From IMG/VR virus record IMGVR_UViG_3300037322_000296, positions 3,085 to 67,084 of that record: 64,000 bases of DNA, one strand, 5' to 3'. Positions 1 to 64,000 of this stretch are shown here, one piece after another; position 1 is the stretch's first letter, and each line of letters begins with the position of its first letter. The notes under the pieces were generated by a model that worked only from the letters and a program-made list of their open reading frames with translations, was not told the origin of the DNA and did not search any database. Position numbers and translations under genes: made by a program. This DNA is from a virus.

Positions 1-2
1 AT

Positions 3-209
3 AAAAACGTATCTCAAGGAAATGCTTGTGCTATTAATTCAGGAAATGCAGTTACTCAATATATTGACACAAGTTCATTTACTTCGGCATCTAATTTATA
101 TCAAGATATTAATGGACTTTATAATGCTTCTTATGGATATTATACAAACGGAAGTTTATACAGACTTTGGGATGGATTTGCATTTATAGGCGCAACAACA
201 ACTTGTTAA
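3..209 (+). CDS. C-terminal fragment of a probable virion structural protein (5' end outside window)
   Basis: Open frame from base 3 to TAA at 207-209 (...YGYYTNGSLYRLWDGFAFIGATTTC*), upstream of the packaging module. Confidence 0.55.
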   Translation, partial: KNVSQGNACAINSGNAVTQYIDTSSFTSASNLYQDINGLYNASYGYYTNGSLYRLWDGFAFIGATTTC

Positions 210-219
210 AAAAAATAAA

Positions 220-465
220 ATGGCAAATAAAATTAGAAAATTATCAATTGGTGCGGAAATAAAAGAACGATTCCATTATATTGTAGAAGAAAGTAAAGCA
301 GTCTATAACGCTACGATAAATGGAAAACAAGACCGATTCAGTTTAGTAGCAATAGAAGAAACAGAAAATCATTTCCTTCTTTACTTAAAAAGCGGGGATG
401 AAGTTCATCTTTGGAAGAAAGAACCTAAAAATGAATTTACAGCAATCGAATATTTTTTAGATTAA
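220..465 (+). CDS. hypothetical phage protein
   Basis: 81-aa ORF, A-rich leader, tightly packed with next gene. Confidence 0.7.
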   Translation: MANKIRKLSIGAEIKERFHYIVEESKAVYNATINGKQDRFSLVAIEETENHFLLYLKSGDEVHLWKKEPKNEFTAIEYFLD

Positions 466-469
466 TACT

Positions 470-1018
470 ATGCGTTCACCATTCAAATTTATAATATCAC
501 CAATAAATAACGAGCAATATGTTAATCAGATTGGTGGGTTAATAGTAAACACAAGCATAGAAGAAGCCGAAGATGTTCAAAGAATTGGAGAGGTAATATC
601 TATTCCTTTTGGATATACAGGCTTTATTAAAATAGGAGATTTAGTTGTTGTTCAACATAATGTATTTAGAATAACTTTTAATGACCAAGGAGTTCCTATG
701 CAGTCTGATAATCATATTTTAGATAATAAATTTGGTGTAACTGCTGATATTATTTATATGGTAATTAGAAACGGAGAGAAAATGTCAAGCGATAATTATA
801 TTTTTGTAGAGCCTATTGTAGAAGATGATTTTTGGACAGGAAAAAATACATTGAAAAACGAAGGAATTGCTAGATACATAAATCCAAAAATAGAAAGTCA
901 AGGTGTTTCAAAAGGTTCAAGAATCTCTTTTGGCAACTATGGGAACTACTTATTTGAAATATTTGGAGAAAAACTATATATGATAAGGAATAAAAAAATA
1001 ATGTCTGTATTAGGCTAA
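470..1018 (+). CDS. GroES-like (co-chaperonin fold) phage protein, probably two domains
   Basis: GLIVNT...RIGEVISIP...IKIGDLVVV pattern resembles Cpn10; second half (YIFVEPI...GIARY...GVSKGSRISF...LYMIR) resembles a second copy. Confidence 0.55.
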   Translation: MRSPFKFIISPINNEQYVNQIGGLIVNTSIEEAEDVQRIGEVISIPFGYTGFIKIGDLVVVQHNVFRITFNDQGVPMQSDNHILDNKFGVTADIIYMVIRNGEKMSSDNYIFVEPIVEDDFWTGKNTLKNEGIARYINPKIESQGVSKGSRISFGNYGNYLFEIFGEKLYMIRNKKIMSVLG

Positions 1019-1020
1019 AA

Positions 1021-1048
1021 AAGACCTCTCTTAATCGGGAGGTTTTTT
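1021..1048 (+). terminator. intrinsic terminator
   Basis: gacctctc-loop-gggaggtt followed by T-run directly after stop codon. Confidence 0.65.
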
Positions 1049-1064
1049 CATTTGTATTAATACG

Positions 1065-1072
1065 TATCTTTG
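1065..1072 (+). promoter_or_regulatory. Bacteroidota sigma-A -7 element (TATCTTTG)
   Basis: Matches TAnnTTTG with TTTG about 10 bp upstream; 26 bp before terminase ATG. Confidence 0.6.
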
Positions 1073-1097
1073 ACATTATATTTTAAATCTAAATTAA

Positions 1098-3752
1098 ATG
1101 GTAGGATTAAGCTCAGATATTGAAATCGCTATAAAGGATTCTATTGAAGGAATGAATCTAAGCGTTAATGTTTTAAACGTTGACGATGATAAATTAGAAA
1201 AATTGATGAAGTCAAGATTAGATTCTTTTTCATCAATAAAACACATGATTAAACTTTGGCAAGAAAGTCCAAATTCTCCAAGTCAAGAAAAGCTACGTAG
1301 GTATTCAAAAGATTTAATAAAGTCAGGAGAAAACTCTATTGATGTATTAAGACAAGCATTAAGAAAAAAAATATCTTTTAGTGAATTACACGCTGAACAA
1401 TATGGTGCTGCAATTAAATCTAAACCAATTATATTTCGTGCTATAACCGAAATAAACTCAGGAGTAATATCTTTAAAACTCCAATTAGATGCAGGACTAT
1501 TAGACTTTAAGGAAAGAGAATTTAAACGTTCGTTTCCTGAGAAATTTGCAAATCAAGAATTTTACCCAGAAAAAGACTATCATAAAGAGTGGTATGATGA
1601 GAAAAAAGATAGCGTAATTCTTTGCCCTTTTGGAACTAAGGGTAATATGATAACGCTTGACGGACTTAACATTACATTGCCAATTCCTCCAAAAAACAAA
1701 GAAGATATTTTATTTAGCAATTTACCAATAGAAGAACAATATTGGAGAAGAATTGAATTGCCATCAGGACTAACTCTTGAGAACGAAGATATGTACTATG
1801 AGTTCATTATGAATGAATTTAGACGAAGAAGGGAAGGAATATTTTTTATGAATAAAGGAGAAGTAGTTTACCTAACTCCTGCTCATTATATGGCTTTACA
1901 GCACGTAAAAATGCTTGACGATGGTTCGTATATGGATTTTAGATACGCACAATTAAATATGTTTTACTTTACAAAAGCTTGCGTACTTGACAAAAGATGT
2001 TTGGGCGAATTTTTTGTAAAATCCCGTAGAACAGGATTTACATACCAAATTATTTGTGAGATGATAAATGACGGAACAAGTATGTCAAATTCAAAATTCG
2101 GTATAATATCTAAAACGGGAGATGATGCACAAGAAGCATTTCTTAAAATGACTTATGGTATTCAGAATTTACCGTTCTTTTTTATTCCTGTTGTTAAAGG
2201 AAAAATAGATAGCAAAACCGAAGTTGAGTTTTCAAAACCTTCTGATTCAACCAAAATATCAAAAAAGAAAAAAGATAACAATACAGATGATTATCTTAAT
2301 ACACTAATGAATTGGAAAACTACTACTGAATCCGCTTATGATGGACAAAAAATGAAACGCTTGTTAGTTGATGAAGCATCAAAGCCATTACCACCATTTT
2401 CTTTAGAAACTTATTGGGGTAGGGTATCTCCAACTGTAGAAAATGGAGGAAGAATTGTGGGTAAAATATATGTAGGAAGTACCGTAAACCCAATGAAGTC
2501 AGGTGGATTAGCTTTCTTAAAAATGTATAAAGGCTCAATTGTTTCTAAGCGAGATGTACACACTAAAAGAACTGCAACAGGATTATACGCATACTTTCTT
2601 CCGGCACATCTAAATATGGAATTATTTACAGACAGATATGGTGTTTGTCATACAGTAGTTATTCCTGGTGATTATTTTATAAATGTTTATGGAGATAAAA
2701 TATACGAAGGTTCAATTCAATTTTTAGAAAACAAAAGACGTTCAAAAAGGAAACAATCTGATATTCTTTACAATGAGGAATTACGAGCTTTTCCTATGAC
2801 CATAGAAGAAGCCTTTAGAGATGAAAGTAAAGGAAGTTTATTTAACTTAGAAAAGATAAACGATCAAGTTTCTTACAACGACAGCGGAAATATAGAAGAC
2901 ACAATAGTTCGAGGTAATTTTGAATGGGAAGGTGGAATTAAAGATACTTTAGTTGTTTGGCGACCAAGTTCAAAAGGTAGATTTTTAATATCTTGGTTAC
3001 CTCCAAAGGAAATGCAAAATAAATGGATTGAAAAAAATAACATTTTTGGTGGTAGAAGTAAGCATCCTATAAACGAAGATGTAGGTTGTTTTGGAGCAGA
3101 TACTTACGATATTGATTCTACAGCGGGAAGTAAATTAGAAAATACTGAAAATGGTTCTGAATATAATTTAGGTTCAAAAGGTGCAATTAGTGGAGTTACG
3201 AGTTTTTCAATGAAAAATATTCCTAGTAATTTCTTCTTTTTAGAATACATAGCAAGACCACAATCGGCAGAGATATTTTTTGAAGATGCCTTAATGTGTT
3301 GCGTTTTTTACGGAATGCCTATGTTGATAGAAAGTAATAAGGCTCGAATGCTTTATCACTTTAAAAACAGAGGGTATAGAGGGTTTTCACTTAGCAGGTT
3401 TGACAAAGAAACTAACAGACTTTCTCCAACAGAAAAATTGCTTGGTGGAGTGCCTTCAAATAGTGCAGACGTAATATCTATGCATGCGTCTGCAATAGAA
3501 GCCTACATTAATAAATATGTTGGTTTTTATGAGCAAGGAGATGATTTATACCTAGTGCGAGAAGAAAATGAAATCGGTTCAATGCCGTTTAATAGAACTT
3601 TAAGAGATTGGGCGGGATTTAACATCGGAAAACGTACAGACTTTGATATATCTATTGCTTCGGGGTATGCATTGATGGGTGTTAACAGAAAATCATACAA
3701 AGCGCAATTACCTACAAAACAACCAATTCAATTTAAGATTAGAACGTATTAA
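1098..3752 (+). CDS. terL: terminase large subunit with N-terminal extension
   Basis: Walker A KSRRTGFT, Walker B LLVDEASK, motif III GST, nuclease FGADTYD and FDISIASG; directly upstream of portal. Confidence 0.92.
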   Translation: MVGLSSDIEIAIKDSIEGMNLSVNVLNVDDDKLEKLMKSRLDSFSSIKHMIKLWQESPNSPSQEKLRRYSKDLIKSGENSIDVLRQALRKKISFSELHAEQYGAAIKSKPIIFRAITEINSGVISLKLQLDAGLLDFKEREFKRSFPEKFANQEFYPEKDYHKEWYDEKKDSVILCPFGTKGNMITLDGLNITLPIPPKNKEDILFSNLPIEEQYWRRIELPSGLTLENEDMYYEFIMNEFRRRREGIFFMNKGEVVYLTPAHYMALQHVKMLDDGSYMDFRYAQLNMFYFTKACVLDKRCLGEFFVKSRRTGFTYQIICEMINDGTSMSNSKFGIISKTGDDAQEAFLKMTYGIQNLPFFFIPVVKGKIDSKTEVEFSKPSDSTKISKKKKDNNTDDYLNTLMNWKTTTESAYDGQKMKRLLVDEASKPLPPFSLETYWGRVSPTVENGGRIVGKIYVGSTVNPMKSGGLAFLKMYKGSIVSKRDVHTKRTATGLYAYFLPAHLNMELFTDRYGVCHTVVIPGDYFINVYGDKIYEGSIQFLENKRRSKRKQSDILYNEELRAFPMTIEEAFRDESKGSLFNLEKINDQVSYNDSGNIEDTIVRGNFEWEGGIKDTLVVWRPSSKGRFLISWLPPKEMQNKWIEKNNIFGGRSKHPINEDVGCFGADTYDIDSTAGSKLENTENGSEYNLGSKGAISGVTSFSMKNIPSNFFFLEYIARPQSAEIFFEDALMCCVFYGMPMLIESNKARMLYHFKNRGYRGFSLSRFDKETNRLSPTEKLLGGVPSNSADVISMHASAIEAYINKYVGFYEQGDDLYLVREENEIGSMPFNRTLRDWAGFNIGKRTDFDISIASGYALMGVNRKSYKAQLPTKQPIQFKIRTY

Positions 3753-3794
3753 ATATAAAAAAATAGTAAATTATAAAACACTACCATTTTTTAT

Positions 3795-3802
3795 TATCTT
3801 TG
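3795..3802 (+). promoter_or_regulatory. -7 promoter element (TATCTTTG)
   Basis: TAnnTTTG 20 bp before portal ATG. Confidence 0.6.
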
Positions 3803-3822
3803 TTACAAATATTTAGTAACCA

Positions 3823-6258
3823 ATGGATAACCAAAATAAGACTTTAGAGATTTCTCCAACTATAATGTTTCCTAGCCAATTAGATTCTTTTGAAAATAAA
3901 AAAAAGAAAGCTTGGGGATTAAGATTGGCGCAAACGATTGTTAGTGATTGGTTTTACGGAAAAAATATTACCGATAACTCAATGTCTAAGTTTTTTACAC
4001 AACGTAATGAATTTATAGAACGTAGGCTGTATGCAAAAGGATTGCAATCTATGGACAAATATAAAGAATCATTTACTTCAGATGGAGATAAATCTTTCTT
4101 AAATCTTTCTACTAAGCCAATTAGTATTATTCCAAAAAATGTAAATATTATAGTTAACGGAATGTGCGACAGAGGTTATTCTATACGAGCAACCGCAATA
4201 GATGTTTTATCTACTAACGAACGAATTGCTTATAGAAGAAGAATTGAAGACGATCAAAATACTAAAGACTTTATAATTGCTGCCAAAGAAAAATTAGGAA
4301 TTGATGTTGGAAATATGCCGGTTGAACAAATACCTGAATCAAAAGAGGAATTAGATTTACACATGCAATTGGAATACAAACAGTCAATAGAAATTTCAGA
4401 AGAATTAGCTATTGACCATACAATGAAAGAAAACTTTTTTGAAGAGATAATTGACAGAACTATTAAAACTGATTTAACTATTTTAGGTGTTGCATGGGTT
4501 AAGCATAAGTTTTGTAAAGAAAAAGGAATAGTTTTAGAATCGGTAAATCCCGAAAATAAAATTCAATCGTATTCAGATGATAAATATTTTAGAGATTGTT
4601 TTTATCATGGTGAATATAAAGTAGTTCCTATTAGCGAAGTTTTAGTAGAATTTCAATGGTTAAATGAAGAAGAACACGCAGAAGAAAGAAAACAATTAGA
4701 AAGTTCTGCAACTCAATGGTGGGATTATAATAGAATTACAGAAAACGAAAGGATAAAAGGAACGGTTAATTTATTGTATTTTACCTACAAAACTACTCGT
4801 GATAAAGTAAAAAAAGTAATTGATACTGAAACGGGCGGAAAAGAAGTTGGCGAATTTACCGAAGGGAAAAACAAGAAAAAAGACTTTAGAAAATATAAAA
4901 CTGTTACAAGAACAGAAGAGGTATTGATGGAAGGAGTACTTGTTTTAGGCACTAATATTCTTTTAAAGTGGGAACTTTCTGAGAATATGTCAAGACCTAA
5001 ATCAAACAAACAAAAAGTAATTGACCAATATATAGGAGTTGCTCCTGAGAAAGAAAAAGGCTACATAGATTCTTCAGTAGCTAGAATGATTCCAATAGAA
5101 GATAAATTAAACGTTTTAGAGTTAAAAGCCGAACAAATAATTCAAGCAATTCAACCAGACGGTTTTATTATCGATCCAGATTCAATGGCGGAATTAGACA
5201 TGGGTGGTGGAAATATATTAACTGTTCAAAACCAAATGGATATGTTTTGGCAAACAGGTAGTGTTTTTGCTAGAAGTTACGGAGCTAATGGCGATCCAAT
5301 TTACTCAAAACCAATTAGCGAATTAAGAACAGGAGATTCTTTAAATAAATTACAAGCCTTACGTAACGAAAGAGAAGGCTATATGAATTTAATGCGTGAT
5401 GTTGTAGGCTTAAACAAGGCTTCTGATGCATCAACTCCTGATAAAGAATCTTTAGTAGGAATACAAAAATTAGCGGCTTTAAGTAGCAACATGGCGACTA
5501 GGCATATTTTAGATGGTGCTTGTTTTATGACTAAATTATTGGCTCAAGGAATTAGTTACAGACTTGCCGACTTGCTTAAATACTCAGATTTAAAAGAAGA
5601 CCTTGCTAGAATAATTGGAGCAACAGCCGTAGCTGATTTAGAAGAAATTAAGTCATTACATTTATACGATTTTGGTATCCATTTAGATTTACATTTAGAC
5701 CACGAAGAAAAAGCTAAATTAGAAATAGATTTATCAAACGAAATCGCAAATAAAACTTTGAGTTTTTCTGACAAGTATAAAATTTTGTCTATTCCTAACT
5801 TTAAGTATGCGGTAAATTACGCTTCTATTCTGCGTGAGAAAAGAATGAAAGAAATAGAAAAGTCTGAGATGGCTAAAATACAAGCAAATACAGAATCACA
5901 ATCTGCAATATCTCAAAACGCAGAAGCTTCAAAGCAACAAACCGCTCAAATTATTGGAAATATAGAAATGCAAAAACAAGCAATGATTAATGAAGGCTTG
6001 ATTGCAAAAGAAAGAATTAAGGCAGAAGAAGAAAGACTTACTTTACAAACTAAATTTAATGGAGATTATCAAATAGCCAATTTAAACGCAAGTTCTCAAT
6101 CTAACAAGGTAAACATCATAGAAGACAGAAAAGATGAAAGAGGCGTTGCTGAAGCCACAAGAGATTCTAAAAAAATAAAGCAAAGACAATCTGACGGAGA
6201 ACCGATTGATTTTGAATCAGAAGAGCAACAAAACAGAATTTTTGAATTAGAAGATTAA
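3823..6258 (+). CDS. portal protein
   Basis: 811 aa, follows terL, long C-terminal Q/E/K coiled coil as in podovirus portals. Confidence 0.85.
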   Translation: MDNQNKTLEISPTIMFPSQLDSFENKKKKAWGLRLAQTIVSDWFYGKNITDNSMSKFFTQRNEFIERRLYAKGLQSMDKYKESFTSDGDKSFLNLSTKPISIIPKNVNIIVNGMCDRGYSIRATAIDVLSTNERIAYRRRIEDDQNTKDFIIAAKEKLGIDVGNMPVEQIPESKEELDLHMQLEYKQSIEISEELAIDHTMKENFFEEIIDRTIKTDLTILGVAWVKHKFCKEKGIVLESVNPENKIQSYSDDKYFRDCFYHGEYKVVPISEVLVEFQWLNEEEHAEERKQLESSATQWWDYNRITENERIKGTVNLLYFTYKTTRDKVKKVIDTETGGKEVGEFTEGKNKKKDFRKYKTVTRTEEVLMEGVLVLGTNILLKWELSENMSRPKSNKQKVIDQYIGVAPEKEKGYIDSSVARMIPIEDKLNVLELKAEQIIQAIQPDGFIIDPDSMAELDMGGGNILTVQNQMDMFWQTGSVFARSYGANGDPIYSKPISELRTGDSLNKLQALRNEREGYMNLMRDVVGLNKASDASTPDKESLVGIQKLAALSSNMATRHILDGACFMTKLLAQGISYRLADLLKYSDLKEDLARIIGATAVADLEEIKSLHLYDFGIHLDLHLDHEEKAKLEIDLSNEIANKTLSFSDKYKILSIPNFKYAVNYASILREKRMKEIEKSEMAKIQANTESQSAISQNAEASKQQTAQIIGNIEMQKQAMINEGLIAKERIKAEEERLTLQTKFNGDYQIANLNASSQSNKVNIIEDRKDERGVAEATRDSKKIKQRQSDGEPIDFESEEQQNRIFELED

Positions 6259-6276
6259 TCACTAAATCATAATAAA

Positions 6277-6537
6277 ATGGAAAAAAAAGAAACGGTAACG
6301 CAGAAGAAAGTAGCGGTAAAAAAGGTAAAAAAGGCTAAGGTAAATAAAGAAATCCCAACAAGAGTACAATTAGTACAAGATGGAATTGATTTTAAGTCGG
6401 AAGGAAATAACATCTATTTTGATGTTAAAAAACTAAAAACAAAGTATAACTTTCTAACAAATTTTGAATTTGACGAGAAGGAATTTGAAGATGGTTTTAT
6501 TGGTGTTAAACTGCAAGATTTACAGATTAAAGAATAA
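6277..6537 (+). CDS. hypothetical protein
   Basis: 86-aa ORF followed by terminator. Confidence 0.65.
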   Translation: MEKKETVTQKKVAVKKVKKAKVNKEIPTRVQLVQDGIDFKSEGNNIYFDVKKLKTKYNFLTNFEFDEKEFEDGFIGVKLQDLQIKE

Positions 6538-6539
6538 TA

Positions 6540-6568
6540 AAAAAGCTCTCATAATTGGGAGCTTTTTT
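6540..6568 (+). terminator. intrinsic terminator
   Basis: aaaaagctctc-ataatt-gggagcttttt hairpin. Confidence 0.7.
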
Positions 6569-6777
6569 AATGTAATACGATAATTTAATAGCATTATGAA
6601 AGATACCTTTTAAAGAACTATTAGGGAAACAATCATTACCGCAATCGACTATCTATACCGAGATAGATTAATTCTCCTTAAAAGATGACTGTAAAGAACA
6701 AATCTAATAAAATTATACTCATAAAAACAATAATTTCTAAAAATAATATAGGAATGTCTTTTGTGATAAACTTTTTA

Positions 6778-6785
6778 TATCTTTG
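6778..6785 (+). promoter_or_regulatory. -7 promoter element (TATCTTTG)
   Basis: TAnnTTTG with TTTG upstream, ahead of scaffold/capsid operon. Confidence 0.6.
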
Positions 6786-6822
6786 TAGTTCAAAATACAT
6801 TTTAAATTTAATCTAAATAGCT

Positions 6823-7893
6823 ATGCCACAAGACGAAGAAATTCCGGAAGTAATAATTGACGAAACTAAAACTTCGACTGATGAAATAATTCAGCCTTGG
6901 AAATTAGTTGGAGAAGAATACGAATCACCTATTCAACAAGAAGTGGTTTTAGAAGAGAAGGAAGTTATAATTCCTGAAGCAGTAGAAGAAGAAGTTATAG
7001 AAAAAGAAGTTCCTTTAGTTATTGATGATAATTCAGTATTAAGTTACTTAAAAGAAAAAGGGTTTAACGCAGAAACTTTGGAGGATTTAAAACCTAAAGA
7101 AATTGCTAAATTAGATTCTGAAACTCAAAAGTATTTGGAGTATAAAAAAGATACAAATCGTTCTTACTCAGATTTTTTAGAAACACAAAAAGATTGGAGT
7201 ACGGCAGAAAAAGAAGACATCTTATTGCAGAATTTAAAATTGGAAAATCCAACATTAAATACAAAGCAAATAGATAGATTATATCAAAGAGAATATGGTT
7301 ATGATGCTGAGTTTGATGATGATGATGTCATTACAGACAAACAGATTAACATAGAGAAAGACTATCAAAAAGGATTAGTAAAACTAGAAGGTCAAAAAGA
7401 AAAGTACAAAGTAGTCAAAGGTTTTGACGAAACGATACCAGAAGATTTTCGAAATGCTAAAGAATTTTCAGATAACTTTCAAAAACAACAAGAAGAAAAT
7501 AAAGTTGCTTACGAACAGACAGCAAAAGATTTTCAAGAAAAAACAGATGAAGTTTATTCTAAAGATTTTGAAGGTTTCAAAGTCAAAATAGGAGAAGACG
7601 AATTTACTGTTAAACCTGAAAATTTAGAATCAAGTAAAAAAAATCTGTCTGATTTAAACAATTTTAACGACAAGTTCTTTGACCAAACCGGAAAACTAAA
7701 AGATGCAAATGGATATTACAAAGCATTACACTTTGCAATGAATCCTGATAAAGTTGCCGAACATTTTATTAAAATTGGAATGTCTAAGCAATTAGAGAAT
7801 GATGAAAAAGAATCTAAAAACATAACTGTTTCAGGTTCTAAAAACATTCAAACAGGAAGTCCGATAGTTAAATGGAACGTGGTAAAAGAATAA
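6823..7893 (+). CDS. capsid scaffolding protein (putative)
   Basis: Very acidic, helical 356-aa protein between portal and major capsid. Confidence 0.7.
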   Translation: MPQDEEIPEVIIDETKTSTDEIIQPWKLVGEEYESPIQQEVVLEEKEVIIPEAVEEEVIEKEVPLVIDDNSVLSYLKEKGFNAETLEDLKPKEIAKLDSETQKYLEYKKDTNRSYSDFLETQKDWSTAEKEDILLQNLKLENPTLNTKQIDRLYQREYGYDAEFDDDDVITDKQINIEKDYQKGLVKLEGQKEKYKVVKGFDETIPEDFRNAKEFSDNFQKQQEENKVAYEQTAKDFQEKTDEVYSKDFEGFKVKIGEDEFTVKPENLESSKKNLSDLNNFNDKFFDQTGKLKDANGYYKALHFAMNPDKVAEHFIKIGMSKQLENDEKESKNITVSGSKNIQTGSPIVKWNVVKE

Positions 7894-7960
7894 GTCATTT
7901 CTTAGTGTTGATAATGCGATAAAAAAAGGTAAAAACAACAACACAAAAAATTAAGAAACT

Positions 7961-9271
7961 ATGGCATTACAAGCTATTCCAGGAGTACAATATACTCCAT
8001 CTCCAACCAAAGTTCCTACTCCACAGAATTATATTTCTAATTCTGAGTACAACTTACTAACTCAGTACATTCCTGAATTAGAAGCTCAAATTTCCGATGG
8101 TTACGGATCACAAATGGTTACAGGTATGATTGCTGCATTAGGAAAAGAATCTCCTTTCCAAGCAGATTTAATCAAATGGAACGAAGAAGGTCGTCTTGAC
8201 CAATTAGCAACAGGTGTTGCTCGTACAGGTAATGTATTTACAACTGCTGCCCATACTTTTAGAGAAAATGACACAATTGTAGTAAGAGATGCGGCAGGTG
8301 CTGTATTAAGAAAAGGACAAGTTACTGCGACTACAACAGGTGGATTTACTGCATTATGTGGTAATGACTTGGGTTGGACTTTAGTAGGAACTACAGGTTT
8401 AGTAGTTTATACTTTCAGTAATGAGTACGCAAAAGGTTCTGAGTTTGTTGGCGGTGGTTTAACTAGCCAAGTAAAGCAGTACACTCAAAAGCCAATTATT
8501 ATTAGAGAAATAATTGAAGAAAGTCGCTCAAACTTAGCTTTAAGAACATGGGTTGATACAGGTTCAGGTTTCTTATGGTACTTTAAAAATCTTGAAGACA
8601 CTAAAAAACGTTTTGACAACAAAATTGAAAACCAACTTATCTTAGGAGAAAATTGGGGTGGAGATTTGGCTGCTGCTGGAGTTCAAGGTTCTGAAGGTTT
8701 ATTTGCTGCTGCTGAAGAAGGAAATGTATTTGCAGGTCCTGTTGTAGATTTGAACGATAGAGATGAATTGATTGACAGATTAAACGCTCAAGGTCATATC
8801 TCTGAGAACTATGAATATGCCACTTCTGCTCAAAACAGATTAACGGACAGAATGCTTCAAGCAGAAAACGTTACAGGTTCTTCTTGGGGTGCATTTGACA
8901 ACAAGGAAACAGGTATTAAATTAGGGTTTAAAGATTTTAATTATGGAAACTACAATTTCTATAAGTCTAATTGGAGATTCTTAGACCACGTTACAGGAGA
9001 AGGTTCTGCGGTAGGAGCTACTAAAGTTCATGGTATTTTAATTCCGTCTGCATCTAAAAAGGTGTACGACATAATGGAAGGAAAAGAAGCAACTGTTCCA
9101 ATGTTACACGTTAAGTATCGTGCATCTCAATCAGTTAATCGTAAGTACGAAATGACTGTTAGAGATTGGGCAACAGGTACGAACAGAAAAGATGTTAGAG
9201 AAACTGAATTCTTAACAGAAAAAGCCTTAATGGTTTCAGGAAGAAACAATCTTGTTATCTACAAAGGATAA
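7961..9271 (+). CDS. major capsid protein
   Basis: 436 aa, after scaffold, biased codon usage typical of highly expressed genes, followed by strong terminator. Confidence 0.85.
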   Translation: MALQAIPGVQYTPSPTKVPTPQNYISNSEYNLLTQYIPELEAQISDGYGSQMVTGMIAALGKESPFQADLIKWNEEGRLDQLATGVARTGNVFTTAAHTFRENDTIVVRDAAGAVLRKGQVTATTTGGFTALCGNDLGWTLVGTTGLVVYTFSNEYAKGSEFVGGGLTSQVKQYTQKPIIIREIIEESRSNLALRTWVDTGSGFLWYFKNLEDTKKRFDNKIENQLILGENWGGDLAAAGVQGSEGLFAAAEEGNVFAGPVVDLNDRDELIDRLNAQGHISENYEYATSAQNRLTDRMLQAENVTGSSWGAFDNKETGIKLGFKDFNYGNYNFYKSNWRFLDHVTGEGSAVGATKVHGILIPSASKKVYDIMEGKEATVPMLHVKYRASQSVNRKYEMTVRDWATGTNRKDVRETEFLTEKALMVSGRNNLVIYKG

Positions 9272-9290
9272 TATTATTATGTAATACCCT

Positions 9291-9326
9291 AATAAGGCTT
9301 GTTGTAATAGCAAGCCTTATTTTTTT
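9291..9326 (+). terminator. intrinsic terminator
   Basis: aataaggcttg...caagccttatt plus T-run. Confidence 0.8.
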
Positions 9327-9351
9327 AAATAAAAATTAAAATCAAATCAAA

Positions 9352-10350
9352 ATGGAAAACACAGAAGAAAAGAAGCATTGGAAAACTATTGAAAAGGAAG
9401 AAAAGGAAAAATTAGCATTGGCAGAAAATCCTCAAGAAACCGAAGTAAAAGAAGCTACCATTCCAATATCTCAGGTAGAAGAAATGATGGCAAGGCTAAA
9501 AGAAGATATTTTAGCAAATCTACCAACTCAGCAACCAAAAAAAGCTGAAGAAAAAATGGCGTACAAGCAATTAAATGTACAAGAAGAAAACTTTGATGAA
9601 ATCCCAGGCTTAGAAGATTTTGAAATTAAAGACAGAATGTATGTTTTGTGTAATAACGCAAAGCCTTTAACACAAGGGATTAAGAATAGAAGTAGACCTA
9701 ATAGTCCTTTGACTTATTTAAACCCAAGAACAAAAAAAACACATTCTTTAAGATACTCTATAAATCAAGTATCATTCTTTGAGGACCAACAATCAGGAGA
9801 TGTTAGGGTAACAACTATTCTTACTAGAGATGGTATGTTGAAAACCACAAGAGATGAAATTCCTTTACAAAAATTCTTGTCTATACACCCTGACAACGTG
9901 GTTAATGGGGGTTCTGTTTTTGAAGAATACGATCCTGTAAAAGAAGCTTCTATTGACTTAGAAAAGGAAGATAAATTATACGAAGCTCAAACTTTGGTTC
10001 GTTCAATTAACGAATTAAAAAAAGATGCTATTGCAAGATTAATGTGTTCTGATTATAATGAAAGCTGGAGTTCTGCGGAATTAAAGCGTTCTTTATTTAG
10101 TGCGGTTGTTAAAAGTCCTGAGAAATTCTTGACGTTAGTAAACGACACTTCATTAGAAGTAAAAGGAATCTCAAAAACTGCTTTGGCAAGAGGTGTTATT
10201 AGTTATTCAAACTACAAATGGTACAACGAAAATAAAGAAGTAATTGCAGAAGTTTCAAGAAACGAAGACGAATTTGACGCTATTGCTACTTATTTACTTT
10301 CAGGAAAAGGACTTTCTTACTACGAATTTTTGAAAAATGCAATTGGATAA
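9352..10350 (+). CDS. conserved phage protein in structural module
   Basis: 332-aa ORF immediately after the capsid gene. Confidence 0.7.
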   Translation: MENTEEKKHWKTIEKEEKEKLALAENPQETEVKEATIPISQVEEMMARLKEDILANLPTQQPKKAEEKMAYKQLNVQEENFDEIPGLEDFEIKDRMYVLCNNAKPLTQGIKNRSRPNSPLTYLNPRTKKTHSLRYSINQVSFFEDQQSGDVRVTTILTRDGMLKTTRDEIPLQKFLSIHPDNVVNGGSVFEEYDPVKEASIDLEKEDKLYEAQTLVRSINELKKDAIARLMCSDYNESWSSAELKRSLFSAVVKSPEKFLTLVNDTSLEVKGISKTALARGVISYSNYKWYNENKEVIAEVSRNEDEFDAIATYLLSGKGLSYYEFLKNAIG

Positions 10351-10374
10351 CAATTAGCAAATGCTTAATATTTT

Positions 10375-10404
10375 AAAAGCCACTCTATTACGAGTGGCTT
10401 TTTT
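10375..10404 (+). terminator. intrinsic terminator
   Basis: aaaagccactc-tattac-gagtggctttt. Confidence 0.8.
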
Positions 10405-10427
10405 ATTACTTATTACTTATTATTAAT

Positions 10428-10435
10428 TATCTTTG
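10428..10435 (+). promoter_or_regulatory. -7 promoter element (TATCTTTG)
   Basis: TAnnTTTG after terminator, before tail operon. Confidence 0.6.
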
Positions 10436-10452
10436 TCATTAAAATAACTACA

Positions 10453-11319
10453 ATGGCAACAACTATTCCTTCCGAGTATTATGAGAATGAAGAAAATCAA
10501 GGTTCGTATCAGTTCGTTTCATTAGAAAACATCGTAAATAACTTTACTCAAAACTATTTAGGAGATGATACTTTACTTGGCTACATACCTCGTTCAAAAG
10601 TCATTTATCAAGCAAAACAAGGAATTAGAGAGTTTACTTTTGGTGCTTTAAAAAATGCTAAGGTGGTGGAGTTAGAATTAGGAGATAATTTAGATATTAT
10701 CAAACCTTTTGACTACGTTGATTATATTAGAATTTCTTGGGTAAATAAAGAAACAGGTAAGATACACCCAATGTCTGTAAATAGAAATACGCCATTAGGG
10801 ATAGCTCATTTACAAGATAATGAAGCGGAAATACTATTTGATAACGATGGAGATGTTTTAATCGGAACAACAGCCATTGAAGCGGTAAACGATTCTTTAG
10901 CAGACGAGTATCAAGTATCTAGCAATTATAATAACAATCCTAATATTTGCAACTATGGAGTTAACAATAATTGGGCGGTAGATACTTCTTTAAATCATAA
11001 TGGAACTTTTAATATTAATGAAAAAAGAATCCATTTTAGTTCAGAAAATGCAGATAGAATTATTTTGCTAGAATATGTTTCTGACGGAAATGAAGTGTTG
11101 GAAGCAGATATGAAAGTTCATAAATTTGCAGAAGAAGCTTTGTACTCTTACATACACGATAGGCTAGTTAAGGTTTCTATTAGAATCCCTGATTACGAAA
11201 AAAGAAACGTAAAGAAAACTTACGATACGCTTTACAGAAATGCTAGAGTTAGATTATTAGGTATTAAACCTCAAGAATTCATACAGTCTTGGAAACAAGG
11301 TAAAAAATGGATAAGATAA
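10453..11319 (+). CDS. head-tail connector / tail ring protein (putative)
   Basis: 288 aa, just upstream of the large tail stabilisation gene. Confidence 0.6.
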   Translation: MATTIPSEYYENEENQGSYQFVSLENIVNNFTQNYLGDDTLLGYIPRSKVIYQAKQGIREFTFGALKNAKVVELELGDNLDIIKPFDYVDYIRISWVNKETGKIHPMSVNRNTPLGIAHLQDNEAEILFDNDGDVLIGTTAIEAVNDSLADEYQVSSNYNNNPNICNYGVNNNWAVDTSLNHNGTFNINEKRIHFSSENADRIILLEYVSDGNEVLEADMKVHKFAEEALYSYIHDRLVKVSIRIPDYEKRNVKKTYDTLYRNARVRLLGIKPQEFIQSWKQGKKWIR

Positions 11320-11320
11320 T

Positions 11321-14300
11321 ATGAAAATACAAAACACTTTTATTTCAGGTAAAATACAAAAAGACCTTGACGGAAGATTCGTACAAACCAATGAATTAAT
11401 AGACGCTGAAAATGCTATTGTAATTACTTCAGAAGATTCTAATTCGGGAGTGTTGAAGAATGTTACAGGAAACATAAAAAAGACATCTCTTAATGCTTCT
11501 AATGGTAAAACAATCGGACATGGGGTTTTGGCTTCTAAAAATAAAATATACAATTTTGTATCAGGAAGTGTCTACGATTATATTGTAGAGATTGATTCTA
11601 CCACTTGGAATTCTGTAATTGTTTGCCAATCTTCTGTTGGGCAGTTACTTAATTTCAATCCAAACAAAAGAATGACCGATGTTGAAATAGTTATCGATCC
11701 CGAAGGAGATGGAGATTTACTTTTCTTTTGCGGAAATGGATATAGATTAGGTTGTTTAAATATTAAAATAGCTAAAACTTGGGCGATTAACGGATTTTCA
11801 GTAGATGAAATTTCTTTGATGAAACCAAGTCCAATATTTGCTCCTAACATAAATTTAACCACAAGCGTTGACGGAGTGGAGAATAATTTTATAGAAGACA
11901 AATTTCTTTGCTTTGCTTACAGATATAAATATGTGGGTGGTTTTTATTCTGCACCAGGCTCTTGGAGTAAAGTTGCTTTTCAGCCAAGAGATTTCATACT
12001 TGATTTTCAGTCAAACGTAAATAATGGAATGTTAAATATTTCTAATGCAGTAGACATTTCATTTAATGTTGGACCAAGAGATGTTATATCGGTTGATTTA
12101 TTATTCAGAGAAAGCGATACACAAACTATTTATGTAATAGAGCAATTTGTAAAACAAGAAAAAGGTTGGGCAGATAGTTCAATTCAAGAATACCAATTCA
12201 GTAAAAGTAAAATATATTCTGTTTTAGGTGAAGACCAATTCCTAAGAAACTTTGACAACGTTCCTCTTGAAGCAAATTCTATGGCTTTAATTGGTAATAG
12301 GGTTGCTTACGGAAACTTCTTAGAAGGTCAAAACATATTAGAGCAAACAGATTTTGAAGTTTCTTTAGTTACTGATAATTCCATTTCTGATAGTAAAGAT
12401 GCTAATATAAGTAATTTTGTAGATGTAATAAGTCGTTCAAATAATACAGATTTTGTAGAGGGTATTCCTGGTGGTGGTTCAAATACCGTAGACCAAATGA
12501 ATTACACAAACAACGAAATAACCATAGCATCAGCACCTTCAGGAAGTGATTTTTATGATTTTAACATAGAGATTACTCCAAAAGCAGGATATTCTACAAC
12601 TCCTTATAACATATTTGTAAAAGACGGAAACACCGTTTTGGAATCTTGGTTGTTACAGACAGGAACGCAAGTAAAGTCATTCGGTAGTGGCGTAGGTGTA
12701 AATATAAAGATATTTGTAACTTCCACAGACGGATTACTATACGCTTCTAAATTAACTTACGACATTGGAAATTTAGGAACTTTAGCTTCAAGATACAGAT
12801 ACTACGGATATAATCAATTAGCATATCCCAATTCTACAGCATATCCTTCTACATTAGAGGGAAATACCGTAATAAATACAATAGCGGAATTTGACCTAAC
12901 AGGAATACAATTTACTTCAGGAAGACAACTTAGGATAAACTTTGAGTTAAAATCTTCTCTTGTAAGTGATTTTTTACCATCTGTTACTTTCTTTTATAAT
13001 TTAACTAAAAACCATACTGACTTAGCAGATTTTATAGCAAATTCATCGTTCAAACAACAATTAGAAGATATATTTTCTTTAAGCTTTAAAAATTCAGAAA
13101 TAAGTAATGCAGGAACAATTGTAAGCTATACTGATTTTGAATTAACCGTAGTTGGCAATTCTATTTTTATAAAAACTCCTTCGGTAGTTTATAATGTAAC
13201 CGAGCCTTCAAATGCGGTAGAAAACAAAACGGAATTTTATTTAATTACAGAATCTTTACTTTTCTTCACAACTCTTAACGGATTTGCTTCAAGACATTCT
13301 AATCGAGATAATGAAGTTGGAATGATATATATGGATGGGAAAGGAAGAAAATCAACCGTATTAGTTTGTGGTGCAAATTCAATTCATATTCCCATTGACA
13401 GTAGCGACTTGATAACTTCTTTAAGTGTTAAGGTAAATAATCCTCCTCCAACTTGGGCAAAGTACTATAAGTTTGCTATAAAACAAACAAAGAGAGATTA
13501 CGACATAATTTACGGAAACGTTGTTTATACAGATGGTATTTTTCGTTGGATAAAACTTATTGGCGGAGATAAAGGAAAGGTCTTAGAAGGAAATTTATTA
13601 ACGGTAAAAAGAGATTATGCAGGTGCTTTAGAAAGCTTACAAAAAGTAAAAGTTTTAGAAGTTGTTGAAAAACAAGCAAACTTTATATCAGATAATTTTA
13701 TTTCTGCAAATAATGAATTAAAAGAAGAAGCCGGACTTTACTTTAAAATTAAACAGGGTGCTTTTGATATAAATATAACTACGGCAGATTTCCTTACATT
13801 TAAAGGTACTGCAAAAAGAAGATATGCATCTGAATCTTTTACTTTAACAAATCCTATTTTTGGAGAAGAAAATCTAGGTGTTTATACCCCATACGATGTA
13901 AAAGGCGGTTCTAGGGTTAGATTCTTTTTGCAGTTCAAGGCTTTTGGAGCAATCTCATTTACAAATACTTTTGAAAAAAACTTAATAGCACAAGAAGATT
14001 ATTTAAGCGTTCAAGATTGGTTTAATGCCGAAATAGCAATATTAGGAGATTGGATTCAATATGCTTCTGAAAACCTAACTTCTTTTGGCTTTACTGCCGA
14101 CGGAAAACAATTTCAAGTAAAAGTAAATAGAGATGGTACTCAGGTTAGAGATATTTTAACAGACATTGAATTTGATATAAACTTTTCAGGCGGAACACTT
14201 GTTTTTGAAACCGAACCTATTGAGCAGTTAACGTCTTCTTTCTTTGAAACTCCTGAAACTTTTACAATAACAAATGGAAATCACGAATTTGTAAATCACG

Positions 14301-15679
14301 TATTGAACGATGCGTTTAATTGTTTTTCTTTTGGTAACGGTGTGGAGAGTTATAAAATTAGAGATTCTATTACAGGTAAATCATTTTCGGTAGATTCTAA
14401 TCCTAACGGAGTAAACAAAGAGGGCTATCGTCAAATTAGAAGATTTGCTGATATTACTTATTCCGAAGTTTACAATTTTGGAACGAATATAAACAGACTA
14501 AACGAATTTAATTTGTCTTTGGCTAATTACAAAGATGATATAGAGAAAGCGTATGGTCCAATTTATAAAATGCGAGGCAAAGACACAAATTTAGAAGTTT
14601 GCCAAGAAGATAGAGATTCAATTGTATTTTATGGTAAAGATATTTTATACAACGCAGATGGAAGTACAAATTTATCTCGAATAAAAGAAGTTTTAGGTCA
14701 ACAAAAAGTATATTCGGGAGAATATGGTATTTCAACACATCCTGACAGTTACGATTTCTACGAAAACACATCTTTTCATACAGACCTAAAGCGTGGAGTA
14801 GTTGTTAAATTAGGCGGAAACGGAATGTTTGAAATTTCATCTTTGGGAATGAGAACATACTTTAAAAAATTATTTAGAGATAATACAATCACTCAAATAA
14901 TAGGGCGTTACGACCAATTTTATGATTACTACTTATTAAATATAAAGTATATTGACTGCGATAATGATCCTCAATATGTTACTTGGGCGTTTTCAGATAA
15001 AATAAATGGTTGGTTAACTAGACTTACTTTTAATCCAGAAGATATGTGTAGAATTAATTCTCAATTCGTATCGTTTAAAAAAGGAGAGGTTTGGTTACAT
15101 AATAGCGATGCGATTTATAACACTTTCTACGGAAAAGAAACGCAAAGTAGCTTTAAATTTAATTACAGCCAAGAGCCAAGTACAAGAAAAATATACAAAG
15201 CTTTGTCTATTGAAGGAACAATCCCTTTACAAACCGATTGTTTTACCGACTTAGAAAAAGGATATGTAAACCGTTCTGATTTCGATAAGAAAGAAAACGT
15301 TTATTATGGATATATAAGAGGTAAGAACGGAGAATTAAACACAAGTCAACTTAGTTATCAAGGAGTTGGAAATTGTTCTTTAAACGGCTTTGTTTTATCT
15401 TTTGATTTTGAACTAGACAGTATCATATCTGTTGGAGATATTGTATTAAACTCTAGTCTGCAAACAATTGGAACTATTTTACTTAAAAGTCCAAACAGCC
15501 TTACATTAGATACCGTAGTTAATATCTCAAATGGAGATTTCGTGTTAGTTTCTAAGCCTGAAAGTATTCAAAAGCAAGGTGTTTTAGGTTATCACTTAGA
15601 AGTAGATTGCTCTTTTTCAAGCAATTCAAAAGAAGAAATTTATAGTATTGGTGCTGAAATTGTAAAGTCGTATATGTAA
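11321..15679 (+). CDS. tail stabilisation / tubular protein B-like (nozzle)
   Basis: 1452 aa beta-rich; N-term FISGKIQKDLD...AENA, FAYRYKY; position equivalent to P22 gp10 / T7 gp12. Confidence 0.75.
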   Translation: MKIQNTFISGKIQKDLDGRFVQTNELIDAENAIVITSEDSNSGVLKNVTGNIKKTSLNASNGKTIGHGVLASKNKIYNFVSGSVYDYIVEIDSTTWNSVIVCQSSVGQLLNFNPNKRMTDVEIVIDPEGDGDLLFFCGNGYRLGCLNIKIAKTWAINGFSVDEISLMKPSPIFAPNINLTTSVDGVENNFIEDKFLCFAYRYKYVGGFYSAPGSWSKVAFQPRDFILDFQSNVNNGMLNISNAVDISFNVGPRDVISVDLLFRESDTQTIYVIEQFVKQEKGWADSSIQEYQFSKSKIYSVLGEDQFLRNFDNVPLEANSMALIGNRVAYGNFLEGQNILEQTDFEVSLVTDNSISDSKDANISNFVDVISRSNNTDFVEGIPGGGSNTVDQMNYTNNEITIASAPSGSDFYDFNIEITPKAGYSTTPYNIFVKDGNTVLESWLLQTGTQVKSFGSGVGVNIKIFVTSTDGLLYASKLTYDIGNLGTLASRYRYYGYNQLAYPNSTAYPSTLEGNTVINTIAEFDLTGIQFTSGRQLRINFELKSSLVSDFLPSVTFFYNLTKNHTDLADFIANSSFKQQLEDIFSLSFKNSEISNAGTIVSYTDFELTVVGNSIFIKTPSVVYNVTEPSNAVENKTEFYLITESLLFFTTLNGFASRHSNRDNEVGMIYMDGKGRKSTVLVCGANSIHIPIDSSDLITSLSVKVNNPPPTWAKYYKFAIKQTKRDYDIIYGNVVYTDGIFRWIKLIGGDKGKVLEGNLLTVKRDYAGALESLQKVKVLEVVEKQANFISDNFISANNELKEEAGLYFKIKQGAFDINITTADFLTFKGTAKRRYASESFTLTNPIFGEENLGVYTPYDVKGGSRVRFFLQFKAFGAISFTNTFEKNLIAQEDYLSVQDWFNAEIAILGDWIQYASENLTSFGFTADGKQFQVKVNRDGTQVRDILTDIEFDINFSGGTLVFETEPIEQLTSSFFETPETFTITNGNHEFVNHVLNDAFNCFSFGNGVESYKIRDSITGKSFSVDSNPNGVNKEGYRQIRRFADITYSEVYNFGTNINRLNEFNLSLANYKDDIEKAYGPIYKMRGKDTNLEVCQEDRDSIVFYGKDILYNADGSTNLSRIKEVLGQQKVYSGEYGISTHPDSYDFYENTSFHTDLKRGVVVKLGGNGMFEISSLGMRTYFKKLFRDNTITQIIGRYDQFYDYYLLNIKYIDCDNDPQYVTWAFSDKINGWLTRLTFNPEDMCRINSQFVSFKKGEVWLHNSDAIYNTFYGKETQSSFKFNYSQEPSTRKIYKALSIEGTIPLQTDCFTDLEKGYVNRSDFDKKENVYYGYIRGKNGELNTSQLSYQGVGNCSLNGFVLSFDFELDSIISVGDIVLNSSLQTIGTILLKSPNSLTLDTVVNISNGDFVLVSKPESIQKQGVLGYHLEVDCSFSSNSKEEIYSIGAEIVKSYM

Positions 15680-15685
15680 AATTTG

Positions 15686-15693
15686 TATATTTG
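15686..15693 (+). promoter_or_regulatory. -7 promoter element (TATATTTG)
   Basis: TAnnTTTG in short intergenic gap before ejection-protein operon. Confidence 0.55.
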
Positions 15694-15712
15694 TTGAAGT
15701 CAAATCAATTAT

Positions 15713-16111
15713 ATGAAATTTCAGGTAAAGCAAGTAAAAAAAGAAGAAATATATACAGATTACGCAAGAATGTGCAGTCTACATCACTTTACTTCTTGGA
15801 ATATTGATTTACTGCCCGAATACGCTTTTGTTTGCTACGCTGATGAAATACCAATATACCTAGTGTGGTTTTGGTTTACAAACTCTAAAATGGCAATTGT
15901 TACATTCATACTCTCTAATAAAGGAGTTAATTATAAAAAAAGAATTGGTGGTATGCAGTTTTTAATTACGGAAGTGATAAATTACGCTAAAAAGAAAAAA
16001 CAGAAAATGATATATTTTCCAACTTCAAATCAAGAGGTTGCCAATAAACTAATAAAATTAGAATTTTTTGAAGGAGATCCTGGATTCGGACAATACTTCT
16101 ATAAACTTTAA
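15713..16111 (+). CDS. GNAT-like protein (T7 gp13-like position)
   Basis: 132 aa, LITEVINYAKKK...LIKLEF acetyltransferase-like pattern, between nozzle and ejection proteins. Confidence 0.5.
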   Translation: MKFQVKQVKKEEIYTDYARMCSLHHFTSWNIDLLPEYAFVCYADEIPIYLVWFWFTNSKMAIVTFILSNKGVNYKKRIGGMQFLITEVINYAKKKKQKMIYFPTSNQEVANKLIKLEFFEGDPGFGQYFYKL

Positions 16112-16121
16112 AACACAAAAA

Positions 16122-16844
16122 ATGGGAGCAGGAGCAGCGGCAGCAGGAGCGCAATCAGCGGTTGGAATGGGAATGGGAATTTACCAAACTATAAAAGGCG
16201 CAAAAGAAAAAAGAGATGCACAAACAGCCTTAGAGAATATTGATCGTCAAGATTTAACTAATTCTTTTGATAGTACCGCAATTTCTACTTTAGGTGCAGA
16301 CAGAGCGCAAACCGAACAAGCTAGACTTGCTTCAGGTCAAATTTCTGCATTACAAGATTCAGGCACGCGTGGATTAATAGGCGGACTTGGTAGAGTTGAA
16401 GTTGGAAACCAAAATGTAAACCAACAAATTGCAGTAAATTTAGACGAGCAACAAAAATCTATTGACTTTGCTAGAGCAAACGATCAAACCAGAATTCAAG
16501 GTATGCAAGAAAATCGTGAAAACGCAGATATAGCAGCGTTGTCTTCTCAATATATGGCAGGAAAACAAGACGAAAACACAGGACTTTCAAATGCTGTATT
16601 AGGAGCAGGAATGTTAGGAAATCAATTAAGTGGACAGACAGGCGGAGTTGGGTTACAAAATGAACAACAACAAGCAGTTACTATGAATGCTGTGGGAGTA
16701 AATCCAACACTTGCAAGACCTCAACCTCAGTTTATAAACATAAGGGGTAACGGTACGTTTAAACAACCAGGTATTCCTCAATCACAGTACGGAAGAATTA
16801 TTACAGGATATAATATGAGTGGTGAACCAATTTATAATCAATAA
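16122..16844 (+). CDS. internal virion / ejection protein
   Basis: Probable ATG at 16122 (MGAGAAAAG...), G/A/Q-rich like T7 gp14 / P22 gp7. Confidence 0.7.
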   Translation: MGAGAAAAGAQSAVGMGMGIYQTIKGAKEKRDAQTALENIDRQDLTNSFDSTAISTLGADRAQTEQARLASGQISALQDSGTRGLIGGLGRVEVGNQNVNQQIAVNLDEQQKSIDFARANDQTRIQGMQENRENADIAALSSQYMAGKQDENTGLSNAVLGAGMLGNQLSGQTGGVGLQNEQQQAVTMNAVGVNPTLARPQPQFINIRGNGTFKQPGIPQSQYGRIITGYNMSGEPIYNQ

Positions 16845-16847
16845 GAT

Positions 16848-18413
16848 ATGGCAATAGGTAGAGTTGGATCGTTTGCTACAGACAGACCTGTTCAAGATGG
16901 TATTGGAGATGCTTTAAAGTATAACGAACAAATGGGTTTCAACTATCGTGCTGAAGCTGAAAAAAAGAAAGAGAAAGAGGATGCTATAAAGGCTGCTAAG
17001 GAAAAAGATTTAGAGTTACCTAAAATGGAAACTGTTTATACTCCTTACGCATCTGATAACGCTATGAGATTAGGTTTTGGTACTAAATCGAAAAACACTA
17101 TTATTGAAGCAGGGAACAAAGTAAGGTTAGGCAAAATGACTGCGCAAGAGTTTAGCTTGATAAAGGCTAACGTAATGGAAGGTTTAAGTCTTTTTAATCA
17201 AGGAGCTAAAAACATAAACGAAGCGGCTGCTGCTAACGGAGTATTAATAAAAGAAGGGAAATTAGCTGATGGTGGAATAAAAGAAGCTATGAATTTAGGA
17301 TATGCCTATGAAAATAGAAACGTAGATTTTCAATTTAACCCTGACGGTACTTCAAATGTAGTAACTTACGATGAAGACGGAACAACAGTACTTGCTAAAG
17401 AAGGATTGGAAAAAGTAGGTTATAAATTATATAATCCTGTTTATAAAGTTGATTTTAACGATGAGTTGTTACAATTTCAAAAAACACACTCTATGGATTC
17501 TACGGAGTGGATTTCAAGAAACCAAAAAACAGGTTTAGAAGAAATGACACCAAGATTAAAAACGAGTATTTCTAATTATGCAGATGCTAAATTACAAGAT
17601 AAAACTGCTTTAACTAATGCTTATTATTCTGCTACGGGAAAATTCAAAAGAGATATAACTGACGAAAAAGAAATTGCTGCTGCAAAAGAATACGTTGTAG
17701 GAACTTTTGAAAAATCTTATAACAGAAAGAAAACTGCTGCCGAAGCTTTTCAAGGAGCTAACTTTGGATTAGCTAAAAAAGCTGCTGAAAAAGACGAAGT
17801 AAAAGGTAAAGAATTTGTTTCTCAAACTGATTTAATAACTGATTTACCAAAAGGATTCGTGGTAGAAAAAGAGAAGTATTATCCAAATTCAATCGGATTT
17901 GCAGAGAATACATTAAAATTTAATAATTTAGGAGGCAAAAAGTCAGGTATAAATAATGGATATGTAAACTCTTTTCACTTAGAAAAAGACGGACACGTTA
18001 TAGCTCAAGTTAAATATTTAATAGATAAAGGACAAAAATTCACGTTACCTAGCGGGAAAGAAGTTAGTTATAACGTTGGTATGGCAATGTATGGCGACGA
18101 AACTACGCCTCAAGCTACAAAAGACGCATTAGCTCCTCAATTAAATAGTTTTACAACTTCCGCTACTTATGGAGAAACGAATGTTATTTATAACGGAAAC
18201 GATCCTGAATTAAACTCATTGGCAGTAAAAGCTAATTATACAAATAAAGATCAATTGATTAAAAAGTTAAAAAGAGATAATCAAAAAGAAATTTTATCTG
18301 ATAGAAAACGCAAAACAGAAAAATCAAAAGATACCAAAAACGAAAGACCAAAAACTGTAACTCAAAAAGGAGTTACCTACACTTGGAATGAAAGCAACCA
18401 ATCTTACGAATAA
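16848..18413 (+). CDS. internal virion / ejection protein
   Basis: 521 aa between small and giant ejection genes. Confidence 0.65.
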   Translation: MAIGRVGSFATDRPVQDGIGDALKYNEQMGFNYRAEAEKKKEKEDAIKAAKEKDLELPKMETVYTPYASDNAMRLGFGTKSKNTIIEAGNKVRLGKMTAQEFSLIKANVMEGLSLFNQGAKNINEAAAANGVLIKEGKLADGGIKEAMNLGYAYENRNVDFQFNPDGTSNVVTYDEDGTTVLAKEGLEKVGYKLYNPVYKVDFNDELLQFQKTHSMDSTEWISRNQKTGLEEMTPRLKTSISNYADAKLQDKTALTNAYYSATGKFKRDITDEKEIAAAKEYVVGTFEKSYNRKKTAAEAFQGANFGLAKKAAEKDEVKGKEFVSQTDLITDLPKGFVVEKEKYYPNSIGFAENTLKFNNLGGKKSGINNGYVNSFHLEKDGHVIAQVKYLIDKGQKFTLPSGKEVSYNVGMAMYGDETTPQATKDALAPQLNSFTTSATYGETNVIYNGNDPELNSLAVKANYTNKDQLIKKLKRDNQKEILSDRKRKTEKSKDTKNERPKTVTQKGVTYTWNESNQSYE

Positions 18414-18421
18414 AAAAAAGT

Positions 18422-21400
18422 ATGTTACAACCTAAACCAAAATTCGATCCTAATCAACCATACAAGGTTGTTAAAGAAAATAAATCTGAAACTACAGGAA
18501 AACCAGCGTTCGATCCAAACGAACCATTTGATGTTGTAAAAAAAAAAGAAGATACTACATCAACTTCTACAATTCAGAAGGAAAATTTGGCTTTGGAACA
18601 GAAAAGTGGTTCTTCGGATTTGCCAAAAATGAAGTCTTTTGATGGATTAAGTAAAAAAGATATTGCTTCTTTAAAGTCTAATCCTAATGCACCAAAATTA
18701 AATATTCCAAAACCTATTGAACGTACTTTGACAGGAACAAATGCGTATTTAAAAAAATTATCAAATAATAAACCTAAAATATTAGAAAACTACACCAAAC
18801 TTACAAATTCAGAAGTAGTAGACCAAGCATATATTGACCAAGAAAGACAAGACATAGAAGCTGATTTTAACGATACAGGGTTTTTAAATACCGTTACGAC
18901 AGGACTAAAAAACGTAGCCAACGCTATTATTGCACCAACACAAGCCGCATTAACTTTTGGAACATCTGATCCAGAGCCATTTTTTCAAACAGATCCTTTT
19001 TCTAAAGAAAAGTTAACCGTTGAAAAAAGAATTACATTAGAGATTTCAGAAGCTAAAAAACTAAACCTTCCAAAACCTATTTATAATCAAGAAGCCATTA
19101 ATAAAATGGTTAAAGAAGAAAAGTTATCTAACAATATAGCTTTAAAAAAAGAAAGTCAAGTTCGTAGTTTTATTGAAGATTTAGATGAATCAGATAAAGA
19201 CGATTTAAGCAACTATAAACTAATAGATGCTCTATCTTTAGATTTAAAAGAAAAAGACAACCTAAAGAAGCAAGGCGTTATATCAGAAACAATTTCTGTA
19301 ACACAAGAGGAAATATTAGGATTAGTATCTAAGTCTAAGAAAGGTAATTTAACCGAAGACGAAAAAGTTAATTTACAAAATTATTCTGCTAGTGTAAAAC
19401 AAAACCAAACCGAACTATTAAAACTAAAAGAAGATTTTTATAGCAATGATAAAAAATTAGGTACTGCTAAAGAAAATTTAGATTTATTGAAAAGAGATTA
19501 CACGTTTTCTCGACACTTTAAAAACCTAGAGGCTTCTGTTGTAGATTTATTTTCAAACACATCAGGCGTTTTAGATTATGGATTTAAAGCAGGACAAAAT
19601 GTGGTTGATAATTTTGATATGCCTATACTTTCGGGTGCTATGAAACTAGGTCAACGGGTTTTTGGAGAATCTTCTATTGAATTGAAAAAAGATTCAGAAA
19701 ATTTAAGGTCAAAAACTGCAAAACCTATTTCTGTAGATGGTATAAAAAGTTTAGACGATCTTGGTAGTTGGGCGGGAGATAATTTTACTTCGCAAGCGAC
19801 TGTTTTTGCATTAATTGCTACAGGATTACCAGGCGTTGCTACATTAGGTGCAACTTCTACAGGTCAAAAATACCAAGAGATGAAGGCTGAAATGGAAGCA
19901 GGAACTGAAATTTATGACGATTCACAATTATTATCAATTCCTGCAATTTTTGGAGCATCTGAAATAGCTAGTGCAACCGTTGATTTGTATTTATTCAAGC
20001 AAGCTCAAAGAACTTATCGGGCAGCAACAAGCGGAGAAAGAAGTATGATTGCTGACGGATTTGGAAAAAAACTATTTAACTTAGTAAAAGCTCCTGCAAT
20101 TGAAGTTCCTGACGAAATAAGCACACAATTTGTTCAAAACGCTGCTGATATTTACTTAGGCGGAAAGACAGATAAAGACCTTACCGATGGGTTTAAAGAT
20201 GCGGGTGCAGCAGCAGTACTTTTTGGATTAGTAATTGGTACAGCTCCTGCAATAATATCAAAAGCAACTAACAAATATAGTACAGATACAAAACTTCAAA
20301 AGGTTAATGCAGAAATGATTGGTTTACAAGCCGAACTAGACAAATTTGACATAAGTGATGCTAATAGAAAAACCATTACAGACCAACTAAACGTTGCAAA
20401 AGAAAAATCAACTTCTTTACTAAAAAAGAGAGTTAAGGATATGTCAACTTTATCCAACGAGCAATTTTTAGAGATAAATAAGATTGAAAAAACACAAGCA
20501 AATATTCGAGATAAAGCAAAATCTATAAAAGAAGATACTTCGTTAAATAACGACACTAAAAAACAGATTTTAGGCAATTTAAAAGAAGAATTTAACGCTA
20601 CAGAACAAAGACGTGTAGATTTATTAAATCGTGGCGCAAATGTACAGTTAGAAAGAATAGACGAGAAAGATAGAACTCGTTTAAAAGAAAAAGCGTTAAA
20701 AGAATTAACTAAAGAGCAAAACCCTGATGGCACAAAAGAAATCACTATTAAAGATGATGAAATTTCTAAACGTGCAGTTCAAATTTACAATCAGGAAGTT
20801 CAAGTAAAAAACGCAAAAATAAAAGAGGCGATTTTAAAAGAAGAAGCTTTAAAGAAAGAAGAATCAGAAAAAATAGTTCCTGTACAAGATGTAGTTATTC
20901 AGCCTATTGAATTAAGTGTTGAATCAAATACTATTGAAGATATAAATGAAAAAGGAATTGAATTTGGTTTAGACAAGCCTTTAAGAAGAGAGTTTGAAGA
21001 AGGAGAAGATGGAGATAAAAAATATGCGGAGGCTAATATACAACACAATAAAAATGTAGATGAAGCAATATCGGGTTTGACTCAAAATGGGATATTGATT
21101 GCCGAAGGTGCAGAATATGAAGTTGAAGTTACTTCACAAGGAGTTACCGTAAGACCAAAAGGACAAGATTACAAGAATTATTATAAAGGCAAACGTGTTT
21201 CAGCAGATACGCCATTTACGAAAGGATTTAAGTTTATACCAAACGAAGTAAAACCACAAATAAATACTCCTGCTCAACAAGTAGAAGGTCTTAGAGCAGA
21301 CGAACAAGCAGAACTTCGAGAAGCGATACCTAACGCAGAACAATTTGTTACAGATGGTAAAATTGATGAAACTAAGTTAGAAAATACCGAAGATAAAGCA

Positions 21401-24400
21401 AAGTTTAATGAAATTTACGACAAGTACGACAAGTTAATTACTCCATTATTAGAGCAACAAAATGAAGCAACACCGAGCAAAGATACTCCTGCTAATGGAA
21501 ACGTTCGACCTAGAATTGATGGGTTGGAGCAAACACCGCAACAACCAACTAATACACCAAGTAACGTTTCCGAAACCGTTGACGTTGGAGAAAGTGAAGG
21601 CGATGTTGAAGTAGTAAAAAAACCTGTAACTTTACAAGAGGATGCGAAACCTAACGCTTTAGATTTTTTAGATAAGAATATATTTGCTGATTTCAATAAA
21701 GAAGGCGAAACCCCAAAAGCAGTCAAAACACCTAATAAAGTGGTGCAAAAAGGAATATCCACTTCTGTTACGGACTTACCGATTAAAGATATTGTTACAG
21801 ACGAGTCAAGATTTCAAAACAGAGAAGGACTAGACGAAGAAAGAGTTCAAAATATAGTTGAAAATTTTGACAAGAACAAATTACTCCCTATCACAGTTTT
21901 TGAGGAAGGTGGTAAATACACCGTTTTATCAGGCCATCACCGTTTTGAAGCAATGAAACGTATGGGCGTTAATAAAATTGCGGTAAAAATATTCGATGGA
22001 ACAGAAGCCGAAGCTAAGGAATTTGCAAAAGACAGCAATACATTAGAAAAGCAAGAAACGGCAATAGAAAGAGCAAGTCGTTATAGAGAATTAAGAGCGC
22101 AAGGGCTATCTGAAAAGCAAATTACAGATATGGCAAGACAGGCTCATGGTAGCGATGCGGTTAAGATTGTAAATATGTCAAGACTTGAACCGAATGGAAA
22201 AGCATTGGAAACCGTTAAGCAGTTTGAAAAAAGCACTGATACTGATACTAAAAATAAAGTTCAAGCAGTGGCAGAATGGATAGGAAATGTCAAATCCAAG
22301 CATCCTGACTTATCAAAGGTTCAAGAAAATGAAATGTTTGATTATTTAATGGATGCTTATTCTACTAAAAAAGGAGCAGGAAAAATAACCAACAGAACAC
22401 AATTTTTCGATTTAGCTAACGCACTGATTACTAAGTTAAAAGAAAAAGGTAACTTTGACGAAAACACAACCGTAAATTTTAAAAACTCATTAGGCAAAAG
22501 CAGTATCGAACTAGAGTACGATAAAGCATTAAACGACGCAAAAGAAGCCGTTAAATCAGCTCAGAAAGAATTAGATAATAAAAGAGCCGACTTTTTAGCT
22601 AAGGGAGCTACAAAGGAAGATTTTGATAGAGTATTACCAAGTTACGAGAGTAAATTACAAACCGCTATTAAGAATGAGAATGATATTAGAAAAGACAAAG
22701 GTTTATTAAAAGAAGCCGTAAAAGACCAAGTATCATTATTTGACGAGATAGAAAATAATAAATTAGATGAAAAACCAAACGCCCACAGAGAAGTTCAGAA
22801 CATTCTTGAAGGAAACTCAGAAGAAACACCAAGCGATAAGAGAAGTGCTGAAGAAGAACAGCAAGAAGTAGGTAAAGAAAACTTAATAAAAGTATATCAT
22901 GGAGGTAGTGTTAAATCTATCGAAAACTTAGATAAAGGAGAACCATTATTTGTATCTGAAAATGAAGCGCAGGCTAAAGAATATACTAAGGAAAACGAAG
23001 GGAGTGTTGCTAGTTTTGAAATAAACGAAAATACAGTAGCTTCCGAAGAAACAGTAAGAGAAGCTATAGCGGAATTAGGTTTAATACCTAAAGAAGAAGG
23101 TTGGGAGGCAGATGAATTGAATATTTTTGAATTAATAGACCCTAAATTTGATACGTCTTTTACCGTTGAAGATATTAATATATTATTTAGAGAGTTAGAA
23201 AAAAGAGGTTTTGAGTCAGCTAGGTTTTACGATACTAACCTTAAAACTCTTAAACAAGATATTGAAAATATAGTAATATTTAATCCCCAACAAACATTAA
23301 GCGATAAACAAAAACCTCTAACCAAAGAACAAAAGAAACAAGTCAAGTTTAATGCTATTGATGTAGCAGTAGGAAAGATAAATAAAGCGCTCCCAAAAGG
23401 AGGCGGTGATGGTTACGACGGAAACATAAACGGAGTAAACCAAGATGCTATTTTAGACCACATAGCCGAAGCTATAAAAAAAATGGTTAGCGCAGGATAC
23501 GATATTGAAGAAGCTATTACTGAAATGATAAAAACGGTAAAAAACAACTTTAACTTTGATTTAAACATCGACGACATCAAGGCAAGGCTAAATCAAAAAA
23601 CAAAACAGCAAGGAGAGGAATTCGAAAGAAAATCAGGTAAAAAGTCTATTGCTAACAGAATATTTGACGGAGATAATAAAGCAATGCGAAAAGCCGTTTC
23701 TAAATATTCTCTTGATTATGAAGTGGAGAATCAAAACGAAGCAAAAGAAAATGCTGAAAATTTTGTAGACGAAGTAGGTATTCAAAACGCATATAATGAA
23801 GTTAAAAAAGGCAATATAAAAGGTGCTGAGAAAGCATTTGTTTATGCTAAAATAATAAAAGAATTATCAGAAGATATAAATTCTTTCCCAGAATCAGAAA
23901 GGTCGGAGATTGAAAGCATAAAAGAAAAGATGCTAGAAGATATTCAGCAAGAATTTGACCAAGAAGCTAGAAGTTCAGGTAGATTTATTGCTGCATTGGC
24001 AAATGTGTATAATTCTTCTCAAGGAGCATATAGTTTTAACAAAATGGTTAAGGATTATAAGGCTAAAAATAAAGGGAAAATAGATACCGAAACTTTAAAA
24101 AAGTTTGTTGAATTAGAAGCTAATTTAAAAGCATTAGAAGATAAAGTAAAAGTACTAGAAGCTCAAAAATTAGTTGAAGAAGAAAATCAAGCTTTCAACA
24201 ATATAGTTGAATCAATTGCTCGTGGTAAAAAAATAAACACAAATCAAAAAATAACCAACAAGCAAAAAGCAAAAAGTTTAGCTGATAAATTAAGAACTTT
24301 TAAAACAACCAATAAAGGAAATTTAAACGCTGCAACTCCGTTTAGTTTAGCTTACGACCTTGCTATTGAAGCCGCAGCAAAAATAATTGAAACTTCAGGA

Positions 24401-27319
24401 AGTATTGCAGATGCTATAAAAGCAGGACTAGAATCAATTAGAAAAAGTAATTTAGATAAAAACGAAAAAAGTCAAGCAGTAAATGAACTTTTTGATGCTT
24501 TTGATAATACGGAAGGAAGTTCTAAGGCTTCAATGTCAATAAACGAAGATGGAAGATTACGTATTCCGAATTCATTGATTAGAGAAAAGGTAGAAAGCGG
24601 AATTGATAATATTGAAGATTTAACTACGGAAATACTAGCTGAGGTTGAAGAAATGTTTCCTGACCAAGAGTTTACAGAAAGAGAAGTTAGAGATGCAATT
24701 ACCGGATATGGAAAAACTTCTAACCCTAACTTAGACGATATACAAACCGAAGTTTCAGTAATGAAATCTTTAGGTAGAATTGCGTCAGGAATAGAAGATG
24801 CTAATGCAGGGAAAAGACCTTTGCGTTCAGGACAACAACGCAGAGAAACCACTCCTAAAGAACGTATGGAGATGAAGAAATTAAAGGCGTTGTTAAGAGA
24901 TTTACCTTTAGCCGCTGCTGATATTGAAAAGGCATATAAAACAGCCTTAGAAACGATTAAAAAACGTTTATCAAACGAAATTGAAGAAATAGACATTCAA
25001 CTTGCGAATGGAGAAAGAAGAAAAGGAGAAAAAAGCGTAATTGAATACGACAAAGAAGCAAATGAATTAAAAGCTATTCGTAATTCTAAAAGAGAACAAC
25101 TTGATGAATTAGTTGGAAAACCTCAATTAACAGATGAACAAAAAATCGAAAGATCAGAGAAACTTTTACAAAAGAGAATTGATGATTTACAAGAGAAAAT
25201 AGCTAAAGGCGAGATTGAGTATGCTAAAAAGCCAGAACAAGTAACTTCTAATAAATTAGAAGAAATGCGTAAGGTTAAAAAAGAATTAGACGATCAGGTT
25301 AATAAGATGCGTGAAGATTCAGGTATGTTAGAAACTAGATTAATTGAAATTGCAAAGAGAAACGCAAGAAAAAGACTTGAAACCTTAAAGAAAAAAATTG
25401 CCGATAAAGATTTTTCTAAAACAAAAAGAAAGCCAGGTCCAACAGATGTAGAATTAGATAAATTAAAATCACAAATATTAGAGCAAAAGGAATTATACGA
25501 TACAGAAAGTTATTTGATAGAATTAAAAAACAGAAGTAAAGCTAAAAAAATAGGAGATTTTATAAAAGATTTAATATCTGTTCCTAAAATTATGAGTTTT
25601 ACTGTCGATTTAAGTTTTGTGGGGATACAAAATGTAACTCAGGTTTATAAAATGAGTGCTAATTCTCTAGTAAGTTTAATAAAAACAGGTAAGCTAAAGG
25701 GCGAATTAAGGGGTTCTTTAATGAATATGGCTAAGGCTATGGCTAGTCCTGATTTTGAGCAGAAATATATGGATAAAGTTAAATCAGATCCAATGTACGC
25801 ATTAATGAAACAAGTGAAACTAGGTTTAGTAGAATCTCATTACAAAGAAGCCGCTAAAGCTGAAGTATTTCAAAATAACTTAATAAGCACTTTGTTTGAT
25901 TTATTTGGTAATTATGTAGCTAGACAAGGTTTTGAAAAGGCAGGAGATATAATTAAAAACTATGTAAATATAGTTGCTATTTTTGAAAGAGGACAAACCG
26001 TATTTGAAAATGAAATAAGAAGAAAACGTTTTGAAGAAGGCGTAAAGCTTTTAGAGATTCAAGGATATAATCCCATAGAAAATATTGATGAATACAAAAA
26101 AGTAGCTGCTGCGGTAAATACATTAACAGGTAGAGCAAATACAGGTAGTAAAATTGCATCAGGATTAAGAGAAATGAATGGAATATTATTTTCTTCTTTC
26201 TCAAATTGGGCAGCAGGAATTAATCAACTAAATCCTTATTGGTATTCTACATTAACTCCTACTGCAAGAAAAATGGCTTTAACAGACGTGGCGCATCATA
26301 TTATAGGCGCAGGATCTATAGTAACAATGGCTGCAATGTATGGATTAGGTCAATCGGGAGAAGAAGACGAAAAAGATAAAGTAACTGTTGAAACAGATTT
26401 AACTAGCTCAGATGCCGGAGTTATTAAAGTGGGTAACGTTAGGATTGATCCTTGGGCAGGTAAGAAAACAACGATTGTTGCTATGTCAAGATTATTTAAA
26501 GGAGGTAGGTTAGATAAATACGGAAACTTCAAAGAATACGGGAATAAATATGAAGATATACCATACATAGATTTACCTTTAGATTATGCAGGAAACAAAC
26601 TTGCTCCTGGAATTAGAGCTGTTTTAGAAAGAACTTTTTTAACTGAAAAAGTAGAGCTAAATAACGGAGAATCTTTCAGAGAAGACAAATACGGAACTGA
26701 TTTTAAAGAATCTGATTATTTAACTCCGCTTGTTTTTGATGCTTTTTCGGAAGTAAATAGAGAACAACCTGGACTACTTGGAAAAGCAGTAATGGCTATA
26801 TCTTGGACAGGATTAGTAAATACTAATGTGTATGGCGGATATAGAGAAGGTATAAAAGGAATGCGAGATGGTCGTATGGATATAGAAACTAAAGAAGAAC
26901 TTCAAAGACTAACCGACAAAGAAGGTGTTTTTAAAAATAAATTTGACAAATTGGCTAAGGATGCTTTTGAAGAAAAACTAAATCCTAAACAAGTTCAAGA
27001 TAGTCTTTACAAATTAGTACAAGGAGATCCTGAATTATACAATAAAAAAATGGAATCTTTAATAAATAAAGTAGATAAAGAGAACGTGAAAAAGTACGTT
27101 ACAGATGCTTTCTTTATAGCTTTAGAAAAAGAAAATAATCCTGAGAAACAAGCCATAATGTATTACTCTCAGTTTAAGGATGGAAAAGGATTAAGTAAAG
27201 AGGTACAGAAAGATATAGACAAAAACAGTATGTTAGTTAAGTTTAAAGTAACTCCTGAATTCTTGGATGCTTATAGAAAAATAATAAAATTAAAAAGTGA
27301 AAAGAAAGCCATCAATTAA
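18422..27319 (+). CDS. giant internal virion (polyvalent) protein with ParB/Srx-like and ART-like domains
   Basis: 2965 aa; PITVFEEGGKYTVLSGHHRFEAM (ParB-like) and KVYHGG...LFVSENEAQAKEY (ADP-ribosyltransferase-like). Confidence 0.8.
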   Translation: MLQPKPKFDPNQPYKVVKENKSETTGKPAFDPNEPFDVVKKKEDTTSTSTIQKENLALEQKSGSSDLPKMKSFDGLSKKDIASLKSNPNAPKLNIPKPIERTLTGTNAYLKKLSNNKPKILENYTKLTNSEVVDQAYIDQERQDIEADFNDTGFLNTVTTGLKNVANAIIAPTQAALTFGTSDPEPFFQTDPFSKEKLTVEKRITLEISEAKKLNLPKPIYNQEAINKMVKEEKLSNNIALKKESQVRSFIEDLDESDKDDLSNYKLIDALSLDLKEKDNLKKQGVISETISVTQEEILGLVSKSKKGNLTEDEKVNLQNYSASVKQNQTELLKLKEDFYSNDKKLGTAKENLDLLKRDYTFSRHFKNLEASVVDLFSNTSGVLDYGFKAGQNVVDNFDMPILSGAMKLGQRVFGESSIELKKDSENLRSKTAKPISVDGIKSLDDLGSWAGDNFTSQATVFALIATGLPGVATLGATSTGQKYQEMKAEMEAGTEIYDDSQLLSIPAIFGASEIASATVDLYLFKQAQRTYRAATSGERSMIADGFGKKLFNLVKAPAIEVPDEISTQFVQNAADIYLGGKTDKDLTDGFKDAGAAAVLFGLVIGTAPAIISKATNKYSTDTKLQKVNAEMIGLQAELDKFDISDANRKTITDQLNVAKEKSTSLLKKRVKDMSTLSNEQFLEINKIEKTQANIRDKAKSIKEDTSLNNDTKKQILGNLKEEFNATEQRRVDLLNRGANVQLERIDEKDRTRLKEKALKELTKEQNPDGTKEITIKDDEISKRAVQIYNQEVQVKNAKIKEAILKEEALKKEESEKIVPVQDVVIQPIELSVESNTIEDINEKGIEFGLDKPLRREFEEGEDGDKKYAEANIQHNKNVDEAISGLTQNGILIAEGAEYEVEVTSQGVTVRPKGQDYKNYYKGKRVSADTPFTKGFKFIPNEVKPQINTPAQQVEGLRADEQAELREAIPNAEQFVTDGKIDETKLENTEDKAKFNEIYDKYDKLITPLLEQQNEATPSKDTPANGNVRPRIDGLEQTPQQPTNTPSNVSETVDVGESEGDVEVVKKPVTLQEDAKPNALDFLDKNIFADFNKEGETPKAVKTPNKVVQKGISTSVTDLPIKDIVTDESRFQNREGLDEERVQNIVENFDKNKLLPITVFEEGGKYTVLSGHHRFEAMKRMGVNKIAVKIFDGTEAEAKEFAKDSNTLEKQETAIERASRYRELRAQGLSEKQITDMARQAHGSDAVKIVNMSRLEPNGKALETVKQFEKSTDTDTKNKVQAVAEWIGNVKSKHPDLSKVQENEMFDYLMDAYSTKKGAGKITNRTQFFDLANALITKLKEKGNFDENTTVNFKNSLGKSSIELEYDKALNDAKEAVKSAQKELDNKRADFLAKGATKEDFDRVLPSYESKLQTAIKNENDIRKDKGLLKEAVKDQVSLFDEIENNKLDEKPNAHREVQNILEGNSEETPSDKRSAEEEQQEVGKENLIKVYHGGSVKSIENLDKGEPLFVSENEAQAKEYTKENEGSVASFEINENTVASEETVREAIAELGLIPKEEGWEADELNIFELIDPKFDTSFTVEDINILFRELEKRGFESARFYDTNLKTLKQDIENIVIFNPQQTLSDKQKPLTKEQKKQVKFNAIDVAVGKINKALPKGGGDGYDGNINGVNQDAILDHIAEAIKKMVSAGYDIEEAITEMIKTVKNNFNFDLNIDDIKARLNQKTKQQGEEFERKSGKKSIANRIFDGDNKAMRKAVSKYSLDYEVENQNEAKENAENFVDEVGIQNAYNEVKKGNIKGAEKAFVYAKIIKELSEDINSFPESERSEIESIKEKMLEDIQQEFDQEARSSGRFIAALANVYNSSQGAYSFNKMVKDYKAKNKGKIDTETLKKFVELEANLKALEDKVKVLEAQKLVEEENQAFNNIVESIARGKKINTNQKITNKQKAKSLADKLRTFKTTNKGNLNAATPFSLAYDLAIEAAAKIIETSGSIADAIKAGLESIRKSNLDKNEKSQAVNELFDAFDNTEGSSKASMSINEDGRLRIPNSLIREKVESGIDNIEDLTTEILAEVEEMFPDQEFTEREVRDAITGYGKTSNPNLDDIQTEVSVMKSLGRIASGIEDANAGKRPLRSGQQRRETTPKERMEMKKLKALLRDLPLAAADIEKAYKTALETIKKRLSNEIEEIDIQLANGERRKGEKSVIEYDKEANELKAIRNSKREQLDELVGKPQLTDEQKIERSEKLLQKRIDDLQEKIAKGEIEYAKKPEQVTSNKLEEMRKVKKELDDQVNKMREDSGMLETRLIEIAKRNARKRLETLKKKIADKDFSKTKRKPGPTDVELDKLKSQILEQKELYDTESYLIELKNRSKAKKIGDFIKDLISVPKIMSFTVDLSFVGIQNVTQVYKMSANSLVSLIKTGKLKGELRGSLMNMAKAMASPDFEQKYMDKVKSDPMYALMKQVKLGLVESHYKEAAKAEVFQNNLISTLFDLFGNYVARQGFEKAGDIIKNYVNIVAIFERGQTVFENEIRRKRFEEGVKLLEIQGYNPIENIDEYKKVAAAVNTLTGRANTGSKIASGLREMNGILFSSFSNWAAGINQLNPYWYSTLTPTARKMALTDVAHHIIGAGSIVTMAAMYGLGQSGEEDEKDKVTVETDLTSSDAGVIKVGNVRIDPWAGKKTTIVAMSRLFKGGRLDKYGNFKEYGNKYEDIPYIDLPLDYAGNKLAPGIRAVLERTFLTEKVELNNGESFREDKYGTDFKESDYLTPLVFDAFSEVNREQPGLLGKAVMAISWTGLVNTNVYGGYREGIKGMRDGRMDIETKEELQRLTDKEGVFKNKFDKLAKDAFEEKLNPKQVQDSLYKLVQGDPELYNKKMESLINKVDKENVKKYVTDAFFIALEKENNPEKQAIMYYSQFKDGKGLSKEVQKDIDKNSMLVKFKVTPEFLDAYRKIIKLKSEKKAIN

Positions 27320-27331
27320 GATGGCTTTTTT
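27305..27331. terminator. bidirectional terminator between convergent operons
   Basis: aaagccatc-aattaa-gatggcttttt at the junction of + and - genes. Confidence 0.75.
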
Positions 27332-27332
27332 G

Positions 27333-27710
27333 TTATTTCAACTTGTCTATAACCTCTTGTAAATCTGCAATAGAACTGCCCGTCAATTGCTTAATTTCTT
27401 TAATTATCAATAACAAGCTTTTCAATTTTAAAGAATCTCGAAGCGCATACCTTTCTTTTCTAATTAACATTCCGTCTATTTCTTCTTCTGTAACCCATAT
27501 AGCATCTAGCTCGTTTTTATCAATTAAAATTCCTTCCATTGGGTGTTGCTTGTACATATCCTCTAAAGGCACACGTTTTTTAGGTTTGTTAACTGTTTCT
27601 TCAATTAGCAAATTCTCTAAAAATACGTTAAGTAAAAACTTACGTTTCTTTTTTCTACTACTCAATGTTTTGATGTAATCTAATTGCTCTTCGTTGATTT
27701 GTAGTTTCAT
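27333..27710 (-). CDS. hypothetical protein
   Basis: 125-aa ORF ending at the terminator. Confidence 0.65.
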   Translation of the reverse strand: MKLQINEEQLDYIKTLSSRKKKRKFLLNVFLENLLIEETVNKPKKRVPLEDMYKQHPMEGILIDKNELDAIWVTEEEIDGMLIRKERYALRDSLKLKSLLLIIKEIKQLTGSSIADLQEVIDKLK

Positions 27711-27733
27711 AATTATTTGGGTTTTAGTTTTAA

Positions 27734-27825
27734 TATCTATTTTTTTTAGCGCAATTGGTTAAATTTTTAATTGTTTGGTTATTAGTTATTTAGAAACGTA
27801 GGTTCGTATATATACAAGTTGTAGG
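27734..27825 (+). repeat. attI-like anchor, copy 1 (inverted repeat of 45619-45709)
   Basis: 92 bp, 7 substitutions and 1 gap versus reverse complement of 45619-45709; ends TATATATACAAG|TTGTAGG at first cassette. Confidence 0.9.
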
Positions 27826-27836
27826 TAATGCTGCGT

Positions 27837-28964
27837 TTATCTTAAATAAGACAATATGTAAGCTATAACATCGATTGTCCAGCCATTACCTAACATTTTG
27901 TATCGTTGTGTATCTGAAACGTGATTTGTATAGTTTTCAGGTACGGTTTGCAATCTTTCACATTCTATTGGTGTTAATCTTCTTATGTTGGTTTTTGTTT
28001 GTATTAAATCCATATCACTATGATTCCCACCACTATTTCCGCCAGCAGTATAACAACTCGCTTTTTGTTGATTTTTTTTAATATTTCCTTTTTTATCAAC
28101 TTTTATATAAGTATCGGCATTTCCCATTTTGTGAACTCTTGCACTTATGCAACTTGATTTATTTTCAGATTGTAATGTTTCAGTTGTATATTTATTGAAA
28201 ACTTCGTGATTTTTCAAACATTCTAACATTTTGCCACTCAAAAAATATTTATCAGCAACATCAATTTCTAAAATATCTTTCAATAAAATTCCTTTGTCTT
28301 TTGGTTGTGGAATTGTACATTCTAAATCGCCAAAAAATCCAATTTGTTCAACTCCAATATTTGTCCAGTACAAACGATTTCTATTTTGAGCAGAAAGCAA
28401 AGCACTATTAATTTGGATCGGATTAATTCCGATTGCTCTTGTTAATACTTTTTGCCACTTTTCGCCCATTACTACGTTTTCAAGTAAAAAGTAAATGTTT
28501 GGATTAGTTTCTCGCAATTCGTTTAGTATTCGGATATATTCCCAAAACAAATAAGATTGTCCTTCAAATTCAAAGTTTTGACTTTTCAACTCCAGGTAAT
28601 GCTCGATTGATAAAATTTCAAGTTCACATTTTGTTGCCATTCCTTTTCTTTTTCCAGCAAACGAAAAACTTTGACAAGGCGAACCTCCAGCAAGTATGTG
28701 TACAAATCCTAAATCTTTACCTTTTACGTTTCTTACATCGCCAATTTGTATCGTATTTGGAAAATTAGCCATTGTAACTTGTATTGGATATTTTTCTATT
28801 TCAGAAGCGTAATATTTTGTTGGTGTTTTACTAATTTTATTTAACGCTAATTGAAAGCAACTCATTCCATCGAACAAAGAAACTGCTACAAAATCCGCAC
28901 TACCTACAACACGTGTTTTGCAAGATTGTGAATCCTGTGGTTTAATAATATTTTCGTTTCGCAT
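27837..28964 (-). CDS. C5-cytosine DNA methyltransferase (cassette 1)
   Basis: SLFDG, GGSPCQ, LLENV, QNRNRLY, GNGW motifs. Confidence 0.93.
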   Translation of the reverse strand: MRNENIIKPQDSQSCKTRVVGSADFVAVSLFDGMSCFQLALNKISKTPTKYYASEIEKYPIQVTMANFPNTIQIGDVRNVKGKDLGFVHILAGGSPCQSFSFAGKRKGMATKCELEILSIEHYLELKSQNFEFEGQSYLFWEYIRILNELRETNPNIYFLLENVVMGEKWQKVLTRAIGINPIQINSALLSAQNRNRLYWTNIGVEQIGFFGDLECTIPQPKDKGILLKDILEIDVADKYFLSGKMLECLKNHEVFNKYTTETLQSENKSSCISARVHKMGNADTYIKVDKKGNIKKNQQKASCYTAGGNSGGNHSDMDLIQTKTNIRRLTPIECERLQTVPENYTNHVSDTQRYKMLGNGWTIDVIAYILSYLR

Positions 28965-29027
28965 TGTAATTTATTTTAAGTTGAAATTTTACTGTTACGA
29001 AGTTCACAACCTCGCAAAGCACCAAAC
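28911..29027. repeat. attC-like palindromic spacer A (117 bp)
   Basis: Arms gtgttttgcaagattgtgaa / ttcacaacctcgcaaagcac between AAC and GTT. Confidence 0.85.
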
Positions 29028-29040
29028 GTTAGGCGTAATG

Positions 29041-29994
29041 CTAAGACAACCCTCCGAAGATATGAGCAATCGTATCAACATTCCATCCATTTCCTATCAT
29101 TTTTCTAATTTGGTTATCACTTGCCACACCATCAAAGTAAGTTTCAGGCACGGTTTGTAATCTGCAATATTCTTTGATTGAGTAATAGCGGAAAGGTAAA
29201 TTGTTTTTGAATGCGTTAGGGTGTCGTCCTATTGGCATTGTGGTTAAAACATTGTCTTTTGCTACTGTGGTTAAACAGTTGCTTTTATCTCGGTTTGTGG
29301 CTCTCACTTCAAGGCATTGCGTTATTGGTATTTCTTTGTTGTAATCCTCTCGTTTACCTTTATCGTTCAATCTTCTACCCAAAATAGTAGCCTTATTCAA
29401 TCTTCGTCCTCTTATTGGACTTGGACCAATCATCCCAGTATCTTCTAAAATATCAATCAATTTTATTTGTTTGTCGGTTGGTTGTTCAATTGTAAAGTTT
29501 GCCCAATACAATCGTTCTCTATTTTGGGCTGATACCAAAGCACTATTTATCCTTACAGGTTCTACCCCTAAGTGTTCGGTTATCACTTGTTCAAATTCCT
29601 TTTTCATAACCACATTTTCCAAAAGCCAATATTTCGGTTTACATTCCTTAATCAGTCTTACAAATTCAAAAAATAATTTGCTTCGTGGGTCATCAAAATT
29701 CAATTGCTTCCCGCTAAAACTAAATCCTTGGCAAGGGCTTCCACCTATCAATAAATCTACTTTCGGTAAATCCGTGCCTTTAATATCGGTAACACTTCCA
29801 AGTTGTATCGTATTAGGGTAATTGTGTTGTGTTACTTTTATGGCGTGTTTATCAATCTCCGAAGCATAATATTTGCCATAGGAAATGGATACTCTGTTGA
29901 GTGCAATTTGTCCGCAACTCATACCATCGAATAACGAAAGCACTGCACCTAACACGGGTTTGGCAAAATTGCCGTTTTGTTCTTCTATCAACAT
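29041..29994 (-). CDS. C5-cytosine DNA methyltransferase (cassette 2)
   Basis: SLFDG, GGSPCQ, LLENV, QNRERLY, GNGW motifs. Confidence 0.93.
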   Translation of the reverse strand: MLIEEQNGNFAKPVLGAVLSLFDGMSCGQIALNRVSISYGKYYASEIDKHAIKVTQHNYPNTIQLGSVTDIKGTDLPKVDLLIGGSPCQGFSFSGKQLNFDDPRSKLFFEFVRLIKECKPKYWLLENVVMKKEFEQVITEHLGVEPVRINSALVSAQNRERLYWANFTIEQPTDKQIKLIDILEDTGMIGPSPIRGRRLNKATILGRRLNDKGKREDYNKEIPITQCLEVRATNRDKSNCLTTVAKDNVLTTMPIGRHPNAFKNNLPFRYYSIKEYCRLQTVPETYFDGVASDNQIRKMIGNGWNVDTIAHIFGGLS

Positions 29995-30065
29995 TCGTTC
30001 TTAATTATTAAGTTTTGTATTTCAATTGAGCTTTCGGTTCGGCAACTTCGCCAAGCCCGAAACCG
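29954..30065. repeat. attC-like palindromic spacer B (112 bp)
   Basis: Arms cgggtttggcaaaattgccg / cggcaacttcgccaagcccg. Confidence 0.85.
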
Positions 30066-30077
30066 TTATGCCTCATT

Positions 30078-31046
30078 TTAGGAGGACTTACAGAAACAAT
30101 CAGTTTCAAATTCAAATAACTCTTGTTGTTGTTTTGAAAGTTCGTGTAAATCTTCCGCTTTTGTGAATGGTCTTTGTGCCATTTCTACAAGTTCCTCAAT
30201 ACTTTTATTTGTTCTTAAATCAAATCTCGGTACATCTTCAAAAGCATAAGTTTCTTCCATTCTTTGCCACCATTCCGCAATACTTGGATTATCTTTTATA
30301 ATTGTTAATCGCTTTTTTAATGACTTTTTAAAGCATAAATCACAATTTCCCTCGTAATCTTTTAAACCTAAATCAAAACTTTGTTTTTCCCAAAACTCAC
30401 GAACCATTCTTTGATTCATTGGCAATTCATCGCACAAAGGGTAAATTATATTTTCTTCTTTAGCGTGTATTGATTTTCGGTGCGCCTCGTCTGCTCTAAT
30501 GCCTATTGCACGAATTATATTCATATTTTTAAAATTATCTCTTAAATATGCGTCAATAGGCCTTTGTTTTAACTCTCTTGTGCAATTTGAAGCCATGTTG
30601 TTTGGTAATGGGTATTTTTTAAGCATTGCTTCAAATGGTTCTCCGTTTCTTGATGCAGTTTCAAAATTTACTATTGTGTATGTCGTACCTGTTTTAAAAA
30701 ACCTTACGTCTCTATCAAATTCTCTTAAACCAATAGCGTAATTTTCTCCAAGCATTTCTTTAAAGTCTTCCAGTCCATTTATATCGCATTTCATTCTTCC
30801 GAATCCTGGATAAACAAAATCGTAATTAACGCTTGCTTCAAGCCATATTAAATTTAATCCAAACTCTTTATCACATTTATCGGCAAAAATTAAACTCTTT
30901 TCTAATTCTCTACCTGTATTTAAAAACACATAAATAACGTTTGGATATTTATGTGGATTTTCTTTTAAATGCTTTGCTAAAATTGCAGATGTTCTACCAC
31001 TTGAAAACATACATACATACAATTTATTATTCAATGATTTTTCCAT
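30078..31046 (-). CDS. PAPS-reductase-family (PP-loop) protein (cassette 3)
   Basis: FSSGRTS, NTGRE, CTRELK, IGIRADE, GNCDLCF. Confidence 0.85.
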   Translation of the reverse strand: MEKSLNNKLYVCMFSSGRTSAILAKHLKENPHKYPNVIYVFLNTGRELEKSLIFADKCDKEFGLNLIWLEASVNYDFVYPGFGRMKCDINGLEDFKEMLGENYAIGLREFDRDVRFFKTGTTYTIVNFETASRNGEPFEAMLKKYPLPNNMASNCTRELKQRPIDAYLRDNFKNMNIIRAIGIRADEAHRKSIHAKEENIIYPLCDELPMNQRMVREFWEKQSFDLGLKDYEGNCDLCFKKSLKKRLTIIKDNPSIAEWWQRMEETYAFEDVPRFDLRTNKSIEELVEMAQRPFTKAEDLHELSKQQQELFEFETDCFCKSS

Positions 31047-31197
31047 AAGTATCTATTTCAAATTTTAATTCAAATTCACATTTTATTCCAAAATTTTGAG
31101 TGGAACAAGGATATTTAGATTTACAAACATTACAATAAAAACGAGGCATAACATCGGTTTGCACGCATTGCTCGTTTTCGTTTATATCGTTTTTCAT
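31027..31197 (-). CDS. 56-aa Cys-rich peptide starting inside spacer C (not in ORF track)
   Basis: MKNDINENEQCVQTDVMPRFYCNVCKSKYPCSTQNFGIKCEFELKFEIDTYGKIIE*, overlaps PAPS-reductase start by 20 nt. Confidence 0.55.
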   Translation of the reverse strand: MKNDINENEQCVQTDVMPRFYCNVCKSKYPCSTQNFGIKCEFELKFEIDTYGKIIE

Positions 31198-31262
31198 TTA
31201 CTTTTAGTTTTTAATAATTAAAATTCGTTTTCATAAGTCGCAACGACGTGCAAGCCGCAGCC
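31153..31262. repeat. attC-like palindromic spacer C (110 bp)
   Basis: Arms cggtttgcacgcattgc / gcaacgacgtgcaagccg (one extra base). Confidence 0.85.
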
Positions 31263-31275
31263 GTTAGCAAACAAC

Positions 31276-31725
31276 TTAGTTTGATTCTGCCAATAGTTCA
31301 GGATTTTCAAAAATGTTTCCAATTACATTACAAACTAGATTAATGCAGTTAATTCTAAAAGTCATTTCTTGTTGATTGTATTTGGGTAGTTTATTATTAT
31401 AAACAAAATTACATACGAACATTCCTTCTTTAAACCTCATTATTCCTTGAGCATTAAATCCATTATGTAAAATATCTCCTTCGTAAATATCAATGCCGTT
31501 TTTATCTTTTAATCCTGTAAACTGCATTATGTTTATTTCTCTTGAAAATTGGTCATTTAAAGGTGCATATTCTGAAAAAGCAAAGTCACTACCATAAAGC
31601 ATTTTTGGTTCAGAACAACCAGTAAGATGTTCGTCAAAAACCCTAAAAAATCTAAATTTGAAAAGTCGATTTGCTAACAACGGTTTGAACGCATTGCTTA
31701 AATCTGTGGAATTACTTTTTTTCAT
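31276..31725 (-). CDS. YopX family protein (cassette 4)
   Basis: MQFTGLKDKNGIDIYEGDIL and VIGNIFENPELL. Confidence 0.9.
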   Translation of the reverse strand: MKKSNSTDLSNAFKPLLANRLFKFRFFRVFDEHLTGCSEPKMLYGSDFAFSEYAPLNDQFSREINIMQFTGLKDKNGIDIYEGDILHNGFNAQGIMRFKEGMFVCNFVYNNKLPKYNQQEMTFRINCINLVCNVIGNIFENPELLAESN

Positions 31726-31790
31726 GTTCGTTTGTTTTTAATTATTAAATTTTGTTTTCATAAGCAAGCAACGACGTGCAAGCCGCAGCC
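31679..31790. repeat. attC-like palindromic spacer D (112 bp)
   Basis: Arms cggtttgaacgcattgctt / aagcaacgacgtgcaagccg; last 23 bp identical to spacer C. Confidence 0.85.
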
Positions 31791-31803
31791 GTTACAAGAC
31801 AGT

Positions 31804-32286
31804 TTAGGACAACTGAATAAAACGACCTTTTATGTTGCAGTTCTTTAATATTTCAGCATTGTTTTTTCCGTATGCTATTAATACACTTGGTGCGCCAGCC
31901 GAAGATCCTTTTACTCCTGTAACATGGTAAAAACTTAATCGACCTTTTATAAACAATATCGCATCAGCTTTTTCCCAAACGCACTTAAAAAACATTTTAG
32001 TTTCAGTTCTTGCAAAAGTCAAAGCAATACAATTTCCATGCATTGCAGCTTTTTCTAAAAAATGTTCAGCATATTTTCCATAAGGTGGATTACACCAAAC
32101 CCTACCAAACCAATTTTGCATTAATCCGTTATCATTTATATTGAAATGATTTGTCGCAGTATCCCATGGTCTATTTATCGGAGAACAAGGATCTAAGTCA
32201 AAATCCCCCAATGATTTTATTAGTTCTGGAGGCGTTAACCATTCGTCTTTTCCTGTTGCTGTATTTCCTTCAAAAGTTACATTCAT
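31804..32286 (-). CDS. phage N6-adenine DNA methyltransferase (cassette 5)
   Basis: DEWLTP, LDPCS, WCNPPY, ARTET; probable ATG at 32286 (MNVTFEG). Confidence 0.88.
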   Translation of the reverse strand: MNVTFEGNTATGKDEWLTPPELIKSLGDFDLDPCSPINRPWDTATNHFNINDNGLMQNWFGRVWCNPPYGKYAEHFLEKAAMHGNCIALTFARTETKMFFKCVWEKADAILFIKGRLSFYHVTGVKGSSAGAPSVLIAYGKNNAEILKNCNIKGRFIQLS

Positions 32287-32317
32287 AATTTGTGTGAATA
32301 AAAAACCGTCTTGTAAC

Positions 32318-32436
32318 ACTCGTTTTGTGCTATTACGGCAGTTGTGGTTAATTCATATTTGTTTTGCACGTAGGCGTTTATTTTTAATTGAAAATCTAGT
32401 TTTCGCTAATCCGTAACAGACACAAAGCGAGGGAAC
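32318..32436. repeat. attC-like palindromic spacer E (119 bp)
   Basis: Arms ctcgttttgtgctattacgg / ccgtaacagacacaaagcgag (one extra base). Confidence 0.85.
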
Positions 32437-32437
32437 G

Positions 32438-32875
32438 TTAGTGGTCAGTTAAAGAACTAATCTGCAATTCTTCACTATTCCGAAAAAAGAATATATTTTG
32501 CAAGTGGTGTAGCCCTTTGATTTCAACTCTTGAAACGTATTCAATCCATAGTCCATTGATGAAATTAATTTGCATTCCAAATAAATTAAAACTTGGAAAA
32601 TCTTTTAAATCTAACTTTACAGCATTTAATTTTAAAAGCAATTCTTCTGAAATTGGTATCGATTCAAATTCAGAGTGTTCGGTATAATCAAACGTAATTT
32701 CATCAATGTATAAGTATTCAGAATCTACACCAGTAACTGTACTATATTTTCTTTCTCCGTAAATTAATTTTACAATATTTCCAATACGTATTTCGGTTGG
32801 TAAAATAGCCGAACCGCTGACAGCATTTTGGCAAGATTGCTGATTTTGTGGTTCATTAATGTTTTCGTTTAACAC
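32438..32875 (-). CDS. hypothetical phage protein (cassette 6), paralog of 35466-35852
   Basis: EIRIGNIVK...IPISEELLLKL...LHHLQNIFF; TAA stop lies inside the cassette end TAAC. Confidence 0.8.
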   Translation of the reverse strand: MLNENINEPQNQQSCQNAVSGSAILPTEIRIGNIVKLIYGERKYSTVTGVDSEYLYIDEITFDYTEHSEFESIPISEELLLKLNAVKLDLKDFPSFNLFGMQINFINGLWIEYVSRVEIKGLHHLQNIFFFRNSEELQISSLTDH

Positions 32876-32894
32876 AATAAGTAATTTTAAATTT

Positions 32895-33617
32895 TTATTT
32901 ATTAACTTTTATTTTATCGGCAAAGTATATTTGACCTTTGCCTGTAATTTTGGTAGTTTTAGTTGTAAATGTTTCTAAGCCACTTCCAATAGTCCTAGTT
33001 ACCACTTCAAATAGTCCAGAAGCAACATGGTTTTGATATGGTTCATTATCTTTGTTTAAGTATTTTTTATCTCTAAACCATTCAAAAACTCTATTTTGAC
33101 CTATTTCAAAACCGCTATCACATAAATCCTTAGCAAATTGACGAACTAATATTGAGTTTGAACTGCCAATGACACTTTCTGCAAAAATAACCTTAGATTT
33201 ATCCTGTTCTATCTTATCAGTCGCTTCTAGTAATAAATTAGATACTCTAATGTTCTCAACCAACAATACTCTTTCTGAATCAATTACTTCCAGATGTGTT
33301 CTTGGTCTTAGGACTGCTTTTTCACAAGCGATAAAATATCTTCTAACTTCTTTTCCTTTTGGAACTTTAGAAAGCATCGCTAATTCCTTAGCGCAATCAA
33401 TAGTTAATGCATAGTCAATTCTATTAGTGCCTCCAATTCCGTTATCGTGGTTAACGTATGCCTTAATCGCCTGATAATCAATGTTCTCATCAAATTGAAC
33501 TTTATTATCATCAAACCATTGTGTAAAGTGATTTTTAATATCAAGAGCTTCGTAAAGATTTCTTGCGGAAACAACTTGTTCTCCGTTTCTTTCTGTAATT
33601 TTTATTAATTGTTCCAT
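32895..33617 (-). CDS. phage antirepressor (AntA + KilAC domains)
   Basis: VVSARNLYEAL...AKELAM...VRRYFI and DKSKVIFAESV...TKITGKGQIYF. Confidence 0.9.
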   Translation of the reverse strand: MEQLIKITERNGEQVVSARNLYEALDIKNHFTQWFDDNKVQFDENIDYQAIKAYVNHDNGIGGTNRIDYALTIDCAKELAMLSKVPKGKEVRRYFIACEKAVLRPRTHLEVIDSERVLLVENIRVSNLLLEATDKIEQDKSKVIFAESVIGSSNSILVRQFAKDLCDSGFEIGQNRVFEWFRDKKYLNKDNEPYQNHVASGLFEVVTRTIGSGLETFTTKTTKITGKGQIYFADKIKVNK

Positions 33618-33618
33618 T

Positions 33619-33816
33619 TTAAAAAGGTAATTTTTTAATTATTTTTTTAATTTCAGATAGCTCCCAATTATGAAGCTTTAATCTTCTCTCTAAGGTAGGT
33701 CTTGTGAATCCAATAATACCACAAATTTGGCCCTTTGTTAACGTTCCAACCCAATTTAATACACCGTAAGAAACCAACTTTTTGTTAACTATTAATTTTT
33801 TCAAACCTTCATCCAT
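33619..33816 (-). CDS. small HTH DNA-binding protein (Cro-like)
   Basis: TKGQICGIIGFTRPTLERRL. Confidence 0.6.
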   Translation of the reverse strand: MDEGLKKLIVNKKLVSYGVLNWVGTLTKGQICGIIGFTRPTLERRLKLHNWELSEIKKIIKKLPF

Positions 33817-33831
33817 ATCTAAATATTTTTA

Positions 33832-33839
33832 CAAATATA
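33832..33839 (-). promoter_or_regulatory. -7 promoter element (TATATTTG) for the HTH-antirepressor-cassette operon
   Basis: Reverse complement of caaatata 16 bp before ATG at 33816. Confidence 0.6.
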
Positions 33840-34002
33840 TTAAAAATATATTAAAAATATATTAATTACAAAGTTTTTGATTAAAAAAATAATTTCTATG
33901 CTATTTTTATGGTAAACTCACATCTTGGATTTTCTTTATCAATAAACTTTCTTGCATGTATTAAAGAGCAATTATTATCGTTTTTAATAACCTTTAATTT
34001 GG

Positions 34003-35046
34003 TTATTTTTTATATAACTTGTAATAATGCTTTCTACATAATTCTTTTGAGTGATTTTTATTTTCACAACCATCAACAGAACACTTTATTACTGAACTTA
34101 AATATTCATCTGAATCTAAAATACCCCAGTTAGGGATAAAAGAAGATGCTTTCTTAATCTCATTATATCTTTTTTTATCTATTAAAGACATTTTTTCGTT
34201 TGGATAATATTTTGCAAATCTTTTTAATTTAGTTTTTGATTTATCATCCATCCAACCTTTAATTTCTATCCAAAATTGAGATCCATCAATATTTGTTATT
34301 AATAAATCAGGTTTATAACTTCTAACACCTCTTTTTATTAATTCAAACCAAAATGTTTTAGGTTCATATTCCCATTCCTTTATTTCATTTTTAGTTTTTA
34401 AAAACTCATAATAAGCTATGATGTTAGCTTCCCAAGAAGACCTAACAAAAACAGTTTTACCACCAATAGTTATTGTTCCTTGTTTTGCTCTAGAATAATT
34501 ACTAGATAACACTCCATTTGCTCTATTTTTACTCATTATGTTAGATTGGTTTTGTTTATGTTCTTCTGAATTAAAAAAGTGATTTTTATTTTCCCATGCT
34601 TTTTTAGTTGATTCTGAAATCTTTTTTTTAGTTTCTTGACTATGTTTACCTCCTAAAAATCCTTTTGGATGCCCTTTTTCTTTTAACCTTTGTTTTGTTT
34701 TTTTTGATAAATTATCTTTAGCTTTATCTGGTATTTTTGAATTTCTATTTGTTAACCCTAATTTTTTAGCTTTTCTACTAATGAAAGGGATTGTTCTATT
34801 CATAATTAAAGCTAATTCTTTTAAGTTCCAATCATCTTTGTATTTTTCATAATTTTCTATCAAAAATTTTTCATCTTCTTCTGTGAAATAATTTATTTTT
34901 TTACATAAATTATGTTTGCTTAAAACAAAATGTATATATTGACCTGTAAGGTTAAAGAAATGACCAACCTTCCATACGTTTTTTAATTCAATATATTTTT
35001 TATTTATTTCAGACAAATGTATTCCTTTATAAAAAATATCTTCCAT
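34003..35046 (-). CDS. putative freestanding homing endonuclease (NUMOD3-like motifs + PD-(D/E)XK nuclease)
   Basis: GGKHSQETKKKISES; RSSWEAN, YEP, YKPDLL, IEIKG; C-terminal C-x4-C...C-x2-H; probable start MEDIF after own -7 motif at 35057-35064. Confidence 0.7.
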   Translation of the reverse strand: MEDIFYKGIHLSEINKKYIELKNVWKVGHFFNLTGQYIHFVLSKHNLCKKINYFTEEDEKFLIENYEKYKDDWNLKELALIMNRTIPFISRKAKKLGLTNRNSKIPDKAKDNLSKKTKQRLKEKGHPKGFLGGKHSQETKKKISESTKKAWENKNHFFNSEEHKQNQSNIMSKNRANGVLSSNYSRAKQGTITIGGKTVFVRSSWEANIIAYYEFLKTKNEIKEWEYEPKTFWFELIKRGVRSYKPDLLITNIDGSQFWIEIKGWMDDKSKTKLKRFAKYYPNEKMSLIDKKRYNEIKKASSFIPNWGILDSDEYLSSVIKCSVDGCENKNHSKELCRKHYYKLYKK

Positions 35047-35116
35047 TTTTTTTTGACAAAGATAATACATTTAAGAGTATAGAACAAAGTATTTTTGCTG
35101 ATAATTCCATTTATTT

Positions 35117-35476
35117 TTAGTTTAAATATCCTAATTCTCTTGCTTCTTTTGGGTTATCGTGAATCCAAAGATGTCCTTCTCTGCTAACAGCTAGCCAAGT
35201 TTCTGTGTCTAAGTAATACTTGGCTCTATCTTTTCCTGAAAATTTGTGATGAACTTCTGTTGTTTGCCATTTTGTAATAGAGCAAATCTTATTTTCTGGC
35301 TTATTTAAAAATTCTAATCGTAATTTTTTATACTCAGCATCTTCTATTTTTCTTTTATCTGATACTTTTTTAATTCTACTAGGTACTTTTGCCTTTTTAT
35401 TATTTAAAGCCTTAGAATCGCACTTTATTTGACAAATTTTAGATGTTTCAGAGTAAGGGCAGTCTTTACAATTCAT
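35117..35476 (-). CDS. HNH-type endonuclease
   Basis: CSIT...EVHHK...GHLWIHDNPKEARELG; probable start MNCKDC. Confidence 0.65.
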   Translation of the reverse strand: MNCKDCPYSETSKICQIKCDSKALNNKKAKVPSRIKKVSDKRKIEDAEYKKLRLEFLNKPENKICSITKWQTTEVHHKFSGKDRAKYYLDTETWLAVSREGHLWIHDNPKEARELGYLN

Positions 35477-35852
35477 TTTCTTTATCACTATTTACAATTA
35501 ATTCATTTTTTGTTAGTGCAAAGTATAAATTTTGTAATTCGTGTAAGTAATACGGCATTCCTAATTCTACATTATTTTTGCATTTAGTATGAATCCAAAT
35601 TAATTCTCTACTTGTATTAATTAAAATATCATCTAGTTCGTAGCAAAAAGCCTCTTCACTTTGAAAACCTAGTTTAATTAACCATTCTTCTGTTAATTCT
35701 ACTGGTTTTAAATGTATTATTTTTATAGGAATTAATTCTTTAAATTTTACATACGCTGATGAAAATTCGCCCGAAGTAAGCCCTGTTACTATTCTATTTT
35801 CACCTAATACTTTTACAATATTACCAATTCTCAATTCTTTTACCTGTATCAT
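35466..35852 (-). CDS. hypothetical phage protein
   Basis: ELRIGN...PVELTEEWLIKLGF...LHELQNLYFALT. Confidence 0.8.
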   Translation of the reverse strand: MIQVKELRIGNIVKVLGENRIVTGLTSGEFSSAYVKFKELIPIKIIHLKPVELTEEWLIKLGFQSEEAFCYELDDILINTSRELIWIHTKCKNNVELGMPYYLHELQNLYFALTKNELIVNSDKENEL

Positions 35853-35863
35853 AATTTTTTGTT

Positions 35864-36061
35864 TTATAACAATACTATTTCAAATTTAATTTTTAGATTA
35901 TCTAGTATGTCTGCTAATTTGTTGTAAGACAATGGTAAATCACCTTTTAACCAAACATGTAGGTTTCCTGATCCTTTCAAGCCGCATTGTATTGCAAAAT
36001 CTAGTTTTGACATTTCTGAATTATCAAATAAATCTCTTAATATTTGGTTCGTTTTATACAT
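35864..36061 (-). CDS. small HTH protein
   Basis: MSKLDFAIQCGL...LHVWLKG, XRE-like. Confidence 0.6.
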   Translation of the reverse strand: MYKTNQILRDLFDNSEMSKLDFAIQCGLKGSGNLHVWLKGDLPLSYNKLADILDNLKIKFEIVLL

Positions 36062-36212
36062 TTTCTATTATTTCTATCGTTTTAATAAATCTAAATTTTT
36101 CTTTTGCCTGGTCTATTGCTTCTTCCGGAGAATTAGCAATTACATCATATTCCTCAAAATCTTCTTCTTGGTTACCAATGAAGAACCACACTATTAATCT
36201 AAAGTTTTTCAT
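36054..36212 (-). CDS. 52-aa hypothetical protein (not in ORF track)
   Basis: MKNFRLIVWFF...VIANSPEEAIDQAKEKF..., fills the gap between neighbours exactly. Confidence 0.6.
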   Translation of the reverse strand: MKNFRLIVWFFIGNQEEDFEEYDVIANSPEEAIDQAKEKFRFIKTIEIIENV

Positions 36213-36213
36213 T

Positions 36214-36579
36214 CTATTTGTTGTGTTTTTTTAATACTCTGTGAGTTGTAGCTTCTATTGTTTCTTTTTCTAAATTAAAAGCCTGAATCATTTGGGTTAA
36301 AATAACCTTGCTTGGCACGTCAAAATCTCTAATTTGAGAAACTAAATTCTCGTATTCTCTAATTATATTTTGAGTTTCAAATTCTCCGTTTTTAAATACA
36401 ATTCCGTAATCTCTTTCGGCTAATGGTGCTATTACACTTAGTGATTTTTTTAAACAAGATTTTATTTGCATCTTGTTGTAGTGGTTTTCAATTTGGAAAT
36501 TTTCTATTTTTTCAACTAGCATTTGCATTAATATTACAATATCTAGCAGGTCCATTAAATCCTTCTCTTTTTGTTTCAT
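36214..36579 (-). CDS. hypothetical protein
   Basis: 121-aa ORF in operon. Confidence 0.65.
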   Translation of the reverse strand: MKQKEKDLMDLLDIVILMQMLVEKIENFQIENHYNKMQIKSCLKKSLSVIAPLAERDYGIVFKNGEFETQNIIREYENLVSQIRDFDVPSKVILTQMIQAFNLEKETIEATTHRVLKKHNK

Positions 36580-36673
36580 TTTAAATAAATCATCTTGTTA
36601 TTAACCCCTTTCTTTACTACAATTTTGTTCTCATAGTGCAGTTCGTTTAGTATTTTTTTTATTTGGTTCATAT

Positions 36674-37579
36674 TTAAAATTTTACGTCGTCATTAAATTT
36701 ACTTTCTTCTTGATAAAAATCTTCGTTTGTTACATAGGGAAGCCAATCTTTGTTTACTGAAATTGAGAAGTCAGCAAATTTTTTACCTCTGCCTCTCTGA
36801 CAAATAACTCTTGAACTATCGCCCTCGTCTTTTATAATAATTACAGTTTCAGATTTTTGTTGTAAAATAGTTCCTAAATGACCTCTTCCTTTGTCTTGAC
36901 CAGGATTTAAGTGCAAAACACCTGTTATATGACTTTTACTAATGGTCGAATATTTCATTAATGATTGTGTAAAATCTACACATTCTACAAGATCATTAAA
37001 GTTGTCTAACATATCTACATATCCGTCTATCGAAACTATACCAAGTTTATTTTTATACTCAGATTCCATAAAAATCCAATTCAAATATTCTCTTCGTATT
37101 TTAGCAGAATGTTCTCTAAGATTTACAGATACATAATTTTGAGGAACTACTATTTTATGAGGATCACCATACATTTTTGGTATTCTACTAGCCGCTAACC
37201 AATTATAATATTTATCTTGCTCTGTATCAACATCAATTATATATTTATCTTGAAGTTCGTGTCCTCTAATATCTTTAGAGTAATTATTTGAGTTTCCCCC
37301 AAGAGAACAAGCTAGTATTAAAGACTTTAGCCATGATTTTCTAGCTTTTTCTTCTCCTTTAATCATAGATATATTACCAAAAGTTCCAAGTATCAAAGGA
37401 AAATACTCTCCGTTAAAAGACACATCGTCATAACCTACTGAGATAGCCAATGGAGGTCTTTGTGGCTTCCCTAATAGATTTATTGTTGCTTTTGAGTGTA
37501 TATCATTAAAGTCTAAATTTAGTGGCTCAAAAGCTTGTTTTAATTGAATGTCGGGTATTGTTATTAAAAAATCGCTCAT
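36674..37579 (-). CDS. RecA-fold (SF4/AAA_25-like) helicase ATPase
   Basis: GEEKARKS Walker A, DVDTEQ, IDGYVD, VLHLNP, RGHLGT. Confidence 0.8.
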   Translation of the reverse strand: MSDFLITIPDIQLKQAFEPLNLDFNDIHSKATINLLGKPQRPPLAISVGYDDVSFNGEYFPLILGTFGNISMIKGEEKARKSWLKSLILACSLGGNSNNYSKDIRGHELQDKYIIDVDTEQDKYYNWLAASRIPKMYGDPHKIVVPQNYVSVNLREHSAKIRREYLNWIFMESEYKNKLGIVSIDGYVDMLDNFNDLVECVDFTQSLMKYSTISKSHITGVLHLNPGQDKGRGHLGTILQQKSETVIIIKDEGDSSRVICQRGRGKKFADFSISVNKDWLPYVTNEDFYQEESKFNDDVKF

Positions 37580-38094
37580 TGTTTGTTTTTAAATCGGTTA
37601 ATAAATTCTGTAATTGTGTTGTTAAGTGATTTTCTAGTCGGTTCTTCTTCAAAAACTCCATTAAGATATTTTAACATCTCGGTTTGGTTTTCTTTAATTA
37701 CTTTTTCTTTAAATAAAATTTCTTCATCTGTTAGAGTTTTAGGATGGTTATTTGATAATCCTAAAATTTCTGTATAATTATTCATTGCTAAATCATTTAT
37801 ACTTTTTGTAAACATTTCATAATGCTGTTCAATTGGCATTTCTAAATAGTCAGCAATTTTCTTTTGAGATAGTTTAAAATCTCCTTTGTAATAATTTACC
37901 TCTTGTGTAAAAACGTGAATAAACATTTTAGCAAACAATGTGTTTTCTTTTAGATTTTTTTCTTTTTCTCTGTTTATCCAATCTACAATGAAATTTAAAG
38001 CTTCTACATCACTTTGGTTTGGTTCGTATTTTCCATGTTGCAGTCTGTAAACAAATTGGTCAATGGCTTTTTCTATGTTGAATATTTTTTTCAT
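37576..38094 (-). CDS. hypothetical protein
   Basis: 172 aa, 4-bp overlaps with both neighbours. Confidence 0.7.
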   Translation of the reverse strand: MKKIFNIEKAIDQFVYRLQHGKYEPNQSDVEALNFIVDWINREKEKNLKENTLFAKMFIHVFTQEVNYYKGDFKLSQKKIADYLEMPIEQHYEMFTKSINDLAMNNYTEILGLSNNHPKTLTDEEILFKEKVIKENQTEMLKYLNGVFEEEPTRKSLNNTITEFINRFKNKQ

Positions 38095-38837
38095 TGTTTT
38101 GATTTAATTATTAAAGTCATAATTTGTTTTCTTAATTTTTCAGTTGATAAAATATTACTTATCCAAAAGTCGCCTTTAGGAGATCTTAAATATTTTATAA
38201 CATTTCTTAAATCTTGAATATCACATTCTTTGTTTTCAAGCATTAACCTAACAGGCGTTACCCAATTTAAAAATTTAGCATTCTCAACGGATTTTGTACT
38301 TACCTTTTTATCAGAAAGATTTTTAATGATTATTTCTTGAAAGTTTTTAGCAATAGTTGCATAAAGCTTTAAAGAATCTTCTACGTCGGAAATTTCAATT
38401 TCTGACAAGAGAACTTTTTTATCTTCTCTTCTCTTCTCTTCTCTTATGGCATCGTTTTCGCATTGCGGTTTTGATGCGCTCGCATTGCGCTCGCATTTAT
38501 CCCTTTGGCTACGCACCTTTTCCCATCTTTCTTTTGCGTTTTTACTATTTTGTTTGCTTGTATTTTCAAATTCTGCTAGTTGCTCATTAAGAAAATTAAT
38601 ACAAATACAATCATCAATAACTTCAAAAATAAGCTCTTTTATAAGCGAATCGAATGCGATCGCATTGCCACCGCATAACTTTTGTACAGCTAACTTTAAT
38701 GGAACATCTCCTAATCTTGACCAATACATAGAGCATAGATCAATAAATAATCCTTTGTCTTCTCTGGATAACATTTGTATATTTCCATTTTCCCATTGGT
38801 TTGGTTCAAATTTAAAATAAGGTAATTCCTTTGCCAT
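38091..38837 (-). CDS. replication initiator-like protein (DUF1376/YdaU-like N-terminus)
   Basis: LPYFKFEPNQW...KGLFIDLCSMYW; C-terminal FWISNILSTEKLRKQ. Confidence 0.7.
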   Translation of the reverse strand: MAKELPYFKFEPNQWENGNIQMLSREDKGLFIDLCSMYWSRLGDVPLKLAVQKLCGGNAIAFDSLIKELIFEVIDDCICINFLNEQLAEFENTSKQNSKNAKERWEKVRSQRDKCERNASASKPQCENDAIREEKRREDKKVLLSEIEISDVEDSLKLYATIAKNFQEIIIKNLSDKKVSTKSVENAKFLNWVTPVRLMLENKECDIQDLRNVIKYLRSPKGDFWISNILSTEKLRKQIMTLIIKSKQ

Positions 38838-38877
38838 GTTTTTTAGGTTAATATTTTTAACTTTTTTTTGCTAAAAA

Positions 38878-39036
38878 TTAAGCTTTAATTAATATAGCAC
38901 CGTTTACAGTAACGGTACTTACTTTATTCTCTTTTATTAATTTATTTACATACGGAACAGATTTGCATATTTTCTTAGCATACTCTGTCTGCGTATATAA
39001 ATCTTGTCTAATTTCTTTTTTTATTTGAGTTAACAT
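38878..39036 (-). CDS. 52-aa HTH DNA-binding protein (not in ORF track)
   Basis: LYTQTEYAKKICKSVPYVNKLIKENKV; -7 motif at 39094-39101 upstream. Confidence 0.6.
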   Translation of the reverse strand: MLTQIKKEIRQDLYTQTEYAKKICKSVPYVNKLIKENKVSTVTVNGAILIKA

Positions 39037-39129
39037 TTTTTTTAGTTTTGACTTAATAAAAGCGGTAAATTTTATTCTACCGCTATTGAATTACAAATAT
39101 AGTTATTTATTTGTTATTTACAAATTATT

Positions 39130-39510
39130 TTAAAATGGTAAACCCGAATGATCCTCTTCATTAAAATCCGAAGTAGGTGCATTAGGAGTAGAATCTTGCA
39201 AAGGTTTCGCTTCGTATTGAGCAGCGTTTTCTTGACTATCCAATCGTTCTAATTTCCAACCCTTAATTGAGTTGAAATATTTAGTTTCTCCTTTAGGATT
39301 AACCCATTCTCTCCCTCCAATATTTATACCTACTTTAACCGATGTTCCAATTGCCAAATTCTCCAATGAATCAACTTTATCTTGCACAAATTCAATTAAA
39401 ATGTGCTGTGGATATTGCTCTTCTGTAGTAACAACCAATTCTCTTTTTATAAACGTTGGACTAACTGATATAAGTTCTCCAACAAATTTTACTTTTCCTT
39501 CTAATTCCAT
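39130..39510 (-). CDS. single-stranded DNA-binding protein (DUF3127-like)
   Basis: KRELVVTTEEQYPQ, GREW, YFNSIKGW, acidic tail ending LPF. Confidence 0.88.
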   Translation of the reverse strand: MELEGKVKFVGELISVSPTFIKRELVVTTEEQYPQHILIEFVQDKVDSLENLAIGTSVKVGINIGGREWVNPKGETKYFNSIKGWKLERLDSQENAAQYEAKPLQDSTPNAPTSDFNEEDHSGLPF

Positions 39511-39515
39511 AATTT

Positions 39516-39779
39516 CTAGTTTCTAAACCAATTAGTCTTGGCTGTTATGTATTTATATCCTTTTATTGTTGAGTTTCTACTCTCTATGATTTCTAATATT
39601 TCATAATTAGAGTTTTCACCATCGCTTCCGTCAATTGTTAAAACATCAAGTTCTTCTACATCGAACTTATCTTTTATATTGAATTTAACAATATTGTTTT
39701 CGTTTCTTTTATTGGGATCAGTTTCCCAAATCATAAGTCTAAAATCTTGATTTTCAATGTTCAATCTGTAATTTGTCAT
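39516..39779 (-). CDS. hypothetical protein
   Basis: 87-aa ORF in operon. Confidence 0.6.
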   Translation of the reverse strand: MTNYRLNIENQDFRLMIWETDPNKRNENNIVKFNIKDKFDVEELDVLTIDGSDGENSNYEILEIIESRNSTIKGYKYITAKTNWFRN

Positions 39780-39784
39780 AATTT

Positions 39785-40171
39785 CTAGTTTATTAATTTT
39801 GTTAAATCTACTGCTTGAAACCCTTCTGGCTTTAAAATCTTACCAAATTCATTTCTTTTTACTTTTCCATCAGGACCAACTTTTGTCATATTATTCAAAT
39901 GAACAAGGTTGAAAGCTTCTCCAACTACGTTTTGCAACCCATGAAAATTAATTGTTCCTGCTAAAACATATAATTGATCTACACAAGCGTCTAAAATTTC
40001 AATTAAATCTGAATCTCTACACGCATCTATGTATTCTTCATTTTCTTCCTTCATAAGGTCGAATCTAAGATTTGCGTGGTCTATTTTTGATAAAGTTGGC
40101 TTATCGCTTGTTGGTTGTCCTGTGGCTTTTTGAAAGTCCGATACCGATTCTAATAATTCTTTTAAATTCAT
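39785..40171 (-). CDS. MazG-like NTP pyrophosphohydrolase
   Basis: LMKEENEEY, EILDACVDQLYV, VHLNNMTK, GKILKPEGF. Confidence 0.88.
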   Translation of the reverse strand: MNLKELLESVSDFQKATGQPTSDKPTLSKIDHANLRFDLMKEENEEYIDACRDSDLIEILDACVDQLYVLAGTINFHGLQNVVGEAFNLVHLNNMTKVGPDGKVKRNEFGKILKPEGFQAVDLTKLIN

Positions 40172-40174
40172 ATT

Positions 40175-41074
40175 TTAGTTTTTATTCTTTTCGTAAATTT
40201 CTATTTCTTTCTCACACAAATATTTTCTTGCCAACATAACGACTAACTTCATTTCGTCTATGTCTTCTGGATATAATTCAATGTCAAACTTTTTAACTCT
40301 AAATTGTGGCGGAATTGTAAAATCAAGAATTTTGCTTTGAAACACATAATGTGGAAATTCCTCTTGAAATTCTTTTATATCAAACACCATATTTCTTTCT
40401 AACTGCTGAATTGCCTTGATCCAACTTTCGTTATCATCATCAGGATTTCCTGCTTGATAAAACATTCTAGTTTTCTCGTTTAGAATTTGATGTACCGGAT
40501 TATTTACACAACAATAAACCAACTGACCTTTGTTTAAATTAGTAAGCCAACAATATGCTTTTATTTGAGATTCATACAAGGTCGTAATATCCGAATTTTC
40601 AAAAGATTCTAAATCAAACGAACACTTTGTATCTCTGACTATTTTATCAACATTATCAGGCGTTCCGCAAACGTATTCATTCTCAAAATATTCATCATTT
40701 TTGGAATAAAATGCGTTATCTACTTTAGATAATAAGTCTAGCGCATTTTGCTCTTGAAAATTTCCTTTTTCTAAATACTTATTTGCTAAAAACCTTTTCC
40801 TTTTCCAAAATAAATCTCTAAAAACTTCATCGAGATATGATTTTGCACCTTTTGATAATTCATCTGGCGCATCTCTTTTTGCTTTTAGCTCACCTAGTTT
40901 AATTCGCATATTTTCAGTCAATGCTAATTTAGGGTTGTTCATTGATTCCAAAACTCTTTCTTCAAGTTTTCTAAGTTCGTCTAATTGGTTTTGGGTAATT
41001 TTATTCAAACTACCCATTAATTTACCAATAGAACTTGCTCTAGCCTTCCAATTTTTAAAAACTAATTCGCTCAT
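40175..41074 (-). CDS. lambda-exo/YqaJ-like exonuclease
   Basis: ARASSIG, GTPD, DTKCS, YESQIKAY. Confidence 0.8.
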   Translation of the reverse strand: MSELVFKNWKARASSIGKLMGSLNKITQNQLDELRKLEERVLESMNNPKLALTENMRIKLGELKAKRDAPDELSKGAKSYLDEVFRDLFWKRKRFLANKYLEKGNFQEQNALDLLSKVDNAFYSKNDEYFENEYVCGTPDNVDKIVRDTKCSFDLESFENSDITTLYESQIKAYCWLTNLNKGQLVYCCVNNPVHQILNEKTRMFYQAGNPDDDNESWIKAIQQLERNMVFDIKEFQEEFPHYVFQSKILDFTIPPQFRVKKFDIELYPEDIDEMKLVVMLARKYLCEKEIEIYEKNKN

Positions 41075-41077
41075 AAT

Positions 41078-41992
41078 TTATTTTTTAGTTTTGAATTCTT
41101 TTAATTTATCTGAATACTCTACAAATAAGTCATAATCGTCTTCAGCAGAAGGAGTAAATACACAACTTTTCAACTCTTCTAATGTTGTGCTTAATAACAT
41201 GTGCTTTCGTACATAAGTACTAATCAAGTCGGCATCAATTGGACGGATGGCAGCAGAACATTTTTCTAATTCTGCAATTGTGGCAGATTCTTTTTCAATA
41301 TGCGAAATTACTCTTGCGTGTTGTTTATTTATCGCTACTTCTTGAACACTTGCTTTAGGAGTAACATCAATGTATGGACCAACTTCTGAAGCGTCGCCGT
41401 CAGGAATGTCAGTTCCTTCAACCGTATTAAATAACCATCTTCTTGCTTTTCTTTCTGCTTTGCCTAAAATAGCGTCAGCAGTAGCATAAGCATTTGATTT
41501 AATAGCAAATTCTTGTTCTTGAATGTTAGATACTCCATTCAATTCCCATTTAATTGTAGCGGTACAATTTGCAGAAGACTTGTCTGTTGTAAAAATTGGA
41601 TTAGAATAAGAAATAGAGTATTTCAATCCATTTATTTTTTTAAGAAGCGATCCAAATCCTTGTCGAGTTGGGTACATTTGTTTTGCTATGATGTTAAATT
41701 CATTATTTGTGGGAGAAAGCCCAAGCAAAACTGCATCAATAAGACAAGCTTTAACTTCCTCCATTGAATAAACTTTATCTGTCTTAAATCCTAAATTAGA
41801 GCCTTGAAGAGCCAAAATTGGGTTCATAAATTCAGGAGTTAATTTTTTTTGCAAAACCATTATAGCTGATGCCGTAACGAATGCTTTTTCAAATCCTTCA
41901 ATTTTATTACTTAAAACTGCTAAAATTTGATTGTTTAGTTCTTGCGACACTAAAGATTGTGATTCTGTGATGTTTTTAATTTCTGTTGACAT
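41078..41992 (-). CDS. putative ssDNA-annealing recombinase (RecT-like)
   Basis: AVLLGLSP motif; adjacent to exonuclease and SSB. Confidence 0.55.
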   Translation of the reverse strand: MSTEIKNITESQSLVSQELNNQILAVLSNKIEGFEKAFVTASAIMVLQKKLTPEFMNPILALQGSNLGFKTDKVYSMEEVKACLIDAVLLGLSPTNNEFNIIAKQMYPTRQGFGSLLKKINGLKYSISYSNPIFTTDKSSANCTATIKWELNGVSNIQEQEFAIKSNAYATADAILGKAERKARRWLFNTVEGTDIPDGDASEVGPYIDVTPKASVQEVAINKQHARVISHIEKESATIAELEKCSAAIRPIDADLISTYVRKHMLLSTTLEELKSCVFTPSAEDDYDLFVEYSDKLKEFKTKK

Positions 41993-41996
41993 TTTT

Positions 41997-42218
41997 TTAC
42001 TTTTTAAATTGTTTTAAATATTTTTGTTCAATTCTAGGCGATTTCCCTATAAATACTTTAATAATATCGCCATTTTTTATTTTTCGGTTTACAGTATCTC
42101 TTGAAAGACCTGTTAGTTTGGCAAATTCCGTAATTGAATAATTCCTATCATCATCGGACTTTACATTAATGATGATTCGTTCTCCTGGGTTAACATCTAT
42201 TGTTCTTTCTTCTGCCAT
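41997..42218 (-). CDS. excisionase-like HTH protein
   Basis: YSITEFAKLTGLSRDTVNRKIKNGDI...IGKSPRI. Confidence 0.7.
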   Translation of the reverse strand: MAEERTIDVNPGERIIINVKSDDDRNYSITEFAKLTGLSRDTVNRKIKNGDIIKVFIGKSPRIEQKYLKQFKK

Positions 42219-43414
42219 TATTTTTTAGTTGGTACGTTATAATCTTCTTGCAATATATTCAAGACTTGAAGTAGAACATCTTGTTTCGATCCGTAGTCAA
42301 TTTTATCTGCAATATAATTAAAAATTGAATCCCAAGTTTCTTCAAACTCTACTTCTTGGACCACGACTTCAGTATCTAAAATTACTTTGTCTTCAAGCAT
42401 TGGCAATTCTACTTTTTCTACAACTACTTCCTTTATAGGATCGGGTTTTAAACTTTCTGCTAATTTAGCATCTAAAACTAATTTTTTAGCTTCAAATTCT
42501 ACTTTTTCCTTTTCAAATTTATCTTGTGCAATTCGGTTTTTTTCGTCAGCAAGTCTTTGATCTTCTATCTTAGATATTATTTCTACCTGCTGATTTAAAC
42601 GAGTTTGCATTATAGAATACTTAGCATAAAATTCTTCTTGATAATGCTTTAAACCTGATAATTTAGCAGATTTAAAAGAATTTTTCATTTCCGCAATGTC
42701 TTGAAGTTTCAAAGACGATCCATTTGCGTTCCATTCATTTTCCCACATCCAAATTTTAGTTTGCTCCGATTTCTTTTCTGCAATCAATAAATTCTCAACA
42801 CGAATATTTTCTTGTTCGGTAAGAGTAGAAATTTTATTTTCAAAAACATCGTCTATATAATTTGTTGTTTGCTCAAATAAAACATCATACTCTTGAAATA
42901 AATTTCTATCTACTTCAGAAACCGAAATAGAGTATCCGTCTTTTATTTCTTGAATATTTTCATACTGCATAACTGAAATTTCATTTTCCCATTTTTCCTT
43001 AAATTCTGCAATAGTTTCCTTAATACCATTAATTCTTTCTTCTTCTAAACGTACTTTTTCAAGGCGTTCAAGCTCTTTTACTTCTTCCCAAGCCGAAACC
43101 TTTTCTTGACGAACTTCTTCCGCTAGTCTAACTTCTTGTATTAAAGATTCGTACTGCGTTTTAACCGATTCTATTACGATCACCTTCAACTTACTTACAA
43201 CTTCTTTAGATTCTCTTTCCAAACCTGTACGCAACGTTTTAACGGCAGTTCTTGACTTTTTCATATCTTCATACGAACTGTTGTCAATTACATCTTTAAT
43301 AGGGTTGTTTTTTATAACCTCAGCGATGCTTTCTTTTTTACCTTGAAGTTCTGGTAGATTTTCTGATTTGAACTTCGATAAATCAATAATTTCATTTTTA
43401 ACTTGTTTTGCCAT
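42218..43414 (-). CDS. coiled-coil protein (DUF1351/Gp157-like)
   Basis: 398 aa, helical, first gene of recombination operon. Confidence 0.55.
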   Translation of the reverse strand: MAKQVKNEIIDLSKFKSENLPELQGKKESIAEVIKNNPIKDVIDNSSYEDMKKSRTAVKTLRTGLERESKEVVSKLKVIVIESVKTQYESLIQEVRLAEEVRQEKVSAWEEVKELERLEKVRLEEERINGIKETIAEFKEKWENEISVMQYENIQEIKDGYSISVSEVDRNLFQEYDVLFEQTTNYIDDVFENKISTLTEQENIRVENLLIAEKKSEQTKIWMWENEWNANGSSLKLQDIAEMKNSFKSAKLSGLKHYQEEFYAKYSIMQTRLNQQVEIISKIEDQRLADEKNRIAQDKFEKEKVEFEAKKLVLDAKLAESLKPDPIKEVVVEKVELPMLEDKVILDTEVVVQEVEFEETWDSIFNYIADKIDYGSKQDVLLQVLNILQEDYNVPTKK

Positions 43415-43446
43415 ATTAAATAATTTAGATTAGTAACTCTTGAATG

Positions 43447-43651
43447 CAAAGATAAGAATGTATTTTAAATAACCGCACAATTATTGTATTATTTTTATAT
43501 AAAAAATATCGGAGTAAAGTTTTTCCTACAAATGAAAAGTTACCTAAAACGCTAGGAGTATAGTCTTTGCACTACAATCGTAATATGATTGTGTTTTTAA
43601 TAAAAAATTGTATTAAAATTGTGCGGTAATCAAAAATAATTTATATATTTG
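43447..43651. promoter_or_regulatory. divergent promoter pair with shared AATTGTGCGGT box
   Basis: Minus -7 TATCTTTG (43447-43454) and plus -7 TATATTTG (43644-43651); 11-bp inverted repeat at 43472-43482 and 43617-43627 over each -33 region. Confidence 0.7.
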
Positions 43652-43700
43652 CGTATTGAATAAAACCGCGGTTATAGGCAGTATGGGAATTTAAAAATAA

Positions 43701-44429
43701 ATGAAAATGAAATATATGGGAAGTAAGGCAAGGTTTGCAAAAGAACTATTGCCAATAATATTAAAAGATAGAAAAGAAAATCAATACTATGTAGAGCCTT
43801 TTGTTGGTGGTGCAAATATGATTGACAAAGTAAATGGGTTGAGGATTGCTGGAGATAGTAATAAATATCTAATTGCATTATGGAATGGTTTAAAAACTAA
43901 TAGCGATTTACTTATGGAAATATCAAAAGACACTTTTTCAAAAGCAAGAACTGAATACAATGACAAAACTAATATTGAATTTACAGATTTTGAATTAGGT
44001 TGGATTGGTTTTATGGGAGGGTTTAATGGTAGATTTTATGGTGGGGGATATTCAGGCAAGCATAGAAATAGAGATTATGTAAATGAGCAAATCCGAAATA
44101 CATTAAAGCAATTAGAAGCCATAAAAGATATTGATTTTAATAGTTGTAATTACGACCAATTAGAAATACCAAACGGAAGTATTATTTATTGCGATATTCC
44201 TTATCAAGGTACAAAAGAATATGATACAAAGGATAGATTTAATCATACAGAATTTTGGAGCTGGTGTAGGGAAAAATCAAAAAATAATACTGTCTATGTT
44301 TCAGAATATAATGCACCAGATGATTTTGAGTGTGTTTGGGAAAAGAAAGTAAACGTATCAATTAGACCAACAAAAACCTTACAACAAACAGAACGATTAT
44401 TTAGGCTAAAATCGACTATTGAAAACTAA
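43701..44429 (+). CDS. DNA adenine methyltransferase, D12/Dam class (cassette 7)
   Basis: KYMGSK, YVEPFVGG, IYCDIPY, VSEY. Confidence 0.9.
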   Translation: MKMKYMGSKARFAKELLPIILKDRKENQYYVEPFVGGANMIDKVNGLRIAGDSNKYLIALWNGLKTNSDLLMEISKDTFSKARTEYNDKTNIEFTDFELGWIGFMGGFNGRFYGGGYSGKHRNRDYVNEQIRNTLKQLEAIKDIDFNSCNYDQLEIPNGSIIYCDIPYQGTKEYDTKDRFNHTEFWSWCREKSKNNTVYVSEYNAPDDFECVWEKKVNVSIRPTKTLQQTERLFRLKSTIEN

Positions 44430-44448
44430 TAATAATATTGCCTATAAC

Positions 44449-44567
44449 GTTCCCTCGCTTGCTCGTCGTTGCGGATTTCGTAACGATAAATTTTCAACTT
44501 AAAAATAAATATGATGCGAAACGAAAATATGATTAAACCAATAAACTCACAATCTTGCAAAACACGT
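44449..44567. repeat. attC-like spacer F (119 bp), apparently chimeric
   Basis: Most of it resembles reverse complement of spacer A (…tcacaatcttgcaaaacacgt identical); first 12 nt match reverse complement of spacer E end. Confidence 0.8.
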
Positions 44568-44634
44568 GTTGTAGGCATACCACTTAACACTTTTAAAAAT
44601 AACTTAAATTAAAAATAACTTAAATTAAATAAAA

Positions 44635-45600
44635 ATGAAAAAATATCCAAGTATCGAGCAGTTTAGAAATGTTATTAGAACTGTAAAAACAAATCACGAT
44701 TATCAAGGTAAAGATGAAAATGGAGAAAGTATTTATTCTCACAATTCTAATTACCCAACTTTAAAATTCAAAGGAACTGTAAAGCTTCACGGAACAAATG
44801 CTGGAGTTGTAAAATACGCTGATGGAAAAATAGAATTTCAATCAAGAGAAAGAGTTTTAACTTTAGATTCAGATAATTCTGGATTTATGAATAAAATGCA
44901 CTTATTAGATTTTGAAAAATATTTTTCTCAATTAACATTTACAGAAAGTTGTGCGATTTATGGAGAATGGTGTGGTGGAAACGTTCAAAAAGGAGTTGCT
45001 ATAAACGGACTTGAAAAAATGTTTGTGATTTTTGGAGTAAAAACAGATGATGAATGGATTGAAATTCCTGTAACATTTATAGATGAAGAAAATAAAATAT
45101 TCAATATTAATCAATTCAAAACGTATGAAGTTGAAATAGATTTTAATAATCCAGAATTAATACAAAATAAACTTATTGAATTGACTATTGAAGTTGAAAA
45201 TGAATGTCCTGTTGGTAAATATTTTGGGAATATTGGTATTGGAGAAGGAATTGTATTTACTTCTTTAAAGTACCCTGATTTAATATTCAAATCAAAAGGA
45301 GAAAAACATTCTGTATCAAAAGTAAAAGTGTTAAATGAAATTGATGTTGTAGCAATGGAAAATATTAATGAATTTATTGAACTATCTGTAACAGAAAATA
45401 GATTGAAACAAGGATTACAAGTTTTAAAAGAAAATGGAATATTGATAGAGACTAAATCAATTGGAGAGTTTTTAAGATGGATTGTAACTGATGTTTTAAA
45501 AGAAGAAAAAGACACTTTAGAAACAAGTAGATTAGATGAGAAAAAAGTGAAAGGAGCAATTGTAAACAAAGCAAGAGTTTGGTTTTTAAACAATTTTTAG
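44635..45600 (+). CDS. RNA ligase, Rnl2-like (cassette 8)
   Basis: Motif I KLHGTN, QSRER, YGEW, GEGIV, FKSK. Confidence 0.88.
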   Translation: MKKYPSIEQFRNVIRTVKTNHDYQGKDENGESIYSHNSNYPTLKFKGTVKLHGTNAGVVKYADGKIEFQSRERVLTLDSDNSGFMNKMHLLDFEKYFSQLTFTESCAIYGEWCGGNVQKGVAINGLEKMFVIFGVKTDDEWIEIPVTFIDEENKIFNINQFKTYEVEIDFNNPELIQNKLIELTIEVENECPVGKYFGNIGIGEGIVFTSLKYPDLIFKSKGEKHSVSKVKVLNEIDVVAMENINEFIELSVTENRLKQGLQVLKENGILIETKSIGEFLRWIVTDVLKEEKDTLETSRLDEKKVKGAIVNKARVWFLNNF

Positions 45601-45618
45601 CGATAATATGGGCGGTTG

Positions 45619-45709
45619 CCTACAACTTGTATATATAAGAACCTACATTTGTAAAATACTTATAACCAAACAATTAAAAATTGAACCAATTGCGCTAAAA
45701 AAATAGATA
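45619..45709 (-). repeat. attI-like anchor, copy 2 (inverted repeat of 27734-27825)
   Basis: See copy 1; ends at the base immediately before the recombinase ATG (45710). Confidence 0.9.
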
Positions 45710-46960
45710 ATGAATATAATTTATAATTTAAAAATAGGAAAAAAGAGCAATCAATTATTTTTGCGGTTGTATAAATCTAAGCTTGATATTAGTTGTAGTA
45801 TTGGGATTGTTTTAGATACTAATGATTGGAATCAAGAATTACAATTAGCAAATTCTTCAATTATTAATCAGAAGTTGTCAGAACTTAAGTCTAACGTTTT
45901 AAGAAGCTATAACGAAATGTTTGTGCAAGGTTTTATAATTGATAAAAACGCTCTTAAAAATATAATATCTGATTGTTTTAATAGGCCAACAAAAGAAATT
46001 TCACAAGCAAATAATGACATGTATGTTTATTATTCAGATTTTGCTCAAAATTGGCTTGATAAAGATTCGGATCAATGGAAAACTTCTGCTAGAAAAACAA
46101 TGGTTAAGTCCTTGAAAAAACAATACCAGGACTTTGTTAATTTGTTTTTAGAATTTGAAAAAACATTGGAATCGAAACTTATTTTAAAGGATATGACTAT
46201 TGATGATTTTTACGGATTTGCTAATTATATGGAAGAAGAAAGCTACAATAATAGCACGATAAAGAGAACGCTATCTAGGATGAAGTTTTTTTGTCAAAGA
46301 GCAAACGAGCAAGGGATAAAGATTTCCTCTGCTTATAATCAAAGAGTTTTTGTAGAAAATGATAGTGATGAAATTGAAGGTGTATATTTGAATGAGGTGG
46401 AAGTTTTAAAAGTTTATAATACTGATTTTAGTTTTGATCCAAAATTGCAAACGGCAAAAGAAAATTTGTTGATAGGTATTTTTAGCGGACTTCGTTGTAG
46501 TGATTACCTAACAAATTTAGATTTAAAAAATATCAAAGATGATTTTATTACAATAACCACTCAAAAAACTAAAACGAAAGTCGTGATTCCGGTACATGAC
46601 ATAATAAAAGAAATTATTAAAAGTAATTTTGGTCAATTACCTCCGAAAATGAATGCTTTTGAATTTGGAAAGTCTATAAAGATAATTGGGCAAATTTGCG
46701 GATTTGATGAATTAGTATTTGGAAAAAAATGGGATGCTGATAAAAAAAGAAAAATAGTTGGTTATTTCAAACGTTACGAACTATTTACTACACACATTGC
46801 GAGAAGGAGTATGGCTAGTAATTTGTATGGTAAAATTCCTAATGATAGTATTTTATCGATATTGGGATGGCAGAATGAATCCATGTTATTTCATTATGTT
46901 AAAACCTCAAAGAAAGAACACGCACAAAAATTAAACGATTATTGGCAAACTAAAAACTAA
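45710..46960 (+). CDS. tyrosine recombinase / phage integrase
   Basis: SGLRCSD (R), TQKT (K), HIARRS (HxxR), LGW, FHY (Y); N-terminal arm-binding and SAM-like regions. Confidence 0.92.
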   Translation: MNIIYNLKIGKKSNQLFLRLYKSKLDISCSIGIVLDTNDWNQELQLANSSIINQKLSELKSNVLRSYNEMFVQGFIIDKNALKNIISDCFNRPTKEISQANNDMYVYYSDFAQNWLDKDSDQWKTSARKTMVKSLKKQYQDFVNLFLEFEKTLESKLILKDMTIDDFYGFANYMEEESYNNSTIKRTLSRMKFFCQRANEQGIKISSAYNQRVFVENDSDEIEGVYLNEVEVLKVYNTDFSFDPKLQTAKENLLIGIFSGLRCSDYLTNLDLKNIKDDFITITTQKTKTKVVIPVHDIIKEIIKSNFGQLPPKMNAFEFGKSIKIIGQICGFDELVFGKKWDADKKRKIVGYFKRYELFTTHIARRSMASNLYGKIPNDSILSILGWQNESMLFHYVKTSKKEHAQKLNDYWQTKN

Positions 46961-46965
46961 AAAAT

Positions 46966-47337
46966 ATGACAAAACCAAAAACAGGAATAGCCGTTGATGG
47001 AGCTTGCTCGGGAAATCCTGGTCCTGCTGAATACAGAATAGTAGATATAGCGACAAATAAAATTTTGTTTGAAAGAAAAATAGGTATCGGAACTAATAAT
47101 CATGCTGAGTTTATTGGTTTATGTGATGCTATTTCTAAATTCCCTAATGAAACAATATATACTGACAGTCTAACAGCTATATCTTGGGTATTTAAAAGAA
47201 AAGTAAATAGTAAGCATTATCACAAAGAAATTGATAAATGGATTGATATGCTTAAAAAAATTTCTAAATTTCCAAATATTGTAAAATGGGAAACTAAAAA
47301 ATTTGGAGAAATTCCTGCTGACTTTGGCAGAAAATAA
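46966..47337 (+). CDS. ribonuclease HI (catalytic domain only)
   Basis: VDGACSGNPG, TNNHAEF, YTDS, GEIPADFGRK. Confidence 0.9.
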   Translation: MTKPKTGIAVDGACSGNPGPAEYRIVDIATNKILFERKIGIGTNNHAEFIGLCDAISKFPNETIYTDSLTAISWVFKRKVNSKHYHKEIDKWIDMLKKISKFPNIVKWETKKFGEIPADFGRK

Positions 47338-47338
47338 C

Positions 47339-47444
47339 TATATTTGCCTTAAATAACAAGTAAGGCAGTTATGAACTTTTAAAAGTCCTTTTACAAGGCA
47401 CATATAAAGTCTAATAGAACGCCTTACTTCTATTGGACTTTTTT
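47339..47444 (+). promoter_or_regulatory. -7 promoter followed by terminator hairpin with alternative pairings
   Basis: TATATTTG 47339-47346; stem 47406-47441 plus T-run; gccttactt (47421-47429) complementary to aagtaaggc (47358-47366). Confidence 0.55.
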
Positions 47445-47858
47445 GTTTTTTACAAGTATTGAATAAATGGTTTTCAACTGCATACCATTAAACGATTTTG
47501 CAACAACGCAAACTAAAAAAAGCAGAATAATACAATATGAGTTTAAAATAAAAAGAAAATGTTGAAAGGAACGTGCCAAAGAAACACCTGCTCTGTATTA
47601 GCTTTACAACAGGCAACTCCTGCATCGAAAGATGGTTTCGGTAACGAGTTAAAAAGAATGAAATTTAGTAGGATTCATTCACCTAAAATTAGGTAAGGGG
47701 TAACAATTGTCCGATTAAGCATAGTGTAATAGTCCTAAACTCAAAATCAATTTTATTTTAAACTTAGTTGTTGTAGATAGGAGGGGTAAAAGCGAAGCTA
47801 TATTTTATAGTTAAAAAATCAAATAAAAAAACCACTTATTTCTAAATGGTTTTACTTT

Positions 47859-48218
47859 TTATCTATGTTGTTCTTGTCTTGTTTTTAAAACTTTATCGTT
47901 TGATATTTTTGTATGGTATTTTAATTCTTTTCCTTTTTCAATTAACATTTCGTGCGTGAAATACAAAGGTTGTCCTACAACATCAACTCCGATTTGAAAA
48001 GAAACTTCTTGTGTTCTAAATCTATTGGTTAAGTTTTTTTCTTGAACTATTTTGTTTTCTAACTTTTTTACCAGAATAAGCAAGTCTGCTTGTTTTTCTA
48101 TCCACCGGCTTTTTAGAAATTGTTTACCTGCTGCTGAAGTTTTTGGTCTGCCTGGATTTTGATGTTCGATAACCTTTACGTATCGGTTAATCAATTCGTC
48201 AATGCTACATTTTTTCAT
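47859..48218 (-). CDS. hypothetical protein
   Basis: 119 aa, ATGA overlap with upstream gene. Confidence 0.65.
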   Translation of the reverse strand: MKKCSIDELINRYVKVIEHQNPGRPKTSAAGKQFLKSRWIEKQADLLILVKKLENKIVQEKNLTNRFRTQEVSFQIGVDVVGQPLYFTHEMLIEKGKELKYHTKISNDKVLKTRQEQHR

Positions 48219-48688
48219 GGTTTTTCATTTTGAATTTCAATTATATCTTTTAGTATTTTTAATTGATACCCCGATATGTTATCAGGAATTTTGCCTGTAT
48301 TTCTAAACACATTCAAGCCATTGGTTATCATTTCTCTACTTTGCCGCTTGACTAATAACTGTTGGTGTACTTTGTTGTTTAGAAACGGTGTTTTTGGATC
48401 TACTTTACTTAAGTTAATGAAAGTATTCGTAGATTCGATTAGGTCGGATGAAACTATATTTTCTTGCATTTTGTTATTTTTTTCTATAAGCAAACTTACT
48501 AAATTAATTCCTAAATACTTTACAATTTTATCTACTGTATTGAAAGTAACTCCTTGATTAAGATTTCTTTCTATTTTAGAAATTACGCTGGCATAGTTTT
48601 CAGTTCCGTAAATTTGTTTTGATAATTCTTGCAAGGTTAATTCTTTTTGCGTTCTTAGATCTTTGATTTGTTCGCCTAATTCTCTCAT
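48215..48688 (-). CDS. XRE-family HTH regulator
   Basis: LGEQIKDLRTQKELTLQELS...ISKIERN; probable start MRELG at 48688. Confidence 0.8.
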   Translation of the reverse strand: MRELGEQIKDLRTQKELTLQELSKQIYGTENYASVISKIERNLNQGVTFNTVDKIVKYLGINLVSLLIEKNNKMQENIVSSDLIESTNTFINLSKVDPKTPFLNNKVHQQLLVKRQSREMITNGLNVFRNTGKIPDNISGYQLKILKDIIEIQNEKP

Positions 48689-48765
48689 AGTAAATTGTAT
48701 ATTATAACCACCGCTATTATGCTTCCTATTCTGTAACATAACTCTTTGTTTGTTTCTGACATGGT

Positions 48766-48939
48766 TTAGTTTATAAGGTTTTGTAATTGTATTTTTTGGT
48801 TTTTTGATAGTTTGACTATTGGTAAGTTAAATGAAGGATCGGTTGCTAAGGTTTCCAATTCGTGTTTAGGAAGTCTTTTTATGCTATTAATCATTTTAAG
48901 TTGTAGCATCCGGTTGTTGTTTTCTATTATTTTTTTCAT
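48766..48939 (-). CDS. 57-aa hypothetical protein (not in ORF track)
   Basis: MKKIIENNNRMLQLK... fills gap, A-rich leader. Confidence 0.45.
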   Translation of the reverse strand: MKKIIENNNRMLQLKMINSIKRLPKHELETLATDPSFNLPIVKLSKNQKIQLQNLIN

Positions 48940-48954
48940 AATTTTTATTTTTTA

Positions 48955-49272
48955 TTAGTCCATTCCTAACCTTTTTTTGATAGTCGATATTTCATCTGCT
49001 AAATATTTCACACGCCCTGATATTAAAGATTTCATTCTGCTTTTTGGGATGTAACAACTTTCTGCAATTTGATCTTGATCCATTCCAAGAAAATTCAATT
49101 CATCTATGATTCTAAGGTTGAATTCTGCGGAATTAAATCCTATTGAACTTTCAATTATTAAAAACCTTTCTTGAGGTAATTCCTTATTCATTTTTGATTC
49201 AAATATTAAGTCAGTATCTATTATTACAGATTCAAATATTAAGTCTTCCTTTTTTGGTTTTTTAAGCTTCAT
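48955..49272 (-). CDS. HTH-containing protein
   Basis: GMDQDQIAESCYIPKSRMKSLISG. Confidence 0.65.
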   Translation of the reverse strand: MKLKKPKKEDLIFESVIIDTDLIFESKMNKELPQERFLIIESSIGFNSAEFNLRIIDELNFLGMDQDQIAESCYIPKSRMKSLISGRVKYLADEISTIKKRLGMD

Positions 49273-49438
49273 ATTCCTCTATTTTTTTAACTATTTTGTA
49301 AGCCGAAAGAGTAATTAAAAAGCATCCTAAACCCATTGTGAAAATTACATATATGTTTACAAAAAAGCATTCAGAAATCAGTAGCGATCCTGTAAATAAC
49401 ATAATTCCTGCGATTAAAATTATTAAATTTCTTACCAT
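49262..49438 (-). CDS. 58-aa two-TM membrane peptide (not in ORF track)
   Basis: MVRNLIILIAGIMLFTGSLLI...IYVIFTMGLGCFLITLSAY; overlaps both neighbours. Confidence 0.55.
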   Translation of the reverse strand: MVRNLIILIAGIMLFTGSLLISECFFVNIYVIFTMGLGCFLITLSAYKIVKKIEEYEA

Positions 49439-49926
49439 TTTTTATATTTATCAAAAATCCATATTACTCCTACATAATTACTAAAATTCCAATTATTCCC
49501 ACCATATAAATAATCCAGGTCCGTTCGTGCTGACAAATTTGTTGTTGCTGAAATTCCTAAATTATCATTTATCATGTAAATACATTCGATATTTGCGCCT
49601 ATTGTCCACGTGTTTAGTTTATATCTTTCAATCCATCCGGCTTCAAGAGAAGGTATTAATAACAAGGATTCAGTTACCGGAATTCTTTGTCCTAAATCTA
49701 CGCAATATTTGTTAAAATCAATTGCTTTAAAGTTTTCGTAAATAAGTCCAACTTTGAAACCTTTATTACCTAAAACTCCCATTTTGAATAGTAAATCTAT
49801 TTCGGGTTTGTTTTCCGTACCTGCTGATCCAACGATTGCGTTTTTTCCATCTAATTGTAAAGATACGTAAGGCTGGGCGTTTAAAAATTGAGTTGCTAAA
49901 ATAGCTAATAAGATTAATTTTTTCAT
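49432..49926 (-). CDS. secreted outer-membrane beta-barrel-like protein
   Basis: Signal peptide MKKLILLAILATQFLNA|Q, alternating hydrophobic strands, C-terminal YVGVIWIF. Confidence 0.7.
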   Translation of the reverse strand: MKKLILLAILATQFLNAQPYVSLQLDGKNAIVGSAGTENKPEIDLLFKMGVLGNKGFKVGLIYENFKAIDFNKYCVDLGQRIPVTESLLLIPSLEAGWIERYKLNTWTIGANIECIYMINDNLGISATTNLSARTDLDYLYGGNNWNFSNYVGVIWIFDKYKKW

Positions 49927-50078
49927 GGTTTCTAGTTTTTAATTGTAGTTTTTATTTTTGTATTTTGTCCAAAATTTTAATAGTTTATTATTCAAGTCAA
50001 TTATTTTTTCTGAACTTGCTTTTTGCGATATTTTTTTTATTTCATTCACATAAAAATCTATTCTTTTGTTTACAGATT

Positions 50079-50354
50079 CTAGTTTTTACGTGTGAAAGTT
50101 ATCTTTTGAACTTCTTGTATGTTATGCAAATAATCGTTTGTAATTCGCTCTAATTTCGCTCTAAATTTATAGTTAAAACTTAGTTTGTTTTCTTTCAATC
50201 CTTGCAATTCATTCGGATCTAATTTTTGCTTAACTAACTTCATTTTTACGAACGAATCAAAAAGGTTTTTTTTAGGTGCGCTGCATTCGTTTATCGGCTT
50301 GTCGTTTATGGTCCAATAACCATTTTTTACTTTTATGTTAATTTCGTTTTGCAT
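50079..50354 (-). CDS. hypothetical early protein
   Basis: 91-aa ORF in co-oriented cluster. Confidence 0.6.
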   Translation of the reverse strand: MQNEINIKVKNGYWTINDKPINECSAPKKNLFDSFVKMKLVKQKLDPNELQGLKENKLSFNYKFRAKLERITNDYLHNIQEVQKITFTRKN

Positions 50355-50359
50355 GATTT

Positions 50360-50689
50360 CTAATTTTTTATTTGTTGTTTTAAATTTTCTATTTGATTCT
50401 CTATTATTTGTAAAAACAAAACTCTTTTTTGCTTTGTTGTTTCAATGATTTTTTGATTCTCGGATAATTGATCCAATTTAATAAGTTGTTCGTTTATTTC
50501 AAGCGAAATAGATTCTACATAACATTGCAGTTCTTGGTTTCTTTCAATTTTCACTTCGTAAACAATAACGCTTCCGAATATTTCCGAACGCTTAAAAAAC
50601 AAAGCTGCTTTTTTTTGAAAATTGTGAGTTCCTCGTTCCTGGATATTTTTATATAAAAAGCAAGTAACTTTTGTTTTTTTGCGGTCCAT
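50360..50689 (-). CDS. hypothetical early protein
   Basis: 109-aa ORF in co-oriented cluster. Confidence 0.6.
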   Translation of the reverse strand: MDRKKTKVTCFLYKNIQERGTHNFQKKAALFFKRSEIFGSVIVYEVKIERNQELQCYVESISLEINEQLIKLDQLSENQKIIETTKQKRVLFLQIIENQIENLKQQIKN

Positions 50690-50706
50690 GATGTTAGTTT
50701 TTTTAA

Positions 50707-51051
50707 TTAATCCTCTGTTATTACTTCAATCAATCTTTCTCTATTTTCATCTAAAATAGCCAAACAAACGTTTTTTATCCAATTGTCATAATTTCTAGTT
50801 CCTTCCTCTAAATCTTGGTAAGCGTCAAAACTTTGCGAATTGTGTGTAAAAGTTTTAATAATTACTTTTGTTTTATTGATTTCAATTCTCAAAACAAAAT
50901 AATATGATCCATAGCCTGAAGCTCTTTCCATGCCGCAAGAATCTAAATAAATCTCGTTTGTTCCTTCAGGTAGTAATTTTAAAATATTATTCTCAAATCT
51001 TTTTGTATTTTTCATTCTTAATCCGTTTAAATAATCTATTGATTTTTTCAT
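50707..51051 (-). CDS. hypothetical early protein
   Basis: 114-aa ORF. Confidence 0.65.
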   Translation of the reverse strand: MKKSIDYLNGLRMKNTKRFENNILKLLPEGTNEIYLDSCGMERASGYGSYYFVLRIEINKTKVIIKTFTHNSQSFDAYQDLEEGTRNYDNWIKNVCLAILDENRERLIEVITED

Positions 51052-51189
51052 GATATTATTTTTTAAGTTTGTTAATTTCTTTTTTGTAATTTTCTATTAT
51101 GTGGTCCGGTATATGATCCACCTGAAGCCATTTTTTGTATTTTTCAAATAACTTTTGTTCGTGTTTTGTTTTCTTTACTATCATGGTTT

Positions 51190-51792
51190 TTAGTTTGTTA
51201 ATTGTTCCATATTTTTTACTGACAAATAAGGCGGCTCTATCATGCCGTCGTTATAAGCATAATTAATAATATCAAAGTTTTCATTCTTGCAAATAAAATC
51301 TAGTATTGCATATATTTCGATGTGGTCCAAGTTTTTAAAAGAATTCATTTTTTCAAGCCAAAAGTTTAAATCATATTCGTAAAAACTACTAAAACCATCG
51401 TAACTTTTAAAATTATTTCTTAAATAGGATTCAAAACTTTCTAAATTTTCATTAATGTATTTTTTACAATTTTTTATGTTAATGTCAATGCTGCATTCTA
51501 TAACATCATTCTCAAAATTGTAATATTTTGGGCTATGTAGTTTAATAAATTTTATACTTTTTATTATTCCCAAATCTTGCAAAAATACTTCAACTGAATT
51601 GGTTAAAATAACATTCCATTCATTAAAATATTGATCATAATCATAATCAAAATCATTATCATTTTCTAACTCTTCAAAACCTTTTTCAAGTCTTAATTCG
51701 TTAATATAATCTAGTTCGCCTGAAGTATCTGGATCGCTTATTATTGATCCGTAATATCCTGTAAATGCTGGTAAATTTGAATTTGTTTTCAT
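51190..51792 (-). CDS. hypothetical acidic early protein
   Basis: 200 aa, FTGYYGS...LHSPKYYNFEND...SYDGFSSF. Confidence 0.7.
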   Translation of the reverse strand: MKTNSNLPAFTGYYGSIISDPDTSGELDYINELRLEKGFEELENDNDFDYDYDQYFNEWNVILTNSVEVFLQDLGIIKSIKFIKLHSPKYYNFENDVIECSIDINIKNCKKYINENLESFESYLRNNFKSYDGFSSFYEYDLNFWLEKMNSFKNLDHIEIYAILDFICKNENFDIINYAYNDGMIEPPYLSVKNMEQLTN

Positions 51793-51811
51793 GATGTTAA
51801 TTTTTAAAGTT

Positions 51812-52390
51812 TTAAAATATATTTCCTGCTGCTGTAAATTCGTAATTGTTTGCCATTATGTTTTCGATTATGTTTTCGTCGCTATATTGATACTCAATTT
51901 CTTTATATCCTGTATTTTCTAAATCTTTGCATAAATTAGTATATAAATCCTCGAGCATCTCGCAAACTTTGTTTATTGCTGCATCAATATTTTTTGAACT
52001 TCTTGCATAATAATTATCAAGATAAAAATCTAAATCGCTTTTTGCAGCATAACAATAATGCCCTGTATTTCCTTTTAATTCAAACGAACAATTGTTTATA
52101 ATGCAGTCTATAGTTTTTTGCTTTCCATGTCCTAAAACTTTTGTAAACAATTCATTTAATTTGTCGTAATAATCACAAGAAAAACTTAATCCGTCGCCTT
52201 GACAATACGACAAAGAATATTGCATTTTAATATTTCCTTTAAATCCTGCATTTTCAATTTGTTCTTTTGCATCTTCTTTAAAAAAATCTAAAAATATTTC
52301 TTGATCTTTTTTGTACCATTCAACTGCGTTTTCTTTTGCGTTTTCGTTTAATTCGTTAAACTGAAAAACTTTGGTTCTTATTGTTCTCAT
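51812..52390 (-). CDS. conserved-type phage early protein
   Basis: MRTIRTKVFQFNEL...SYCQGDG...NYEFTAAG. Confidence 0.75.
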   Translation of the reverse strand: MRTIRTKVFQFNELNENAKENAVEWYKKDQEIFLDFFKEDAKEQIENAGFKGNIKMQYSLSYCQGDGLSFSCDYYDKLNELFTKVLGHGKQKTIDCIINNCSFELKGNTGHYCYAAKSDLDFYLDNYYARSSKNIDAAINKVCEMLEDLYTNLCKDLENTGYKEIEYQYSDENIIENIMANNYEFTAAGNIF

Positions 52391-52587
52391 AATTTGCCCG
52401 TCTTTTTAAAGTGAAGCGGCTAACACAATTTGAAGTTTTAAATATTTATAGTTTGCTAATTAAAGCGGTTGATCCTTTGCCGGTATCGATCCGGTTAACG
52501 TCTAAACGTTCAAAGGTTTTTAATTTAATTTAAATATTTATTGTAATTCGTTTCTTTTGGCTGCTTGCTGTTTAAAGGTCATGGCTT

Positions 52588-52857
52588 TTATTTTTTAAAA
52601 TAATAATGACTTTCAAAATAAATACTTGCTTCAGTTTCCCAATTTGCAAACCTTAAAAAGTCCGCTTTTGATACTCTTATAAAGTTATTTTTTACTGGGT
52701 TAAATTCCTTTATATAATCTATTCCGGTTTTGTCGTATGTTTTTAAAATGTTCATTAAGTCCGTCGCCGAACTAAAAATAAATTTGTTATCTGTAGTTTT
52801 ATATAAAAAACTAACTAAAAAAATTCTTGTATCTGTGTTTAAAATTGTGTTTTTCAT
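52588..52857 (-). CDS. hypothetical early protein
   Basis: 89-aa ORF. Confidence 0.6.
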   Translation of the reverse strand: MKNTILNTDTRIFLVSFLYKTTDNKFIFSSATDLMNILKTYDKTGIDYIKEFNPVKNNFIRVSKADFLRFANWETEASIYFESHYYFKK

Positions 52858-52861
52858 TATA

Positions 52862-53104
52862 TTATTTTTTAAGATTAATTATTAAATTTAATTTTTCGCG
52901 CATTGTGGTAAAATTTACTCGGGATTCACACCCATTACCGCCAAAAGCTCCAAAGCTTGCACCGGTTTCCTTTTTTATAGTTACTAATCTATAACCACCG
53001 TACACAGATGAGTGTTCCATAAAATAACGCATTCCAATTGGTGCGGGTGTAATCGATTGAATTTCATCTAATAATTCGTTTAAAATTTGTTTTCTTGTTG
53101 CCAT
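52862..53104 (-). CDS. hypothetical early protein
   Basis: 80-aa ORF, YGGYRL motif. Confidence 0.65.
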   Translation of the reverse strand: MATRKQILNELLDEIQSITPAPIGMRYFMEHSSVYGGYRLVTIKKETGASFGAFGGNGCESRVNFTTMREKLNLIINLKK

Positions 53105-53115
53105 AATGTTTTGTA

Positions 53116-53310
53116 TTAAATTGTTATTTCGTTTTCGTTAATTAATTCTTTAAAAATTCTTATTGCTTCCGTTAAACTGAAATGTGAGTCAATTTCTATC
53201 ATCCCATTTTCTAAAATACTAAATCTGTTTTGATCCTCGAATTCGGGCGTTAAATAACCGCTATAGGCTACTAGTTCAAAAATTCCGTTTACTTTACAAA
53301 GTGCCTTCAT
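53116..53310 (-). CDS. hypothetical early protein
   Basis: 64-aa ORF. Confidence 0.55.
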   Translation of the reverse strand: MKALCKVNGIFELVAYSGYLTPEFEDQNRFSILENGMIEIDSHFSLTEAIRIFKELINENEITI

Positions 53311-53498
53311 AATAAATAGTATTAATAGTTTATATAAATCGCTTGAAATTCTGTATTATTTAAGCAGTTTAAAACTGTTTCTTTGTAAATTGATTGATTA
53401 GGATAGCAATAATTTAACGCTTGAATAGTTCGCTTAATTCGTGTGAAATTTGTCATAATAAATAGTATTAAATTAATATTGTTTGTTGTTATCTTTAG

Positions 53499-53506
53499 CA
53501 AACATA
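53499..53506 (-). promoter_or_regulatory. -7 promoter element (TATGTTTG) for the early leftward cluster
   Basis: Reverse complement of caaacata at the head of the minus-strand gene block. Confidence 0.55.
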
Positions 53507-54564
53507 CGAACGTAATTTGATTAAATTATATAAAATCGTATAAATCCGATTAACTGTATGGTTTAATCGATGAAATGCATTAATGTTGTTGTATTTTCCT
53601 ACAATTATATATAAAATTAGGTAATAAATTTACTGGAACTAAAAAAAATATAGTTTGGAATATGGTTAATTTGCTAATGAAAAAAGAAGTAAGAAGCAAG
53701 AAAAACAACAATAACAAAACAGGAAACAACCAAAAAAAAACAGATCTTACATATATTTACATATATTCGATTTAAGCGATCTAAACATTATAAACGTTGT
53801 TTGCACTACATAAACTTATATTATACTTACATCGCCTTAATTATCGCATTATTAAACCTATTATTTGAAATTTGCCCAATTTGCTAATGAAAGAAGGAGG
53901 AAAGCAAGAGAAGAACAACACAACAACCATAAAACAAACTATAAATGTAACTTTCTAAAAAAAAATAGAGTTGATCTTATATCTAATTTAAACGTTTGTA
54001 ACCGTTTGTTGTCGGTTAATTTGTGGGGTATTGTGCATCCCTTTACACGTGCAAGAGTAACGAAATCAATACTTTACAGATGTTATTGTAGTACTTGGAT
54101 CACTACATTAATACAAGTCAATACTACAATTATCGGACTAATCGACAAAGAAAATATATAATGTACTGAAGTATAGGTAGTTATATTTATAAAACACAAT
54201 CGTAGTAAGATTATATTTTTGTAATTCAGTTACTAAAATAGTTCACAAATCGAGTCTAGTTTGTACGTAATGCGTTGTAAATCAAGTACATAAAGCTAAA
54301 AGTATTTGAAATTGAAAACTCAAAAAATGTAACGGGTGGATCAAAAAAAGCGTTTCGGAAACAGGATTTTTGCCTGGGATATGGGGGTATTATCCACACT
54401 TCCCACACACCCACACCAATTTACAAGAACCTTCATAAAACCCTTTAAAACGTTAGCTTTATTGAATTAATAAAAAAATTAACATAAATAGTAGTCTTAG
54501 TGTAATGAATGTACATTACATTTGCATCGTACAGAAGTTACACGTACGTTACATGAGGTATTAT

Positions 54565-55104
54565 ATGGGAAAGAGAAAGGTTACGCTTATTTATGGTGAG
54601 AAGACGGTTCAGGTTAACTTTAGAATACCTGAGAGCAAGCGGGATATTATTGAGAAGGAGATATATGGTTTACTTGAGAAGTATCAGAATGTTCAGAGAG
54701 TTGAGATAGATGTGAAGAATCAGTCATCTGTGATTGCTGGATGGGATAGTAAGTTAGTTCGGAATATGAGTAAAAAAATCGAACCACAAGTGGTTGTAGA
54801 TATTGCTGCGAGGGTTTCGGAGAAAAAGGTAGTTGATATGGATGCATTGAGAGCTATTGCAAGTGGTATTAATTTGAGTGATAGTTTTGTTAAGAAGAAG
54901 GTTAATATTGACGAGGTGTATGATTTTGAGATATGCAAGGGTATTCCTGTTGGCGATGATGCTATTTATTTGGATAAGCAAGGATTGGCTTGTTACAATC
55001 GTTATGATTTGGGAATTTATTATGTTAAGTGGGAGAATAGGTATTTGAAGTTTTTGGACAAGAAGGAGTTTGACAGATTTAGTAAGGAATATTTAAAATT
55101 TTAG
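54565..55104 (+). CDS. hypothetical protein with N-terminal ribbon-helix-helix-like motif
   Basis: Probable start MGKRK after -7 TACATTTG (54517-54524); KTVQVNFRIPESKRDII. Confidence 0.6.
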   Translation: MGKRKVTLIYGEKTVQVNFRIPESKRDIIEKEIYGLLEKYQNVQRVEIDVKNQSSVIAGWDSKLVRNMSKKIEPQVVVDIAARVSEKKVVDMDALRAIASGINLSDSFVKKKVNIDEVYDFEICKGIPVGDDAIYLDKQGLACYNRYDLGIYYVKWENRYLKFLDKKEFDRFSKEYLKF

Positions 55105-55108
55105 AGTT

Positions 55109-55345
55109 ATGAAAGCAAAAGAAAAAGCAAAGGAGTTGTTTGATAAATTTAGACCGCTTGCGTATCACGATGAAAGAGAAATAAGTTCATATCAATTAAT
55201 GCAAGAAATGCACAACGCAAAGCAATGCGCGTTAATTTTAGTTGATGAGATATTAGAAAACAACGAAATTATTTTACATCCAGACGAATGTTATTTATAT
55301 TCTTTACATTGGAAAGAAGTTAAACAAGAAATAACCAAACTATGA
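55109..55345 (+). CDS. hypothetical phage protein
   Basis: KEKAKEL...AKQCALILVDEIL...WKEVKQEI. Confidence 0.75.
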   Translation: MKAKEKAKELFDKFRPLAYHDEREISSYQLMQEMHNAKQCALILVDEILENNEIILHPDECYLYSLHWKEVKQEITKL

Positions 55346-55830
55346 AATACTTTAAAGTAAACAGAAAGAAAGAGAAGAAGGACATCGAGAAATTGATTAA
55401 ACTGCTAAAACCGATTATAACAAAAGATACTGTTATTGTGAATTGTAGTCCAGATTACTCGTCTATTATTTCTCAGCAAGTGATTCACGCATATTTTGAC
55501 AATCCTTTAACGATGATTAATTTTGAGATGCCGTTTCCTAATACTCCATTTGAATTAAAATATCCTGAATATTGCCGAAGATTTACTTTAAATTTATTAA
55601 GAAACAAGCATCATGTTTTTATTGATAGTGGCGTACTTAGAGGTAGAAACTTTAAAACGCTATATGATACTCTAGTAGATTTTAGCTATACAAACTTTAC
55701 ATTTGCTTCGCTATATGTTCAAGATGATGCGATATTTACTCCTGAGTATTACGTAGAAGAATTTAATAGAAAAGACGAAGGAATGTTACTGTTCTGGTGG
55801 GAAAATAAAAAATGTAATTTATTCGATTAA
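55342..55830 (+). CDS. phosphoribosyltransferase-like protein
   Basis: HVFIDSGVLRGRNF resembles PRPP-binding loop; FASLY; C-terminal LFWWE. Confidence 0.55.
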   Translation: MKYFKVNRKKEKKDIEKLIKLLKPIITKDTVIVNCSPDYSSIISQQVIHAYFDNPLTMINFEMPFPNTPFELKYPEYCRRFTLNLLRNKHHVFIDSGVLRGRNFKTLYDTLVDFSYTNFTFASLYVQDDAIFTPEYYVEEFNRKDEGMLLFWWENKKCNLFD

Positions 55831-55832
55831 TT

Positions 55833-56165
55833 ATGAAAACAATAATAATTGACCAAAGACTTCATTTTGAAGCTCAAGTAAAATATACCTTAGCAAAAAT
55901 AGAAAGTTTGCTAATAACAAAAGGCAGAGAATACCAAAGAAACAACGATGTATTTCACAACTTCAATCAAGGAAGTAATAAAACAGGAAAAACTCCCGAA
56001 GAAGTACTAAAAGGATTTTTATTAAAGCACGAGATTAGCGTGGAAGATATGATCCAAGATATTTCAACAGGCAAGTTGCCTAAATTAGAAACCGTTGAAG
56101 AAAAATTAAACGACATACTAGTTTATAATATTATTCTGAAATGTATGATAATTAGTAGATTGTAA
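55833..56165 (+). CDS. all-alpha nucleotide-metabolism-associated protein (putative)
   Basis: LITKGREY...DVFHNF...LLKH...EKLNDILVY. Confidence 0.5.
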   Translation: MKTIIIDQRLHFEAQVKYTLAKIESLLITKGREYQRNNDVFHNFNQGSNKTGKTPEEVLKGFLLKHEISVEDMIQDISTGKLPKLETVEEKLNDILVYNIILKCMIISRL

Positions 56166-56437
56166 TGATAACAAAAAAACTATTTGTTGAGGTTATTGAG
56201 AGTATGCGAGTTCAATACATACAAGACGTAATAAATAAGGATTTGCTCATTGATTTAGAACAAAAAGAAGCGTATTTTATTTATGACAACGCAATTTTGT
56301 ACAATCAAATTATTAATTTGTTATCTTTATGGTTCGATAGAAATGATTTAACACATTTCTGCTTTGTTTGCGATTTTGGTAAATTAGATGATACATCAAT
56401 AGAGGATTTTTACGAACAATTAAATAAAAAAATATGA
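56165..56437 (+). CDS. hypothetical protein
   Basis: 90 aa, TAATG coupling. Confidence 0.65.
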   Translation: MITKKLFVEVIESMRVQYIQDVINKDLLIDLEQKEAYFIYDNAILYNQIINLLSLWFDRNDLTHFCFVCDFGKLDDTSIEDFYEQLNKKI

Positions 56438-56688
56438 TTTCAGGATTAAAATTAAACTGTTCTTATGTTTCAGAAGAAATGATGAACGAATCTGAGTTAA
56501 TTGGCAAGGAAATTACTCAAAACGATATTCTAAAAAAACCAATTACGTTTTATATCATATCACACGTAATTCCTATTGATAAATCTAGCTGTACAGTTGT
56601 TTCAGACGGTTGTGAGTATATGGTTAGCGAATCTGCCGATAAGGTAAACGTATTAATTGCTGAAAGAATGTCCTTCAAATTAAACTAA
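56434..56688 (+). CDS. hypothetical protein
   Basis: 84 aa, ATGA coupling. Confidence 0.65.
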   Translation: MISGLKLNCSYVSEEMMNESELIGKEITQNDILKKPITFYIISHVIPIDKSSCTVVSDGCEYMVSESADKVNVLIAERMSFKLN

Positions 56689-56689
56689 A

Positions 56690-57487
56690 ATGGCAGAAGA
56701 AAAAAAAGACGGAAGATCAAATAACGGAAAAAGATTAGGTTCTAAAAACAAATTACAAGGCGAAATTGCACCTAAAAAAGACAGGTTTGGTAGCGTTTTA
56801 GCTAAGACTTCTAACTATCAATCACAAACTTTAGAGTTGTTTTTAAAAAGAAGACAAGGCGAAAGCTTTGAGCAATGGAATAAGCGAACGGAAAGTAGAA
56901 GAATTCATGGTGTAAATAAAAAAACGCATCTAAAAATTGCTCAAAAAGGCAAGGTGGTAGTAAAACCACAAGTTTTAAAGGGAATGAAAAGAGAACTTCA
57001 ATTAACTGTTGTAAATCGTTTTATTGAAAGACCTTACGACTACCTGGAAAACTACGCTTTTGTAATGCGATGGGCAAGCGTTCGATATGGCATTAGCAAA
57101 GACGATATTGAGATAGCATTTTTCTTCTACAACAAAGGAATGTTTACTAAAGATGAATTTAATCGTGTGTGCGTACAATTAGGTACTGTTCGTGGCGTTT
57201 GGTCAAGATTTGTTAAAAAGCCATACATTACTAAATCAATTTTGGTAATGGAAGATAAGATGGTAAGAGAATTTGAATATTATCAGTTAACTTCTGAGTT
57301 TTTAAGACTTTTAAATGCGATTTATGGTGCTTTATCTAAAGTAAATAAACTAACTTTGACGGCTCGAACAAGTGCCGATTATAAAAGAGTTGTCGTTTCT
57401 CCTGAATTGAATGAATTTTTAACTCAGCTAAATAGAGAAGTAGATGAAGTTAATTTAGGAATAGAAAAGCCAATATCCAAGAAATAA
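56690..57487 (+). CDS. hypothetical basic protein, possibly DNA-binding
   Basis: 265 aa, K/R-rich N-terminus. Confidence 0.65.
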   Translation: MAEEKKDGRSNNGKRLGSKNKLQGEIAPKKDRFGSVLAKTSNYQSQTLELFLKRRQGESFEQWNKRTESRRIHGVNKKTHLKIAQKGKVVVKPQVLKGMKRELQLTVVNRFIERPYDYLENYAFVMRWASVRYGISKDDIEIAFFFYNKGMFTKDEFNRVCVQLGTVRGVWSRFVKKPYITKSILVMEDKMVREFEYYQLTSEFLRLLNAIYGALSKVNKLTLTARTSADYKRVVVSPELNEFLTQLNREVDEVNLGIEKPISKK

Positions 57488-57537
57488 GCGGAATCCGAAA
57501 AGCTAAACAGAGTAGGAAAAATTAAAATTAAATTAAA

Positions 57538-57786
57538 ATGACTAAATCAGATGTAATTAAATTAGTAGCAGAGAAAACTTCTTTGACTAGGCTACAAGTA
57601 AAGGAAGTTATTAATGCAACTTTACAAATTATCAAAGAAGGAACGATGTCAGAAGGAAAAGTTCAATTAGCCGAGTTTGGAGTTTTCAAGAAGCACAATA
57701 GTCCTGCAAGAAAAGGTCGTAATCCGCAAAGTGGAGCAGAAATTGATATTGCAGCCAAGACTACTATGAAATTTAAGGCTTCATAA
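57538..57786 (+). CDS. HU/IHF-family DNA-binding protein
   Basis: MTKSDVI...VQLAEFGVF...ARKGRNPQSG...KFKAS. Confidence 0.93.
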   Translation: MTKSDVIKLVAEKTSLTRLQVKEVINATLQIIKEGTMSEGKVQLAEFGVFKKHNSPARKGRNPQSGAEIDIAAKTTMKFKAS

Positions 57787-57805
57787 ATACAACAACAATG
57801 CAACT

Positions 57806-57836
57806 AAAAAAGCCAACACTAATAATGTTGGCTTTT
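57806..57836. terminator. bidirectional terminator
   Basis: aaaagccaaca-ctaataa-tgttggctttt between convergent genes. Confidence 0.8.
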
Positions 57837-57839
57837 ATT

Positions 57840-58004
57840 TTATTTCTTGTTTTTAATTTTCTTGTCTTGCTTCAGCATCGCTTTTGTTGGTTGCTTTGGT
57901 TTTGCACCGGTTTCTTTATTCTTTTTAGCAGCATCTCTAATATTGTCGTACAATCCTCTTGGAGATGAAGAACCATCTGCTCTTTTAATCATTTGTTTTG
58001 CCAT
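57840..58004 (-). CDS. 54-aa basic peptide (not in ORF track)
   Basis: MAKQMIKRADGSSSPRGLYDNIRDAAKK...KIKNKK*, ends at terminator. Confidence 0.65.
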   Translation of the reverse strand: MAKQMIKRADGSSSPRGLYDNIRDAAKKNKETGAKPKQPTKAMLKQDKKIKNKK

Positions 58005-58021
58005 TTTGTTTTTATTAATTA

Positions 58022-58474
58022 TTAATCAGTTGTTTTTGTATATTCTAAAATACGATATTGTCCTACAAATATAGTCGGAAACTCTGTTTCTGTATCCGTT
58101 GGAAAAGGATCACTATCTAACTTAACCAATCTGTAAATTGGCTTACCATCAATCCAAGTACCACTTGTTTTCACTTCGGTTAGTGAGTAACTTTCAATTT
58201 GGGGCGTCGCTCCACCCAAATTAAAATTTACAACAAGAAGTAATAATTTTTCGTATGCATCTTCTATATCTACGGGTAATATTGAATCAATTGTACCGAT
58301 CTGATTGAAATACATTGCGGTTTTATACACGCCACTTTCGTTCATTATGATTTTATCAACCGATAACTCAAAACTTGGTTGTTTGAAAGATTCCAAGCGA
58401 GGACTTTGACCTACTTCTACATCAAGCTCTTTTATAAAAGAACTTCCAACTATTCTAAAATTGTATTTTCCCAT
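58022..58474 (-). CDS. hypothetical, possibly minor structural protein
   Basis: C-terminal YSLTEVKTSGTWIDGKPIYR...LEYTKTTD resembles tail-associated modules; -7 motif at 58504-58511. Confidence 0.55.
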   Translation of the reverse strand: MGKYNFRIVGSSFIKELDVEVGQSPRLESFKQPSFELSVDKIIMNESGVYKTAMYFNQIGTIDSILPVDIEDAYEKLLLLVVNFNLGGATPQIESYSLTEVKTSGTWIDGKPIYRLVKLDSDPFPTDTETEFPTIFVGQYRILEYTKTTD

Positions 58475-58598
58475 TTTATTTTTTTTAAGTCGTTAACTAT
58501 CAGCAAAAATAAGAAATATAATCCATAGTGTTTTATTATTTGTTTGTGAATTTTTAATATCCTAAATTTGTGAATTAAATTTAATCTAAAACTAAATT

Positions 58599-60146
58599 AT
58601 GAGAGAGAGAATCTTAAAAGACATTACTTCAAAAGAGGATGCCAAAAAACTTTTAATGTCAGGAATTGACAAGGTAGCAGATGTTGTTTCTTCTACTTTT
58701 GGGTATCGTGGAAGAACGGTACTTATAGAATCTGATTACGGTATGCCCGAACCTACAAAAGATGGTTATAAAACACTTCAATCAATATTTTTAGAGGATG
58801 CAGTTGAAAATATTGCTTGTGAAATTGCAAAACAAGCATCTCAAAAAACAGTTGATTTTGCAGGAGATGCTACAACTTCAACTATAATACTTTTACAAGC
58901 GTTTTTTAAACTTTCTATTCAAGCGTTAGAAAACGGAACATCTCCAATAGATATAAAGTATCAAATAGAGAAATCAAGAGATTTAATACTAGAACATCTT
59001 GATAAAATATCTACTCCAATAACGAATAAGCTAATTTACGATGTTGCTTTTACATCGGCAAATGGAGAAAAAGAAATCGCAGATATTGTTTCAGATGCAT
59101 TTATAAAATCAGGGGAAGATGGTTCTGTGGCACATTTCCGAAGCAATACAGACGAAACTTATTTAGAATTTATTGAAGGTACTCTTTTGGAATCAGGATA
59201 TGTAGACGAAAGATTTACAAACGTTTTTTCTGACAGAACTTGCGTTTTTGATAATAATCCTTTGGTTATTTGCTCTACAATAGAGTTTAAAACAACAAGA
59301 CAGATTTTACCTTTTATGAAGTATGCACACGTAAATAAAAGACCATTGGTTATTATTTCAGAAGTTGCTCCAAACGTAAGAGATGTTGTTTTACAGAATG
59401 TACTTGAAAATAATGTACCTTTTGTGGTTGTAAACGCTCCAAGTTTCGGTAAAAAAAGAATTGACTTTCTAAATGACTTAGCGGTTTTGTGTAATACGCA
59501 GGTTATAAACACATTATCGGGAGATGATTTTGAAGGTAGAGAACATTTGTTTTTAGGAGAATGTAAGAAAATAATTGTAGGAAAAACAGACACAATTATT
59601 ACTCCTATGAAAACTTCTGATATTCAAGAAGTTGTAGATAGTAAAATTGCAGAGATAAAAACTATTATTGAAACCACTAAGAATACTGCGGAGAAAAAAT
59701 ACTTACGTGAGAGAATTTCTAAGTTGTTTGGTGGTGTTTCAATTATTAAAGTTGGCTCTATTATAGAATCGGAATTACAAGAGAAAATAGATAGAGTAGA
59801 CGATGCGGTTTGTGCAGTAAGAAGTGCGAAAGAAGAAGGAGTTTTAGCAGGTGGAGCTTCTGCATTATATAATTCTGCAAGACTTGATTTAGATCCAATC
59901 ACAAAAATTGTAGTAGTAGCTCCTTTGAATAAACTATTAGAAAACGCTTCAATTACAGAAAATATAAACTTAGGAGAATACCCAATGGGATATGACTTAA
60001 AAGAATTTAAAGAAGTAAATATGTTTGATGCGGGAATTGTAGATAGCACAAAAGCAATCAAGTATGCGTTAATTAACGCAGTCGCAGCAAGCAACACTTT
60101 GCTCTTAACCAACACAGTATTAACCAACCAAAGAATCATTACATAA
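58599..60146 (+). CDS. groEL: chaperonin GroEL
   Basis: TKDG, AGDATTS, APSFG, RERISKL, DRVDDAVCAVRSA, EGVLAGGA, GIVD. Confidence 0.95.
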   Translation: MRERILKDITSKEDAKKLLMSGIDKVADVVSSTFGYRGRTVLIESDYGMPEPTKDGYKTLQSIFLEDAVENIACEIAKQASQKTVDFAGDATTSTIILLQAFFKLSIQALENGTSPIDIKYQIEKSRDLILEHLDKISTPITNKLIYDVAFTSANGEKEIADIVSDAFIKSGEDGSVAHFRSNTDETYLEFIEGTLLESGYVDERFTNVFSDRTCVFDNNPLVICSTIEFKTTRQILPFMKYAHVNKRPLVIISEVAPNVRDVVLQNVLENNVPFVVVNAPSFGKKRIDFLNDLAVLCNTQVINTLSGDDFEGREHLFLGECKKIIVGKTDTIITPMKTSDIQEVVDSKIAEIKTIIETTKNTAEKKYLRERISKLFGGVSIIKVGSIIESELQEKIDRVDDAVCAVRSAKEEGVLAGGASALYNSARLDLDPITKIVVVAPLNKLLENASITENINLGEYPMGYDLKEFKEVNMFDAGIVDSTKAIKYALINAVAASNTLLLTNTVLTNQRIIT

Positions 60147-60451
60147 TGGATAGTATAAACAAAAAAATAGTAGATTCTTTCAAAGGTCAAGCCTTAAATT
60201 TTGTAGTTGTTTTAAAAGAAATAGAAAACAAAAACGAAACCGAATCTGGATTAAATATTAGTTCAGATGTTGACAAAAACGAGAAGTATAAAAAAGCAAT
60301 CGTAGTTTCTATTGGAACAGAGTGTCCAAAAGACGATATAAAGACGGGAGATATTGTGATTTACGACAAATACAAAGCAAGTTCGTTTACACAAAACGCA
60401 ATAGAATTCACAACTTTATATTACGCAGACCTTATTTGGGTTTCTGAGTAA
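60146..60451 (+). CDS. groES: co-chaperonin GroES
   Basis: ETESGLNI...AIVVSIG...IKTGDIVIY; TAATG-coupled to groEL. Confidence 0.85.
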   Translation: MDSINKKIVDSFKGQALNFVVVLKEIENKNETESGLNISSDVDKNEKYKKAIVVSIGTECPKDDIKTGDIVIYDKYKASSFTQNAIEFTTLYYADLIWVSE

Positions 60452-60475
60452 AAATTGGCAAAACATATAAATACT

Positions 60476-60505
60476 AAAACACTTCTTATAGAGGTGTTTT
60501 TTTTT
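60476..60505 (+). terminator. intrinsic terminator
   Basis: aaaacacttct-tat-agaggtgtttt plus T-run; next -7 TATCTTTG at 60507-60514. Confidence 0.75.
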
Positions 60506-60533
60506 ATATCTTTGTCAATAAAACATATCTATC

Positions 60534-61265
60534 GTGATTTCAATCAACTACATACGTAACGCTACATTGTTTATCCTAAATAAGTCAAATCTTGGGTATA
60601 TTGGAGTAGATGAATTTAACATATTTTGCGGATTAGCGCAACAAGATATTTTTGAAAACCTTTTTTTTCAATACAATCAATTTGTAAATAGACAAAACAA
60701 AAGATTAACAGGTACAGACTATGCTGATTTACCCAAAAACCTTAGGGAACAAATTGATGTTTTTGCAGAATATACATTACCGACTAATTTTACTTACCAA
60801 TCATCTACGAATACTTGGAATTATATAGAAAGCGACCTTTACAGAGTAGAAAATCTTTCTTTAGTAAAAACATCTACAAATAAAAAAATAGACGTTGAAG
60901 AAGTGAATAAACGTCAATTGAATATGATGCTTAATTCAGAAATGACCAAGCCAAGTTTATTATTTCCTGTTTACGAAAAAGTAGGTGCGGGATTTAGAGT
61001 TTTCCCAACTATACCAACTACACATTCTTTAGAGATGTTCTATCTAAGAACTCCAAAATCTCCAAAGTGGACTTTTACTAATGTAAATGGAAATCCTGTT
61101 TACAATGGTGGAGCAAGCGATTTACAGAACGTAGAATTACACCAAAGTTTACTAATACCTTTCATAACTAAGGTTTTGGCTTATTGTGGACTTTCAATTC
61201 GTGAAGAAGAAATAAAGCAATATGCAAATAGTGAAGAAGTAAAAAAAATACAAACACAAGTATAA
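60534..61265 (+). CDS. virion connector/ring structural protein (putative)
   Basis: 243 aa, LNKSNLGYI...EFN...AQ, YLRTPKSPKW, ELH. Confidence 0.6.
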   Translation: MISINYIRNATLFILNKSNLGYIGVDEFNIFCGLAQQDIFENLFFQYNQFVNRQNKRLTGTDYADLPKNLREQIDVFAEYTLPTNFTYQSSTNTWNYIESDLYRVENLSLVKTSTNKKIDVEEVNKRQLNMMLNSEMTKPSLLFPVYEKVGAGFRVFPTIPTTHSLEMFYLRTPKSPKWTFTNVNGNPVYNGGASDLQNVELHQSLLIPFITKVLAYCGLSIREEEIKQYANSEEVKKIQTQV

Positions 61266-61268
61266 AAA

Positions 61269-61589
61269 ATGAAAACAGGATATAATAAATATCGAAAAGG
61301 AGATACTTTTGATGGAAGAAAAATAATTTTTCCATTTAGTATGGTTGGGGTTTCTGTTTTGATTCAATTTAAAGAGTTATCGTCTTTAAGTTTAACGTTT
61401 GAATACAAGACTTCTGACGCAACAATAACAACATTAAATGCATTAAGCGGAGAAATATTTTTAACTCCTAGAAAAATGGATTATCCCGCAAGTACTTATA
61501 CTTATGACGTTCAATTAACATTTCCGAATGGTAAAACAAAAACATATTTACAAGATAAACTAATACTATTTACAGATGTCAGCAGATAA
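61269..61589 (+). CDS. BppU-like tail fibre attachment protein
   Basis: KGDTF...YTYDVQLT...KTYL...DVS. Confidence 0.6.
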   Translation: MKTGYNKYRKGDTFDGRKIIFPFSMVGVSVLIQFKELSSLSLTFEYKTSDATITTLNALSGEIFLTPRKMDYPASTYTYDVQLTFPNGKTKTYLQDKLILFTDVSR

Positions 61590-64000
61590 TATTACTATAC
61601 AAGAACAGATACAAGACATTACTATCGAGGTTATCGAAAACATCGAAGTAGTTACTATAACCGTCAACGAAGGAGTTTTTGCTGCCGATGGACTTTCTGC
61701 CTATGAAGTTGCGTTACAAAACGGATTTTTAGGTACTCAAGTAGAATGGTTGGCTAGTTTACAACCTATTGTTATTAACCAAGATAATATTCAAGTAACA
61801 AAACAAGTATCTATAAATGCCGATGTAAATACAGTTTCAAAAGCACAAATATTAACTGCCATAAATAGTATTCCAAGTTATACTATTTCAGAAACGCAAG
61901 TGTTTAATTTAATAGAGTTAAAGTTTTACGAAATTGTTAATGGTGCAAATATCTTTAAATCAACTTTAAACTATGCAGTTAGTGGATTAGGAAAAGGTAA
62001 TTATGGAATTGGAAACATTCAAATTATTTATTCAAATTTGACATTAATTGGTTCTTTTTTACCAACAGCAGACGATTATCTTAATGATCCGACAACCGAA
62101 ACTATTGTAATTGAAGATTTAGGAGGATTAGATGTTTCACAATTCGTAAATGTAAAAAACCCATTTTATGTAGTTAAATCAATTTCAGAAGGACGAACAT
62201 TATTTGCTACACCAAGCGGAATATATTTATTTAAACTTGCAGGCGGTAATTACGGATTTAATGGTATTTCAACCACAACTTTGGCAGATTATGAGTTGCT
62301 AAGTGAAACCGCTACAATACCTACAATAGATGCCGAAGTTATAGAAAACAGTACTAATGCAGTAAGTGGCGGTGGTGTTTATGATTTTGTGCAACCAACT
62401 TTAGAAAAAGAAGTTCCAATAATAACAGATTCTTTTACCATTTTAGATAGTGTCGATTCTAAAAGAAAAAAATTAACATTTGATAATTTAATAAATTACG
62501 TTAAGGTGTTTATAGATAATTCTTTAGCATTATTTAAAACAACTAATTTTTTAGATGCTACAAGTTCTATACAAACACAAATAAATTCCGCATTAAACAG
62601 AACTTTTGCTCAATTAGTAGGAAGCGCAGCATTTATTACTAATTCTGCAAGAATTTTTTGGATTAATGGATTTTTTAATTCAAGTATAAATCAAGAAAGT
62701 TTAGATTTTACATTTTATAACCAACCTAATAATCAATATAAATTTCTTAGAATTAATTTTGGAGGAATATCAACTAGAAAAGTTTATAACGGCGATAGTT
62801 ATAGCTTTGAATTTCCAGAAGGAAATGGAGTAGGTGCTTTTCAACCAGAAATAACGACAGGATTACCTATTACTATACAAAAATTTAAAACGTACATAAA
62901 TATAGTTAATACAGTTTATAATCCTGCGTTTGTATTAACAGATAACTTTGAATTTACAATAAGAGTTATTTCAGGTACGGCTACGTTTAGTAGCACATCA
63001 TTTGTTTTTTATCCTGGAGATAATGTAATCTTAAGATATTTTTCTGGAGTTTGGACTGTATTTAATTTAAACAACCCAACCACAAACTTTTTACCTAAAA
63101 AGGGAGCGAGTGGCTTTGTAGATAGCGCGATTAGTGAGGATGCAACAAATGTTTTAAGTTCAAAAGTCTTAAGATTAGCGGCGGGTTTAACACCAAGTAA
63201 CGCACAAGACTTAACGCCTAAATCCTACGTAGACGCAATACCAAACCCAACCACAAACTTTTTACCGAAAAAGGGAGCGAGTGGCTTTGTAGATAGTTCG
63301 ATTAGTGAGAATGGAACTAATGTTGGGATAGGCACAACAACGCCAACTGAAAAATTAGATGTATTAGGAAATGGAAAGTTTAGTGGTAAAGTAACAGCAA
63401 GTAACGGAACTCTTTTAGCAGGCACAGGAACAACAAACCAACTAGCAAAATTCACGGCAAGTGGTACGGTTGGTGATAGTTTAGTATCGGATAACGGTGG
63501 TACTGTTCTAATAAATGGTAGGGTTGAAATTAACAGTGGGTTAATTCAATCGGATAGGTTGGTTGTTTTTGGTGAAAGTGGGCGGTTAATTTTAGGAGGT
63601 GCAAATGGACGGACTATTTCGGCTTTAAACACGGCTGGTCTTGCTTTATCAGCTATTGACTTTTCTGCGGTTAACGTTTTTTTTAACTCAGATTTATTAA
63701 TGGGCACAAGCAAACAAATTAGGAGCAACGGGAGAGTCATCATCAGTCCTAATATATCTGATAAAGTCATTCAATTAAATGGAGATGGCTTATTTAGTGG
63801 AACAGTATCTTTTGGACAATTTACAACAGCAACAGAACCAGCCTATGTTAAAGGAGCAACATTTTTTAACACGACATTAAACAAGTCAAAGATTGGCGGA
63901 GAAACAGCATACGAAACGCAAATAACAGGCACAGGAACAACAAACCAACTAGCTAAATTTACAGCTAGTGGAGCGGTGGGTAATAGTGTAATTACTGAAT
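61576..64000 (+). CDS. tail fibre protein (3' end outside window; not in ORF track)
   Basis: ATG 61576, frame open to window end; GLSAYEVALQNGFLGTQVEWLASL, NVGIGTTTPTEKLDV, internal repeats. Confidence 0.85.
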   Translation, partial: MSADNITIQEQIQDITIEVIENIEVVTITVNEGVFAADGLSAYEVALQNGFLGTQVEWLASLQPIVINQDNIQVTKQVSINADVNTVSKAQILTAINSIPSYTISETQVFNLIELKFYEIVNGANIFKSTLNYAVSGLGKGNYGIGNIQIIYSNLTLIGSFLPTADDYLNDPTTETIVIEDLGGLDVSQFVNVKNPFYVVKSISEGRTLFATPSGIYLFKLAGGNYGFNGISTTTLADYELLSETATIPTIDAEVIENSTNAVSGGGVYDFVQPTLEKEVPIITDSFTILDSVDSKRKKLTFDNLINYVKVFIDNSLALFKTTNFLDATSSIQTQINSALNRTFAQLVGSAAFITNSARIFWINGFFNSSINQESLDFTFYNQPNNQYKFLRINFGGISTRKVYNGDSYSFEFPEGNGVGAFQPEITTGLPITIQKFKTYINIVNTVYNPAFVLTDNFEFTIRVISGTATFSSTSFVFYPGDNVILRYFSGVWTVFNLNNPTTNFLPKKGASGFVDSAISEDATNVLSSKVLRLAAGLTPSNAQDLTPKSYVDAIPNPTTNFLPKKGASGFVDSSISENGTNVGIGTTTPTEKLDVLGNGKFSGKVTASNGTLLAGTGTTNQLAKFTASGTVGDSLVSDNGGTVLINGRVEINSGLIQSDRLVVFGESGRLILGGANGRTISALNTAGLALSAIDFSAVNVFFNSDLLMGTSKQIRSNGRVIISPNISDKVIQLNGDGLFSGTVSFGQFTTATEPAYVKGATFFNTTLNKSKIGGETAYETQITGTGTTNQLAKFTASGAVGNSVITE
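63073..63971 (+). repeat. two pairs of direct repeats inside tail fibre
   Basis: 63073-63138 vs 63244-63309 (PTTNFLPKKGASGFVDS.ISE); 63420-63464 vs 63927-63971 (GTGTTNQLAKFTASG). Confidence 0.85.

Follow-up and report, generated by a model that had tools for sequence, protein, structure and literature searches.

Where an array of gene cassettes ends in an attI-like anchor that abuts the gene of a tyrosine recombinase, the question arises whether that enzyme moves the cassettes or is their neighbour for another reason. The window (the whole stretch of DNA that was analysed, 64,000 nt) comes from a 67-kb uncultivated phage whose host group is most likely Flavobacteriia. It carries two integron-like gene-cassette arrays on opposite strands: a smaller one beside the recombinase gene (array 2, positions 43671-45709) and a larger one of six cassettes (array 1, 27818-32923). 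In our assessment array 2 is probably an integron-like array without a recombinase of its own, which would be served by a recombinase supplied in trans, the integrase being adjacent only through synteny. The features on which the argument turns are as follows.

43415 to 43670, no strand assigned: divergent promoter region and distal start of array 2, ending in AAAAC-CGCG-GTT
43671 to 44448, plus strand: cassette 1, with the ORF of a D12-class N6-adenine DNA methylase (43701-44429)
44439 to 44576, plus strand: junction element J2.1, a 138-nt attC-like imperfect hairpin (model R1, 121 bits, E 1e-24)
44568 to 45626, plus strand: cassette 2, with the ORF of an RNA ligase (44635-45600; Pfam RNA_ligase, phrog_548)
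45627 to 45709, plus strand: anchor (copy 2), the terminal spacer of array 2 in attI position, 83 nt after the terminal AAC
45710 to 46960, plus strand: 416-aa tyrosine recombinase with a SAM-like and a catalytic domain, of the Bacteroidota phage-integrase type
46966 to 47337, plus strand: RNase H-like gene (PF00075) directly after the integrase
27818 to 32923, minus strand: array 1, six cassettes and five junction elements
32309-32446, 31670-31800, 31144-31272, 29945-30074 and 28902-29037, minus strand: the junction elements of array 1
32837 to 32923, minus strand: right-half element at the distal start of array 1
27741 to 27828, minus strand: anchor (copy 1), in opposite orientation to copy 2, closing array 1 on its proximal side
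27333 to 27710, minus strand: 125-aa ORF after anchor copy 1, not a recombinase

Each cassette consists of a gene within its own inverted repeat, GTT-N7...N7'-AAC, and hairpin elements of ~135 nt lie between the cassettes. Cassette 1 begins with GTTATAGGC at 43671-43679 and ends with the exact complement, GCCTATAAC, at 44440-44448; the corresponding ends of cassette 2 are GTTGTAGGC (44568-44576) and GCCTACAAC (45618-45626). For seven window cassettes, the start and end of the same cassette are complementary at 6.6 of the 7 positions beyond GTT/AAC, as against 2.5 for pairs taken from different cassettes, and in a permutation test of these repeats (7/7 window cassettes) 1 of 5040 arrangements does as well. 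The same holds for 8 other viral contigs, where at least 6 of the 7 positions match in 22 of 29 cassettes and none of 2000 shuffles reaches the observed mean, and, judged by eye, for 8 of 8 cassettes in an array on a Flavobacterium chromosome. The original prediction had described two cassettes of common grammar in array 2, with a Dam-class methyltransferase and an RNA ligase, and the end repeats agree with it, as does Pfam, which gave matches to MethyltransfD12 and RNA_ligase for the cassettes and to Phage_integrase and Phage_int_SAM_5 for the recombinase. The full site count of array 2 is one full element and two half-sites; the AAAAC-CGCG-GTT end of the promoter region is a half-site that resembles the right arm of a junction element. 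The promoter region also contains an operator-like inverted repeat (43461-43505 and 43594-43638) and is homologous to positions 5252-5469 of a close relative, L036 (72%). The bare 9-mer GTTRTAGGC is not enriched, with 18 matches at up to one mismatch where 13.0 are expected, so that its enrichment is uninformative. A pairing between successive junctions, right arm to left arm over the intervening gene, was also considered and rejected, the match to the own partner being far better (J1.4 and J1.5, by eye).

The junction elements belong to a single family in which the hairpin is conserved. All 15 aligned elements have TAACG and TGTT without variation, helix 2 is 89% paired and helix 3 is 93% paired (slid controls, 32-44%), and changes on both sides of a pair number five in helix 2 and four in helix 3. 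A constant C.A mismatch and a one-base bulge are found on the left arm. The structure was set by hand and then tested through these pair counts, because single-fold energies and RNAalifold gave little: the stability of the whole hairpin did not exceed that of shuffled sequence (z < -2 in 1 of 12 folds, range -2.8 to +1.6) and RNAalifold alone returned only one 8-pair helix. The elements have in common with attC sites the AAC/GTT ends, a cassette-specific R''/R' complementarity and an imperfect hairpin held by covariation, and, unlike in most attC families, the sequence of the loop is conserved as well. From these sequence features we infer that the elements act as attC sites, with a role in cassette recombination. 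A covariance model built on the family detected arrays in 8 of 8 other viral contigs. Pattern matches in Lachnospiraceae, Terracidiphilus and Acidoferrales (3 of 5) had no match to the model and are ascribed to chance.

The elements also carry signals of gene expression. Each provides a start codon and a conserved leader that continues in frame into the cassette, in J2.1 as a 33-codon leader ORF (44511-44612) running through the GTT site, and all 15 aligned elements conserve a G.T pair on the sense strand. All of this would be expected if the elements served chiefly in expression, as modules of promoter, start codon, leader and RNA hairpin, and were shuffled by homologous recombination alone and with no site-specific recombinase. 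Homologous recombination clearly contributes, because the element bodies are often uncoupled from both flanks and J2.1 looks chimeric. Of 70 pairs whose element bodies are at least 80% identical, none has the same upstream N7 and only 12 have the same downstream N6, and J2.1 appears to combine two element types, its right part being 84% identical to 28903-29010 on the other strand. As a complete account, however, homologous recombination is unlikely, as it leaves unexplained why each cassette has inverted repeats of its own exactly at GTT/AAC, why the arrays are strictly polar and linked to one recombinase family, as described below, and why breakpoints fall exactly at AAC; nor did a search of Rfam at E up to 0.1 over 27000-48000 give any match. 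A reading of the conserved leader as a capsid-targeting peptide was set aside. In T4-type phages, promoter-stem-loop (PeSL) repeats flank mobile gene modules, bear expression signals and have been proposed to act through homologous recombination. PeSL repeats and the window elements are alike in being short conserved intergenic repeats with expression signals around swappable phage genes; we know of no cassette-specific inverted repeats in PeSL and of no tyrosine recombinase linked to them.

The breakpoints were obtained for array 2 only, from joints in Logan contigs of public runs aligned at 90% likeness. One variant is without the Dam cassette (joint 43674>44445, side 96) and another is without the element body and the ligase cassette (joint 44445>45624). 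Further contigs, from X5 and X6, hold different sequence as far as 45624 exactly, and the contigs of three runs start matching exactly at that position. These breakpoints lie at AAC/GTT boundaries, that is, at the AAC or within the GTT/AAC arms, one joint having only 27 letters on its short side; as sequence joints, they could be standing variants produced by any mechanism. No joint indicating an inversion between the two anchors was seen among the array 2 contigs.

The enzyme next to array 2 was compared with models of the integron integrase and of phage SAM-like domains, as the original prediction had suggested, and its description there as a phage-type integrase other than IntI holds. It matched PF00589 (29 bits) and the SAM-like PF13102 in Pfam as well as phrog_1 (integrase), whereas TIGR02249, the integron integrase, gave no match at E up to 0.1, and NCBIfam returned only weak XerC and XerD matches (27 and 20 bits). 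The gene starts with the ATG at 45710 on the plus strand and is, as had been noted, transcribed away from the array. Residues R262, K286, H362, R365 and Y396, together with W387, are invariant or near-invariant in 18 relatives. In the viral contigs, integrase relatives were recovered through a database search followed by an 18-sequence alignment; a single sequence as query found none there, and two sequences found only G003. According to the available part of Smyshlyaev et al. 2021, the IntCTnDOT-like class combines a SAM-like core-binding domain, a catalytic R-K-H-R-(H/W)-Y set and an N-terminal arm-binding region. The 416-aa enzyme shows the domains and residues of this Bacteroidota phage/ICE type, its arm binding being putative, and a distant relative, P0042, also has the arm-binding domain PF17293. 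In the whole genome of the window phage it is the single PF00589 gene, and it would serve the phage as a lysogeny-type integrase. No match to it was obtained at 1e-10 in the two bacterial genomes with elements.

Could this integrase nevertheless be the cassette recombinase, with the anchor as its attI-like site, as one of two options in the original prediction had it? The anchor ends at the integrase ATG, the conservation of the first five residues named above across the 18 relatives is in keeping with such a role, and an array followed by the integrase is found again in L036, L037/L038 and L041 (integrase identity 41-78%), that is, in four loci beyond the window; the orthologues in L036 and L014 are 78% and 41% identical. 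We consider this very unlikely all the same. An array lies within 10 kb of the integrase relative in 5 of 16 loci, and none was found near the remaining 11, of which L040 has almost no upstream sequence. Two complete phage genomes carry arrays and have no tyrosine recombinase (PF00589) whatever, and in G003/L048 the orthologue flanks the opposite end of the array or is 5.6 kb off on the other strand. In the window itself, array 1 ends in an inverted anchor copy with no recombinase behind it, and the 125-aa ORF that follows has no family match in three profile libraries. In the closest relative another recombinase gene, Xer/IntI-like, separates the array from the integrase.

In this close relative (L036/G311), five elements with other cassettes lie between the conserved promoter region and the integrase (76% nucleotide identity), together with a gene for a 267-aa Xer-like protein, whose ATG is found 51 nt after the terminal AAC; the integrase follows 15 nt behind that gene. 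At the same place L041 retains only a 34-codon remnant of it, and tblastn found no trace of it in the genome of the window phage. In all, 359 relatives of the Xer-like recombinase were found, and most of those examined have arrays. Among its best 80 viral loci, 55 had at least 1 kb of upstream sequence and 42 of these 55 an array. All the element matches (134/134) are upstream of the gene and on its strand, 51-53 nt separate the array's terminal AAC from the gene start, and the spacer before it is conserved in about 45 loci. On the Flavobacterium chromosome the covariance model detected about 35 elements in one run (2,380,917-2,412,139); the gene beside this run has the integron integrase as its best NCBIfam match, below the cut-off and in two stretches that skip model positions 181-240. 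The IntI-specific insertion is absent from every array-associated recombinase.

These observations suggest that arrays of this Bacteroidota family would normally be headed by an Xer/IntI-like tyrosine recombinase of ~270 aa without the IntI-specific insertion. The ancestral order would have been array, Xer-like recombinase and integrase, and the middle gene would since have been lost, so that the integrase may abut the array because the gene between them is gone. The window phage would have kept the terminal spacer, once per array, and its arrays would be CALIN-like because only this spacer remains of the Xer-like module. Cassettes would then leave and enter the arrays through recombination at AAC/GTT sites, the elements being folded or paired; the recombinase may be encoded on the host chromosome, by a resident prophage or by a co-infecting phage, and homologous recombination between the conserved elements would add to the shuffling. 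The second option of the original prediction, a borrowed host IntI with an incidental adjacency, comes nearer the mark as regards borrowing; the enzyme would, however, be of Xer type without the insertion, and the adjacency would reflect synteny and gene loss. Adjacency of a recombinase is thus not evidence of partnership, and here a 78%-identical relative reveals the missing gene.

The anchor is present twice in the genome, with the copies 17.8 kb apart, and the matching spans (45616-45703 and, inverted, 27741-27828) are 91% alike over 88 nt. Its description as non-palindromic is consistent with the fact that no stable fold of it was found. It had been given as 91 bp ending just before the ATG; the end is right, as it stops at 45709, but 91 bp takes in the R'' arm and the spacer itself has 83 nt. 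Likewise, the supposed intI-attI-array geometry is correct in that the anchor lies, like attI, at the recombinase-proximal end, but the ORFs read towards it and there is no IntI. By way of copy 1, the first ~55 nt of the anchor resemble the conserved spacer that precedes the Xer-like gene in relatives: copy 1 aligns with the whole L121/L122 spacer from the terminal AAC (55 nt, 74.5%, blastn-short E 0.001 in 1 Mb). With a profile of the spacer, nhmmer placed copy 1 as the best match in the window, though a weak one (E 0.26), and did not list copy 2; blastn-short with the anchor found no match in 8 related contigs. The alignments therefore point to a modest homology between anchor and spacer.

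The same stretch might be read as the attP of the adjacent integrase, or an arm of it, with the array merely beside a lysogeny module. An attP commonly abuts int, and the direct repeats inside the anchor (CCTACAACTTGTA and CCTACATTTGTAA) are possible arm sites. This strikes us as the most improbable of the readings, since two inverted copies at a distance of 17.8 kb would expose the genome to inversion, and since the start of the anchor coincides exactly with a cassette boundary and its sequence is similar to the Xer-like platform's spacer. Furthermore, metagenome contigs swap sequence on both sides of it, the tRNA scan found no tRNA nearby, and attP would more usually be expected in the non-coding stretch of 520 nt at 47338-47858. 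A search for attB with 47338-47860 in 301 Flavobacteriaceae genomes gave only short A/T-rich low-complexity matches.

Integrons are defined by IntI and, to our knowledge, were long thought to be nearly absent from Bacteroidota and rare in phages. A complete integron has IntI, attI by the first cassette and ORFs leading away from attI; the window locus is not one, because it has no IntI and its ORFs read towards the anchor. Classical and sedentary chromosomal integrons (compare IntegronFinder 2.0, PMC9024848) share with these arrays the cassette-specific R''/R' complementarity, imperfect hairpins with mismatches and a bulge, the uniform polarity, a recombinase at one fixed end and cassette turnover between close relatives. 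Unlike in those integrons, the associated recombinases lack the IntI-specific insertion, the phage cassette ORFs begin within the recombination site and run in the direction of the recombinase, and the last phage cassette ends in a bare AAC and spacer instead of a full attC.

Phage CALINs, clusters of attC sites without an integron integrase, have been described by Qi et al. (2023, Front Microbiol, PMC9892861), and the accessible part of that paper allows a comparison. Both they and the window arrays are rows of AAC/GTT hairpin-bounded cassettes with no IntI and with orphan DNA methylases as cargo. A CALIN has at least two attC sites and no integron integrase nearby, and array 1 has five full elements; the window arrays would count as CALINs on the condition that their elements are regarded as attC sites. 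They differ in their elements of ~135 nt, with a conserved loop that carries start codon and leader, and in that relatives have an Xer-like recombinase of their own, a platform not described in the accessible part of PMC9892861. The IntI1 activity reported there was demonstrated for five sites of three phages, which are outside the element family of the window. One of its CALIN examples is the Flavobacteriia phage P12002L of Polaribacter; we observed the same own-cassette inverted repeats at that locus, and the covariance model had no match to it (E 0.39).

In the rAID-1 arrays of Bacteroidales a XerD-family recombinase heads co-directional accessory genes with intergenic repeats reminiscent of integrons (Ross et al. 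2019, 10.1101/471110). As defined in the available text of that source, they begin at the 5' end with a XerD-like recombinase that has at least 44% identity to the reference from Bacteroides fragilis, followed by at least two co-directional low-GC genes; they are chromosomal, with immunity genes against type VI toxins as cargo. Their order, recombinase and then genes, matches the Flavobacterium chromosome array, whereas in the phage arrays the recombinase is downstream of the genes. In our literature search on the phage platform, bioRxiv supplements aside, only these two papers bore on the topic.

The cargo of both arrays comprises four DNA methylases, an RNA ligase, a PAPS-reductase-like enzyme and YopX. 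The cassettes of array 1 encode a 145-aa protein of unknown function, a Dam enzyme (PF05869), YopX, the PAPS-reductase-like enzyme with a small CxxC ORF, and two Dcm enzymes of 317 and 375 aa. Such a cargo would serve as a swappable set of anti-restriction and host-takeover genes, and since it consists mainly of orphan DNA methylases, the platform probably lets phages swap anti-restriction genes quickly. More broadly, and only as a tentative proposal, phages of Flavobacteriia and related Bacteroidota may run their own capture platform, with an insertion-less Xer recombinase, an attI-like site of ~52 nt and attC-like hairpins of ~135 nt; phage cassettes would be reversed relative to host arrays, the sites would supply the start codon and leader of the next gene, and anti-restriction genes would be shuffled, while the window phage would have lost the recombinase, its two inverted arrays still being reshuffled in trans. 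The window array and its relatives would thus combine the cassette logic of integrons with a simpler, Xer-type recombinase, in a platform that is common in viral contigs. The opposed orientation of phage and host cassettes and the built-in start codon pose concrete questions for recombination assays. Cassette ORFs are in sense orientation in 30 of 33 cases in the phages and in 0 of 8 in the host array, and because of this opposite orientation the two cassette pools may not be freely interchangeable.

The two cassettes of array 2, their repeats and the recombinase start were re-read from the sequence, and the coordinates proposed in the original prediction proved exact. The array and its flank are organized as follows.

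Features of array 2 and its flank, all in plus-strand coordinates
43701-44429: D12-class adenine methylase ORF (cassette 1), between GTTATAGGC (43671) and its complement GCCTATAAC (44440-44448)
44635-45600: RNA ligase ORF (cassette 2), between GTTGTAGGC (44568) and GCCTACAAC (45618-45626)
From 45627 up to the recombinase ATG: 83-nt stretch without secondary structure (the anchor)
From the ATG at 45710: 416-aa tyrosine recombinase, transcribed away from the array

By itself, the 9-mer shows no enrichment across the window (18 occurrences against 13 expected), and the significance lies in the cassette grammar rather than in the 9-mer itself. A repeat search matched the inter-cassette spacer 44468-44575 to 28903-29010 on the other strand (84% identity) and the anchor (45616-45703) to an inverted copy at 27741-27828 (91% identity). 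Minus-strand reading of 27250-34100 gave an array of six cassettes (array 1), whose cargo comprises a 145-aa unknown protein, Dam (PF05869), YopX, a PAPS-reductase-like protein accompanied by a small ORF with CxxC, and two C5 methylases. Its five junction elements are homologous and 129-138 nt long, and its distal start carries a right-half element. Since in the PAPS-reductase-like cassette (31046-31200, minus strand) this second small ORF with CxxC pairs precedes the main gene, it is a two-gene cassette. All cassettes in the window start with GTT-N7 and end with N7'-AAC, where N7 differs by cassette. Start and end are complementary at 6.6 of 7 positions for own pairs versus 2.5 for non-own pairs, a matching equalled by only 1 of 5040 permutations. 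Such cassette-specific complementarity is the hallmark of integron cassettes, in which a single recombination site is divided between both ends of the linear cassette and its halves are complementary because they pair with each other in the folded site. The original observation is confirmed, and there is good support for the earlier interpretation of the array as integron-like.

Amongst 15 aligned junction elements, the attC-like hairpins between cassettes, the TAACG and TGTT ends are invariant. Their structure was set by hand and then checked by pair counts; it consists of an R box, a 5:1 internal loop, a 9-bp helix with a constant C.A mismatch, a bulged middle, a 7-bp helix and an A/T-rich loop of ~75 nt. 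Pairing reaches 89% in helix 2 and 93% in helix 3, against 32-44% in slid controls, and 9 pairs have both partners changed, which supports the hand-set structure. Folding energies of the elements were overall no better than those of shuffled sequence and an Rfam search gave no match for them. The loop provides a start codon and a leader that is conserved (e.g. MMRNEN...) and reads on across GTT into the ORF of the cassette. The leader of array 2 ends after 33 codons, and the RNA ligase starts from its own ATG. The leader consensus, MMRNENMI.P...C..T.V.G, is seen in each junction element, at 44511-44612, at 28964-28900 and in the other junction loops of array 1, and 30 of 33 phage cassettes have a frame that is open nearly from GTT to AAC.

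The left-arm pattern of the elements matched 8 further IMG/VR contigs, and the covariance model built from the elements (R1) detected arrays of 2-9 elements in all 8 of them. The own-repeat rule is followed by 22 of 29 cassettes in 8 other viral contigs, the observed mean being reached by none of 2000 shuffles. Searching bacterial genomes with pattern and model identified a Flavobacterium chromosome, with about 35 elements in a single run at 2,380,917-2,412,139, and one Bacteroidota MAG. Relative to the model, cassette ORFs are antisense in the chromosomal array (8/8), whereas they are in sense orientation in the viral contigs (30/33).

A partnership of the array with the integrase next to it, offered as one option in the original prediction, is not supported. 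The 416-aa enzyme showed no match to the integron-integrase model and contains the SAM-like domain that is usual in Bacteroidota integrases. It has 42 relatives in the database, each 266-443 aa long, and several lie on 50-77-kb contigs. It is the sole PF00589 gene of the window's genome, and the complete array-bearing phage genomes G001 and G002 have no PF00589 gene. A third viral genome, G003, carries a 41% identical integrase orthologue on the distal side of its array, as well as a 278-aa Xer/IntI-like recombinase with its ATG 51 nt past the terminal AAC. The MAG has the same arrangement, and in the Flavobacterium chromosome a homologous recombinase gene is found at the same array end in opposite orientation. 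These Xer-like recombinases share 35-53% mutual identity and the complete catalytic set; their best structure matches are archaeal XerA, IntI4 being matched over residues 10-180 only, and their matches to TIGR02249 are below the cut-off and split in two, leaving out positions 181-240, the site of the IntI insertion. The chromosomal ORF (within 2,404,000-2,418,000) is 584 aa long, with about 300 additional N-terminal residues.

Relatives of the Xer-like recombinases were found in 359 viral stretches, of which the best 80 were retained. Among these best 80 of 359, all 134 element matches, distributed over 44 loci, lie upstream of the recombinase and on its strand, and an array is present at 42 of the 55 loci having at least 1 kb upstream of the gene. 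Many viral contigs (e.g. L056-L058, L070, L078, L091) begin 56-57 or 173-179 nt 5' of the Xer-like gene, so their ends lie at the array terminus or slightly past it, probably because assembly breaks at the repeated elements. For relatives of the window's integrase, an array lies within 10 kb at 5 of 16 viral loci. The closest relative, L036, comes from a complete 72.8-kb genome with an integrase 78% identical to the window's (76% at the nucleotide level), and the two have a promoter region in common (5252-5469 in L036, 43446-43652 in the window). Between this region and the integrase, L036 has five elements carrying unrelated cassettes, followed by a 267-aa Xer-like gene 51 nt past the terminal AAC; the integrase begins 15 nt further. 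At that slot L041 (41%) retains a 34-codon stump of the Xer-like gene, and tblastn found no trace of the gene in the window. The older order thus appears to be array, Xer-like recombinase, integrase, and the adjacency of array and integrase in the window would result from loss of the middle gene, an order and a loss that are read from three genomes and do not represent a dated event.

In about 45 loci, the spacer between the terminal AAC and the Xer-like ATG is conserved (AAC, then TACTATATGTA...TGTAAACACCAATAAA..., 51-53 nt); the window's anchor starts with AAC, then TTGTATATATAAGAACC...TTTGTAAAATAC...AACCAAACAATTAAA. Anchor copy 1, at array 1, aligned with the whole L121/L122 spacer over 55 nt at 74.5% identity (E 0.001 in 1 Mb). 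It was also the best window match of a 43-spacer profile, beginning at AAC and weak (E 0.26), and copy 2, at array 2, was not among the matches listed for this profile in the window. We therefore consider, with moderate confidence, that the first ~55 nt of the anchor correspond to the attI-position spacer of the Xer-like platform, its last ~29 nt not being covered.

In pairs of near-identical element bodies, the upstream N7 was shared in 0 of 70 and the downstream N6 in 12 of 70; element bodies therefore tend to move together with their downstream gene. Such movement puts the crossover at AAC, in agreement with a recombinase fixed at the AAC end and with ORFs that run the other way in the host array. 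Most body pairs are uncoupled on both sides and the element at 44439-44576 is a chimera, indicating that homologous recombination between elements also operates. Natural variants were read from Logan contigs of four public runs, with over half of the sampled words of the stretch present in X1 and X2 and about 28% in X5 and X6. One contig joint (43674-44445; depth 27, short side 96 letters) is without the Dam cassette, and another (44445-45624; depth 28, short side only 27 letters) is without the element body and the ligase cassette. Contigs of X5 and X6 begin to match the window exactly at position 45624 (the A of the terminal AAC) and carry different sequence before it. Some contigs diverge from the window at 45714, so that a different gene follows the anchor there. 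The ligase cassette in X1 has a depth of 3-7 versus 28-36 for its neighbours. These contigs, uninformative on rates or mechanism, reveal a population in which individual cassettes vary at the AAC/GTT boundaries.

Qi et al. (2023, PMC9892861) report 17 CALINs in 10,705 phage genomes, one of them methylase-bearing, in Polaribacter phage P12002L. The published P12002L_attC2 (6540-6620) maps directly after the terminal AAC of the small array of this phage; the methylase cassettes there are separated by two clear hairpin junctions of 65-70 nt, and the site maps to neither of them. In Bacteroidales, rAID-1 arrays are described with a XerD-family recombinase at the head and integron-like intergenic repeats (Ross et al. 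2019, 10.1101/471110), and few integrons were found in Bacteroidetes by IntegronFinder 2.0 (PMC9024848). Our literature search, with bioRxiv supplements outside its scope, found no account of the present phage platform with its Xer-like recombinase. The system in the window adds a further member, well preserved and recombinase-less, to a variant of the integron idea in Bacteroidota phages that has hardly been described.

Other features of the window may also be mentioned. A 45-nt inverted repeat (43461-43505 and 43594-43638, 76% complementary, containing AACCGCACAATT and AATTGTGCGGTAA) lies between the early genes and array 2, in the region from which they diverge, and resembles an operator pair. 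The 520-nt non-coding stretch 3' of the RNase H gene (47338-47858) contains no tRNA or Rfam match and may represent attP or a region encoding a small RNA; an attB search was uninformative. The structural arm includes very large ORFs of 2965 aa (18422-27319) and 1452 aa (11321-15679). Within the last, open-ended ORF, direct repeats of ~80 nt (93% and 81% identical) occur at 63073-63324 and 63404-63990, which suggests a repeat-built fibre or adhesin.
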